Positions 1 to 64,000 of a stretch of 64,000 bases of DNA are shown here, piece by piece. Position numbers and translations under genes: made by a program. Within the stretch, counting starts at the first letter, position 1. Every line of letters begins with the position of its first letter. A model generated the notes under the pieces. That model saw nothing but the letters and a program-made list of their open reading frames with translations, was not told the origin of the DNA and did not search any database. Origin of the DNA: Leidyana gryllorum EB-2025a (Eukaryota; Protista; Apicomplexa); assembly GCA_048772705.1 (NCBI GenBank), contig JBLWGC010000160.1, positions 1 to 64,000 of the forward strand, read 5' to 3'.

Positions 1-236
1 CCCTTATTATTCGAATGATGACGATCTTAATGCTGAAACGCGTCGATCTATCGTCCAACCCATGATCCAAGCCGCTGTTGCTGCCCATGTTAGGGTTTCC
101 AGCTCTTTATTGCTCACCACTCACGCCAATCGGCTCTTGGCTTGGATCATTGTGGGCACACATCCTTCTGGACACGTATTGATCACCCACTCATCATCCT
201 TCTTCTTTGAGGGACCGCCTGTAGGTCTAGCTAGCC

Positions 237-1620
237 ATGCAAACCTCCTGCTATCGTCCAAGTATCAATGGGAGAAGTGGAACGCTCCAGGATCCCGCTG
301 CTCCATCGAATGGGGCACCCGCACAGAGCGAAAGACGACACGGCTTCTTTAGTCACATCAAGGGGATATTAGCCGATTGGACAACCGGGCCAACGCCTGA
401 TCAGACACCCGCCAATACGACCGAGCAACCTTCATGCGAACAGCCCCGGGCTGGGACCTCTGCCGAATCCCCTTCGTCACCACATTCCGAGAATCCTGCG
501 GCATCCGCCTCTTTTGAGCAACCCATTTCAGCAGCAGCACGAGGCACAATGTCAAGCAGCGAAGGTAGTATGGCCACCATGAACGTATCAAACTGGTTTG
601 AGATGGCCAAACACAAGTTGGAACGGCGCCTGCGCACCAATAGTCTCTTGATCTATCCAGGGATGTTTCTTGAGCTGTCATCGGAGGTCTCGGGTCTGTT
701 CAAGGATACAGCACCGGAAAAATCACCGCAACTCTTGGGTCCATCGACAGTTCTTGATATCCAAGAAGACGCAGTCGGACAGTTCAAACGGGTCCACATA
801 TCACCGTTCCGAGACACAGTCCCACAGGCATACCAATTGAATCTGTTCACCGATGTCCTTTCGCCTTATCTGAATCAGGTAATTCAATACATTTATTGAC
901 TATGAGCCTTTCTTCCTGGGCCAAATGGTTGCCAGCACACGTGTGTTCTCTAGGATGTGATGATCATTACCTTGCAGCACGCGTATGTCCTGCGCGGGGA
1001 AGCTGAAACGTTCACAGTCTGCGGCATTCAATTCAAGATCTTAGCCACGGAGCCAGCATCTGGTTCCGAGCGAGCAGGTTGGATTCACCAACCCCCTTCT
1101 AATTTCTCCTATGGTGTTGCTGATTGATCCAATGACGCCAATGGACCGGTCGGGGGCGAATGGTAATCGGCGGGTCGTCCGGCGACGGATTGGTCCGTTG
1201 ACAGCGATTCACATGGGCCGACCTATTTTGCCGCACTGGATCGACGTGTTGGAGCCGCAGCAGCAATTGACCATACGAGATCTACCGACTCATTTACAGA
1301 CGATGGCTCTGGTGCAATTGATTTCGCAAGCGCATCCTCAGGATGTAGAGCGTGTAATGATGGCTCTTGACGGAACAGGTGGTGCCGCGCGAGACAGTGC
1401 GAGTCGGGAGTTGACTGAAGAAGTGGAAGCTCGATGTCGTCGTTATCTGTTGACGGAACCACTGGGTGCAGAGGAGGAGTTCTGTTGTGCGGTGTGTCTG
1501 GGTGACCAGAGAGAAGACGAAATTGTGCGTTTGCCGTGTGGACATTTGTTCCATTTACGATGTGTTGTGAATTGGTTTAGTCGATCGCCTACTTGCCCAC
1601 TGTGCAAGCAAACTGTCTAG
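237..1620 (+). CDS. RING-H2 E3 ubiquitin ligase with a CDC48/p97 N-subdomain-like region (spliced)
   Basis: C-terminal CAVC-x11-LPCGHLFH-x2-C-x10-CPLC RING-H2. Intron 879-953 (GTAATT..TCTAG) joins ORF 237-899 to the downstream exons; the second junction is not resolved. Confidence 0.8.
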
Positions 1621-1634
1621 ATTTTTGGACTTCA

Positions 1635-2996
1635 ATGCAGCAGACTTTCATAGCCGTCCGGATAGTTCGTATAGACGATGCCCCTAAGCGTCTGGGCCTA
1701 GGCGTGAGTGTGAGAAGAAGATTGCAATGTCTGATTCATCAGACCCCACATCAGTATGTGTCGGTGACGATTGGAGCTCAACAGAAGAAGACCGCGCCTC
1801 GTCCAGTAAATGCCGGTCTAATTGATGAGACGTTGTTGGTTCCATCCAGCACATCATCCACTGAATGCGGATTGAAGGTGCAATTTGCAGTACATCAAAT
1901 CCGACGTTTACAGTAAGGACGACGACTCGGAGACGTGTTACTTTGTGTCCTAAAGTCCAGAAGATTGTGTAGGAGAAGGATCCGTTCGATTCAATGGCAC
2001 CAGATACGCCGGATACGTTCACGTAGGTTGAGTCTTGGGGGCTGTTTTGTATGCAGTTGGCTGATCAGTTGATGAATTCTACAGGAAAGACACGAGGGCG
2101 GATTCAAGTGGAGATTACGAGTCTCCAGTAAGTTCTATGTGCGTCTGGTGGCTATGTTGTGTTATTTCTCAAGAAGTATGACAGACTCGGGAGGAACACA
2201 AGTATTTGCTAACGGCTCCTTTGGGTGCGGGGATGGGGGAGTTGGATCTTCTTCAGGAGAAAAGTCACCGTCACAGGTTGCAACTGCCTCCGGTTCGAAC
2301 TGGTCGCCGACCTCATCCGAGAATGGGCGGTCGCCATCAACAGCCCCGTCCCACCATCAGCCCAGTGGTCCGTCTCCATCGACTCGATTGGATACGAGTT
2401 TTCACGAGAGTCAGTATCTGATGTCTACAGTACTCTTAAATCGCGTCACAGCCGAGCAGGCAGGGGGCCGTGGAGATTCCGATGAGGACACGGGGACACA
2501 CGCGCCTGTGGACGACTCGGTGGCCATTATACCACCAGTGCATCTGCAGCAGTCACTGGAACCCATCAAACTGGAGCCTGTGAGTATGATTCCGGTGGAT
2601 GTGGAGCCACTTCAGCTGCGGCCCCCCGCGTCGCCGAGCCATGCTTCGGCTATGACTGCTTCCAATGATTTTCTGTTGACCGCGACATTGCCGGGTGCGC
2701 CGAGCATCTATATGCGGAAGCCCGCCACGGAAGGCGGGCAGCAACAGCAGCAGCCACCAGTGGCGGACAGTGGGACTAGTACTGCTAATTTTGGGGAGAT
2801 GACAATATCAGACATCTTTATGTCTGCACCAAAGCAGATGATGGACTCGAGATGGATGGACACCACATCATTGATGTCTGACTCGATGGCCGATTTGTCC
2901 GTGCCATCGACAGCTCCAGTATTGACTGGATCAAAGCGACTGGTTCCGCCGTCACAGGCTCTACCTGTTACCTCAAGTTGGGCTAATGCTATCTAA
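1635..2996 (+). CDS. C2-domain-like protein with Ser/Pro-rich disordered C-terminus (spliced)
   Basis: Exons read YVSVTIGAQQKKT..IDETL..VQFAVHQ / EDCVGEGSVRF / LMNSTGKTRGRIQVEI, a C2 beta-sandwich pattern. GT-AG introns join these to ORF 2139-2996. Confidence 0.6.
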
Positions 2997-4244
2997 GATA
3001 TCCTCCGCCTTTTCGGCGATACACAGTCTTCGTCATTCGCTTTCTCTTCATCCTCGAGAGGGAAAAAATCTTGACGAGGCCCTCCCCGAGTGATTATCAG
3101 ATGCGTGTTGATTTGTCTGGTCGTGCCGCCCTTGAGAAGGGTGGCCTGTACTTTCAATTGAAGCCCTCGGCTGGCCACAGGCTCCCACCCACTGATTCGC
3201 AGCTGGAGACGAGTAGAGATCATACGCGCCCACGCGTCTCCTAAGGCTGGGACCTCTTCGTCCGCCGATATCACCATGTGGTTCGTCACATAAATTGCCA
3301 CATGTTTCGTACTGGACAGCCGACACAACTCCTCGCCCCACAAAAGATGAATGGGTACGCGGTGAATTCTCAGCCCATTATGCAGAGCCAAACGGGCTGG
3401 GAACCGTATAGAGTCTATCAAGATCAATTTGATCTGAGAGAGGAGGATACACAATAACCAATGGGGAAATGAGTGGCATAAACGAAAAGAGCCTTTGACA
3501 GCAATTTTTACTCACCCGATCCTTCTTCTCCAACAACGTACTCAAACCCAGAATAGCATGATTCAGTTCATCTGCGCCTACAGTCTGAACCACATAAATC
3601 CCTGTGCAAGCAGGAATGCCAAGCTCGTCACTCAGCGGGCAGCCCACTTTTTAGATCATCTGGCCGGATACACCACACACCCTCCTGGGTTCCCACAGCC
3701 GCCATCTCGGCCAACCGATTTGCGAACACGCATCCTTCGGTGTCTACGATGGGCCCCGAATGTTGGCAAAGCTGCTCGCACAACGGGGTCAACAAACACA
3801 CACAATGATGCACACACCGAGACGTAGGGGTGGCAAACACGCACCAGTGTACACACGCCGAGACGAACAGTCACAACACAACACAACAGTCATAAAACGA
3901 CCGGATTCCCACTGAAGACCGACCAATTATCAATGCTTCGGCCTCGACCGAACCATGAAGTAGTGAAAGTGCCAAGTGCTCTCTGAACAGGATGAAGCCC
4001 ACATTCTGCCCCCGACAGCATCAGTAACGAGCACTCACATAAGTTGCGTCTTGCCGCAACCAGGTTCCCCAACAATTTCATTGATGCCTTCATTCGGGGC
4101 AAAGAACCCTCGTGGGCCTCGCGCATCTGGCGCTATAGGCACGTGAAGTAGTTCATTGAGCTCAACAGAGCCCGTTGACAGCCAAAGTTCATCACGGGCT
4201 TCAAAAGTCTGTTTGCGGTAGTCTGCGAAGGTTATTACTGGCAT
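2993..4244 (-). CDS. RAD51 paralog (RAD51C/XRCC3-like recombinase family), spliced
   Basis: LSTGSVELNELL; Walker A GEPGCGKT; Walker B LILIDS; VYVTNH-like VAIYVTNH; PALGDAWARMISTRL motif typical of RAD51 paralogs. Confidence 0.85.
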
Positions 4245-4246
4245 TT

Positions 4247-5923
4247 ATGAGCGGGGAAGAAGACGACACCAGCACTAGCAGCAGCAGCAGCAGCGGACCG
4301 AAAAGCGTTTCGGAGGGGTTTAGTGACGCGTACACCGAAGACAGTAGTAGCGCTGAGGTTGACTTTGTGACTGCAGAACTCTATTATCGACCAGGACACC
4401 CGACAGCGCCGTCACTGCTCAGAGAGTTACAAGACAGTATACTACAAGAGGAAGCCACCCCAACAGCGACACATTTTTCGTCCTCGGCGAGCGACAAATG
4501 TGCGACGTGCACGCACTGACTTTAGTGAATACAGACGAAGTATAAGATGGGAGTTGAAGCAGACCGCCTCAAAGCCGAGCAGGTTGAGTTGCAGAAGCAG
4601 CTCGACGCTCTCAAGGCCATTCAAGAGAAGGAAGAAGCTGAGCTGGCTGAGCATGAAGCCAGACTAAAAGAGGCCTCAGCCAAACTCACAGCTGCCCAGG
4701 AAACTGGAGGAACTACTGAAGCCGTATATATGCAGTATCTGGCTGACTATCGTCAACAGGCGCTCGCCGAGAGGGCCGAACGACGCCGAGAATTGGTGAA
4801 GGAATGGGAGGCAACTTTGGCCTACCTCGAAGCCCAGAAGAAGAACCTCGAAAGAGAGGATTCAGAGGCCTATCTTGAGAGGAAGAAGATCCAGGAAATC
4901 AAGATCCAGCTTAGAGAACAAGGAGTAGCTGAGTTCCAGACTTACAGCCCCAGCGATTTGGGCGCCAGTCCCCCTGGAGTCGAACTACTGAAACAAGAGT
5001 CATTCAGTGCCTCTCTCAACGCCAAGAACAACAAGCCCGCTACTGGTCTATCAGCCCCAGGCGGAGCTGAAGGCTATGGTGGCGATGCCACTCCAGGCCC
5101 CAACTCTCCCTTCGGCAAACCATTCGATGAGGAAACAGACGTCAAGATCGCCGACCACAAAGACAGTCCCGCCACTCCAGGCAACTTGAAGGGTATCGCT
5201 CTCGGGGTCACCCCTGCCGCTGGTGACGCTCCCAGCTCCGCTCCCGCCGTGAGCCCTCAAACCCCAATGAACCCAAGCGGTGGTATCACTTCTACTCCGG
5301 CGCCCGATGTGACTCCTGCCGCGGACGGCAAGCCCTTCGGCAAGCCATTCAATGAGGCTACTGACGTGAAGATAGCTGATCACCGGAACTCCCCAGCTAC
5401 TCCCGGAAACATCATTCTAGCCACTGGTAGTCCGGTCCCTCCTGGGTCTTCAGTCGCCTCTGACTTGTCCACCCCGCCTGCAGCCGGAGCTACTCCTCTT
5501 GCTGCTGGTCCAATGGACCCGAATGCAGTTTCCCCTGCTGTCTCCGATGCCCCATTCGGAAAGCCCTTCAATGAAGAAACCGATGTCCGCATCGCCGACC
5601 ACAAGAACTCGCCAGCCAATCCTGACAACATTGTCATTGCTAACGCCGCAGCCGCTCCTAGCGGAACTCGTCCGGGCGAGAGCGGAAGAAACGGAGTGAG
5701 CTGCGACCCGCCCACTCCCATGCCGCCGGTCACTTACATGGACCAACAGTCCGTAGAGGTCCTCGAGAGTCACCCAGTTACTGCAGTCGCGTTCCCAGAG
5801 GGACAAACGCCAGCAGGTATAGCTGCGGACGCCGTGAGCAAGGGCGGTGCTGTGATCAAGGCAGACATGCAGACGGTCGTGACAAATGTTCGGGTAATTC
5901 CACCAGGAGAGGTTGAAGCATGA
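4247..5923 (+). CDS. Coiled-coil protein with Pro/Ala-rich region carrying three PFGKPF..TDV.IADH..SPA repeats
   Basis: ORF 4547-5923 plus an upstream acidic exon from ATG 4247, joined by a putative intron 4487-4534; heptad-rich Glu/Lys/Ala segment. Confidence 0.7.
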
Positions 5924-6012
5924 AGCATCACCAGACAGAATTTAAAGGAGGATGTATGAACGTATATATAATGCACTTTTGTCCGTGTCCTTCATGGCGG
6001 TTCAACCAATGA

Positions 6013-7085
6013 TTAGTCACTTGATATGATGTTGATATTGTTGGCAGTTTGTAAAGGGGGTGGCGCTGGGTCGAATGCACTGTTGGGGGGGGCCGCTGGA
6101 GTTTTTTCTTTGAGCCACAAGCGCCATCCCGCAAGGAGTGTGTCCACCACAAAATCGTTCGATTCTGCTGCACACACCTTTCCGTAGACCGCAAGATCGG
6201 TGGCGTCGGCAATATTGAACTGTAAGTATTTCTTGAAGGACTCAATGATGTCCTCGGGCGGGGTTTGCAAGGGATCAGCGATGGTTCGAGCAAATTTCAA
6301 GATATGCTCTGGAGTGACATCTTCTGCTTCGCTGTCGCTGGATCGAAGTTCTTGTTGCAGATATGGCTGCACAAATAGTGAGTGCGTCAGGGTAAGCCGC
6401 CACAATGAGCACTTACTTCGACAAAGGGACTGATAATTCTGGCGCATTCCGCGACAAGTCTGTCTTGTTCTTGCATGGTCTCCTGGTACACAAGATCAAG
6501 GGTCCTCTGAACTTCTCGCAGATTCTCTAGTTGGCTTTTGACAGCCATCCATTTCGGATCAGTGAAGAAAGTCCCCAGGACGTCATCGACTGTGTGTTCA
6601 TGACGTATTTTCCCCGCTTGGCGGAGTTTGGCCAATCGATCAACAAAATCTTGGCCGATGGTCATTGGGGCTGTTTTCTTGAACTGAACCTTGCGGGCGA
6701 GATCAAAAGCCCTTTGCTTGAAATCGTCAGGAATGGTGATGAAGTCCTTGTGGGTAGCTAGCCTGGTTTTAGCTCGATCGTATGTGAGTATTGGCGGTAT
6801 CTTCAGTTCTTTCACAATGTCTTTGATAGTTTCGGCATGTTGGGCAAGTTGTTGTTCCTCCGTTAATTTATCTTGACGGCTCTCGAGTAGCTTCCGTTCG
6901 CGCTCACGAAACTCACTTTGTTTCCGTTGGCGTTCTATCCACTCTGAAACCACACGAGGGCAATCCCAAACTCCCTTCCACGACAGTTCATGATAGTAGT
7001 ACGTCAGGTCTTTGTCAGTATAGACCTGAATCCAGCCTGTGGAGCCAATCTGGCGTTGCTTAACCGGTACGCCCGTAAGGTGCAT
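6013..7085 (-). CDS. WW-domain / FF-like protein (TCERG1/PRP40-like)
   Basis: WW motif GWIQVYTDKDLTYYYHELSWKGVWDCP; FF-like helix set IVKELKIPPILTYDRAKTRLATHKDF..QRAF; one intron (GTAAGT..GTGCAG) links the two ORFs. Confidence 0.65.
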
Positions 7086-7213
7086 TCTTTTTTGCGGACA
7101 ATTGCGGGAGTGGTTTTCGCTCTCAAGTGTATTGCCACCGTAAAAGGGAATAGGAGAAGAGAAGGGGATAGGTCAGCACGTCAGCTAAGCTAGCTGCCGT
7201 ATGTGTTGTAGCT

Positions 7214-10200
7214 TCAACGCCGCCGACTCTTCGATTGACTGAGGATGGTTTGAGCATCGATCGGAGTATCAGCTGCCAATGGCAATATCAGGTCCCTCTA
7301 GGATAACATCGCCTTACCGTTCTTGAACCAGGGATGATTGAGACATTGTGCTGGGTCGTATCTACGCTGGGGGCGCGGCTCGAGCATGTGCTTCAATAAG
7401 TCGACCAACTGATCACTCAGGGTTCGCGTGCCAGTTTTGAGCTTAACCACCTTTTCGAATTCGCCTGTATTTACCGGAGTGTGGTGGTTGATGACTTGCC
7501 AAAGTTGCTTTCACAACCGCCAGTTGACAACAATTAGTAAACGACACCATATTCTTATAAAGCAAAGACACACAAACGAACACCACACACCAGTGGACGA
7601 GAGACACACGCAGAAGCAAAGTCGAAAGGCAGCGCACAGGCGTCTTACCGCGTTCTATTAAGCTCCACTCTTTATCCTTTTGAACCCTGTCAAAGGGTTG
7701 CCTCTTGGTAACTACAAAGAAGAGCATCCAGCCCATACAGAACACATCAACCTTCACAGGATCGTAAGTCTGGATCGGAGGGTACACTTCGGGTGGCCGG
7801 AAAGACTTGCCGAACAATTTCTCTGTGGTGATTGATTTGCAAAGCAGATTGCGGATAACCGACCTGCTTTCAGCTCTATAGGGCGGCCGTGGGCATCTCG
7901 ACGGAACTTCACAGCCTGGCCCGGATCAGTAATCTTGGGAATTACTTGATCTTTCTCCCCACGGAACATGAGTACGTTCTCAAGGGAGTGATCACGGAAG
8001 CCCACATCTTTCTGGTGCAGATGCTGTACGCCCGAGAGCAATTGTCTGAAGAGCCAACGAGCCTCGTCCTCCCAGAATGGACTCCCCCGCTTTCGCAGAA
8101 CTTCAAAGAGGTCCTCAAACTCCGCGAACGGCATTATAACGAAACAAACTTGTCGGTCTTTATCTTCCCTGCGAATATTGAGTTGGAGCGCGTAAGTGTT
8201 TACGCTTGGCGACAAAGACTGACCAGAGTTCATCATAGGAGAGCACATTTCTGTGTCCTTTCATTTCCTCCTGGAAGTTGACTTCCGCCTCGATGTCTTC
8301 TTGTAGAGAGTCTTTGTGTTGTATTTCCACAGCGCGAAGCATTATTTTGACAGCTGCTCGGCCAATCGGAGAGGGTTTGCCATGAGTCAGACGCATCCGA
8401 CTGCGATCATATATTTCTGCTTCGAAGACCCCTCCATAAATGGCACTTTGCAGCACGCGAATCAGTTTATAGTATCGTCCCCTTCTTGGAGAAATGCAGA
8501 TCGACCGCAATTGTGAGACCGCGTCTTTCAGAATCTGCAGAGTCCGAAAGCGTTGAAAGCTGGCGGTTGACCTATGTCGGATCTCACCTTGGTGTGATTG
8601 AGTGGTTTGCCTTCGAGCAGTTTGTATATTTGTTCGTCGTAAACGATCGGTTCGTCGTGGCGGCGGAGGTGGGAAACTGGGACAGGGGAGTAGAGGGGAG
8701 GGGTGTGTTGCGAGGGCGTGGAGGCAGCCGTTGTGGCGTTAGTAGGTGTATATGACTTGTGGGTTGGGAAGACTGCCCGGTGGGCGCCGTCAGCTAGAGG
8801 AGTGGGGGCGAGAGACCCGCTAGCATCTTTGCTCATATGCGGATTCTCGTAGAAGGGAAGACGTTTATGCTCCGACTGACGATGCTGACTGGGGACTGTC
8901 CTCGTGAATCCACTCGGAAGTGCATGTGTGGTATTGTTGGACGCTCGGTATGTAGAGGTCGGCGTAGTTGCGGCAGTGCTGGACTTCGCAATAGTAATTC
9001 GGGCCAAAGCGGCCACTGCACCTGAGGGCGTCGAAGACCCATTTATTGAACGCCGGGCTGCGTTTTGCGGCGGCATAGTGTGATGTACAGGAGTCTGTCC
9101 TCGGTGATGACGCGTCTCTGTCGTCGTTGTTGTCGTAGACAGGGGGTGTCCATAGGTCGGCGTTCGGGATCCATTGTCACGATACCGACTCGACGTATAC
9201 GAGTATGGCAGTAGATGCGGAGCATACGTACTAGTTGTGCCGTTCATGGGCGTGACACCCCCATGTGGGGTCGCTCCGCCCCCACCCAGAGGTGTGGCAC
9301 CTCCCAGTGGAGTCGCGCCCCCCCCGCCGAGGGGTGTTGCACCTCCTCCACCGTGCGGAGTCACTCCCCCACCACCACCGTGCGGAGTCACTCCACCATG
9401 AGGTGTGATGCCCCCACTGTGTGGCGTTACGCCGCCAGCGCGATGAGAGGATGTTGTCCCACTATGAACGCCGCCGCCTGCCCGGTGTTGAGGTGTTGCG
9501 CCATTGTGGTAAGCGGTGCTCAATGATGGGACATACGACGAAGGAACAGCGTTTTTGTGGGCTGTAACGTGTGGAGACACTGCACTGGCGTGGTGTGACG
9601 GTGTCACACCACCATGAGTTGGAGTGGTTAATCCACTTCCCAGTAACGTAGTAGCAGTACCTCTTCGGTCTGCAACGGCTCCGTATGTGGGGGTATGCAA
9701 AGCAGTGGGTGTACGACTCGGGTGGAAAGACGGACGCCGAGATGGTGTCGCCACTCGAAAAGCCGGTGTTGGTGCGTCGTAAACACGACTGGTTACCGAA
9801 TAATCAGTACTCTTTGGAGGGACCGACCTGTCCGCTCGTATCGCGCCCGCTGAAGGACGCGTCTTGTCAATAATATGGGAACGCGTCTTCTCCAGTGTTA
9901 CCGGCCCGCGACTTTGCCGAGATTTTGCCGCAAACAAACTCGAAGGATCTCGGTACGCCGTGGAAGACGATTCACCAGCTCCTAACCGAGACACCTTCGC
10001 CGACGTCGTCTGTTCGTAAGGCGGCTTGATCGACGGCTCAACACGCTGTGTCGTCCGCCCACTACTTGAGTGTGCCGCGAACAAAGAACGACTTGTTGTC
10101 CCTTGATCAGGAGGCGCCTCGATCGTAGCATGAGGCGATGGCTCATGGCGTATCGATGTTGCATTCCGAGTAACAGAGGGATGCGGCGGCGACACTCTCA

Positions 10201-10291
10201 ACGTCCCGGAATGAGTATTAGTGCGGTGTACAGGGGCACGAGGCACATTGCTGCCCCGAGGTCCCAGCTTTTGAGCGCTTGATGTCGTCAT
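7214..10291 (-). CDS. Ser/Thr protein kinase with atypical motifs and ~590-aa low-complexity N-terminus (spliced)
   Basis: AAVKIM (VAIK), FRDHSLEN (catalytic loop), ITDPGQ (DFG position), RPPE (APE), DVFCMG, and HMLEPRPQRR..NHPWF across 5-6 exons. Confidence 0.85.
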
Positions 10292-10341
10292 TGCCCCCCA
10301 CAGCTCAGTCCATCAGAACCAAAAATTAACCCAGCCACCTT

Positions 10342-11307
10342 TTAGAAGTCCTCATCGATGCGGAACTTGGTTTCCACTGACATAAAATGCTCCATCACTG
10401 CCTCACATGCTCCTCCCAACTCATCTATCGGCTCGTCGTTCACCAGAGCCGCCCGCTCACGTCCGATCTCCTGGTCACTCCAAGAGCAACTTTGAAAGTC
10501 AGGAACATTGAAACGCGGCCCCATTATTCCATCGGGTAACGTAACCGGAACCGGGCTCGGTGCTACTTCTTCTTGAGTACCCCCATTATACGGGCTCCAA
10601 CGGCTCCTCAGGACTGTTTCCACACCACCGTGAGATGAAAGCGCACTAGACATTCGGAGTCTTGGGGGAGTGAGAGAAGGTCCAGAACGCTGGCGTGCAG
10701 CACTTCGCCCCGACGAGCTGATAGAAACCGACCCCCAACTACTCTTTCTCTCTGCGTCACGGTGCGATGTGCTCGAGGACGATTGTCGCCAATCCTCCTT
10801 CCGTTTCAAACATCCAGCGAGTTCCACCAGGCCCTGTTGGATAGCGCTCAACCGCTCTAAGATGCTCTCCTGACGCAGCTCGGCTGTGCGCTTCTCACCC
10901 TCTAATTCAAGGATACGAATGCGGGCTATATCTCTGAGATGCAATAATCCATAAAAGTCCGCTTCTTCTGCAATGAGATTCAACAGGCTCTCGTCCCGCG
11001 TTTCCACCAGGCGCCCTCGACGGAGATAGTCCAGAACCCAAGGAAACGCCTGCGGATGACGGTCTATGTGAACCGTTGGGATCGAATCCTGTTGGAGCTT
11101 CAGCTCTAACCAATCACGCTGGACTAATCGTTCGAAGAAATTGTTGGTGTCATCAGGATGACCACAAAAGGACCGAAGGGTGTCCAAAGAGGTCCAGCTG
11201 CAGGTGCCCCCCACATTGAACATAATCATAGAACGGTCAACTGCTGAACCATTGGGTGTCACGCACGAGGACACAGTACTTGCTAATGATAGTCGTGCAT
11301 TCGTCAT
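10342..11307 (-). CDS. BTB/POZ (KCTD / K+ channel tetramerisation-type) domain protein
   Basis: FNVGG..TSLDTL..IDRHPQAFPWVLDYLR..EEADFYGL followed by a coiled coil. Confidence 0.9.
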   Translation of the reverse strand: MTNARLSLASTVSSCVTPNGSAVDRSMIMFNVGGTCSWTSLDTLRSFCGHPDDTNNFFERLVQRDWLELKLQQDSIPTVHIDRHPQAFPWVLDYLRRGRLVETRDESLLNLIAEEADFYGLLHLRDIARIRILELEGEKRTAELRQESILERLSAIQQGLVELAGCLKRKEDWRQSSSSTSHRDAERKSSWGSVSISSSGRSAARQRSGPSLTPPRLRMSSALSSHGGVETVLRSRWSPYNGGTQEEVAPSPVPVTLPDGIMGPRFNVPDFQSCSWSDQEIGRERAALVNDEPIDELGGACEAVMEHFMSVETKFRIDEDF

Positions 11308-14300
11308 TTAGAAAGCCAAACGTCCCGCTAAACTCTCTCCGGTAACACGTTCAATTGTGAGTATCCAACTCTTGGCCAGGTTGTTCAATTCTGCGTCAGG
11401 GTCTTCTAGCAATTCGACAAATATCTGCGATAATATGAATTATTAAAGTACTGAGAAAGCCAGACGCTCAGCTCTGGCTGACAAGGTTTGGGAAAACCCC
11501 GCCATGCAGACGCGAGTGGCATTGTGGCTCACCTTCAAGGTTTCAGATATCATAGGCTGTAAAGCGCGTCCGTGCTCCAACCAGGCCTGGTGCAAAGCCC
11601 GCGCCAAACAAGCCTTGACCGTCTTGTTGGCAGTCAAACTGATCTTCTCCAGAACTTTCGAGTACGCGAAGGATAGCTGTAGACACGTATATTTAAGCGC
11701 ACACGTGTGTCATGTTGCTTACCACTGTATCCTCTTGCAATGCCAGTCCGAGAATCTGGATGAGCGCTTTACGCGCAACAATGAACCAAAGCTTCGCCAG
11801 TTCGATACTTTCGTGCGCCTCATCCTCTTTATAGACCCCCACAAATTGCCCGGATGAAGGAATTCGCGGTAAAAGAGCGCAGACATCGAAGACCTCTAGT
11901 ACCGCGGTGATCAATTCATCGTTGACTGTGACTCCATCAGTATCTTCCCCGGCAATCAGCAGCTCCTTGCCCCCCTCTACCAGAGCTTGTGCACAAGTGC
12001 CCAGGCAGTCCAAAACGGGAACTCCGACTTCAAACCACGGCCACATGGTGCTATCAGCAGCAAGATAAGTAGTTTTGACGCTTGAGAGCTTCAAAGTCTT
12101 GCGTTTCTTGCCAGAAGAGGGTGTTGTGGCAGCAGAGTGAGACCCCGTTGCAGCACTAGCCGTCCGACTTTGTTCAAAAGCCGATTTGACAGCGTATCGC
12201 AGAACACTGATCATATCGTCCTCAACAGATGGGAAAGTACTGAGTATACTTCTTGCACCCCATTTCTTCGCCACCATGGAGTATCCAATCATGAACATCC
12301 TTGCGGCAACCAGAGCTTTGGTGTTGTTGACCTCGCCAGCCTCTGCAGTGCTCCAGTCGCGGAGCATGTTGGTGTTTCCAACTCGCGCGCTCTGAGTAAT
12401 CATGTTCAAAACGCTGGTTCCGAGACTCAGGGGACATTTTTGAACCACAGACTGCAACAGGTGACCGGTAGCTCTCTCCAAGACTCCCAAGCCAGATGTA
12501 TGCTCGAACTTGAAAGCGTTTGATCTGGTACTTGGCAGATCGAACAGAAGATTGAGTTCGGATTCACGAGATGAGATGGTCAGCGCTTCTTTGGAGAGAT
12601 TGAATGCATTGGACTCAAGCCAATTGCCGCTATAAAGACAATCCCATTGCTGTCCATGTGTTAGACGGTCGGCGGCAACTTCTGACAAGAGTGCCAACAG
12701 CATGGATATGATTCGAGCCAGAGAGTCAATATATGGGCCCAAATGATCGCTATCCAATACGGAAATGCAGAATGCGAGAGAGTGTAACATGTGTGTCAAC
12801 TTTTCGCTGCCAAAGGTAGTCGCTGTCGCTTGTGATTTGAGGGTGTGAAGCTCCTCTTTGAGAGACGCAGCGAAAGCCTTGATGATCGAGAGTATGGGAC
12901 TGGATTGACAGATACTCTTGAAAGTGACGGCAAATGCCTCAAGGTGTGATATTTTGACTTCTGATGCGTCGGGGGCTTCAGAACCTTCGCAGTCACTCAA
13001 CTGATCCTTCAGACTCTTCATTAGACGCCGAGCGAACTGTCGACGTATACGAGTTTGCTGTTTCTGACTGGCACCGACATCATCGGTGATACTGTTGACA
13101 CGCGCCCAAAAGTTGGCGGCCGTGAAGAGCTCATCTTTCGAATCCTCCTTCTCAATGATACTCTTGGTTGCAGGGTGGGCCGCAGACCACAATGTCCGGG
13201 ACATCTCGGTGTTCCAGCCCAACATGCCTAAAATGGACGAGTCCGACTCAATGAGCACTCCACCGACACTCAACAATGACGACAGCAAAGTTTCGTACTT
13301 ATCCAATCCCTTTGCTGTCAGAGTGAAGACGCCTTCAGAGTGCTCCTTCACCACCTTCGCCATACAGTCGTTCGCGAAAGGCAACAAGACATCGCGACTG
13401 TGACCGAGCAACCCCAGACTGCGAATTGTAATCAACAGCTGAACGCTGTCGTTCACAGCACAATTGGTGTACAGATACGGTAGCCACAACTCAATGACAG
13501 GAAGAGGATTGTCGATGCTATGCATCGCGATCAACGTGCCCCAAGTCAACAGTTTGGATCTCACTTCCGATACCACCTGCTCCTCATCACCTTCAACTTC
13601 CTCAACCTCCATCACCACAGCTTCCAGCCATTCCTGTAGTCTCGCGGTTCCCATATCAGTGAGTCGTTTGCGATAAACGGATACTTTCGGGTGCTCGACG
13701 CCCTGCGTCCACACAAAGTCCACCGGGTTCTCGAACATCACCTCCAACACTCTGACAATCAGCGCACTCAACAGGCGGCCACGGAGACGTAAAGCATCTC
13801 TGCGAGTGGTTTGCAGGAGCAACAAGGCACCCTCAATCACATTCAGATTCTCAAGGGACGATACCATCATGGCTTGGATAAGTCCTCTCAGAGTGCTTTC
13901 TACACCGGACGCCACTTTGCTGGATCGCCCAGCCTTCTTGTTTGCTGACGCATGTGGGTTTCGCTTTTCGGAAGTCAATTGCTCAGCCGATCGAACACAA
14001 CAAGTCAACAGCCGCCCGAACGCAGCCAACCGAATTTTGTCCTCGGCTTCGAGAGAGTCGGACTTGATATCCTCAACCACCAGGCATTCCGGAATGCCGG
14101 TGAGTTGCAGAGCATCTCGCAGCAGTACAACGCCCAGTGCCGTTATACTCTTGGAGCAATCACCAACCACATCACGCACCAACTCTTCCAATACTTGACT
14201 GACCAAATAGATACCTTCAGCTTCCGACATTGAATCTCCCACAGAGACTTGGCACAGGGCTATGACTGCCTCAATCAAAGCCTTCAACAGTCGGCGTTGA

Positions 14301-17300
14301 TCAATCAATAACAACAAAGCTTGAGGATCGTGGCTGAGTTCACCACGCTTCGCAAGCCATCGCTTCATGATACAAAGAACGAGCTCCTTGATGCCTTGGA
14401 CGAAAAAGTGAGCAGACCCTGTATCCCCCTCCTCGTCGGCGAGCAACTGCCCTGCCGGAGGACGACTGAGAGTTGAGCCCAAACCCGTAATGTATAGTCG
14501 GATTTGCGATATCACTGGAAGCCACTCAGGCTCGAGGGCTCGCTCTTCTTCACTGGCCTGCAGGCCGGTCTGGTCGACGGGCGTCATGTCCACGAGTGTT
14601 CTTTGACTATTCGTTTCCGCCTGCAATTGGCTCAAATACTTCATTGAAGAGTTCGTCAGTGCGTGTGATGTCAGATTCAATCCATTTTGAACCAAGATAT
14701 CAACCAAAGCCCTCCATCGCGGGATGCTGTCCGCAAAAAGCCCCTTGGAATGAACCAGGAGTGCCGAAAGGGAGGCCCGTGAAAGGATAGTGGAATCAAC
14801 ACCTCCTTCAATTGCAACAAGTTTCTCCACCATGTGTTGCACGCGAGGTATAATCACAGTTGAGAACAAGTCGTCCGTCGATGGAGTGGCAATCTTCGTC
14901 TTACTCTTCTTGTTCTTCTTTGGTTGTCTGTCACCAATCTCTTTCTTGGGCAACAAGGCCGTCAATGAGCCCAGGAAAGCCCAGAAACCGCCCACATCCT
15001 CGTGAAGATCTTCGTCGGCCACCATGTGCTGTATGGCTTGGTCAAGGGCTGGATGAAGTACTCCTGTGTTGCTATCGTCGAATATCAATTCTTCCATTCC
15101 ACCCATTATGCGCATCGCACTCAGCATTGCAGCAGTCAAAGAGATGTAAGAACGTCCTACTCGCTCGGACCCGCCGGACAACCATTTGGGATGAGCGTTG
15201 AGAATAAGTTGGAATAAGTTCTTGACCTTGTCAGCGCCAGTATCGACGCAACAGTCAACAGAGACCACCCAACTTTTCAACAACAAAGAGACCATCATCT
15301 GGCGGGCGGGATTGGTCGCTTGCTTCCACAGTGCATCAGCACCATAGTGTGTCGTCAATCGTGTGGCGGCGTCTCCGGCACACCACACGTTTAGTACTCC
15401 GATGATGCCGGTGGCCGCCGCATGGTCACTATACATCTCGTAAACTTTGAGAAGTTCATGCAATATGGACTGGGCCATACTTTTGTCGAAGTCAGCTCCA
15501 TAGTGATATGACTCGTTGATGGAGTCGCACAGGTGAGATACCAGCGTCTTCAACATCCTGATACCACCCTCATTCGCTTTCTGAGCCCATTTGTTCAAAG
15601 GTTTCAGTAGAATAGTAATCAGACCGGTTAGAGTAGCGTGATCGTCTTCTTTACTTCTCCATTTGGCGATAACCAAGTCCAGAGTATCATCGACCTCTTT
15701 TTGGCCAATACTGTGATCCCACTTCTCGGATGAAACCAGTGTCACCAAGTCCTCCAATAATCGCAAGGAGCCATCAATGACCTTAGCGAAGGACTTGTGC
15801 ATACTAGACTTCAGCTGGGGGTTCCCACACAGGAGGTATGGGACCACACGATTGAGGCTGCCTCTCCACGACTCGATGAGTGACGCCAGACTGTTGATCG
15901 GAGACTTGGCACGGCTCTTGTCACTCTTGACTGAAGGAAGAGACTGGTGGACGCTGGCAAAGAATGTCTTGTCAGTCAGCAGAGCGTAGTCTTCTGATAC
16001 ATTTTGAGATTGATGAGTGGTAGATTGGCTGCCGATGGTGGCTAGCAGGCGGTGTAGGGCGGCGATGGTGTCATCACTGCACTGTAGACTGAGAAAATCT
16101 ACCACATGAGGAAGTCCCCAAACATTTTCTGCATTCCATGTCTTCGTGAAGGTGAGCTTCGAATTGACATCTTCGGCGAAACGGCGAATCACCAGATCGG
16201 TATCCGTATCCATTTCACCTTGGAAGAAGGTCGCAATGGCAGCAAGATTCAATGCAATGTCATTGGACACCATACTCGGTGCGTTGCCGGAAACAATCCT
16301 TCTGACCAAGACTAATTGGTGAGGGTCTTTCGTGACTTTCTCGGCACCTTGAATGAGAGCGGAGCATATTTGTTCAATGACCTGTGAAGTCCAGGGCCGT
16401 AGCTGGACCAAATTGTCGCCCGCGGCAGGGCGGAGGCAAGTTATTAATTGCTGATGATCAAACTTGTGAACTCCCGCCCATGATCGAGTTTCGGCGATAG
16501 CCAGGAGACAAATCAATGCTCTGGCATCAGTACTCCAGACAGCTTCGGTGGCGTTGATGAAGTCGGGGAGGGGCTGTTCCAACCCCTCTGGCTTCACCAC
16601 AGCACGAATAATGTCTTCAATGCCATTAGTTCCCGACTCCGAGACTGACAAGATGCGGCTCAACAGGCGAGCCCGCTTGGAAGAGCGATTGAGCTGCCGC
16701 AGCAATGCGGCGTGGAGCGATTCCTGAGGAGTTTTGAGTCCCTCAGCCAGATTTTGGAGAACAGCGATGCCCTGGATAGTCTCAACTCCCAAGGTATCCT
16801 CGAGTATTGTCTTGAGGACTACGGGTGCGGTTTTTCGCAACACATCGTCCGAGTACTCCTCGTCTTCCCGCAGGAGAATGGTTGCGATGTCTTCGTTCAG
16901 CAAGATGGAGGGCACATCAACAGATGTCTGTTCCATCAACCACAAGCGGGTCTTACTGGTGTCATCGAGTCTCTTGAGCTCGGTGACGAAGGGTTCCAAT
17001 GAAATTTCAGCGAGAATCTCAAGGAGTTCACCCAGGGGCTTGAGAATGTGCGCGACGAGCATCGGACGGATACGGTAGTGGACAATCTCGGCGAGCAATA
17101 TGACTTGTCTGGTTAGGACTGCGACGGCGAGTTTTTGCGCAGTGCGAGTTGTGGCAAGTTGGTTGGATGTGGAAGTCTCGCCGGTGGAGGTTGAGAGATT
17201 CTGCAAACCCGACAGGAAAGCGCGAGTGCTTTCGGAGACTTTCTCTTTCACCAAACAGTCATTGGCTAACGAGAGACAGATCATATCCCGACAGCACTGC

Positions 17301-18488
17301 GATGCCTTGGAGAAGACGGAGGAGGGCAACAGGTGTGAGAGTACAGGGTGTAAGGCCTCAACAGCTTTATGGCTGAGCACATCTATTCCCTCTGTGTCTC
17401 CCTGAACGGAAATAGGCTCCATGAGTACCTCCCAACTGGTCCATTCAGATAACTTGGGCAGCTGGCATTGTTTGGCCCGACCGAGGAGACGATCTTGACG
17501 TCGTGCCTGGCCGCGAATAGTCATATCCAGATAGGGGAAGGCAGTACTGAGTTCCACTTGTTCAGTCAGAGTCACCGCTCGACACAGATGGACAAAGAAG
17601 GAGTCCAAGACGCCTTGGCGGAGATACTGCTCGCGGGCAGACAGGCGGGCTGCCATTTTGAGGCCCAACAAGACTCTGTTGTGGCGTGGTTGGAGCAGTG
17701 CGATGCAGCGGACAAAGAGATCTTTGACCATTGCATTGTCTTGGAATGCTTCATGACTCAGGCGTACGAGTAGGTCGAGAACGAGGTGCTCTTGGAAGAC
17801 GCGGTAGGCTCTGCAGTATTGGGCAGGAGCTGATTGGATGACCTTAGCAACTCCCTCGAGGAGTATTCTAAGGATTTGGGGCCTTTTCGAAACGCGCTGA
17901 GCCAAAATGGGTTTGGTCAGAGGCTGGCCTGAACTCTGAATCCTCTCTAGAAAAACGAGTGGATCTGTGGGGGGTACTTGGAGCGTCAATACAAGGCGAA
18001 CAAAGAGCGGTGACTCGTGAAAAGGGATGGCCAGGGCGACCAGTGTATGGAAGTGGACTGAAGTGGCCTGATACGCTCTGGTGAAGAGCTCTATCAGTAT
18101 CAGTCCCTGCCTGGTGAGCCACCTCTCTCCCAACTTGAGCAAGGTACTGGAGACGAATCGATCAATCTCTACCAGCTCAGCCGGCAATAGGAACTGGCGG
18201 GTTTTCAGCGTCCCCCCCGGATGCCTGGGCAGCTCGACGAGTTTGCCCAAGATTATTTGAAACTCGTCATCAATGGCTGCGAGATATGTGGCTGACTCTA
18301 TAGCTAGTCCATATACGTTTTCTCTGCGAGATTTCTATTCAACAGGAGAGTCGAGGCGACTAAATCACTCACATCGATAAGGAATGAGCCTGCGTGGAGT
18401 GCCAAAGCAACGACCCTAACTTGGAAGTGGCCTTGGCTTGTCCATGGATCTGACGATGAACCTCAAGTTGGTCTGACAACCTCCCCAT
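11308..18488 (-). CDS. UTP10: HEAT-repeat U3 snoRNP protein UTP10/HEATR1
   Basis: N-term MGRLSDQL..SLLW..A..ENVYGLA..L.AID.EF..IPFHESPLFVRLV; ~2300 aa, helical; C-term FVELLEDPDAELNNLAKSWILTIERVTGESL. Both ends match UTP10/HEATR1. Confidence 0.85.
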
Positions 18489-18574
18489 CACTCCAGCCGA
18501 AAAAAACGGCACTCTGTCCCACTGCCAAGCTAGAAACTTTTTTAGGACTTGTCCGAGCGGTTTCAGGAGGCAAC

Positions 18575-18900
18575 ATGGCTAAGTCGAAGAACCACACCAA
18601 CCACAACCAAGTGAGTCCACCTACACCCAACGCCGGACACTAGTCCGCCAATTCCCCTCCCTACACTGCCCGTTATCACTACTTCTCTCCTTCAGAACCG
18701 CAAGGCCCACCGCAATGGTATCAAGCGCGCTTCCAGACCTCTGAAGCCCACCGGCTCCAAGGGCGTAAGTTACAACCCTTCTGAATAGACTGTTTACACT
18801 CTATGCCTTTTGCCTTGTACAGATGTGCCCCAAGTTCGTCCGGAACCAGCGTTACTCCCGGATCGGCATGCAGGCGTCCCAGTCTTCTTCCCAACAGTGA
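18575..18900 (+). CDS. RPL29: 60S ribosomal protein L29 (eL29), 2 introns
   Basis: MAKSKNHTNHNQ / NRKAHRNGIKR..SKG / MCPKFVRNQRY; absent from the ORF track because the exons are short. Confidence 0.95.
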
Positions 18901-19012
18901 TGTTGCTTTTTGAGCCGAGTGTCTGTTCTTCGCACCCCACTAACTGAGATATCTCGTCAAAATCGTGTGTTGAGTAGCTGATTCATCCATAAAAAAAGTG
19001 CCGCTGACGCAC

Positions 19013-21415
19013 ATGTGTCCGTCAGAGGAATGTGGCCCAACTGGCGCTGTGGCTGAGGTATACCTCAATCATAATCAGCATCTCGAGCTGCTGCAAGCCT
19101 ATGACCAGTTGGAGAAGATACCCTACACTATTATCAGTCGCTTGAACTTCCAGTCCATCGCCCAGCAACCCCAAGGACAGAGCAAGTTGCATCGACTGGG
19201 ACTACTGTATCCGGAGTACCAAACAATCATTATAGAGGCTTACATCAGACTGGGCTTCCTGAACGAGGCTAAAGCAGCCATCAAAGCCTTCAAACATGAA
19301 ATCGAGCAGTACCCCGACGTCCTGTACGATGCCTACTGCTCCGCCTTTACCTATTGGAGCCACGTCATGAAGATGGACATAAAAGAGTTGATCAAACTGG
19401 TCGCTACCGATCAGCAGGCGGCTCTGAATCTGCTCCTCTGGTATCAGCAGTGGGAGACCCCCGAGGTCGCGGCGGTATTCCATGTTATTCTGGACGACGA
19501 AGGTAGGAAAGAGCTCACGCGACGCATTGGGTCAACCTGCGTTGACCGCATCGCAAGCTTCGCCGTTGGTTACGCATATTGGAAGGCTGATTATGTTTCT
19601 TGGGAAGACGTGCCGTGTGATTTAGCGTAAGCACTAAGAGTACCCACCGTGATAGAAAAGCCGCCTTGCAATGCAGCTTGAATGGACAATCCGGACCCAA
19701 CGGCCTACCCGGAAGAATGATGACTTTGGCGAAAGCCAATATTGACTTCAGAAATATTATCATTGTCAATGACATGAAAGGGTTCCGACAGTGCTTCAAG
19801 ATCATCTCCTCAGCCGTAAGTTCGGATCGCCACATCTGTCCTTCCAATCTCTCTCGTAGACATTAGCCGGTCTGGATGCAGAGTGGCGCACGGGTCTTAT
19901 CGCATCACGAACCCCTCCTGCATCCCTCCTGCAAGTGGCTGTCCGCCCACCAAACGATCCGGATCACATCAAAGTCTACGTGATCGACCTGTATCTTCTC
20001 ACCGCTCCCCACCAGTGTAAGGAAATACACATAAAGTCTCCCTTGCGACTTTCCCGTTCCCCTTTTCAGCTTGCGAGGATTCAGCAGAAGTTATTGACTG
20101 CCTATCAAACTTCCTAAGCTCGGAGGAGTGCCTCAAGATTGGAATAAGTTTTGATGGCGATATGCATCAACTTCGAGCTCGGGCTCAACGTCACTCTTTG
20201 CTGTGCGGGAGTCCACCTCCAGCGGAATCCACCCACTGGTTCCAGACTGCGAAGGTCATCGAATTCAAATACGTCGTCAATGGGAAATTGCTGTTCGAAG
20301 CCGATAACAGTCTTTCCGAGTGCTCTGCTCGTGCTCAGGCATGGGCCACTGCCCATAAGAGGCCCTTTAAGAAACCATCAGAATGGGCGGGAGGACTCGC
20401 AGAGGCTGTATACATCCTCTCTGGAATGCACCTCAGTAAAGATATCCAATGTTCCAACTGGGAGCTGCGACCGTTGGGAAATCAACAAGTCGCATATGCC
20501 GCCCTTGATGCGGGAGTGCTATTCTTCCTAGCTGAGAAGGTCATCCAGGAAACAAATTGTGATCTGAAGGCTCTCGTTGAACAATGCAAAGCTGCTGCCG
20601 CTGCTAACCAAACCGCCAAGGCGCCTAAAGCTCCCAAGATGACGCTGAAAGAATACGCAGCGAAATTCCGAGCCGACACCGAGAACTTGAAGGCCGCTTG
20701 GAAGGACACAAAAGCAATAGGTGAGTGCGAACACGGGTGTGCGTGCCTTTAATGGTATCTCTGCGCAGTAGGGATCCAGGAGTGGCGTTTCCTCGTGCCC
20801 ACGGACGAAGTGAGGTTGTCACAGGTACTACGGGGGCTTGGCTATGATACTCAGCGCTCACGAATGGTACGTCTCAAACCATTGTGTTTCCGATTTCGAC
20901 AAATTCACTGATAGAGTGTCAAGAGTCTGGGACGGCTGATGAGCGAAGCCGATCACACAGGTCGGGTTTTACTGTTGAACATCAGCAGGAAGTCGGGTGC
21001 GCCAGGCTCAAACAATAATAGCGAGAAGGCTCGCCTACAATATATTTTCCGGGCGAACGACTTGACGGATCGTGTCAAGGAAGTCATCGCGGTTTTCGAT
21101 CTACCATTCGATAAATCCCGCTTGTGTGAGCGGTGCCCAAACTGCAACTCCGCCGATTGGATACCAGGGGAGGCGGCGGACCGTAAATTGCCGGAATCTG
21201 TAGCGGAAGTCTATACGGAGTTCCGGCAGTGCAAAGGGTGCGAGAAGCTCTATTGGGAAGGTGTAATGTGGCGCAATGCGCTGCAAAGATTTGAGAACTA
21301 CTTTGATAACCAGTTTAGCTTTGAGTTAAAGGCTGCAGAGGCTGATAGTCAAGTCGTGGAACCGGTGAAAGCGAAGCCTGACAAGGAAGGAAAGCCACAA
21401 CCGACAGAGACGTGA
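19013..21415 (+). CDS. MUT-7/EXD3-like 3'-5' exoribonuclease (DEDDy + Mut7-C), spliced
   Basis: ExoI GLDAEW, ExoII LKIGISFDGD, ExoIII SNWELRPL..QVAYAALDA. C-terminal RFLV..LSQVLRGLGYDT and zinc ribbon RCPNCN..CKGCEKLYWEG. Confidence 0.85.
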
Positions 21416-21431
21416 CAAGTTTATCTATTTT

Positions 21432-22373
21432 TCAATGCCGTCCAGCACCACGACTGCCACTCGATGTGTTGTCATCAGCAGGATTCTCGTATATGATTCT
21501 CCGAAGTTGAGGAAGACACTCAGCAACCACAAGATTCAGTCGGGCATCGAGCGTGTTATCACATAACAATTTGCCGTTGGTGGAAGTCACCACCACTCCA
21601 CCAGAGCTGAAATTAGATCACCATTGATATCTCATCCGACGACAGATGTAGTCCAACCCCCATTGCGCAAATTGACCCCAACACCCCAAACCAAAGAATA
21701 TGAACACTTACCATCCCGGGGGTGCTCCCTCAGGTACATTCCCACTTGCCAAATAATTACGAGTGTCGATGGACGCTTTGACGGTGCCATTCACTCCAGC
21801 ATCCCTCAAAATCTCGAGGTATTTATCCTCAGCCTGACGTAGGACATCCGATATCATCTTCTCGTCTTCTGGTCGGACTCGCACCAGAACTTCCTCCTCC
21901 AACAACCTCAGCATGGCCTACAAACAAGCAGACATTACGCCACAAGAAGACCTCAACCGCTCGGTACCTGCACGATGAGGTCACGACATAGCTGGGGGTA
22001 CTTGTATGAATCTTTCGAGAGATCACTGAGCGCTTTGGCAGCGGCTTTCACGGCTTCGTTGATCTTCAACTGACGAGCCGTGATTTTCTTGAGACGAGCT
22101 TTATTTATGGCGGTGGACCGCGCACTGTCATCGAACACGTGTGCGTGTTTGACCGGCTCGGTTTACTTACATAGCCTTTTCCGTCTCCAGCTGCTTGGCT
22201 TTCTTTCTGTAGTCCTGGCGCACCTTGTCCTTCATCTGTTGGACGATCTTCAACTTTTCGATGTTGAAATCCTCCAAAGACTTGGCCTCGATTTCCTCAG
22301 CCTTATCTTTGGCCTCATTCAGGATAAACTTGACCATCTGGTCAATCTGTCGTTGAGCATCGGCGTCTTCCAT
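21432..22373 (-). CDS. VMA4: V-type H+-ATPase subunit E, 3 introns
   Basis: QIDQMVKFILNEAKDKAEEI..FNIEKLKIV; SGGVVVTSTNGKLLCDNTLDARL. Confidence 0.95.
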
Positions 22374-22593
22374 GGCAACACGAAAGAATGGAGCTTTTTT
22401 CTACAGGTACTTTTCTTCATGTGGATTGTGATTCCGATCGAACAGGTGTGTGCTTAGAAGCATGACAGCCGTACGAAACCTCAACAAAGTGAAGAGACCT
22501 TTTAGTTTGTATGCCAGCAGGAAGAGGGGAAAAAGAAGCTTAGTTGACAGGTTACCGCACCTTCCGCACCCCAAAATACGCCGACAACACACC

Positions 22594-23828
22594 ATGAACA
22601 GCGAGGAAGCCAAACAACCCCTCCTTCACAACGGCGGCTCGAACGACGTGAACATCCATGTTGTTGCTGACAGAGGCACGCTGCTACGCCAGCGAGAACC
22701 CGGGAACATTGTCTTGAGACTACTAGCAAGCCTGTATCTTTACACTGCGCTCCCTCTGGCTATGATTGGCTCACTTATAGTGCAGGTACGTCTCGTGCAC
22801 GAGAGAACGGTCCTACTAATGTGCAGACGTTGGCTTGGATACTGCTCTTCCCCCTTTTCCTGGCAAAGCCCCGCTCGCGTCTCATATGTCAAGGGTTGAT
22901 ATTTCGATTCTTCCAAGCCCTAGGTGAGCACGTGGGGATGCATTAAGACCAGTGCAGCAGCGGCCTTCTATCTGAACCCATTCTGGCGGATGAAGATTGT
23001 GAAGCCACCGCCGGAAGACTTCAATCCAAACGGGAAGGTCTTGATAATGTGCAATCATTTGACGGGAGCGGATCCCTACATTGCTAATCGGGCCTTCTTC
23101 CCTTGGGAGTTGAAGTATGTCTACAAGGCAGAAATTCACAAGATACCCGTGGCTGGACAAGTGGTTCAGCTCGCTGGAGACCTTCCTGTCTACTTTACTA
23201 AAGAGCGCGGTACGTTCTATGGATGGGTGGGTTCGAAAGTGCCTTCCAGGAGGATGGGGCACCAAGCCGGGTGCGGTAAAAGGCCTGATGGAACGGGTAC
23301 AAGCCATGGCCGAGAAACATCGCATTGGAACAGTGGTATTCCCCGAGGGCACTCGCAGTCGGACTGGACGGTTACAGCTGTTCAAGATGGGCTTCTTCCG
23401 ACTGGCTGTCGAACACCAGTTCGAGATAATGCCATGTGGTACGTCCAAGCCCTCCGAAAGGTCTCCTTTGAGCTCTGTCGCTTATTTGCAGTCGGTCACA
23501 ATAACACAGCCCTATGGCCGTTGGGATCATCCATCTTTGGGTGTGGAACTGTGTTCTGGATGTTCGGAGAGGTTATCAAACCACAGGTAATGGGGGTTGC
23601 TGTCGATGTTGGAAAGACGAGTTGCCGACAGACTGGCGAAACTCCCGAGGAGCTTTGTGACCGCGTACGTAACGCTATGATAGAATTGATGAAACTCTCC
23701 CCTGTGTATGACGAAGAGGTGAGGGACGAATGCAAGCTGTTGATGTGAGTACTTTGTAGCTGGATGCACCAATGACCGAAATGGCACAGCGACGAGGGCT
23801 AGGTGTGCGCGGTAGAGGGGAACCTTGA
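22594..23828 (+). CDS. 1-acyl-sn-glycerol-3-phosphate acyltransferase (LPAAT/PlsC family), spliced
   Basis: NHLTGAD (NHx4D), VYKAEI..IPVAG and VFPEGTRS motifs; N-terminal hydrophobic segment. The 3' end is approximate. Confidence 0.9.
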
Positions 23829-23850
23829 TGTGTTTTTTGTGTTGAGTGGA

Positions 23851-24651
23851 ATGGCTGTTAGTTGTGTAGGGAGCAAGGCGAGCGTGTGGGTACCAATCCA
23901 AACTTTCCCCGCTGCTGATGGGAGTCGAACACTGAGAGCCTCAATTCCAAGTGATTTGGTTGAGGCTCTGCATTCATTGGAGGCATCTGGCGTGCGGCAT
24001 ACAATATACCGAAGTCGGTCGAGGAAGTTTCTTTCGAAAGTTGAAGTTCGTGACGCCATTACGGCGACATGGATTGAGTTGCCGAAGTGGCTGTTGGGGC
24101 GCGAGCGACGACGGGCTTTACTGGCCCGCCGAGTCCCCACTCGGATTCCTGCTGTGGTTTATCAAGAGTTACGAAAAGGCACATTGGTTAGTGTGACTCA
24201 GCGGACGATGGCGGACCCGGAGTCGCCGATAAACAGCGGTACAATGCATACGGTGGTTGAATTAGAGTTGAGCAATGGTTCTTCGCTCCCTCTCCAAGAC
24301 TTTCTGCGTCGGGAGAAGATTGACACGGAGATGTGTCTTCCCCTTTCTCGTGAAGAAGCCGCAGCGTTCTTTGAGTCGGACGATATTATGGGGGTGCGAC
24401 ATTCTTACGTCATTGACTTCGAGGCCCCGACTGAACACATGCACATAGTTGAAGTTACCTCAGTGGGTGAAGTGTGGAATGTGCTCCCCCCTAATGCAGT
24501 CGTTGCTTGGGATTCTGTGGTGGAGCCTCACTTCCGCCTCACATATAGCAACAAACTAAACTACAATCACTCTCGGCAAGTGGTTCATTCAAGCACTCCC
24601 TGGCCACCTGAACCTCAACTAAATGCCCCCACTCCTTCTGTCGACTCATAG
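23851..24651 (+). CDS. Hypothetical protein (~266 aa)
   Basis: Uninterrupted ORF with globular composition filling the gap between recognised genes; no motif recognised. Confidence 0.5.
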   Translation: MAVSCVGSKASVWVPIQTFPAADGSRTLRASIPSDLVEALHSLEASGVRHTIYRSRSRKFLSKVEVRDAITATWIELPKWLLGRERRRALLARRVPTRIPAVVYQELRKGTLVSVTQRTMADPESPINSGTMHTVVELELSNGSSLPLQDFLRREKIDTEMCLPLSREEAAAFFESDDIMGVRHSYVIDFEAPTEHMHIVEVTSVGEVWNVLPPNAVVAWDSVVEPHFRLTYSNKLNYNHSRQVVHSSTPWPPEPQLNAPTPSVDS

Positions 24652-24808
24652 GCTTCTCTGCTGACTTCATCACCCCTTCTTTATGTCTGTTGTCTCACCC
24701 ATTGAGAGAGTCCCGCTAGCAACAAACTCGCACACATTTGCAAATATGATATGTATCGTGTGTGCATATTTATGTGGCACACCACAGGAACAAAGGTTGA
24801 ATCATAAC

Positions 24809-27800
24809 TCACACCAAAAACCGACGAATGCAGAAAAAACTCACACTGGCGCTGGTGGCACCCGCCCCGAAGGCCACCAACATCAGCCCAAAATTATCGT
24901 TCACTCTCCCGATAATGGGCTCGGTGGAAGATCTGAGTGTAGAAAATGAAGATTGAGTATCTGGAAGGGGCGAAGTCAAGTCTTCGGTCTCCTGATCCCT
25001 GACATCTTCTGTCTCATACGCACGTCCCCTCTCTTTCAGCGTCCTGCGGGTGCCGCGTAGTTGATCGGCGGAGCGCATCAGAGGAAATAGTGAGCGGAAA
25101 AGAGCCATCTCAGGTCCATCCGTCTCCTTGGACTCTGCGACATCCTCCAGCGCAGCACTCAATCTCTGCTCAACGAGGTCTGCTGCATCATTTCCCAGGG
25201 CAGTGGCAATCAGGAATCCAGCGTCTTCGTTCAGCGCCTTCCTGAGGGAGACCGCCGCCAGACGGTCCCCCACTGCCAGCTCTACTCCCCCGATCTCCTC
25301 TTTTTGTTCCACCAACTGACTGGTTCGAAGGTCAGCCTCTGTAATCTCTCGATCCGAGTCCGAACGCCCGCTGTCCTCCACCGTGGGGCCCGTTACATCT
25401 CCGGTGGAGTCGTTCTCGTTCCGATCCTTCTGCCCAGTCTCTTCCTCCACGATCAACTCCAAGCTCTGACCGAGGTACTCCTCCTCAGTTCCATTACTAT
25501 GCTTCAGCACAGTCTCTTCCTCCACACCCAAACCCGAATCTTGGGTGGTGTTGTTGTCACTTTCTGCATCCTTTGGCACAGCCCTTTCCTCCCCGGCTTC
25601 GTCCAACTGCTGGCCAACAAAGTCCATCACAACTGTGTCATCAGCCTCCGGCACAGTCCCTTCGTCCCCACTTTCATCCACTCTCTGGCCGGTGTAGTCC
25701 TCCTCGATTTCTTCGCCCTCCGGCACAGTCCTTTCCTCGACGCTCTCATCCAATTTTTGACCAGTACGGTACTCCTCATCTCCTTCATCAACCTCCGGAA
25801 CAGTCTCTCCCTCAAAACTCAAATCGAATATCCGGCCGGCAACGTCTTCAACTGTTTCCATAGCTGAGTGAGCAATGTTTTCAACGTCTGCGCTGTCCTC
25901 CATTGGATCATCCACCTCTTTGGCTATCACGTCCTCATCCTCCGATTCCGCTTCTCCACGATCCTCATAATCGTGACCTTCATAGTCATAAGCTTCATCG
26001 TCGTGGTCTTCATGGTTGTAGTCCCCGGCATCGTCCTCGTCGTGGGTACCGACGCTCCAGACCTCCGCATCGCCATCCATCACCTCCTCTTGCGCTTCGA
26101 AACCTGAGGGGTCGCTTGCGACGTCCGCTTCCAGTGCGGCAACTCTCGCTGCCTTGCAATCAGCCAGAATCTCCTGATCTGCCATGTCTGCTGCAACCTC
26201 TTGAGCGGTTCGAACAGTCACCACGAGGTCTTCTGCACGCAGTAACGCCTTGACGAAGAGGACCACCTCGAGCTTCCGGTCTTCACTGTAAGGCTCCGCG
26301 GAATCGCCCAAACGTTTAGCCCGTTTGCTCAGAAAACGATGTTTCAGGAAACCCGATACAATGGAGTAGAATTCCGACAGCTTCGCCAACTCGACTTCTC
26401 TCAGGCTCCTCAATGACCTTCCGCGAGTTCTAAGGAACACTTCCATCACCAGGTCGGTCCTCGCGGGTACACCGGGATATGCTTCCAGCCAATCATACAG
26501 CCAAGCCTCGCGGGGAGCCTGGCCGGGCTCAAGCACCCGTCCCCACGGCCCATCCTGAAACGGTTCTGCTACCTCGTCCTCGTCGCTATCCTGAGCAACG
26601 AAGCCAAGATTCATCAAGTCAAGTTCCTCAAAACCTGGCGACGGCCAAGGCCAGCGTAGCGCGGGTTCCTCGGGGAACGCGATTCGGGAGACTCGGACGC
26701 GATTACTCCCTCTAGGAGGCCGTGAAGGCGGTTCCTCAAATTTTGCTTCTCTCCCGGACTCGCTGTTGGCTCCATAACCGTTATTATCCTCATAATTGTG
26801 GATACCTCCAGACCAGTGGTCAGGTTTGGCTTCCCCGATATCTCCCTTTTCCGTTCGTAAGTCGACTGAGTTCTCTTTAGGACGCCCCAAATGCGGCTCG
26901 GTGTCCCGCATCTCCCCAAACCTCCCTCGGTTAACACGGTCGCGTAAACTTTCAGTTGATTCATCCTCGGCATCCTGATCATGCTGCTGGGCAAGTTGGA
27001 AGCTTTCTTCACTGGATACATCCCTCAGATGCCAGCTGTCCTCAGTTGTGGTAGTGGTAGTGGTCGTTGTTGCCGTCGTCGTTGTGGCTGTGGACGTTGT
27101 TGTCGTCGTTGTTGTTGTCGTCGTTGTTGTTGGTTCAGGAGTTGTTGATGAGGCGAGTTTAGGACGTCTATATTTGTGCAACTCGTACGGCGGTGGTATA
27201 TTCTTCTGCTCAGGGAATTCCATCTCAAGGAACTCTGTCAGTCGTAATTGAGCCCAGTGATTCTTCGGCAAAACGGCGCGAATTGGTTCGTCGAGTCCTA
27301 TCGCCCAACGCATACGCTCCATCAGTCGGTAAGCATTCTTATATACTTCCTTCGTGTCGTATCGGTAGTCAGAACCGTATCCGAACCAGGTAGGTTTCCA
27401 CACTCTGGCCCAATCACCTTCTGGATCGCGAGAAAAGTCAATCTGATATTCATTCACCCAGCCATTTGGAGGTACATCAAGTAATCCCTTGTATCCCAGC
27501 CTCTCCCACCACCACGGCTGAGCCGTAGATTGCCCCCAATAGTTCTTCTCCTTGTCGTAGAAGGGACCCATCGGCACCTGCTGGTCGTTTTGTATCACTC
27601 GGTACGCTTCCTCTGCGAAGAGGAACTTCTCGTTGTCCCACAGCTCGTCCCGCAACCATTTCTCGGGCGCATACCGCCCCAGACCTTCCAACGATAGTTT
27701 GGGCACACCAAGTGCTTCGGCGAAACGTTTATTGAAGATTTCAACAAACTCCTCACGTGGCGCACTGATCTCATCCACAGTCATGGGAAGCACGCCCGGA

Positions 27801-28246
27801 ATATACCGCAACTTAGCGTTGAAAGCCTCGAGAGCTCTCCCCCGCGGGGACAGAGCTTTCCTCGCTTTTACGGTGGTCGTAGTAGTGGTCGTCGAAGGCG
27901 CCTCCGTGGGATTCAGCTTCTCCAGGTTAGGTCCGTATTTCTTGTACATCATTGCTTCGAACTCGGCTTGTGGGAGTTTAGCCTCATCCACAGTCAACGG
28001 AACAAACCCGGGGACGTTCCGAAACCGCTCGTTCCACTGCTCAGCAACAGAAGCGGAGGACGAAGACGCGCCATCACCATGCTGAGGTGGGGTCGTCGTA
28101 GTGGTCGTGGTGGTGGGCGAGAGGACCCAGGACAAAGCGCGGTTCCATACCCCGCGTATGAGGCCTCCACGGAAGTCCACTGCCGCTGCCACCTGGCTGT
28201 AGGAAAGAAGGACAGCACAGATATATATGTAAATGTTGAAATTCAT
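24809..28246 (-). CDS. Secreted/surface mucin-like protein (signal peptide, poly-Thr tracts, acidic repeats, hydrophobic C-terminus)
   Basis: 1145-aa ORF; MNFNIYIYICAVLLSYSQVAAA signal; three Thr tracts; C-term FGLMLVAFGAGATSASVSFFCIRR. Confidence 0.8.
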   Translation of the reverse strand: MNFNIYIYICAVLLSYSQVAAAVDFRGGLIRGVWNRALSWVLSPTTTTTTTTPPQHGDGASSSSASVAEQWNERFRNVPGFVPLTVDEAKLPQAEFEAMMYKKYGPNLEKLNPTEAPSTTTTTTTVKARKALSPRGRALEAFNAKLRYIPGVLPMTVDEISAPREEFVEIFNKRFAEALGVPKLSLEGLGRYAPEKWLRDELWDNEKFLFAEEAYRVIQNDQQVPMGPFYDKEKNYWGQSTAQPWWWERLGYKGLLDVPPNGWVNEYQIDFSRDPEGDWARVWKPTWFGYGSDYRYDTKEVYKNAYRLMERMRWAIGLDEPIRAVLPKNHWAQLRLTEFLEMEFPEQKNIPPPYELHKYRRPKLASSTTPEPTTTTTTTTTTTTSTATTTTATTTTTTTTTEDSWHLRDVSSEESFQLAQQHDQDAEDESTESLRDRVNRGRFGEMRDTEPHLGRPKENSVDLRTEKGDIGEAKPDHWSGGIHNYEDNNGYGANSESGREAKFEEPPSRPPRGSNRVRVSRIAFPEEPALRWPWPSPGFEELDLMNLGFVAQDSDEDEVAEPFQDGPWGRVLEPGQAPREAWLYDWLEAYPGVPARTDLVMEVFLRTRGRSLRSLREVELAKLSEFYSIVSGFLKHRFLSKRAKRLGDSAEPYSEDRKLEVVLFVKALLRAEDLVVTVRTAQEVAADMADQEILADCKAARVAALEADVASDPSGFEAQEEVMDGDAEVWSVGTHDEDDAGDYNHEDHDDEAYDYEGHDYEDRGEAESEDEDVIAKEVDDPMEDSADVENIAHSAMETVEDVAGRIFDLSFEGETVPEVDEGDEEYRTGQKLDESVEERTVPEGEEIEEDYTGQRVDESGDEGTVPEADDTVVMDFVGQQLDEAGEERAVPKDAESDNNTTQDSGLGVEEETVLKHSNGTEEEYLGQSLELIVEEETGQKDRNENDSTGDVTGPTVEDSGRSDSDREITEADLRTSQLVEQKEEIGGVELAVGDRLAAVSLRKALNEDAGFLIATALGNDAADLVEQRLSAALEDVAESKETDGPEMALFRSLFPLMRSADQLRGTRRTLKERGRAYETEDVRDQETEDLTSPLPDTQSSFSTLRSSTEPIIGRVNDNFGLMLVAFGAGATSASVSFFCIRRFLV

Positions 28247-28697
28247 TGCCCTTGTTCGTCTTCTGCGTTGTCTTTAGCTGGACTCAGTGTCCGTCCGCTC
28301 GTATCCTGACATGGACGCCATCACGAAAACTCCCTCCACAAATCGCGAGTTGCAACTTATCGCGGAATCACGGGCAGCTAGGCAACTTGCGGCTGAGGCT
28401 TGAAGCCTCCTGGGGCTCCCAATTAGGCAAAGCATGCACATCAGCGTTCATTGTTCATAACGCGTACCACCTGACGCGCACTAAAATCAGGATAACATAG
28501 AGTCCTCCGCACACGCGTGTGCTGGTCGCAGTATGCAGTATCACATGTCTTTATAGCACCAAGACCGTTTAACGGAGGGGTGCAGCACCACATGATGGAC
28601 TTATGAGTCTGAAGTAGAGGCACCGAAGCCACGCGGCTATCAAATTTTCGCGTCAAAGGTGAGTGGGAATTGGATTCTCAGTGATGGTTTCTTAGCT

Positions 28698-31459
28698 ATG
28701 CGCAGTGAGATCCCGCCCAGCGAGGGTCGCCGCCGTTCGGGGTCCGTTGGCGGATCCCAACGACAGCCCCCTCCGCCTCCACCGCCCGGTATCAATGTAG
28801 CCCCACAAGGAACAGCCCCCGTCTTCGAGCGTTTCCACACCTTCAAGGAATTCATGGCCCTTCAAAAGGATACCTTGGAACCAGAGAGAGCGGTGGAATT
28901 ATACACCCAATACCAGTTCGACTTCAAAGTACACACGTCGCGAGTTCAATTCGCTCAGCATCAGGTAAAAGAATGTTCCACCGCCCAATCGTGAGGCACC
29001 GGGTGTAGTATGTGTCAGCCGCGTGCGTGTGAGGCGTGACTGTGCCCACGAACCGGAGGCACTTTTGATTATCACATCTCTCTTTCAGGATTTGGGGTTT
29101 GTGAAGGAACGCTTCCACCCGGATTTGATAGGAGACATCGCTGAGCAAAAGCGGGCCGAAGCCCGAAGAGCGGCTGTTGAGCTGTTGGAGGGCACTCGTG
29201 CGGGGCTCTTTAGTAATATCAATTTGGAGATTGCTATCAATGATCCGTCGTCCCTAAATCTTTTGATCAACAAGGACGCGAATGCATTCGGCCGCGTAGT
29301 CGGCGCCATTGAGAATTTGGACGCTATAAAGTCTGGTAAGAATGTTTCGAATCGATGTCTATGGTGGAGGGGACGCTAGAATGTGTGGCCTCCGCCTATA
29401 GCTGTAGCTGTGCGTTCCGCTGATAACGATTGTGCGGTGCAGAACGGTTCAGTGGCCTGCTTGCTGACGAGCCATTCTTTGCAAGGAATCTTAACGAGGG
29501 AGGTCGCACATTGGTGCTGAAGAAGTTACCCGCGGAGGTTCACAGACGGCACATTCTGGGAGCGTGTCATGTAAGTTCGGGATAGGCAGTGCCATCAATC
29601 GCTATTGCAGGACATTGCTGGTATCCAATCTGTCAGTTTAGTGCCGACCTGTCTTCTGGCGGATAACCAAGCTCGTCTGCTGTTACCGCAAACTAAGGGT
29701 ACTCCTCTCACCGAGCAAGAAACTGCTCAAGTGGAGCAGGCTGTCTTCGAGTGCTATGCGCGGAGTCGGAATGGCGGCGCTCTGCTCCCCCTTCAAACCT
29801 GTTGGATTGAGTTTGACACAAAAGAGCATTGTGAAGCAGCGGAAATCGCGCTCGAACGTCGTCCAATTAGTGACCTGTGCACCTGTCACCCGTTCAAAGT
29901 CCAAGCGAACCCGCACCAGATGAAACGCATTCGCGTATGTGCGATAGAAAATGAAGCCCGAAAAGAACAAGACGCCAAGACGTTACCTGCATTAATCCTC
30001 AAATTGGGTGAGAAAAGGTCTCATTTGCCCTCCGGACCGTTGATGTGCAGATCGCGAATTCCGTGTCTTCGAGAGCTGGCCTCCAGTGAAGCCTGAGCAA
30101 CAGGCTGGTGATGAGAGTATGGCAGAAGGGGAAACCGGAGCCGTCACTTTGCCCGCGTCTGAGACCAAAGAGGATACATCGGAGCAGTCGGCCCCCAAGG
30201 AAGACTCCTCTATGGCGGAGAAGAAAGAGGAAACAGAGTCGTCATCCCCCAATGGCGTGGCACCCACTGGTGAAAATGGTGAAGAGGCCTCCACGTTGGA
30301 TTGGACTCAAGTGGGGACTACAAAGGAAGTTGCTGCCCTCCATCCGTTCCTCAGTCTGCTGTAAGTTGTGGTACTGCTCCTCCTCCGATATCATCTCGCG
30401 TCTTCCAGCATCGACCTCCCTAGACAAAAGAAGATTGATCTGATGATTCTGTATCTTCGCCGTGTCCATGCTATGGACTACTACAGTGGAAAGGTATGGA
30501 GGCAATTTCTTGTTGCTCACACAAACACTGCATTATGGGTCACAGATCTGCTGGACGGCTCGCGAGCTATTTGAGACCTGCGGATCCTTGAGTGTCCGGC
30601 TCAATGTGGGTGCCAGCGACGATTTGATGGTTGTGGATGAAGCACAATTACCCTACGTACTACAACCAGCTGACTCCGCAGCTTTTGACCGTCGGATTCA
30701 ATCCATCTTGCTGATGGCCTTCACTCACTGGATGATGCCGGTAAGGAATACAGCGCGTGGCAATATATGTATCTACACGCAGATTGGGGAAGAACATCCG
30801 ATATTCGTCGACTTGTGGGCACGACATTGTAAAGATGTAAGTACCAACTGTTGGTTCGGGCTAAGCGGTATAACTCACTCACAGAAAACAATCCTAGTCG
30901 ATGCCGAAAAGTATCGGTGCGGTATATGTCGGAAGCTGTTCAAAGGGGCTGAATTTGTCCACAAGCATCTCAAGAACAAACATGCCAACGAGATTGACCC
31001 GGTTAAACATGGCGTAAGTCTTCCTAACTCTTCCCACTGGTCACTGGCGATTCCGTGATTCAATAGGTGCGCTCCCTCATGATGAAGTCCGCATTCGACG
31101 CAGATGACGCGAAGCTGCTCTTGTTTGTTGTGCAAGGACCCGATGGTCGTCCTCCATTCATCGCAACGCGTCCCCCAGTTGGTAAGTGACAAGACAACAG
31201 GGACCGGACTACTCTTTTATGATCTTCAGGCCGCAATTCGGGCGCGAGCGCGGGACCTGGACGCGACAGCGGTGGGGACTCTCTCAACCACTACGGACCA
31301 TCGCGGCGGCAACGCGGAGGAGCTCGAGGAGGTCCCATGGGCCCTCTCGGCTCCGATAACCCGCGGCCGTACAGAGATTGGGACGCTCCCCGATCTCGGT
31401 TGCAAGAGAGAGCACCACATGGGGCGTACAGAAACATGATGAAGTATGACGATATCTGA
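28698..31459 (+). CDS. SRRT: SERRATE/ARS2 (SRRT) RNA-processing factor, multi-exon
   Basis: TFKEFM..YTQYQFDF..VKERFHP; IDLMILYLRRVHAMDYYSG; KYRCGICRKLFKGAEFVHKHLKNKH zinc finger; C-terminal YRDWDAP. Confidence 0.9.
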
Positions 31460-31538
31460 TCAGTTGATGGACTTCCCACGAGAGGTGCTCATCGTCCTGG
31501 GCGACTCTTGTTGAGTCCTTCGAGATACCTTGAGACGT

Positions 31539-32959
31539 TTACCCTCTGCCGAACTTTTTTCCGCCCTTCACTATTCTCCTCCTCCGAAGAGTCTCGTCGT
31601 CTATGTACTACTCACCTGACTCTCACACACACACGTTTGAGTGACGACTGCTCACCTGACAAATTCGTTTCTGGAGCAGTAGGCATAAACGAAATACTTT
31701 GTGGAACAGGCGGCTCTGTAAAGAATGGGTGTTTCAGTGCCTCTGTCGCGGTTAGGCGCTGACTCGAGTTCCAACACAATAGGCCTTTTAACAAATCCAA
31801 GCCATTCTCAGTCACCCATCCACTGACCTGATAGATCAGATACCAGTCGTATTCCAAAGCGTTGAGCACTTACAAAGGTCCGGACAGCCACCGGAAATAT
31901 CCCTCTCCACGTCGCAGGCCACTTGCGGAGGGATATGTTAGGATACTTGGCAAGAAGAGGCCACTCTTTCACAGTTGGAGTGCCGGTCAGCTGACATATC
32001 AGATCCAGCGCTTCCGCTTCACTCTGCGCGGGGAAGAGGGGCGATCCAGTCAGGATCTCGCCGAATATGCAACCAACAGCCCAAACATCAACCGGGGGGC
32101 CGTAACATTTCTCGCCCACTACACATTCGGGGGCGCGATACCATAGGGTGGCGATCTGTAGTGTGGTGTCTCCGGATGAAAAACGTGTGTGTTACCTTCG
32201 CAGTGTGTTGATCTGAGATGAGTTTCTTGGCCAAACCGAAGTCACAAATCTTCACGAGGCCATCATTCGCATACAGCAGATTGGCGGTTTTCAGGTCACG
32301 ATGGACATAGCCTTCTTTATGCATATACTCAACTCCTTTCAGAATTTCAACCATCAGCCTTTTCTTCTCTGATAGGGAGAAGTCGGGCCGTTTATTGACC
32401 AGCAGCACTTTCAACTCGTGCTCCACATACTCCATAACCTGTTGGTGGCCCGTGATGAGAATGAAATAGTTTAGTCTTACCATATACACTCGTTTCTGGC
32501 TGTCGACACAAATCTCGAGGACCCGTATGACGTTAGGGTGTTGAAGTTCTAGTAGACTCGATATCTCACGCATTGCAGCAATGGGGAACCCCTCGGGCTT
32601 AAGTATCTCAGGTATTTTAATACCCTTAAGTGCCTGAGATGCCAATGTTTACCGAGAGGAGTGGGGGAGTGTGATCGTACCACAATACGTCCACTGTGTT
32701 TACACCGCCCGCGGAACACATAGCCGAAGGAGCCTTCACTAATCTTATTGAGTTTCTCATAGTGCTCATCAAGCTCGCGGCAGCCATTGAATAGTGAAGT
32801 CATACGCATATTCTCTACTTCTTGGGTTTGTGGGTCATTTCGGTATACAGTAGAGTCGTCATCATCAGCTGTGGGTGACAACGGCCTCGATTTGACGTCC
32901 TTCCGTCTTCGTTTGCTTGCCCGTTCTTCTTCATCATCACTTTCCCATCTGTTGCACAT
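31539..32959 (-). CDS. CDK11/CDK10-like cyclin-dependent kinase, multi-exon
   Basis: GCREL..YEKLNKISEGSFGYVF; EGFPIAAMREI (PITSLRE-like); VMEYVEHEL; HRDLKTANLL; DFGLA; TLWYRAPE; HPFFTEPP..FMPT. Termini are approximate. Confidence 0.9.
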
Positions 32960-33273
32960 TTCAATTTTTATCTGTCTGGACATCCACTTGATGCATTGTG
33001 CCGTGATCCACGAGTAGTTCGGAGTGATACTCAGGTTCACATTGGGTGCATATGTATGGTGGTTCAGTTGTGTACGGCATGGATCACATTTGCGCTAAAT
33101 TATGTTTGACGGTCGTGTATGTGTGCTTATATATTGTTCGAGGGTGATAAGTGCTAAATCTGTACCCTGCAATCTGAGGCACTCTCATCTACGTCAGATT
33201 TCTCACTGTGATTGAATGGAGGTGGTATCCGGTGCTGTCAAGTTGAAGACTTGGCCCAAAAATTGTGGCAAAA

Positions 33274-35837
33274 ATGGCCCTGAGTCTGACTGAGTTGTTG
33301 GGGGGTCTGGGTCACGTAGGAAGGTCCGGAGGATACTGGGAGGCCGTTTCTGATGAGAAGCTCCAGGCGTTGGAGCGGTTACCGCGCTCGTATAAGCTTT
33401 GGATGGAGTTATTTGATGATTTAGAATTGTGGGCCGGGAATAGCGGAGTACCACCAAACTCTGAAGAATTGCTCCGTGTGGAGAAGGTGTATGTTCGAGC
33501 CATTGCCGAGTTACCGAAAATCCCGAAAGTGCGGTTGCGATATGCCAACTTCCTTTGGAAACATCGCAAACAGGTCACGGCTACTCGGCGAGCGTATGAC
33601 GATGCGTTGCGGGCGATTCCTCTGACACAACACGAACTGGTTTGGAAGCCATATATGGAGTTCGTGGCGGCGGTTGATATACCTCCAATGACGGTTTCGG
33701 TGCTCAGACGTTATATACAGATAGAGCCAGCGTACACCGAAGCTCTGATCGGCTATCTCATGTCAGTCAATCGGAATGATGAGGCTGTGGACCTGTTGTG
33801 TCGAATTTGTTCGGATGACGCTTTCGAGAGTTTGGAGGGCAAGAGTCGTCAGGATTTGTGGATTGAGCTCTGTACTTTCATTGCAAAGCACGCGCGTGAT
33901 ATCCGCAGCGTTGATGGGGCCAAAATAATTCGATCCGCACTTCGTCGATATGTTGACTCAGTTGCCACCCTTTGGTGTTGTCTGGCCACTTACCACGCAG
34001 TATTGGAGGGATTCGATCTGGCAGTGAACATATACGAGGAGGCGTTGGTCAGTGTGCATTCGGTCGAAGACTTCACCGTTGTCTACGACGCTTACACTCA
34101 ATACCTGGACTCTGCGGTGCAGACGCAGGTCGAAAGACTTGAGACAGAAGAGTGAGTTTCATTGTTTGCCGGTTGTGTGTGCCGACTGTGATATTGCTGG
34201 TCGCTATTGTTCACTGCTGATACTCATTTCCCGCTGTTCAGACTGACTGAGAAGACTCGCGACTCGATCCAAAAGGAGATAGACTTCCGGATGGGACTGT
34301 TGAGTGAGCTGATAGACCGCCGAGGGGAGATGTTGTCCGCGGTGCGTATTCGTCGGAGTCCCAATAACGTGTACGAATGGCTGAGCCGAGTTCAATTATT
34401 CTGCCGGCCAAAGGCATCTCAAGTGAAAGATGGAGCCAAGGACGGAGACGTGCAGCTGGGTCAAGACGAACACATCACGGCCAAGGTGTACGATCGGAGT
34501 CGTATAGATGATCCGGCGAAAGTCATCGAAACCTTCGGCGAAGCAGTAGTTACTATTGACCCGTTCAAAGCCAACGGCTCGATATCATTGATATGGATAG
34601 AGTTTGCCAAGTTTTATGAGTTGTTCGGTGACACGGCAAACGCGCGGAAGGTATTGGAGAAAGGATGCGAAGCTGAACACAAGACTCTCGACTCTTTAGC
34701 TAGTGTATGGTGCGAGCGAATCGAGCTGGAACTTCGCCATGATGAGTACCAGAAAGCTTTGGCACTCGCACGAGCGGCCGTTCAAAAGCCTACCAAAGCT
34801 CAACAGAAGGAGTTTGAGGCAATGGATGAGGAAGATTTCCTCAGGGGGTTGCGCGATGAGCAGCGGCCCCAAGGGCGGTTATATAAATCTGTCAAATTAT
34901 GGTCCTTATGTGCCGACTTGGAGGAGAACTTTGGCACATTCGATAGCCTCAAAGCCGCTTATGATGCCATGTTCGACACGCGGACCATAACTGTCCAACA
35001 GATTCTGATATACGCCGAGCTTCTGGAGAAAAAGAAATACTTTGAGGACGCATTCCGAGTATACGAGCGCGGCTTACACAACTTCAGATGGCCCCACGCA
35101 CTCGATATTTGGCTCGTCTATCTCAGCAAGTTTGTATCGCGGTATGGCCACCGGAAACTCGACCGTGCCCGTGAGCTCTTTGAAGAGGTAAGCAACACTC
35201 CTGGCGACCCGCTCCCCTTCTATATCCGTCTCCAGGCCGTCTCGGAAGTCCCAAAGGCTTTTGCGTTCAAAATGTTCTTCATGTACGCCAAGTTTGAAGA
35301 GCAATTTGGACTCATCCGCAACGCTCTGGCGGTCTATCACAGAGCCACCAAGCGAGTGCCCGATGAAGACAAAATCAAAGTATACGAAATCCTCATTGCT
35401 GCCGTAAGTGTTGCAACTCTCACTGACCCCACTCCTTTTCTCAGACGGCGGAATACTTTGGTATTGTCAAAACCCGACCGCTATACGAGGACGCCATAAA
35501 GAATGTCATGGACTCCGATGTGCTTGCGATCGGCCTCAAGTATGCTGAAATGGAGGCCAGTCTGATGGAGGTCGATCGGGCGCGGGCCATTTTCGAGCAC
35601 ATCAGTCAGTTCGCCGATCCCGTCTCGGCCAAAGGCTTCTGGAGCGCTTGGAGAGCATTCGAAGTTGCCAACGGTGACGAGGAGACATTCAGAGAAATGC
35701 TCCGAAAACGCCGAGCCGTCGCCTCGCAGTTCGAGGAAGCCAAGAGTCTGCACTTTGATGACGAGCTTTTGAAAGAGTTACGCGAGAGAACGGGAGCCGA
35801 AGCTCCGGCTGATAACGAGGGCGGCGAGGATAAATGA
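33274..35837 (+). CDS. SYF1: Pre-mRNA splicing factor SYF1/XAB2 (HAT repeats)
   Basis: ALERLPRSYKLW; TATRRAYDDALRAIPLTQHELVW; LYKSVKLWSLCADLEE; YFEDAFRVYERG; KLDRARELFE; EVDRARAI; FEVANGDEETFREMLRKRRAV. Confidence 0.95.
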
Positions 35838-36052
35838 GACGGAGGGGGTACGATAGAATCTGCTCAAAATAGATCGATCGAGCGATCATTCATCCGGTTT
35901 CGCAGGAAAGTCAGATTAATTGCCGACAAACTATAGATTGAGCCACTGCCCACTTGTGTTACACACTACCCCAGGCGTCTCCTCGTCTGACCCCCCGCAC
36001 CGTGTGAAATCGTACTACCCATACCTTATTTTGTCATTCCTTTTTGTCTCAA

Positions 36053-36862
36053 ATGCGGGGTCGTACGCTCCCGAGCCAACAACAGCTGAAGATCTCTGAA
36101 GAGGCCAAAAGGGACATTAATAACGTCTTCAGAGTCTTCGACCCTCAAAATGAGGGATTCATATCACTGCAAGAAGTGTTACTGGCGTTGCAAGCTCTCG
36201 AGCTCACTCATACCCCTCAGGAGGTGCGAAATACCATTACCCCAATGAACAAGCATACTGCTACAGATGCAAAATCTCGCGGCTTTGTCGGAGCGAGGAC
36301 TGGGAAGACCTGGTATGGTTCGATTGCAGGAGTTTTACAACTTCGCCGCGCAGAAGATTGTAAGCTACCCAGATCAATGCTCCTCTCCTAGTGCCTCTGA
36401 CGCCTCTTTGACCTCCACCGACCGCATCTGTCCGTTAGGCAAAGCGGAAACCTGAGGATGAATACCGAAAAGCTTTCAAATTGTTTGATGTCCGAGAACA
36501 AGGATACATAAGTTTCGAAGTGAGCCACACACGTGTGTGCTGCCGTGTCCTAAATTCTTCCAACCCGCAAACCAGGACCTGCAACGGCGCGCCCAGGAGG
36601 TGGGTGAACTGTTGACAGATGATGAAGTGCATGAGGTGAGCGATTTGTCCCGTTTTCCACCCACGTCGCCCGCGCGGTGTCCACACACTCGTCGTCTATG
36701 GATTACCTGGGAGCACACGACCTCCTACTCTGCATTGTGCTGATATCGCACATTCCGCAGATGATGGAAGAAGCTGACATGAATGGAGATGGCTTCGTAA
36801 CAGAAGACGACTTTGTGATGCTGCTCAAGAAGACGGAGCGGTTCATGGCTTCTTTGAGATGA
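36053..36862 (+). CDS. Centrin-like EF-hand protein, 4 introns
   Basis: FRVFDPQNEGFISLQE; YRKAFKLFDVREQGYISFEDL..AQEVGELLTDDEVHEMMEEADMNGDGFVTEDDF..LLKKT. Confidence 0.85.
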
Positions 36863-36997
36863 ATGAGAGGGGCGATCGTCCGATGAGCCGGATCACTCGA
36901 TTGTGATCACACGATCATGGCGAGCTCCCAACTGTACAAAAAGAAGAAATACCCACATTGAAGAATAAAGGATGAAAGAGCATATATGGATCCGAAA

Positions 36998-39025
36998 TCA
37001 AGTTAACAAGGGCATATCGTCGAAACGTGTCCGATTGCAGATGTTGCACCCAGCCAAGTCGTGTGGAGGCGGAAGGAACTGTTCGCTGCAGTTGCCACAT
37101 AACTTGTTGGCAACAGCGCTATTGAACACGAGTTTGCCTGACGGACCAGTTATCCGTAAATAGTATTTGTCTCGAACGCGAGCTTGTCTCCGTTGTTGCC
37201 AGGCTTCCCGAGCTCTGGCTCTTTCCTCATTTTTGGCAGTCTTCTCAGCCTTTGAGACTCGCGGAGGCGAAGCACCTGAAGCGCCTTCGTCGGCTCCCGC
37301 TGCATCACCTCCGGGAAGCGTTTCTCCTGGAGCAGGCGGCGGGGGCAAAGGTGGTGTTGGTTGCCGCTGTAAGGGGGGAGGAGGTGCAGCTGCCTCCGCC
37401 TTGACTGGAGGAGGTGTCGGTGTTTTGGGGGGCGGAGGGGCCTTCTCTTCGGCCGGGGGCGGTTCAGCAGCTTTTGGTGGTTCCTCGGCTGGAGCCGGTG
37501 GGGTAGGAGGTTTGGCCCCAGCAGGCGCGGTCTTTGGCTCTGGTGGCGCGGGAGCCACCTTGAGTGGCTCGACCTTCTTGGCCGAAGCACTGGGGGCCCC
37601 CGATCCTGGACGGCCGGGGGCTCCGGCTCCCGGTCTGCCAGCAGCACCCGCTCCTGGCCGAGCTGAGCCACCAGGGACGGTAGAGGGTGTCTTGGGAGCT
37701 GCTGGCTCGGCTGCGGGAGCTCCGAGAGCAGCTGGGGCGGCAGCCGAGGGTTCAGCAGCCGCCTTTGCAGTCTCGGCGCCCGCTTTGCCAGCCTTGGCAG
37801 GAGCCTTGCCACTTTCACTGGGTGCAGCGGATGTCGCAGCTGTGGCGGCGCCCGAGGCAGCCTTCTTTTTCTTAGGCTTATCCCCCTCTGCACCAGCTGC
37901 AGCGGCCTTTTTCTTCTTGGGTTTCTCTCCCTCAGCACCAGCTGCAGCTGCTTTCTTCTTGGGTTTCTCGCCATCAGCTGCGGCAGTCTTCTTCTTCGTT
38001 TTCGCCTTTCCCCCATCGCCGTCCTTTTTGTCGCCAGTGGCCTTCTTCTTCTTGGCAGCAGTGCCCTCTTTGGCGGGAGCGCCTTCTTTGGCAGTGTCGG
38101 CTGCGGCCTCTTTGGTGGCGGGGACATCTTTGGCTGGTGCGGCGTCTTTGGCTTCGGCAGCAGCTTTGGGGGCGTCTTTCGCATCCGCCTTGGCAGCCTC
38201 TTTGCCTTTAGCCTTCTTGGCCTTTTTGTCATCAGCCCCATCAGCAGCTTTCTTCTTAGTCTTTGCTTCGCCAGACTTCTTCTCTCCGTCGTCCTTCTTG
38301 GCCGACTTGCCATCGCCATCTTTCTTTCCGGCTTTCTTCTTGGCCGCCTTTGCGTCTCCCCCGGCTGCTTTGGCGTCCGCTCCAGCATCCTTTGCGGCTG
38401 GGGCCGCTTCCTCGGCTTTTGCCTTGGCGGCCTCTTCGTCGAGTTTGGAACTCGATCTCTGGAGAGCGCGAGTGGCGGCATCTGTTTTGGCGGCCTCGTC
38501 AGCAGCAACGGGCTTATCCTCTCCGGCCTTGGCCTTGGAGGCAGCCTTCTTCTTCTTGTCACCGGACTTGGCGTCTCCGTCTCCCTTCTTGGCGGCTTTG
38601 GCGTCTCCGTCTCCCTTCTTGGCACCGTCTCCTTTCTTGGCACCGTCTCCCTTCTTGGCTCCGTCACCCTTCTTGCCGGCTTTGCCCTCCCCATCACCCT
38701 TCTTGCCGCTCTTACCACCTTCCTTGCCGCCTTTGCTTGCGGCTGCGGCTGAGGACTTTTGTTTCACCACTTTTGGAGGGGATTCCGGGGAAGCGTCAGC
38801 TCCTTCAGGCGCCTCCTTGCCGACAGCCCCTGCCTCTGCAGCGGCAGCACCCTTCTTGCCAAGCACTGGGGCATCGGATTTTTTGGCGGCAACCTTCTTG
38901 CTGCTGAGGTGTTCGGCGTCGTCGGCGAACTGATCTTTGGTTGGAGCCGCTTTGGCGTCTTTGGCCTGGAGATCGTCTTTCTTGAAGGAGATATCCTTCT
39001 TCGCTACTGCCTTTTTGGGAGGCAT
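36998..39025 (-). CDS. Lys/Ala-rich then Pro-rich disordered protein with C-terminal CxxC..CxxC motif
   Basis: 675-aa ORF; KKGDGA repeats; C-term KLCGNC-x13-CNIC. Confidence 0.75.
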   Translation of the reverse strand: MPPKKAVAKKDISFKKDDLQAKDAKAAPTKDQFADDAEHLSSKKVAAKKSDAPVLGKKGAAAAEAGAVGKEAPEGADASPESPPKVVKQKSSAAAASKGGKEGGKSGKKGDGEGKAGKKGDGAKKGDGAKKGDGAKKGDGDAKAAKKGDGDAKSGDKKKKAASKAKAGEDKPVAADEAAKTDAATRALQRSSSKLDEEAAKAKAEEAAPAAKDAGADAKAAGGDAKAAKKKAGKKDGDGKSAKKDDGEKKSGEAKTKKKAADGADDKKAKKAKGKEAAKADAKDAPKAAAEAKDAAPAKDVPATKEAAADTAKEGAPAKEGTAAKKKKATGDKKDGDGGKAKTKKKTAAADGEKPKKKAAAAGAEGEKPKKKKAAAAGAEGDKPKKKKAASGAATAATSAAPSESGKAPAKAGKAGAETAKAAAEPSAAAPAALGAPAAEPAAPKTPSTVPGGSARPGAGAAGRPGAGAPGRPGSGAPSASAKKVEPLKVAPAPPEPKTAPAGAKPPTPPAPAEEPPKAAEPPPAEEKAPPPPKTPTPPPVKAEAAAPPPPLQRQPTPPLPPPPAPGETLPGGDAAGADEGASGASPPRVSKAEKTAKNEERARAREAWQQRRQARVRDKYYLRITGPSGKLVFNSAVANKLCGNCSEQFLPPPHDLAGCNICNRTRFDDMPLLT

Positions 39026-39067
39026 AGGGTGCAGGTCACATGCACTCTTTGTGCAAGTTGCACGTTC

Positions 39068-40129
39068 TCATCGTAGACCAGGGGTCTGTTTGTCGCTGAA
39101 TAAGCCTCCCAATGTTTGTGATCCACTGCTTCCAGCCTTGCGTAAGAGTGCAGCTTTGTGTCGCACCTCAGTTCCGCTGCGAATTTCCTTTCGCTTTTGA
39201 GCGGCAATATATGCCTCGGTGGCTTCAGCTCCCACTTTTGAGAGACGCGGCTGATCGGACGGTAACTGCTTAGCGACGACCTTCTTGAGGGTCAAGTGTT
39301 CGCGTGGGTCTTCGAGAGCCAGCGAGACGCGTCTGTTGGCGTTGGCGGGGGCTTTGCCGGCCGGGGGAGGGCTGGGCGGCTGTTTCATAAGAGTGGAGAG
39401 ACGAGGCTCTCTCTTGGGGGCAGCCGCTGGCGGAGCTTTGGGTTGGGGAGAGGCTGGTTGGCCAAAGTAGCCGGTTCTCGCGAGATTGCGATTGGGTGCA
39501 TCATCGATCCCACACTCGACTGGCACGTCCGGGTCATCCCAGGTACTCTCATCCTGGGGAGACTCGTCGCTATTGTGTGGAACCTGTGTCGCTGGTACGC
39601 CACCACCACCACCTTCGAGTTCGAGTTCGAGTCCGAGTCCGGTGTCTAATTCTCCAGTCTCGCTGGCAGCCTTGCGCAATTTGCTTTCTGCCGAGGAAGT
39701 GGTGCGCAACTCTTGGCTGCGGCTGGCAGCGTTGCTCAGTGCAACTGTGTCTGCTGTACTTGTCTGACGAGTTGTGATGGCCGATTGCTCCATCTCGTGG
39801 CTCTGGGAGTGTGCAGGGCTGGCTGTCATGGGGGTGGCTGCCATCGGAGTGGGCAGCTGGCTGGTTCGCCGGCTGCTACCCGCACCCCGACTGTCCTCGC
39901 CGCTCACCTCGGACGAGGAGGGGGAAGAAGAGGCCTCTTCGGCGTCCTCTTCTCCTCCACTGTGGCTGTCATCTGTGCGATCGGAGTGATTCCGAGATGG
40001 TGTGTGGGGTTGGGTGACGAGGGGGAGGGGGAGAGGTTCGCCGCTGCCCGATCTGCTGGCGAGTGTGGCAGTGGGCACAGAAGCTTTGTGGTCGGGCTGA
40101 AGATCTGATGTCGGCGATGGACTCGACAT
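39068..40129 (-). CDS. Hypothetical Ser/Pro-rich disordered protein
   Basis: Long uninterrupted ORF between UGDH and the Lys/Ala protein; start could be 40198 or 40129. Confidence 0.55.
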   Translation of the reverse strand: MSSPSPTSDLQPDHKASVPTATLASRSGSGEPLPLPLVTQPHTPSRNHSDRTDDSHSGGEEDAEEASSSPSSSEVSGEDSRGAGSSRRTSQLPTPMAATPMTASPAHSQSHEMEQSAITTRQTSTADTVALSNAASRSQELRTTSSAESKLRKAASETGELDTGLGLELELEGGGGGVPATQVPHNSDESPQDESTWDDPDVPVECGIDDAPNRNLARTGYFGQPASPQPKAPPAAAPKREPRLSTLMKQPPSPPPAGKAPANANRRVSLALEDPREHLTLKKVVAKQLPSDQPRLSKVGAEATEAYIAAQKRKEIRSGTEVRHKAALLRKAGSSGSQTLGGLFSDKQTPGLR

Positions 40130-40217
40130 GAGAGCAGTTTTGAGAGAGGGAAGGAAGGCTAGAATGGAGGGCTTGCTGGTAGTGTTGTGAAGAAGCATGC
40201 AGGCCAAAAGCCGATCA

Positions 40218-41904
40218 TCAAACCACCAGAGAAGTGGTCAAACCACTGCTGCTGGGACTTTTGGCGAAACTCGCTTCGACTGCTGGGAGCTTTGGGGAAG
40301 TGAGACAGGGCGGCATGCCTTCTTCGTCCTCCAAGTTGTTGGGGGGCAAAGCAGCAGTAAAGGTACTCTTCGCGGGACGGCCGTGGGGGCGCACCTCGAA
40401 ACCGATCTTGGCCAGCTCCGCTGCGTCCAAGATTAGGCGGCCATCAAAGATGCACGCAGGTTTGCGCATCGTTTGATAGAACTGCTCATAGTCGAGGGTT
40501 TTAAACTCATCCCACTCGGTGAGAACGGCAATCGCGTCAGCTCCCTCCACAGCCTCGAGTGGCGTCTCCTATATTATCAAGGGCAAACAAAATGGGACTC
40601 GCACGCAGCACAGCCGCTCTTACCGTAAAGATAAAACGTTCCAACTGATCTGGAGGGGCCATTTTCTGCTGCTGTTTCATTTCCCAAATCGCGCTGTCCC
40701 TATCCACTAGCGGATCATAAACCTTCACCATGGCACCTTCTTCCAGCAAGCCCAAACAAACATCGCTGAGGGGAAGTTTAGGTCGGTTGTGGGGGAGAGT
40801 GAACTTACAGCGAGGGCGTTTCACGAACATCAGCAGTATCCTTCTTGAATGCGAAACCAAAAACAGCGATGCGTTTGCCTCGCAGCGTGTTGAACATTGT
40901 CTTAACCATCTTTGCGACGAACCGCCGCTTTGTATACTCGTTCATTTTTATAACCTGTAACCAGTATTCTGCAACTTCGTGGAGACCAAATGTCTCGCAG
41001 ATATAGACCAGATTGAGAATGTCTTTCTTGAAGCAGGAACCTCCAAAACCAACCGAAGCGTTGAGAAACTTGTTTCCAATACGTGTGTCTCGACCAACGG
41101 CTTGCGCTACGGCAGTCACATCAGCGCCCGATCGTTCGCACAGATGCGCCACCGCATTTATGGAGCTAATTCTTTGAGCCAAAAAGGCATTCGCAGTCAG
41201 CTTGCTCAACTCCGAGGACCAAACATCCATACACAAGATGCGGTCCCGAGGTACCCATCTCGCATACACGGAGGAGAGCTGATCCACAGCGTCAATCCCA
41301 CTCGTGCTGTTGGGCTCGCCTCCGATCAAAATGCGATCTGGCGACAGCAAGTCCTGAATAGCTGTACCTTCGGCGAGGAACTCAGGATTGCTCAGCACAT
41401 CGAAACTCGCTTCCCCCTTCCGGTTGGCAGCCAGGACACGAGCCAGCGCCGCGGCGGTACGCACGGGAACCGTACTCTTCTCGACCACAATCTTGCGAGA
41501 AGAACTATATTTTGCAATAGACCGGCCGGCTGCTTCCCAGCTGCTCAGGTCAGAGGCAGCTCCAGCTCCAATACCAGTCCGTTTCGTCGGGGTATTGACG
41601 CTCACAAATATCATATCGGCTTCAGCAATGTGCTTTTCGAGGTCAGTAGAGAAGTGCAGATTTTTTCCTCGGCAGCTTTCCACCACGGCTTGGAGCCCAG
41701 GCTCATAGATGGGCAGCTTGGATGAATTGAATGCCGCGATCCGCTCGGCATTGATGTCCAGCACAACGACCTATGAGCAGACCCCTTATCCCAAAAAGGC
41801 CAATGCCGTGGACTCACCTGAATGTCTGGGCACTTCATAGCTATAACGGCAGAGGTGGGGGCTCCCACATACCCAGCACCCAGGCAGGCGATCTTCTGTA
41901 CCAT
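40218..41904 (-). CDS. UGDH: UDP-glucose 6-dehydrogenase, spliced
   Basis: [13 protein letters not shown]; LPIYEPGL; VEKSTVPV; [11 protein letters not shown]; GFGGSCF; [12 protein letters not shown]; TEWDEF; FDGRLIL. Confidence 0.97.
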
Positions 41905-42001
41905 CCTAGTAACAGAGCTACCAGAAAAAAATTGATAGGCTTTGGCAGCAGGTGCTCCCAGGTGACCCACAAACGGATCCCATAATCTACTCCATCGGCT
42001 C

Positions 42002-42641
42002 ATGTCTGTTTCCAGACGAATTGCTAAGGAAATAGCCGACCTCAAGAATGCTCCCAGTGAGACCACATTCGTCAACACTTCTACAACACCCCACCAGCGC
42101 CCGGCATCGTAGCAGAGCCTGATGCCAACAACCAACGATACTTCCGTATCATTATGGACGGACCACAAGGCACTCCATATGAAGGTGAGAACGCCCAGAC
42201 GGACCGCACGCCACGCCACTCACCGGACAGACGGAAAATATCATTTGGAACTCTTCCTTCCGGAGGCTTATCCAATGGAGCCCCCCAAAGTTCGCTTTCT
42301 GACTAAGACGTACCACCCCAATACTGTAAGCACATCAACGAGTCTGAATGGTTCCCCATCATCACCTCCCAACCCCGCAGGACAAACTGGGCCGAATCTG
42401 TTTGGATGTCTTAAAGGACAAGTGGTCCCCAGCTCTGCAAGTCCGGACGGTTTTGCTGTCAATCCAGGCGCTTTTGAGCAGCCCGGAACCTGATGACCCT
42501 TTAGATTCATTCATAGCCGAGCACTTTAAGGTCGATCCGAAGGGCGCGGAGGCTCGGGGTAAGTAAGCAGCACATCGATCGCTCTCATCATTTTTGGTCA
42601 CAGCGAGGGAATGGAACCGACTCTACGCGATGAAATCTTAG
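42002..42641 (+). CDS. UBC13: Ubiquitin-conjugating enzyme E2 UBC13 (UBE2N), 4 introns
   Basis: RRIAKE; [21 protein letters not shown]; HPN / [41 protein letters not shown]. Confidence 0.95.
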
Positions 42642-42793
42642 CCTATTCCTCTCGTGGCTGTGTTGTTATAAACATCAAACCCACCGCACACATCTGTATG
42701 TGTCACCACTAATAGTTCCTTGTCTACTTTCACACATAGCCAGCCAGCCAGCGAGATGATAAGGTGTCAATAGGCCTCTCATCAAATGAAATC

Positions 42794-45700
42794 TTAGGTG
42801 ATGTACATATATTCCGGCTGCTTGCCCTCCTTTTGTGAAACGGAGAGGTAATCTGCGCGTTCGGGAACTAGTGCTAACCACAAAGGACAGCCACCGTACT
42901 CACCTTTCTCCACTAAGCGGTCGAGAGTCTCTTGGACCATTGTCCGATCAAAGGGTAACCCGTACTTTGCTTCCATACAATGTTCCATAATGCCCGCAAT
43001 TGGAGCCGTCTGCTTCTTCTTCATATACCTCACGATGCCCGCTTCCAGCGCGAGAGCTGCCATTCGACCAGAACGCTCGATCGCCCGCGCTTGATTCACC
43101 GCCGCATGACCCTGAGACTCGTTTTAGTTGACAGAAACCCCTCAGTGCTTACTTCTGATTCCCGCGGCAGAGTCAGTCGGACCACACTCTTCTCCCCCGC
43201 GAATTTCCGGTTTACAGTGTATATTTGCTGTGTCTCCTGGACACGAAGAGCAAGCTGAAGCCACACGAGCCGCCATCTCTACTTACATCGAAGTTCAATA
43301 CCGCTGACGCCTTTTGATCCACCATAGGCTTCAACTGAGCTCGAATTTGAGCTGCAGTGAGAGAGGGAGTGCGCCGTGTCAAAGCTGCTAACGACCATTC
43401 GCGGCTTTCATTGAACATCAGCAGTAAAATCGCTTGAGTCGCAGACAGCTCAAAGGTATATCGGCCTGGAAGTTTCTCATTCTTTCCCATCTGGTTGAAA
43501 CAAATTGTTGCATATGAATATTGCATATCGAAGCGCAACAGACGATCTGCACAACCATTTCGAGTGACAGACACCTCTCCAGCTTGACTCACTGGTGAAC
43601 TTCTCTCTGTACATGTCTCCATACTTTCTCAGCATGCTGCTAACGGAAAACGGAAGCCATATGGACGGCAGCTTGACGATTGGCTCATTCCGCTTGGCCT
43701 TGCTCTGACATACCAGTGTATAACCCGCACCGTCGCAAATTCGACACACACACACACACACACACACACGCGTGTGCACAAGGGCGGAGACACGCAGGAA
43801 TGGACAGTGCACTTACGTTGTTATTGCCAGCTTTCTGTTTGGCCGCGGCTTCTTGCTTCGCAGAGGGCCATATATTCGCTGGGCAAACACGAAGTTGTAC
43901 TTCGACGCGCCCCTCCATGAGCTCCATTTCTTCTGGGTCTTTGAGGCATTCGTCCTGTGGATTAAGTTGCAGCTTCTGCTCCAGTGCGGTTCTCTTTGAT
44001 CTCAACATGGTTTGGAAATCACAATTCAGTTGCTGAGATGCCTCCTGCAAACGACGAAAGTGAGATTAGATCGATCTTTGGCGGCGTGTGACCTCCTTAC
44101 CCATTCCCGCAAAATCGTATCCATTGTAGTCACATAGCTCTCTCCGCACTCTCGTGCGATGAGCATGACCAGGAACCTCTCAATTTCAAACTGCGCTCGT
44201 GGTTCACCGAACATGCGCAGAGCCATTGCGTCTTCGTGTGCCGACTGCAATAACGGCAATACACTTTGCACCACCAGCCGCGCATTTGGATATAACTCAC
44301 TCGTACAACGTGCTTCCATTCGTTTGCGACTAATAAGAATGTCATGCCGCACAAACGTTTCTTCATCTCGATCTCCCCCTGATCCGGATTTCGAATTGTC
44401 CGGTCAACATACGCGACAAGGCATAGCGCCAAGTGTTGAGCAAAGGCGTGGCGTTGAGTCAAAGCAGCCGCTATAGCTTCTCTGGTGGCGCGTTGTACCC
44501 TCTGCAACACCGACACTTTATAAGGCGGTTTATTCGCCTCCAACATTCGCTGATTGATCAATACCGTCATTGCTGATTCCGCCATGCTAAAGACATTCTT
44601 CTCATTGCCTTTATAGTTGAGATCAAAGAGGTCCGTGGCTTCGTTAATTCTGACGCGGCCAATCGGAAAAATCATTCGTTTCGGCACTTACGTCTCCGTC
44701 AGGCGGGCTAAAATGGCAAAACCTTCCCCTTTACTCTCTTCAGAGTTCATGACTCGCTCGTCTCCAAACACAGCATCCAGAAAGTTCAGTGTGACAGTCT
44801 GTTGCGAGAAAGGGTCGCTCAGTCCTCACTCGACGGAAATTTCACCTCACCTGGCAACCGGCGGCCCACGCTGCAATAACATTGTCCAGAAGGCCCGAGA
44901 GATCGGCACAATGGATGACAACTCTCAACAAGTCAAACTCGTTGTCGAGAAAGAGATCGAACAATCCTGAGGTGGACTCAACTTCAATGGGGACAGTGGA
45001 GGAATAAGGACGGCGTTTTATATTCACGTTCGTCTCCGTGAAGTACCGAGCTTGTTCCACGAAGAAGGCTTTTATCATCGCTTTGACTACCAATGGTCTT
45101 GTTGTGGGGTGAAATTGGTCCTCAATTCGAGTATTCTCGCAGTACATGAGGGCCACCAACGCTTTGATCAAAAGAGCAGTTGGTGTCCACGCTAACAGGG
45201 GAGCTCCAATCACTCGGGGGTAGGGTAGCGGATTGCTTGGCGGTGGTCGAACGGCCGCACATACTATCGCCCTGGCCCCCACCGTCCACCGCTTCCCCAA
45301 CTCTTCAACCATAATCGGCTGCAGATCGCGCTCGTACAACTCCAGGTCCAGAAACATGTGCGATAACGTCTTCACTTCAGCAAAGTTCTCAGTTGGATAA
45401 GTTTCGGTCAGAAGCGGCAGGTCGGCCGATGTGAGAACACTTTCCCAAACTTGAGTACTCGCCGCTACCACATTTGCTACAACGTCGCGCGCCAAACTCG
45501 GCAACAGCGAGCAATCCTTCTCAGTAATCTGGTTGACGCACATCTTTAGCGCTGTATCGGTCCATCCCTTCAAAGTACTTCGCTGTACATAAACTTGGTC
45601 CAAATACCGCAAAGTCCGCCGCACAAATCCTTGACCCTTAGCGAAGCGTTGCCATGCATTGGCAGCCGCAATGATCCGTCCAGCTCGTGTTCTCGCTTGT

Positions 45701-46290
45701 TTCACGTCCCGAGCAAGGTCATCGACCCACGATACAATCGACGTCTTCAGCCGCCGCTGAATCTCCTCCACCAACGTTAGGGCATACCCTTGTGCACACA
45801 AATCCGTCACCATCTACAAGGGACTCGTCAATCGAGTGCAGCGCGAACATGTGTATAATCATAGCCTCACAAAAACAGTCGCCTAACCATCGGAACACTC
45901 TGGTCCGAGCATCACACCATGGATACTGGTCATTCGGCAGACTGTTGTACAGCAAATCTCAGCTGACCATCTTCGGCCACAGCCGTCTCATTCACAGGTA
46001 GAGCACACACACGTGTGCTACTCACCCTATACACGGCCACCTCAGAGGGCAGCCCTTCGTCATTTACAGGGGCGAATGCCTGTTCAATCGCGCGCAGGAT
46101 CACCGCACGATGTGCTTGTACATCCTGCGTCTTGAGTCCTGGCCAGTCTGCACTTACACGTAATTGGCCTGTCAAAATACCACTCACATCGGCCGCGCGC
46201 CAACTGCACTCTCAACCTGGACGCCCTCGAAGTTTTATCTCCATAGGAGCAAAGTGTCAACCGTATTTCTACAGGGCGGAATTCCATCAT
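42794..46290 (-). CDS. Divergent cullin family protein, multi-exon
   Basis: LRYLDQVYV (cullin repeat); LSATQAILLLMFNE; neddylation motif LEAGIVRYMK; LDRLVEK(D)YL..YMYI. The 5' exons are uncertain. Confidence 0.85.
43744..43769. repeat. (AC)13 microsatellite in a cullin intron
   Basis: Direct reading of ACAC... at 43744-43769. Confidence 0.9.
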
Positions 46291-46312
46291 CCACGCATTT
46301 TTTATAGGAAGG

Positions 46313-47191
46313 TCAAGACTGTTTGCCAAGCGCCTCAAGGTATGCAGCACTCAGAGGAGGTTGTACTGGTGGTCTAACAACATGATTGGCGGGTAGTTGG
46401 TAGGTTCTGTCTGGGTCTCCATCTTTCTGAAGGTCTCCCACGTGTACGAAGGGTATCTGCTTCTTCGTGGTCACTCCAGGAGACAACCTGTCGTAGATGT
46501 ATTTCTCGAATGTTCGGAAGTTGGCTGTCAAGTCAACTCCAAAGTCGGAAGGGATGCGCAAACCTTGACAGACGACGAAGCTTTCCAAGCTACTGATTCG
46601 ACTACTCGCAGGCTTGGCACAGTGGACACTTTCGAAGAAGACTAGGAGCTGGGTGAAAAGCCATCCCACATGTCTGCCGCGAAACACCTTGGCTACGAAA
46701 GTGCCTTTGTCCCTGAGCAGCAGCAGAGACACTCGGAGTGCCGCCAACAACAGTCTATGTTGTAAGTGTTCGTCAACGTCATGCATCCCTGTGACATCCG
46801 GAGCTCCGTCGCAGACGATCAGGTCGGCCTTTTCATTCCCGAAATGAGACATGATTGCTTCAACAGTGCCTAGACTGCTGATGTCACCTCTTAATTGGAT
46901 GACGCCTGGAATTTCTGCCATTTCCTGAAGATCGACAGCGACGATGAGCGGTTCCGGTGCAGTCGGATCCCTCTCTCGAGCTTTCTGGTGCTCATCTGTC
47001 AGCCGTCGACGGATCACTTGAGACCACGAGCCTGGGGCAGCGCATAAATCAACTACTTTCCGGACATCGGGCGTGAATATGTTATATTCATCATCCACTT
47101 GAATCAGTTTATAAGCACTTCTGGCTCTATACGCTTCCTCTTTGGCCCTTCGATAGTAAACATCACGTCTATCCTTGGACCCCTTCCCCAT
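46313..47191 (-). CDS. TRM7: tRNA (C32/G34) 2'-O-methyltransferase TRM7/FTSJ1, intronless
   Basis: MGKGSKDRRDVYYRRAKEEAYRARSAYKL; DLCAAPGSWSQ; DGAPDVTG; FVAKVFRG; KPASSR.SSLESFVVC; PVQPP. Confidence 0.95.
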   Translation of the reverse strand: MGKGSKDRRDVYYRRAKEEAYRARSAYKLIQVDDEYNIFTPDVRKVVDLCAAPGSWSQVIRRRLTDEHQKARERDPTAPEPLIVAVDLQEMAEIPGVIQLRGDISSLGTVEAIMSHFGNEKADLIVCDGAPDVTGMHDVDEHLQHRLLLAALRVSLLLLRDKGTFVAKVFRGRHVGWLFTQLLVFFESVHCAKPASSRISSLESFVVCQGLRIPSDFGVDLTANFRTFEKYIYDRLSPGVTTKKQIPFVHVGDLQKDGDPDRTYQLPANHVVRPPVQPPLSAAYLEALGKQS

Positions 47192-47397
47192 TGCGCCAAA
47201 ATTTCTTACCAGCTCAGAATGATGGGAAGTGCTCGCCAGTAGGTTTCGAGCCTCCCTTCCTCAGTCAAAGTAGAACAATTGAGCCTTTGCTGCATCTATG
47301 CCTATGAGTGAGCTCTTACAGAGCCATGGCCCCTACGCATCAAGAATCCACCCATGTTTATCACATCACACACATTTAGTACATCGACCGCACACAG

Positions 47398-47652
47398 ATG
47401 TGTAGGGAGGAAGACGGATACATTCAACAAATGGAGTCACGAATGCGCAAATGCGCCCGAATGGGCCTCGACTACGATTCCACTTTGCTTCCTTCCGAAG
47501 GATGGTTGCAGTGGGTCGACAAGAACCAAGGACTGTGGATATTCGAAGGGCTCTTCGTTCGCGAATATGACCCCTCCGACCCGTTCAATGATTCACATTA
47601 CTTTTCTCGTGACGATATGGATTTGGTATCAAGTCTGCGATCGAGTGATTGA
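47398..47652 (+). CDS. Possible small ORF / exon (84 aa)
   Basis: ATG-led ORF with globular composition; shares YDP..RDDMDL with the N-terminus of the next gene. Confidence 0.3.
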   Translation: MCREEDGYIQQMESRMRKCARMGLDYDSTLLPSEGWLQWVDKNQGLWIFEGLFVREYDPSDPFNDSHYFSRDDMDLVSSLRSSD

Positions 47653-47901
47653 GAAGGTTAAATATGTGTGGCACTTTCCGCAGTCAGTGTGAAGATCTCT
47701 AATGCTTGCAAACAATTACTTCCAAGGCTGTCGATGGCGATCCCCCGCCGTCCACGGCATCCTGATTAAGTCAACAGTAGTCTGCTCTGTGCCCCTTGAC
47801 TTTGTTTCACTATGGCAAGATGAAGTACCGTCACCCGTGATGTCCTCAACGTGTGGGCGGATTGCATGTTGGATCCGCAATAGGCTCTGTGACTCAGATC
47901 A

Positions 47902-50900
47902 ATGGCTGCGAAGAGCGAGAGTACGTCGTTGGAAGCTGCAGCGGCCCGTCAACGTAGTCATTCTTCCCGTTCAAAGGCCAGACAGACGCGGAGAATCGCA
48001 CCATCGCGTAAGCTGGCGTTCTCCTTGGAGCATGCGTCGCATGGTTCGTTCGACTCCGCATCTGTCCCATTTGAGAGCGTGAAGTGTCCCTCGGGCTTCT
48101 CCAGTGGCTACGACCCCATGACTGTGTGTCGAGATGATATGGATCTGACAGTCAACCTGGAAAGCATCCTCGGATATCTCCAAGGCACTGACGAACCGCT
48201 CAAAACCGACAGCTCTTGGACCTTGCGGGCCGATGCAGTGAGCTCACACGACAGGATAGCCTTCCTCAAGGATCTGCCATCGAGTCTACTCAGTGTAGAC
48301 TTCCGTCTCCGTGAAGGTCTCGTGGAAGAGGGCACGGAGGGAGGTGGCAATGACGGCAAAGATCGGGAAGCGAGTAGTGATCCAGAGGCTCGCCAGTCTC
48401 GGAAGCAAAGTGAACACGGAGGAGAAGACGGTAATCGTCGAGAAAATGAACGAAGCCCTCCTCGACGAGATCAGAACCAAGGAGACGGAGCCGGAGACGG
48501 AGCCGGAGACGGAGCCGGAGACGGAGCCGGAGACGGAGCCGGAGACGGAGCCGGAGACGGAGCCGGAGACGGAGGACCTCCCTCTGGGGGAGGCGATGAA
48601 GGGGGTGGTGGTGACGACGGAGACGGAGACGGCAGTGACCGTGGAGACGGCAAAGACATGCCGCCCAGTGAGCGCCTATCCGAGTCGTCTGACTCTGACG
48701 AGAGTGAGGAAGAGCATTATGGGAGTGGCGCAGAGGGAGTGCGGCAACAGTCAGGAGCCCACAGCGAGGTTCAGTCTGCTGAAGGTGTGCGGCTGGACGG
48801 TGGTTCGGAAGCCAGTCGTCATCAGAAGCAGACAGGTGGCGAGGCTGCTACGGAATCTGAGAGGAGAAGTGTCCCGAGCTCGCCGGGAGCGAGTGGTGAC
48901 GAGACGATGACTGAACGGAAAGCGAAGAGACGAATGCTTCGAGCGAAACGAAAGACCAGACAATGGATGCGAACCACCCAATATATTTACGGGGGTCGTG
49001 GCAGAGTGGTGGTCGAGTCATTGCAACGTTCCGGAAGATCACAACAATTGATTTGGTATTGCCCGCAGCGTCTTCCCGAGGCTTATGCCGGGCGTCCTGA
49101 TCCCAGTCAACCCCCGTGTCTGATGTATGTGGGTTATGTTTCGAACAACGAAGATATGGTTCGGGAGGCGAGTCGGCGGCGAGTGCCTGAGAGAGTGAGG
49201 CGTAGGCTGCTGGGCAAAGCCAAACCGCTTTCTCCTGAAGGGCCGCCGCGGGAGGTTGTTCGGGTCATTAGATCAATAAAGCCGAGGGATTTCTTCATTG
49301 CTATTCAAACAGTGTGCGCCAGTCTCTACGATGGCGTGGCCGATTTCTCTGCCTACTGTCAGGAGGGTTGGGAGCGGCGAGCGAATCCGCAATGGCGACG
49401 AGTGACGTTTGGATCGCAACGGCCGAAGGTGTTGGAAGACGTCTGTGCCCGGTTGAGATTGAGACTGCCGCCCGAGCATTTGTTCCCGTGCACTGCCAAT
49501 TTGGATTCTTCGGACTTTAACTATTCTGCGGGTGTGAGGCTGATCAATTCGGGCAATCCGGCCGACTTGGCTCGCAGTCGGACGATATGTATTCCGTTTA
49601 AGGGCCATTCGATGATCAGACGGGACCCCTTCTCGTACTTTTATCTCCCGATACCGTGTCCGAAGGCCACAAACTGCCCTTTGGTGTGCTGTCCGCTGAG
49701 TCATTCCATCATGGAGAAGGCAATGCACCCACTCAACTTCCGGAGTTCAGCTTGTTGTCGATCAAAGAATCTTTCCCACGACAACTGTTCATTCTACCAT
49801 TCCCAAACAGAAGCCGAAGAGGCCATTAATCTGTGGCTTGTGTGGGAAGAGTGGTGGGGAGGCTGGCGGCTGGCGATAACACCCATCTGTGCTTACCTCA
49901 GATCGAGTCAAAAGGACATTCACCGTGAGTTTCTATTACTCTCTGTCTCTCTCTCTTTATCCTAAATACCAATTTGTGTCGTCTCAGACGCGAGATATCT
50001 TCTCGGAAAGTTGGCACACTGTCGGACTCAGCGAGTGTCCTCAGTGGAGGTGGAGCATTTACACATTCTCAAGAATATTGAAGATCACCTGAGTTGGATT
50101 CCAACGTTCGAGTTGCGGTTGGCAGCTCAACCTTTGAATCCACTCTTTGGCTTTGTTATTCAACAGAAGACGGTGATGAACTTTTGGGCACATCTGCATC
50201 ATGAGCACCTCCACCGGCCCCAGACCATCGAAGAGGTCAATGCCAAATACACTGCCTTTGTATCCTTCTGGTCGGACGCTTTGGAGCTCTATCAGCACCG
50301 AGGGGACGAAATACTCCTCAGCAGACGTCAACAGCAAAACTTATCGTGGCTCCCGAAAGGACACTCCATTACCATTGATCCCATACGGTTCCGCAAAATC
50401 CGCCCCTTCGTCGACCTCTCTGCGCTGCTGCAAAGTGGCCGCGTTGTCCTCCTCGAAGACGAGTCTCCGGGACGGCTGGCGGGCATCCCTCTCGTCCCGA
50501 AGAACTATTTACCCCCAATTGTACATCCGCCCCCACGGCCCCCGGTTATTCCTGACCCGCCGGGCGTAAGTCGCACCGGTATGCTCTCGACGGCTGGAAT
50601 GGCGGCCAGGATACAAAACGAAAATAGGGGACATATTGTGGGCACCCCTCTCGACTCTAATTGGACCGAAGACCAAATTTCTGCCAGTGATCTCGCCGTC
50701 GGCTTCCCGCACCTTCCGGGTTCTGTTGCAGATGGACTGCCGGAAAGACCACACGACAGCTCGGACGATTTTGGAGGAGAAGACGAAGACTTTGAAAACG
50801 GAACCAACAACGACAACGGAGACAGCAAGAGACGGCGGCCGGTGTTCGAGAATATAGTGACTGGGTGTCCGACGGGGTCGCTGACCCTCGGGCAGCCGCA

Positions 50901-51600
50901 GCTTAAGGACAAAAGTGCGAGTGTTCTACACGGCCGAATAGTTCAGGCGGCTCAGTCTCGAGGCCTGGGAGCCCTCGAGGGCGAGGCTATGTCTCCGGGA
51001 TGGGGTATGCCACCTGAGGGACAGAGTTTGGCCAACCGTCGCCTGATAGAACAAGCCTGGGCCCACTGTGGGAGACAGGCCGGCCTGCCGATCAGCACCG
51101 ATGGCAACGGGTTTACAACTGATGACATGGCTCAAATGGTTATGCGTCTCAAAGAAAAGGAGTACATTCTCCAAAGACGACTGAAAGACCAAAAGAGGGC
51201 AAAACTCGTCTTCCCCACCGTCGTCGTCGCGAGGGCCGAAAAGGGAAAGCGAAACAAAGACGGGGTCAAGTACCACGGATCCGAGTGGATTCAGCGCAGA
51301 CGCCGACTCAAACGTCGAGATCTGAAGCGACAGTGGAACCGCGGCGGGTGGAAGGAGCCCACCGGGGAAACTACTGGCACAGTTTGTCGGGGTACCGATA
51401 CGACAGACTTGGATAAACGGACTGTAGAACCCGCCCGATTCTCTTGGTACACAGCGAAAAGCTCAACGAGCAGTGACGGATCGCCCACGCGAAAAGCCCG
51501 CAACATTCAAACAGGCGCCCAGGATAACAACCATTCCCGCTCAAATGATCAATCCCCCCCAATGTCAAGAAAAAGACGTTGGCGGCGCACGAGTGTTTGA
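47902..51600 (+). CDS. Tandem CCCH zinc-finger family paralog 1 (Unkempt/RR-TZF-like), intron 49925-49987
   Basis: RRDPFSYFYLPIPCPKATNCPLVCCPLSH..E..MHP..FRS..C..C.FYH; WLVWEEWWGGWRLA; LAAQPLNPLFG in exon 2. Confidence 0.8.
48481..48574 (+). repeat. 12-nt coding tandem repeat (GGAGACGGAGCC)x7.8 encoding GDGA
   Basis: Direct reading. Confidence 0.95.
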
Positions 51601-52197
51601 GCGCTGGCTGGCTGGCTGTTTGAATAAGCGAATTGTCGAGGAACAGGTGTCGTTGAGAACGTATAGCCACACAGGTTTACCGATTGGTGGGAGTCTCCTT
51701 TTATTCACTTTTTTACGGATTGCGTCTCTTTCGCGGTGGCTGAACTCTACACGCACCAATCGGCCGAACTTGCGGCATTCGTTTACAAAAGTAGTCATAC
51801 AAAGTTCACACGAGTACGCCACGTTGGCAATGTCGGTCTGAGTAGTCTTAATGTAAATGTGGGGTGCACATTCACCGGGGGCTGTGAGTGAGGGTGCCGA
51901 TGCACCCGGCACCCCTCTGACTTGATCTTCGTTCGCAACACGGGTAAGAGTTTGCTGCCGCCAAGTTTGTATGTGTTTGTTTCAGAGTGGCCGGCCATGT
52001 TCGGGGCTGCCAACGATGGGTGGTGGGCACATTAGGGGAGTGCTGACGGGGGTGGCGAGAGTCCACGCTCCCTAACATGGCATCATCCACATTGTGCCCT
52101 CCCCGGGGTTTCCTACTCCTACACAAGAGACGCAACTATTTCTCCCGGGGTCGCCCCCACTCTACCACCCCATTTGATAAGATTTCTCCCTCTCGGG

Positions 52198-52287
52198 CCC
52201 CATCCATTGCTTGCGCGCCCGTATTGCGTTCCTTTCTCGCGGGCCCGAGAAATGGCGGCCCCCATCCTTTGCTTGCGCGCCCGTATT
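52198..52287. repeat. 28-nt direct repeat pair (1 mismatch) flanking a hairpin
   Basis: CCCCATCC(A/T)TTGCTTGCGCGCCCGTATT at 52198 and 52260; TTTCTCG/CGAGAAA inverted repeat between them. Confidence 0.85.
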
Positions 52288-52821
52288 TCTCCGTCCGGCT
52301 GCCGTCCCTTTTCTCTTCGGCTTGCACGAGAATCCACCCCTATCGCCGATTTTCATCCCACACTCAGATCAACCGACATTCCAAAGTGTCGCTTATTGTG
52401 AGGCTCCACCCCTACTGCAATACTGACGACCTCGCGTAATCAAACTGAAATTGGCCGCCGCCGTTGTAAGCGCAGCCAAAGTTCACGACCGACTTCAAAT
52501 CCCGCGGTCTCCCCCTCCCAGACGCCGGAATGGCCGCGTGGGGCAGCACAGGCGGCATTTGGTCGACGGAAGGTGGCCAAAGAGACAGCGACCTGCCACA
52601 AGGCAAGTCACTGCTCTGAGATTGTCCTCGACGGTTGATGGGGAACAAATGTTACAATTACCGATGCGCAAATTGTGTTGAATTCGGTGCAGCTGAGATG
52701 CGTAACAATTGTTGGGCGTTGCATGTGATCTAATAATTCGAGATCTAAAGTCGCATTAAGTGTGTTATATTGCACGTGTGCTTTGTGATACATTAAAACT
52801 ACTGAACATTACTTGAAGAAT

Positions 52822-54769
52822 ATGACTGATCAATCACAGTTTTTCTGGAGTTCAAGACTCAATGCGGGTCGATGGAAGGAGCCCAAAGCTGAGGGTTTCG
52901 AGCCCGGCGAAATTGTGGAAATCATTCCGGCTCCTTCGCCGACCGCATTGCCCTTATCGGGACCGGCCCTGCAGGAGAGTGCGAGTGCGACGGATCGAGT
53001 GCCTTCCTCGGCACCGGCGTTGGGATGTCGACAGTCACTTTTGGAGGAGCTCGAGGACGACAAGTTGAGGAGGAAGGATCAGAAAGAAGCGACGACCGAA
53101 TGGCCACCACCGGGTGCCCAGCTGTGTTGGTGGAGGGTCAACTTTAAGGCAGACCAAGATGTATATTATTCACCTCAATTACAAAGTACTCAGTACATTA
53201 GGGCAAAGATGAACGCTCCTCAAGTACCATTGCTGGTGATGCCGTCGACGGGCACTGTGGAGGACCAAACGATTGAGCCTTCGAATAATGAGCTGGACGA
53301 GGCTGTCGTCCGACGGGTTCTGGGAGTGTCGGATATTGAAGAGCACGACGTCGAGCCGATCTGTGCCATAAGACGGACGACACTCGGCAGACTGTGGTAT
53401 CAGACCGATCTGATGACGTGTCGTCTGTTCAATCCGACCATTCCAGTGTCTCACCTGGGCGCCGATGGATGGCAGACGTTGGTCAATCATCAATGGAATC
53501 CAATGAGGAGACTTCAAACTTATCCAAAGAGTGTGAGGAAGAACGCGAGAAAGAGAGGTTGGAGACTGCCCCCAATTAACGGCCTCCCCGTTTCTCCCAA
53601 CTTGGAGAGCGGAGGCCTAAACTACACGTTGGCGAAGAATTTGGAGACCACTGGGACTGATTCTCGACGAAGTCGCGTATGTTGCCCGTTCAGGAACCCG
53701 AAAGGGCTGCGTCGCGACCCCTTCACGTACTTTTATCTCCCGGCGACGTGTCCGAAAGGGTTGTCCTGTCCCAACATTTGCTGTCCTTTCAGCCACTCAT
53801 ACCTGGAGATGGATCTGCACCCCATACGGTACAGAACTCAGACCTGCACTGCGCAAGACGAGTGCAACACGCCGTACTGCGGGTTCATCCATCGCAAACG
53901 GGAGAGTCTGGACGCGCGACACCAATGGCTATTGTGGGAAGAGTACTGGTGTGGGTGGCGTCAAGCGCTTCCCGCTATCGAGTTTTACGCAGGAATGATA
54001 TCGAAAGTCAACTACGGTAAGTATACGTTGCTCCCCCCTTTCGAGTACTATTTTGCCTCTCATTGCAGAAGTCGAAAACACTCTCGAAGCTTTGGCTCGG
54101 GCTCGAGACCTGCGCATTCTGAACAGTACTGAATACGACTTGGCGTGGCTCAAAGAGTTCGAAGACAGATCGGAGTGGTACACCAACTTTGACTTTCGCA
54201 TCTCGGCTCAGCCGCTCAATCCCCTATTTGGATTGATCTTCACTACTCGAATCAGCGGGACATTCTGGGATTTACAGCTCCGTCGGAACGCGACTCCGGA
54301 TCAGCTCGACTTTTTCGAGAACAGACTGTATGAGCTGTCGCGGGCGTGGAGTGACTGCTACAGTCTCTGCCGCTATCGGGAGTCGAGGTTACCACCGCTG
54401 CGACCCTTAAGAGTCACTGATATCGTGCATCCCCCTGAAGTCGAGCAGGTCGATCAAGTCGAGGTGGAAGTGGACTTGGCCTTTGCAGAAGAGCCTCCGC
54501 TGGCAGCTCCTCCCACTCTGGCACGGATGTTACCCGAAGGCAAGAGTTCGTGGGCAGATATTGTCAGAGGGGTGAGCAGTCTGTCAACAATGGCTTCCAT
54601 ATCGGAACGGCCGCCGGCGGCTGAGGGGTCGGCTGAAAACAAGTCAGCCCCACATGAGCAGCCGGCCAACACTCCGAGCGAGAAGGTGTCAGAGAAGAAA
54701 GCCCCCGGAACTTACAAAGAGGTCGTGCAAGAATACACGTGTTATGCGAATTATCCATTCTGTGCGTGA
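52822..54769 (+). CDS. Tandem CCCH zinc-finger family paralog 2, intron 54017-54068
   Basis: RRDPFTYFYLPATCPKGLSCPNICCPFSH..E..LHP.RYRTQTC-x5-C-x4-C-x3-H; WEEYWCGWR; ISAQPLNPLFG. Confidence 0.85.
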
Positions 54770-54856
54770 GTGATTCTGACCGAACTCTTTGGTGTTTTGT
54801 GGTGAATGATATGTCTGCTTTTGACCAAATAATCTCTCCTAATCGTAAGATTTCGA

Positions 54857-54910
54857 GCGAAACTGAAGCTGTAAGCGCCCACGTGGCGCGAAACTGAAGC
54901 TGTAAGCGCC
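54857..54910. promoter_or_regulatory. Perfect 23-nt direct repeat (period 31) with CACGTG spacer and E2F-like GCGCGAAA, upstream of paralog 3
   Basis: GCGAAACTGAAGCTGTAAGCGCC at 54857 and 54888. The regulatory role is inferred. Confidence 0.45.
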
Positions 54911-55502
54911 ACAGGGCGACTTTGCTCGACTTTGCTGACTTTGCCCTTCTGGGGGAGACGGCGGCTGTTACGGCCACTATCGCTCTACGACCCGCTGAAA
55001 TGGAGAGTGCCGCTTACAACGCCCTCTCTCTCCCTCACCAATGTACAGGTGCACCCTGGCGTTTTGGGACTTTAGTCATGCACACGTGCTGCGGCGACGT
55101 GCCGTGGACGTGGGATGGTGGTGCGTGGTGTGAGGAGACGGGTCGAAGTACATTGGAGTTTTTGAGAGTGGCGATGGATCGCTGAGTTGGGGAGTGTTCT
55201 TGGGAGAGTATCATAATGGTGTCGTTACTGCACGTCACTGAGCTGAGGTACCTGACGAGTTTGATCTTGCGATTCTACACGATGACATTCGGAGTGAGTA
55301 CAAGTTGGCTATGGATGGGTTTATCGACGTGTCTTAGGTGCAATTCCAGTCGTTGCGTGGTGATCTGTCATCACTACCGTCGCTTCCTGCCGACTTGAGG
55401 GGGCCGCTCTTGAGAGGGAGTGTGCCCGCTCAGTTCCAGTGGGCGCGACGGGTTCTGGCGGACCAGTGGGGAGTGCCAACCACATTCTTTCACAAGGGAG
55501 AA

Positions 55503-57452
55503 ATGCCGTTGGACTTGTTGGTCAGTTGGGACGTGGAGGAGGTGGATCAGAATCTGCACCGTCGACTCCACCGACCATCGAAAGTTCACCCCCCGCCTTC
55601 CCCGCATGGCATCATCCACACGGCGCCTACGGTGCAGGATGGAGGTGACAACGTGGACGGAGGGCACTTGACGGCGCCTCTCCTGCGGACTCGACCACCG
55701 CTACTCGAGTCTCTGGAAGCGGTGGGTGCTTTCACGGGACCAAAGCTGCGGAAGAAGCGCACACTTGATCAATCCGACCCGGAGACGGCTGTGGCCAAAC
55801 GGCGACGACACTCACTGCTCGGAAACGACAGAGACATGAACTTTTTGGCCGATATGGCTTCACTATCACTGTCACCACTTGCGGAAGGCGTCCACGGCAT
55901 CATCCCCTGTGAATCGATGAGGAGCGACTCGCAAAAAAGTTGGTCGGCGATTGATCTCAGTCCCGATCAACATGTCTACTATTCCCCACAGACTCAAACT
56001 GCCCAATATTTGAGATCTCAGATGAAGCTATCGCCACTCCCACTGCTCTTCATACCTTCGACCGGTCACCCGCATAACGCCACCATGGAACCTTCGAATG
56101 ATCAGATCGATGTAGATCTCGTTTACAGTACGCTTGGCTTAAACGTTTCAAATGATTCTTCCGATGCTAAAGATGTGTTCGCTGTCAGACAGACCACACT
56201 GCGGAAGCTTTGGTATCTGGTCGACTTGATGACCTTTAGGCTGACCAATCCCACCACTTCCGTCAGGGCTATCGGAGCCGATACGTGGCAACGTTCAGTC
56301 AACCACCAATGGCGTCACACAGACCGATACCAGCGCTATCCAGAGTCCATATTGCAGGACGCAAAACTCAGAGAAACACACCTTCCAGACTCAATGCTAT
56401 TGCCAATCACCCCTGAAATGGACAGTGGTGGCCTCAAATTCTCATCAGCACAAGACTTGTTCAGACAAAGAAAGTTTGCCCACAGCAACCGACTCTGCGC
56501 CCCTTTCAACAGAACCGACAATGTCCGACGCGATCCATTCACCTACTTTTATCTCCCAGCGCTCTGCCCCATAGGCAAACTGTGCCCCAACATATGCTGT
56601 CCCTACAGCCACTCGCACCTCGAGCTACGACTTCATCCCATATGCTACCGGACAAAACCGTGTCAAAGACCACACCACTGCCACACGGACCACTGCAATT
56701 ACACCCACAACGAGCATCAAGTCGTCCAGGCGAAGACACTGTGGATACTTTGGGAAGAGCACTGGTGCGGATGGCGTCTGGCGTTACCCGCGATCGAATT
56801 CTATGTCGGTCTCATCACCGGGGTTCAGGCGGGTGAGTCTTTTACCATTTCTTCTGCTCCCATTCGCTCTGCAGAGGTCAGAAGGGTCCGTAGAGAACTG
56901 CATCGCGCCCGAGACATTCGTCTCGACCAAATGACTCTGGAGGAGGTGGACGAGCTAAAGTCCCTCGAAGACGAGTCCGGTTGGCTCAACAACTTTGACA
57001 TCAAACTCTCAGCTCAACCGCTCAATCCCCTCTTTGGACTCGTTTTCCGCACCAAAGCCGTTGGTATCTTTTGGGATTTGCAAAGGCGACGCAGACAGAG
57101 TCCCCAAGTCATAAGTCTCATTGCTGACAAACTCCACCACATCTCCCGAGAATGGCTCGACTGCTTCAACCTCTCCAATTCCAGGCACTCAGGACCACTC
57201 CAACAGGATTTCTGCCTCTCGGACATCTCTCTGCCACCCGACTCGGACCCACACCGCATCGACCTCACCGGGCCACTTTTCCACGCGGCTGAGCCTCGGT
57301 GCGAGCGAACTTTCACGGCCACGAGCGATGGAGACGGAGCGGCAGAAATCACACCGGCAACAAAGAGATCCTGGGCAGACATTGTCAGATGTGGAAGCAG
57401 TCAGACCACTATGGCGTCGTTCTCGGAGAATTTGGAGGCCACTTCTAATTAG
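55503..57452 (+). CDS. Tandem CCCH zinc-finger family paralog 3, in-frame 42-nt intron 56833-56874
   Basis: RRDPFTYFYLPALCPIGKLCPNICCPYSH..LHP.CYRTKPC..C..CNYTH; WEEHWCGWRLAL; LSAQPLNPLFG. The start codon is uncertain. Confidence 0.85.
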   Translation: MPLDLLVSWDVEEVDQNLHRRLHRPSKVHPPPSPHGIIHTAPTVQDGGDNVDGGHLTAPLLRTRPPLLESLEAVGAFTGPKLRKKRTLDQSDPETAVAKRRRHSLLGNDRDMNFLADMASLSLSPLAEGVHGIIPCESMRSDSQKSWSAIDLSPDQHVYYSPQTQTAQYLRSQMKLSPLPLLFIPSTGHPHNATMEPSNDQIDVDLVYSTLGLNVSNDSSDAKDVFAVRQTTLRKLWYLVDLMTFRLTNPTTSVRAIGADTWQRSVNHQWRHTDRYQRYPESILQDAKLRETHLPDSMLLPITPEMDSGGLKFSSAQDLFRQRKFAHSNRLCAPFNRTDNVRRDPFTYFYLPALCPIGKLCPNICCPYSHSHLELRLHPICYRTKPCQRPHHCHTDHCNYTHNEHQVVQAKTLWILWEEHWCGWRLALPAIEFYVGLITGVQAGESFTISSAPIRSAEVRRVRRELHRARDIRLDQMTLEEVDELKSLEDESGWLNNFDIKLSAQPLNPLFGLVFRTKAVGIFWDLQRRRRQSPQVISLIADKLHHISREWLDCFNLSNSRHSGPLQQDFCLSDISLPPDSDPHRIDLTGPLFHAAEPRCERTFTATSDGDGAAEITPATKRSWADIVRCGSSQTTMASFSENLEATSN

Positions 57453-57617
57453 CGGTATCCGTATAAGCCACGATAATACAACAATCGATCAAACATTCGA
57501 AAGTGCCCAATAACTTTTCGCCAAGTTTCAGTCCCGATAACTCAATTCGCATCCCATTATTGTTGTACACATTGTAAAATTTCATATCCTTCTGGACTCA
57601 GTGATCTGCCCATCGAA

Positions 57618-57643
57618 CGATCGATCGATCGATCGATCGATCG
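57618..57643. repeat. (CGAT)6.5 perfect 26-nt palindromic microsatellite
   Basis: Direct reading; lies 12 nt upstream of the Hsp70-like ATG. Confidence 0.9.
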
Positions 57644-57655
57644 GTGTCCGGCGAG

Positions 57656-59719
57656 ATGCCCCCAAGAATTTCAGTCGGAATCGACTTTGGAGTCGTCGAT
57701 TCAATCGCAGCTGTGATCCATCTCGATGAATTAACGGAAGTAATCACAATTGATGGAAAGAACCGAATACCGAACATTGTATATCTCGGCCCAGATCCCC
57801 GAATTCAGCCACCCATTGTGGGACTTCCCGCACAACGCTTCCGGTATACGGATCCATTCTTCACAGTGTATAACATACTGCCGCTTTTGGGTCGTCAAAT
57901 AACTCACCCAACGGTTCAACGACTGAAAGCCAAACTCAGTTATCGGCTGTCGAAAGGGAGCGGTGCCAAAGTTCTGGTGGGACATTGTCGCGACCATCCC
58001 GAAGTCATCGTAGCGATGATTCTACGGAAAATCCGGCTGACTGCGGGGACACAACTGGAAGGTGAAGTGGAGACTGCAACAATCGCCGTCCCGTCCGACT
58101 TTGACGGCACGCAGCGTCGCGCAATGGAGTCTGCTGGATATATTGCCGGATTCAAGAACGTCGACGTAATCGACAGGCGATCTGCGCTTTCTCATTGGAT
58201 TGAGAAAAAGATCCAATGGCCTCAGAAACTGTTGTTATACGATTTCGGCTATAATGTGGAGGCGTCTCTGATCGACGTGTCCAGGGTGCCGACCTCAGCA
58301 AGCTTATGGCCTGTGAGAGCTTCGTATTGCGCAACAATCGATTCCGAAGAAGTGGGGGGAGGAAAGAGCGAAGAGACACTGTTTGATCATTGTGTCCGAG
58401 AATTCGACCGTTTGTACGGATCCGAGTGGAAGGCCTCTCAACGTTGGGCGTCGAGTTTGCGGTCAGCGTGCGAAGATGCAATTCGAAAGCTGACAGTGGA
58501 GGATAAAACGACGATCACTGTAAAAGTCGACAGTAAAGCGTACGAAGTGATTGTTACGCGGAGAGCGTTGGAATCATTGAATGAGAGTCATTTCGAAAAG
58601 TGTCGATCGATTATTCGCGACCTTTTGACACAATCTCAATTGTCAGTGACGGATGTCACAAACTTCGCCATATCGAGTCGGGCTTCTGTTCTGCCAACTT
58701 TGAGAACTCATCTCGTCACTGAGCTGAAGGAGGTGACGAATGAGGGGGCGGAGTTTTGGATCGCTTTCGGAGCGGCTCTCCGGCGTTGTCGCTTCGACTA
58801 CCGGGAAAGACTCCGACTTCCCATTATTGTCGCTTCTGGAAACACACTGACACAGATGGTATCTGTTAACGAGATCCTACCCACAACACTACTGGCTAGA
58901 ACTCCCTCTCCCTCGAATGACGGAGTGCCCACTGCCCTAAATCTGTATGAGGGGTATTTCACAAATGTCGGACGCAACAAATACCTCTGCAGCCTCAGTC
59001 CGGGGGACAGGATATATTTGAGGGCTGACGGTGTAGTCGAAGTGAATAAAAAATATCGGGCAGTACTGAGTGGATTTGAGTCGCAAATGTCTCTGACGGC
59101 CGTATCGGTGTTTAAGAAACGGTTGGAAAGACCGTTTACGACTTCGGACAGAAAGTGCGCCGCAGTGAAACATATTACTTTTGCGTTTGCGGGTGTCATT
59201 GACACTGTTCTGAGCGCAAATCAATCGAAGTTCGGTACTGAGGTCGCGGGTCGGGAGATTGCCGACGTCCGCACTCTACTCGAAGAATTATCCTCTCTCG
59301 GAGACGATTCGGACTTCGAGAGTTATTTCGAATTGTTGGACATCGTGTGTGGCCCTTTGCTGTCCTTTCTGGGCCAATCGATGGTTAGAGAACACTTTAG
59401 AGCTCTTATGGGTCCGAAGGCGCTGAGTGTCGAAGAGAAAAGGGAAATCTGCGAGCGTTGGGATTATTGGCGAACGGCTTACGACTCCTGGGCTGCTATC
59501 AAATGGCACGAAATCTGCGGAGAAAGCCACAGAGGGAACGGCGAGAGCGATTTGTGGCATTGGAGCAGAGACCGCAGTATTGCAGAAGAGATCGAAGAGG
59601 GATCGACGGATTTCGTCTCCTATTCTCGGGAGGACAGAATGGCACAAGTTGGGGAGGAATCACAATTTTATGTGCAGTCGGTGACCGATGTGACCACCGG
59701 TGTCGGCTGCGCTGAGTAA
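57656..59719 (+). CDS. Highly divergent Hsp70-family protein (probable pseudo-ATPase), intronless
   Basis: VGIDFG; GKNRIPNIV; ATIAVPSDF..QRRAMESAGYIAG; YDFG; LRSACEDAIRKLT; VTRRALESL; IAFGAA, all in Hsp70 NBD order. Confidence 0.85.
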   Translation: MPPRISVGIDFGVVDSIAAVIHLDELTEVITIDGKNRIPNIVYLGPDPRIQPPIVGLPAQRFRYTDPFFTVYNILPLLGRQITHPTVQRLKAKLSYRLSKGSGAKVLVGHCRDHPEVIVAMILRKIRLTAGTQLEGEVETATIAVPSDFDGTQRRAMESAGYIAGFKNVDVIDRRSALSHWIEKKIQWPQKLLLYDFGYNVEASLIDVSRVPTSASLWPVRASYCATIDSEEVGGGKSEETLFDHCVREFDRLYGSEWKASQRWASSLRSACEDAIRKLTVEDKTTITVKVDSKAYEVIVTRRALESLNESHFEKCRSIIRDLLTQSQLSVTDVTNFAISSRASVLPTLRTHLVTELKEVTNEGAEFWIAFGAALRRCRFDYRERLRLPIIVASGNTLTQMVSVNEILPTTLLARTPSPSNDGVPTALNLYEGYFTNVGRNKYLCSLSPGDRIYLRADGVVEVNKKYRAVLSGFESQMSLTAVSVFKKRLERPFTTSDRKCAAVKHITFAFAGVIDTVLSANQSKFGTEVAGREIADVRTLLEELSSLGDDSDFESYFELLDIVCGPLLSFLGQSMVREHFRALMGPKALSVEEKREICERWDYWRTAYDSWAAIKWHEICGESHRGNGESDLWHWSRDRSIAEEIEEGSTDFVSYSREDRMAQVGEESQFYVQSVTDVTTGVGCAE

Positions 59720-59887
59720 CGGTGATCGACCGGAGGATCAAAATGGAAAATGTGTGACCCATGCGATTGTTGGACACTGTCGCGCACTTTTGTCTACTCA
59801 CCGATTGCATGTACGAGTTGAACTCGAAGACTTACGGAGTGGTTAAATGTGTCACGCAAAAGAATCTGACCAAACATTTCAACAAGA

Positions 59888-62800
59888 ATGAAGTCTGGTA
59901 CCAAAGCTCGAGTCCCGAACGTCCATCCGGGCGAGGATACCGCCCCACCACCTCAAGTTGACTGGGCAACAACGGCTCTGCAAGAAGATCAGTTGTTCTA
60001 CTTTTGTCCTCAACTTCAGATCGAGCAGTATGAGAGCGCTGCTAATAATCAGCCCTCCCGACCCCTGATGTTGTTGGCCTCCTCCTCCGGTCGTGCAGAA
60101 GAGAACACGACGACCCCACAAGTCGAGGCCGCTGAAGAAGCAGCCGTTCAGACGGTTCTGCGTATAGACGATTCAGTCAAAGATATATATGTCATCAAGA
60201 AGTGCCGTCTGCGAGACTATTGGAATCAATTGGACTATCTGTGCCGAAAACTGACTGCTCACGAGGTGACTCTGCCCAGTATCGCCAATGACGGCTGGCA
60301 GCGAGACGTCAACCCGCAGTGGCGTCAAGGCGCAAACTTCCAATCGTATCCAGCTCACCTCGTCAAGAAATGGCGAGACAACGGCAGGACTCTCCCAGCT
60401 GCCAACACCTTCCCCATAACCCCCTATCTGAGGAGCGGCCAGTTTGCCTTCTCGACGGCCTACGCTTACATCCAACACGGTCAGTGGGACCAGGCCAACC
60501 TGACATGTGCGCCGTTCCAAGTCAAACCGCTGCTCAGGCGAGACCCGTTCACCTACTTTTACCTCCCGACTATCTGTCCAAAGAGCACCCAGTGTCCCAA
60601 CCTATGCTGCCCCTTCGGTCATTCACCCCTCGAGATATCTCTCCATCCCATCACATGGAAATGGAAGTCCTGCTGGTATGGAACTGGATGCCGCCGCCGA
60701 GCCAACTGCATCTTCGCCCACGGCCAGAAAGAGTCGGAGAATAGCAGAAACGCCTGGCTGCTCTGGGAGAGACACTGGGCCGGCTGGAGACTGGCCCTCA
60801 CAGCCATCAAAGTCTACGCTGCTCGTATATCTGCTGCCGATACCCCCGGTAAGTGAACTTACACAACGAAACTTACCTCCAACTCGTGTAATCATTCTCA
60901 GAACTCACTGAACTGCTCTACGGCATCGAATGCTCACGTGACCGACGCATCAATGGGGCCACCATCGATGATCTCGAAACCCTCAAAGAGTACGAAGATG
61001 CACCCCACTGGTTCACTGACTTCGACATGAAACTATCGGCCCAACCACTCAACCCTCTCTTTGGCATCGTCTACACAGCTCGAATCGCGGCACCCCACTG
61101 GGATCTCCTCAACCGTCGCAATGCCCCCCACGTCGTTCGCCATCACTTCTTCCACATTGTCAATATCTGCAATGAAATGTGGGAGGATTGCTACAATCTT
61201 TGCGCCGCCCGCACATCACATCCCCTCGGATGTGCCCAAATGGGGGACGCCGTCGCTGAAAAAGGCAAAATCGAACAGTCTCCCATCTACAGAGTCGGCA
61301 GCAGCGCCTCAACCAGTGCAGGACGACCCAGCATCAGCAACACGGACTATTCTCGCCGAAGCACATACACTAACACCACTCCATCCAACCGCCCGTCGAG
61401 AAGCAGCTACAATGCTGGCTATCAAAACACAAACAACTTGGCCCCCGCCAACAATCATTCAAACCCTAACCCCAGGCGACTTTCAGCCGATGCGGCTGAA
61501 TTTCACCCACCACCGCCCAATCCCTTCAAAATCCAAAGCCGCAACGTTCCTCACGACCAACCTAATCAACCCAAATCAGGAACGCACCAACCCGCCCACT
61601 CCAGAGTTCAACCAGATGTGGAGTACTTCCAAACCGACCCAACGCCAAAATCAAAGAAAGGGAAGTCCAAGCCTGGAAAGGGCAATCAAACTGCTGCAAC
61701 CTCTCACCAAATCCCAGCCAAGCCTCAGAATCAAAAGCAAGCCCAACAACCCCCAAATCCGAAATCAGGAAAGCAGAATCAGGAACGAAGCGAGAACAAG
61801 AATAATGTAGTTTTACCTCCAGCGTCGCACCCACCAGCCGAGGGCACCAAAAAGGGCAAAGGCAGCGGGAAGAAGCGACCTCAACCCAATGACAGAGTAT
61901 CAGACGCATTGCCTCCCCTCAACGCAGTTTCGTCCCTCGGTAGAGCCCTCCAGCCCGATCCAGCAAAACTGGAAGAGACTCCACCGAAAGGAGGGCAACT
62001 TCAACAGCCGGTTTACAAGAAGCGTCGAAAGGACCAGACCGTGGAAAAAGCAGCAGCCCCACAACCAGCTCCCCCTGAGTCCGAGGGACTGCCCCCACTG
62101 CACGCCGTCTCATCGCTCGGCAGAGCCCTCCAGCCCGAACCACCGAAGCAGCAGGAGTCGCCAGTCAAGGCAGCACCAGCTGGTGAAGCGGCTTCCAAGA
62201 AGCGGAGTAAGGATAAGGGGGCGAAGAAAGACGCCGCTGCCCCACCAACTCCCAATGACTCCGAGGGACTGCCCCCACTGCACGCCGCCTCATCACTCGG
62301 CAGAGCCCTCCAGCCCGAACCACCGAAGCCGCAGGAGTCGCCAGTCAAGGCAGCACCAGCTGCTGAAGTAGCCGACAAGAAGCGCGAGAAGCGGAATAAG
62401 GATAAGGGGGCGAAGAAAGACGCCGCTGCCCCACCAACTCCCCCTGAGTCCGAGGGACTGCCCCCACTGCACGCCGTCTCATCGCTCGGCAGAGCCCTCC
62501 AGCCCGAACCACCGAAGCAGCAGGAGTCGCCAGTCAAGGCAGCACCAGCTGGTGAAGTAGCCGACAAGAAGCGCGAGAAGCGGAATAAGGATAAGGGGGC
62601 GAAGAAAGACGCCGCTGCCCCACCAACTCCCAATGACTCCGAGGGACTGCCCCCACTGCACGCCGCCTCATCACTCGGCAGAGCCCTCCAGCCCGAACCA
62701 CCGAAGCCGCAGGAGTCGCCAGTCAAGGCAGCACCAGCTGGTGAAGTAGCCGACAAGAAGCGCGAGAAGCGGAATAAGGATAAGGGGGCGAAGAAAGACG

Positions 62801-64000
62801 CCGCTGCCCCACCAACTCCCCCTGAGTCCGAGGGACTGCCCCCACTGCACGCCGCCTCATCGCTCGGCAGAGCCCTCCAGCCCGAACCACCGAAGCCGCA
62901 GGAGTCGCCTGTCAAGGCAGCACCAGCTGGTGAAGCGGCTTCCAAGAAGCGCGAGAAGCGGAATAAGGATAAGGGGGCGAAGAAAGACGCCGCTGGTCCA
63001 CCAGCTCCCCCTGAGTCCGAGGCACTGCCCCCACTGCACGCCGCCTCATCGCTCGGCAGAGCCCTCCAGCCAGAACCACCGAAGCCGCAGGAGTCGCCTG
63101 TCAAGGCAGCACCAGCTGGTGAAGCGGCTTCCAAGAAGCGCGAGAAGCGGAATAAGGATAAGGGGGCGAAGAAAGACGCCGCTGGTCCACCAGCTCCCCC
63201 TGAGTCCGAGGCACTGCCCCCACTGCACGCCGCCTCATCGCTCGGCAGAGCCCTCCAGCCCGAACCACCGAAGCCGCAGGAGTCGCCAGTCAAGGCAGCA
63301 CCAGCTGGTGAAGCGGCTTCCAAGAAGCGCGAGAAGCGGAATAAGGATAAGGGGGTGAAGAAAGACGCCGCTGGTCCACCAGCTCCTCCTGAGTCCGAGG
63401 CACTGCCCCCACTGCACGCCGCCTCATCGCTCGGCAGAGCCCTCCAGCCCGAACCACCGAAGCCGCAGGAGTCGCCAGCCAAGGCAGCACCAGCTGATGA
63501 TGCGGCTTCCAAGAAGCGTAAGAAGCGGAATAAGGATAAGGGGGCGAAGGAAGGCGCCGCTGGTCCACCAGCTCCCAATGACTCCGAGGGACTGCCCCCA
63601 CTGCACGCCGCCTCATCACTCGGCAGAGCCCTCCAGCCCGAACCACCGAAGCAGCAGGAGTCGCCAGTCAAGGCAGCACCAGCTGGTGAAGCGGCTTCCA
63701 AGAAGCGGAGTAAGGATAAGGGGGCGAAGAAAGACGCCGCTGCCCCACCAACTCCCACTGAGTCCGATGGACTGCCACCACTCCAAACTGTCTCATCACT
63801 GGGCAGATCATTGCAACCCGCACCGGCGAAGTCCCAGAAGAAGACGCAAGGCGGTAAGAGCATCTCAACTGACCTCCAATCCACCTTACCAACCTCAGGG
63901 TCTGAAATGCGCCATTCAGATGCCCCTGATGAGGCACAAGAGCAGAAAGCTGGGGAACAGAACAAAACTGGAGACAGGCCAGGTCTGCGGGAGGAACACG
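59888..64000 (+). CDS. Tandem CCCH zinc-finger family paralog 4, intron 60849-60901, with long repetitive C-terminal exon running off the window
   Basis: RRDPFTYFYLPTICPKSTQCPNLCCPFGH..LHP..C-x5-C-x5-C-x3-H. Exon 2 from 60902 contains LSAQPLNPLFG and stays open to 64000; it is missing from the ORF track because it has no stop in the window. Confidence 0.85.
62089..63771 (+). repeat. Coding minisatellite: 9 near-identical units (180 + 7x189 + 180 nt)
   Basis: LPPL codons recur at 62089, 62269, 62458, 62647, 62836, 63025, 63214, 63403, 63592 and 63772. Confidence 0.95.

Follow-up and report, generated by a model that had tools for sequence, protein, structure and literature searches.

An uncatalogued apicomplexan zinc-finger gene family, probably of mRNA regulators, in a four-copy eugregarine array

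The plus strand of a eugregarine contig from Leidyana gryllorum EB-2025a (JBLWGC010000160.1) carries four co-oriented CCCH zinc-finger paralogs, which an initial annotation of the window (the whole 64,000-nt stretch analysed here) had interpreted as a candidate lineage-specific mRNA-regulatory system in an apicomplexan-like genome. This raises the question of which protein family these genes belong to and what the array does. Judged by sequence, they represent an apicomplexan gene family that has so far not been catalogued and whose members are probably mRNA regulators.

Layout and age of the array

A profile search of the genome recovered the four cores at E-values of 1e-133 to 1e-149, on the strand and at the positions previously reported, confirming four co-oriented genes with a common ordered core (Table 1). 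The exon-2 core including AQPLNPLFG is invariant in 4/4 copies. Each gene has a single intron, as anticipated, located at the same codon in all four copies and in homolog L023 from another sample (probably a gregarine). The 42-nt intron of G3 is in frame and contains no stop; sequence searches were performed exon by exon, and both structure predictions were run on the G3 reading frame as it stands, with the intron included. The open frame of G3 starts upstream of its first ATG, at 55338, while G4 ends at contig position 64212, 212 bases past the window. Intergenic gaps of 710, 1221, ~730, 203, and 168 bp only partly support the proposed contrast with the housekeeping block, and intronless ORFs occur in that block too. 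The position of the array beside Trm7 is not kept in the two other samples compared.

Table 1 Features of the array (window coordinates; G4 extends beyond the window).
Feature	Position	Strand	Remarks
Copy 1 (G1)	47902..51600	+	~1211 aa; exons 47902-49924, 49988-51600
Copy 2 (G2)	52822..54769	+	~631 aa; exons 52822-54016, 54069-54769
Copy 3 (G3)	55503..57452	+	~635 aa from first ATG; exons to 56832, from 56875
Divergent Hsp70-like gene	57656..59719	+	intronless; between copies 3 and 4
Copy 4 (G4)	59888..64212	+	~1423 aa; exons 59888-60848, 60902-64212
Phase-1 GT-AG introns	G1 49925-49987; G2 54017-54068; G3 56833-56874; G4 60849-60901	+	one per gene
Array-specific N-terminal region	53158..53448 (G2)	+	~100 aa; SPQ..Y start; present in 4/4 copies
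Zinc-less remnant of first finger	53560..53720 (G2)	+	LP..P-V/I ... PF..RRDP
Tandem CCCH fingers	G1 49657-49800; G2 53749..53892; G3 56565-56708; G4 60575-60721	+	
Trp-rich helices with helical extension	53920..54320 (G2)	+	W..WE..W.GWR; extension to AQPLNPLFG
SWADIV tail segment, G2	54542..54607	+	
SWADIV tail segment, G3	57363..57428	+	
PAM2-like motif, G4 tail	61480..61509	+	LSADAAEFHP; shuffled-sequence frequency 0.00015
Coding tandem repeat, G4 tail	62198..63807	+	189 bp (63 aa), 8.6 copies, 94% match; Pro/Lys/Ala-rich

The four copies are all present, but the array is interrupted by an Hsp70-like gene. Pfam HSP70 covers only residues 11-359 of its product, and the canonical ATPase motifs G.D.GTT, INEP, and D.GGGT are altered to GIDFGVV, IDRR, and DFGYNV at the phosphate-loop and catalytic positions. 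Its shared strand and the short gaps on both sides (203 and 168 bp) would fit a co-regulated unit in which a pseudo-chaperone serves the zinc-finger proteins. We consider this very unlikely, given that the genome holds at least 23 divergent Hsp70-like ORFs including this one, with the other 22 or more situated elsewhere in clusters of their own, and that no Hsp70 family member accompanies the homologs in the other loci examined. A functional link was thus rejected, and the gene is probably an unrelated insertion, a passenger.

The copies share 29-47% identity in the core and only 42-55% at the DNA level, with saturated synonymous sites (pS 0.72-0.77 vs pN 0.36-0.52). This saturation argues against recent duplication, and the divergence pattern refutes an assembly artefact. 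By these measures, the copies are under purifying selection and go back to ancient tandem duplications. That they are decaying or assembly-made is scarcely conceivable: a degenerate second finger in G1 could be taken as a sign of decay, but the long open frames, canonical introns, low DNA identity, and protein conservation despite saturated synonymous sites all speak against it.

Domain architecture and kinship with Unkempt

The array-specific N-terminal region is modelled by AlphaFold at low confidence, matches no known family, and was found outside this genome in one relative only (P0022, from another sample, probably a gregarine). It is followed by the remnant, the fingers, and the helices. 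The first finger reads C-x5-C-x4-C-x3-H in all copies; in G2, a 16-residue linker with E..LHP leads to a second finger of the same pattern, and G3 has the same linker length and pattern. In G4, the third Cys of this finger is preceded by x5, and the second finger of G1 lacks its second Cys. A Pfam scan of the exons of the zinc-finger genes returned no match above threshold.

AlphaFold yielded a compact single domain (pLDDT 87.8, pTM 0.85; zinc absent from the model), and remnant, fingers, and Trp helix are predicted to fold together into a unit of ~280 aa, in which the fingers can be superposed on an Unkempt cluster. In the G3 model, the remnant sits where this cluster has its first finger, with the alignment to 5ELK 207-321 beginning at the proline-rich segment. 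The best PDB profile match was Unkempt ZnF4-6 (E 1.4e-6). The two Unkempt clusters also ranked first and second in a structural search, at weak Z-scores of 4.9 and 4.2 (Z <5); the best match has an rmsd of 3.2 over 83 residues, and these low scores are consistent with the result of the sequence profile. Foldseek assigned a probability of 0.99 to an Unkempt cluster, yet a weak E-value of 0.23. Atlas neighbours of the domain are Unkempt and plant AtC3H23-type proteins. No usable match came from Atlas feature searches with the N- and C-terminal flanks. Taken together, the profile and the weak structural match support the proposed kinship with Unkempt and the plant arginine-rich tandem zinc-finger (RR-TZF) proteins.

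Kinship does not amount to membership in either family. The array proteins share the RR.P...C..C..C..H..E..HP..Y.T..C signature with Unkempt/UNKL (5ELK, 5ELH) and, in G4, a PAM2-like motif in a disordered tail. Unkempt binds UAG and U/A-rich RNA and carries a C-terminal RING; no Pfam match to an Unkempt-type coiled coil or RING was obtained in any exon 2, where the tails are of low complexity (G4 was scanned to 61800, the remainder being repeat and disorder). Unkempt contains two clusters of three fingers (PMC12136788) and a coiled coil, whereas the array proteins possess a single cluster, the first finger of which is devoid of zinc ligands; neither exon holds more than the two fingers and this remnant. 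We rejected Unkempt membership on finger number and the missing C-terminal domains. In addition, the finger cluster of the array is wrapped in helices that have no match in the PDB.

With the plant RR-TZF proteins (AtTZF1-11), the array has in common a segment rich in Arg, a spacing of 16 residues between two CCCH fingers, and the C-x5-C-x4-C-x3-H second finger, found in G2 and G3. However, that family is defined by a CHCH motif in the Arg-rich region (PMC4468379) and has a first finger of C-x5-20-C-x5-C-x3-H. Upstream of its fingers, the array keeps only C.PF, the His being absent in 36/36 aligned sequences, its first finger is spaced differently, and a Trp helix with a helical extension is added. 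Membership was rejected on the CHCH motif and first-finger spacing.

Distribution in Apicomplexa and the Plasmodium relative

Word-index searches with the G2 core and with an alignment gave no homologs, a null result attributable to the length window and word seeding, because a full HMMER scan returned 854 matches. About 33 homologs span fingers and Trp helix, separated by a score gap from finger-only matches, and named ones come from Gregarina, Blabericola, Neospora, Besnoitia, Eimeria, Cardiosporidium, Rhytidocystis, Babesia, and Plasmodium. Extending the profile search beyond the four cores, as had been suggested, thus revealed homologs across Apicomplexa, and the idea of a lineage-specific system has to be abandoned for the finger and Trp-helix unit. 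By their shared motifs, these proteins form an Apicomplexa-wide subfamily of Unkempt/RR-TZF-related CCCH proteins that has no Pfam model. It is defined by a P...PF..RRD..F(Y)(L/I)P remnant, two CCCH fingers, and a W..WE..W..WR helix, all present in the array. The alignments show these elements (two fingers, the remnant of a third, and the Trp-rich helix) to be conserved from gregarines to Plasmodium, while the QPLN extension was seen in gregarine-type members only. We found no paper in which the genes from gregarines, Neospora, Besnoitia, or P. cynomolgi are named, nor one that joins Unkempt with Apicomplexa.

This genome encodes six paralogs, the four arrayed ones and two dispersed copies (C126 and C202), of which C126 keeps a conserved position beside Tudor-SN. 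At least three further gregarine assemblies also contain linked paralogs. Those of G. niphandrodes (GNI_076730, GNI_077040), Blabericola, and Gregarina sp. Poly1 are hypothetical proteins that share the whole ~280-aa domain including the QPLN/QxLNPL extension but not the array N-terminal region or the SGG(L/F)x(Y/F) insert, and they were seen as pairs, in contrast to the four copies here. The array subgroup with the added N-terminal region looks narrow in distribution. In the tree, Plasmodium, piroplasm, and coccidian members form one well-supported clade. The array has its own branch, in line with the proposed local expansion, among at least five gregarine-type lineages outside this clade, the deep branches being poorly resolved.

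The single Plasmodium member is PBANKA_0100800/PF3D7_0602000 (PfPDG2), identified by the gene order MYND-MTR4-gene and the finger position (66-92); an identity with IESI-2/GD1-type triple-finger proteins was dropped, as the gene identifiers differ. HHalign matched the array to PDG2-type proteins with a probability of 99.1% and 36% identity over 100 columns. PDG2 and its coccidian and piroplasm relatives (NCLIV_011940, BESB_015910) share the remnant, two fingers, Trp helix, and long low-complexity tails, and the first finger of PDG2 has the C-x5-C-x4-C spacing of the array. They differ by a longer second finger in PDG2 and by their separate clade, and they have neither the QPLNPL extension nor the N-terminal W..VN..W segment and the N-terminal region specific to the array. 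The authors of a 2025 paper were unable to assign a distinct zinc finger to PDG2 (PMC12193022). Knockout of PBANKA_0100800 abolishes ookinetes and transmission (PMC11378252), a barcoded screen reported both fertility scores lowered, and PDG2 co-purifies with GD1. One-to-one orthology with the array was rejected, as the array lies outside the core-apicomplexan clade. The phenotype carries over to the array only loosely, because the two dispersed paralogs are at least as close to the Plasmodium gene as the array is.

Divergent tails and probable role

The disordered tails, described as unrelated, are not entirely so: G2 and G3 share a segment of 22 residues (73% identical, E 2e-6). Its SWADIV motif resembles, matched by eye only, the RACK1-binding SYAEVC of LARP4 CR2 in its S-aromatic-A-acidic-aliphatic-aliphatic pattern and its location in the disordered tail of an mRNA regulator, with Trp in place of Tyr and in a different protein family. 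Of 39 relatives, only 3-4 contain a looser SWADIV-type pattern, and SWADIV was rejected as a family-wide feature. The PAM2 consensus, L-S/N-x-x-A-x-E-F-x-P, is matched within a disordered region by G4 alone. Through PAM2 and short motifs, Unkempt recruits PABP and CCR4-NOT (PMC10542489). G1 has neither motif; its long acidic/Gly-rich N-tail contains a 12-bp repeat (48481-48574), and its C-tail is basic.

We moderately favour the reading that the array consists of old tandem duplicates of this subfamily, subfunctionalised as mRNA regulators, probably of sexual stages. By analogy, the domain would bind short single-stranded mRNA motifs and the tails would recruit the machinery that decides mRNA fate. 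PAM2 would link G4 to poly(A)-binding protein, SWADIV possibly links G2 and G3 to ribosomal RACK1, and G1 would act without either effector motif and with a degenerate second finger. The copies probably share out what a single ancestral regulator once did, by target, effector, or stage, because their effector motifs differ and the second finger of G1 is degenerate. By analogy with the Plasmodium relative, the process would most likely be sexual development (gamont, syzygy, or gametocyst), and the suggested stage specificity gains some indirect backing from the same relative.

A possible but less favoured alternative is that the copies are RNA-binding regulators that tune mRNAs for trophozoite growth, stress, or housekeeping, with the sexual role left to C126 or C202. 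The separate branch of the array and the conserved place of C126 are compatible with this, as is the role of plant RR-TZF proteins in development and stress (PMC4468379). However, PBANKA_0100800, the only subfamily member tested, can be dispensed with in asexual stages and is required for fertility. Rather unlikely is a domain acting mainly as a protein-interaction scaffold in mRNP granules, with the Trp helix and helical cage binding partners and RNA contact secondary or lost, at least in G1. The loss of first-finger ligands throughout the subfamily, the missing Cys of G1, and the variation of several positions in and around the fingers among copies with nearly invariant Trp residues would suit a scaffold. 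Yet the eight ligands of both fingers, RR, E, HP, and the finger aromatics are kept in most of the 36 aligned sequences, and the conserved Trp residues may be mere core packing.

On the favoured reading of subfunctionalised regulators, the array is not a new kind of system, as motif-tailed CCCH regulators and tandem paralog arrays are both common. A bolder and speculative version is that in gregarines an apicomplexan RNA regulator of sexual development has grown into a modular set, a post-transcriptional cascade that times gamont pairing and gamete formation. It would combine a new domain type (an Unkempt-like cluster caged by helices, its first finger zinc-less) and RNA specificity diverged among the copies with PABP (G4), ribosomal RACK1 (G2, G3), and a nuclear or inhibitory role (G1), and would provide a structural frame for PDG2, the essential transmission factor of Plasmodium. 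The comparison itself defines the PDG2 domain, connects it by a weak structural match with the Unkempt cluster fold, and marks its invariant residues, so that the mechanism of PDG2 becomes testable. The gregarine expansion constitutes a natural experiment in how a single regulator of this type comes to be divided between paralogs that bear different effector motifs.

Four CCCH genes in a eugregarine genome

The initial annotation had described four co-oriented CCCH genes with a common core in an apicomplexan-like genome. All four (G1–G4) were found on the plus strand, and because the three best matches of the neighboring Trm7 gene were gregarine (Gregarina sp. Poly1, Blabericola migrator, and Gregarina sp. 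Pseudo9; 64% identity), leading the next match by ~80 bits and the first named non-gregarine by ~90 bits, the source of this 15.5-Mb assembly (window G000:C160:1-64000) is placed among the eugregarines. Each gene is predicted to carry a single GT-AG intron (42–63 nt, phase 1) at the identical codon directly 3′ of the Trp-rich helix, in agreement with the earlier count of at most one per gene. In L023, a homolog from a different sample that is probably a gregarine, a phase-1 intron interrupts the same codon, which supports the gene models. Splice junctions were checked by local translation, and homology searches were run exon by exon. Being in frame and stop-free, the 42-nt G3 intron could be retained, giving an isoform longer by 14 residues.

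Coordinates of the array genes and of other features (L. gryllorum unless stated otherwise)
Feature	Location	Strand	Remarks
G1	window 47902-51600	+	CCCH-core gene
G2	window 52822-54769	+	CCCH-core gene
G3	window 55503-57452	+	CCCH-core gene
G3 intron	window 56833-56874	+	
Hsp70-like gene	window 57656-59719		between G3 and G4, intronless; Pfam HSP70, E 3e-39
G4	C160:59888-64212, past the window end	+	CCCH-core gene
G4 189-bp coding repeat	window 62198-63807	+	8.6 copies (TRF), more counting degenerate flanking units; Pro/Lys/Ala-rich with basic stretch; related sequence runs on to the stop at 64212
Trm7	window 46313-47191		flanks the array
323-aa ORF	window 44842-45813	-	next to Trm7; impression of a divergent cullin N-terminal repeat
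1145-aa protein	window 24809-28246	-	signal peptide, Thr runs; possible surface protein
Low-complexity protein	window 36998-39025	-	Lys/Ala/Pro-rich; possible cytoskeletal protein
Hsp70-like clusters	G000, C104:1252-1269 kb; C230:1579-1595 kb; C2:201-211 kb; C169:79-81 kb		
C126 paralog	L018:4974-5705		directly after Tudor-SN
Gene flanking the C126 paralog	L018:2259-4533		
Homolog of that flanking gene (ERR10900107)	L047:3-3059		next to Trm7
Unkempt-like finger gene (L044)	G000:C140:5798-6052		upstream finger appears intact

The description as a tandem array of four holds for orientation, although an Hsp70-like gene with altered canonical ATPase motifs is interposed. Across the genome, Hsp70-like ORFs have expanded separately to at least 23 highly divergent copies (18–36% identity), this gene among them; most are long-ORF genes and most lie in clusters of their own, many of them tandem. 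That the gene forms one unit with the array is very improbable. The case for a distinct architecture with longer intergenics is weak, the gaps in and around the array measuring 710, 1221, ~730, 203, and 168 bp.

Pairwise comparison over ~400 codons gave 29–47% protein and 42–55% DNA identity, with saturated synonymous sites (pS 0.72–0.77) and pN of 0.36–0.52. G1–G4 are old duplicates under selection and no assembly artefact, and decay or artefact as the source of the copies deserves practically no credence.

A two-finger domain related to Unkempt

A profile of gregarine-type members had Unkempt ZnF4-6 as its best PDB match (E 1.4e-6). AlphaFold modeled the natural unspliced G3 frame over 282 residues (pLDDT 87.8, pTM 0.85), with a sole dip at the 14 intron-encoded residues; the array-specific N-terminal region was modeled poorly. 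The top two structural matches of the G3 model were the two Unkempt clusters, at low scores (Z 4.9 and 4.2). The alignment covers the whole three-finger chain, beginning at an LP..P segment that precedes the first real finger by ~60 residues. It is a supported hypothesis that the domain would be an Unkempt-type cluster in which finger 1 kept its place after losing the zinc ligands. The helices around the fingers had no clear PDB match in the structural search, although this is no proof that the fold is new.

The label Unkempt/RR-TZF-like is apt for kinship, in profile and structure, but not for membership of either class. Unkempt has six fingers and a RING, whereas the array proteins have two fingers and no RING; RR-TZF proteins carry a CHCH motif that is missing here and differ in first-finger spacing. 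The array proteins represent a previously undescribed subfamily in Apicomplexa, with a helical extension of gregarine type.

All four copies keep the C-x-F-x-H aromatic of finger 2, and the second Cys of this finger is absent from G1. Positions flanking the aromatic vary among G1–G4 and differ from most relatives; we take them to be base-contact positions in the Unkempt-RNA structure. The tails, annotated as unrelated and disordered, are indeed disorder-prone and for the most part unrelated, but a 22-residue segment is common to G2 and G3. Within it both keep a SWADIV motif resembling the SYAEVC core through which LARP4 attaches to ribosomal RACK1 and stimulates translation (bioRxiv 2024.11.01.621267). 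Three or four relatives carry comparable strings; the strict pattern, picked after seeing the data, matched 3 of 39 (0.07 expected). The G4 tail contains a good match to PAM2, which Unkempt also has in its tail (PMC10542489), while G1 has basic tails with neither motif. The domain would bind mRNA sequence-specifically, the tails would recruit effectors, and the proteins may work like Unkempt or RR-TZF; a protein scaffold is an improbable role for the domain.

Expansion of the family in gregarines

Searching 1.84 billion proteins with a profile built from the exon-1 cores of all four genes gave 854 matches, ~33 of which reach across the Trp helix and score above the mass of finger-only matches. 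Named homologs covering this helix come from gregarines, Rhytidocystis, Cardiosporidium, Neospora, Besnoitia, Eimeria, Babesia, and Plasmodium; among the matches looked up (part of the total), none was named outside Apicomplexa. No Pfam model at threshold covers family members.

In the tree, non-gregarine members form a single clade, whereas gregarine-type members fan out into at least five lineages with no resolved branching order, the array being one, with topology ((G2,G3),G4),G1 (support 91 in one tree, 62/70 in another). Outside the array, its ~100-aa N-terminal region turned up only in P0022, a partial gene lying at the end of a contig in another, probably gregarine, sample. The single branch of the array bears out the proposed local expansion. 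The genome holds two further full members, one on C126 beside Tudor-SN and one on C202. Weaker Unkempt-like finger genes also occur elsewhere in the genome (L044, L012, L013).

Since linked paralogs also occur in ERR10900107 (a tandem pair 3′ of Tudor-SN), on a JGI contig (two within 6 kb), and in G. niphandrodes (GNI_077040 and GNI_076730, ~11 kb apart), expansion is a gregarine habit, of which the L. gryllorum array is the largest case seen. The C126 paralog is placed like the ERR10900107 pair (L021), a hint that linkage with the RNA-metabolism gene Tudor-SN is conserved. In ERR10900107, Trm7 adjoins a homolog of the gene flanking the C126 paralog; in L. gryllorum it flanks the array instead. 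The C126 locus and the array locus may represent two halves of what was once a single neighbourhood.

The Plasmodium relative PDG2

On a 746-kb P. vinckei contig the family member follows a MYND protein and the MTR4 helicase, in agreement with the P. berghei order PBANKA_0101000 (MYND), 0100900 (MTR4), 0100800 (zinc finger) (PMC7616090 supplement), and finger 2 of the P. cynomolgi protein coincides exactly with the C3H1 domain reported at residues 66-92 (PMC11378252). The Plasmodium member is therefore PBANKA_0100800, which by the same gene order corresponds to PF3D7_0602000 (PfPDG2), PF3D7_0602100 being PfMtr4 (PMC4630921).

Knockout of PBANKA_0100800 lowered exflagellation by >90% and abolished ookinetes and oocysts (PMC11378252), and a barcoded screen found both fertility scores reduced (-6.4 and -9.0; bioRxiv 2023.12.25.572958). 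Blood stages do not require the gene; its level climbs strongly in an AP2-G time course, and it appears in a GD1 pull-down table with 18 and 14 counts versus 0 and 0 (PMC7616090). PfPDG2 is enriched in male gametocytes, near RNF1 and MD3 (PMC12193022).

The array genes are paralogs of PDG2 and not its one-to-one orthologs, and the Plasmodium phenotype is for this reason a lead rather than proof. A non-sexual role for the array is conceivable, if unlikely. The simplest account, which we favor with some reserve, is that the array represents a single post-transcriptional regulator that has been subfunctionalised, probably acting in the sexual phase.
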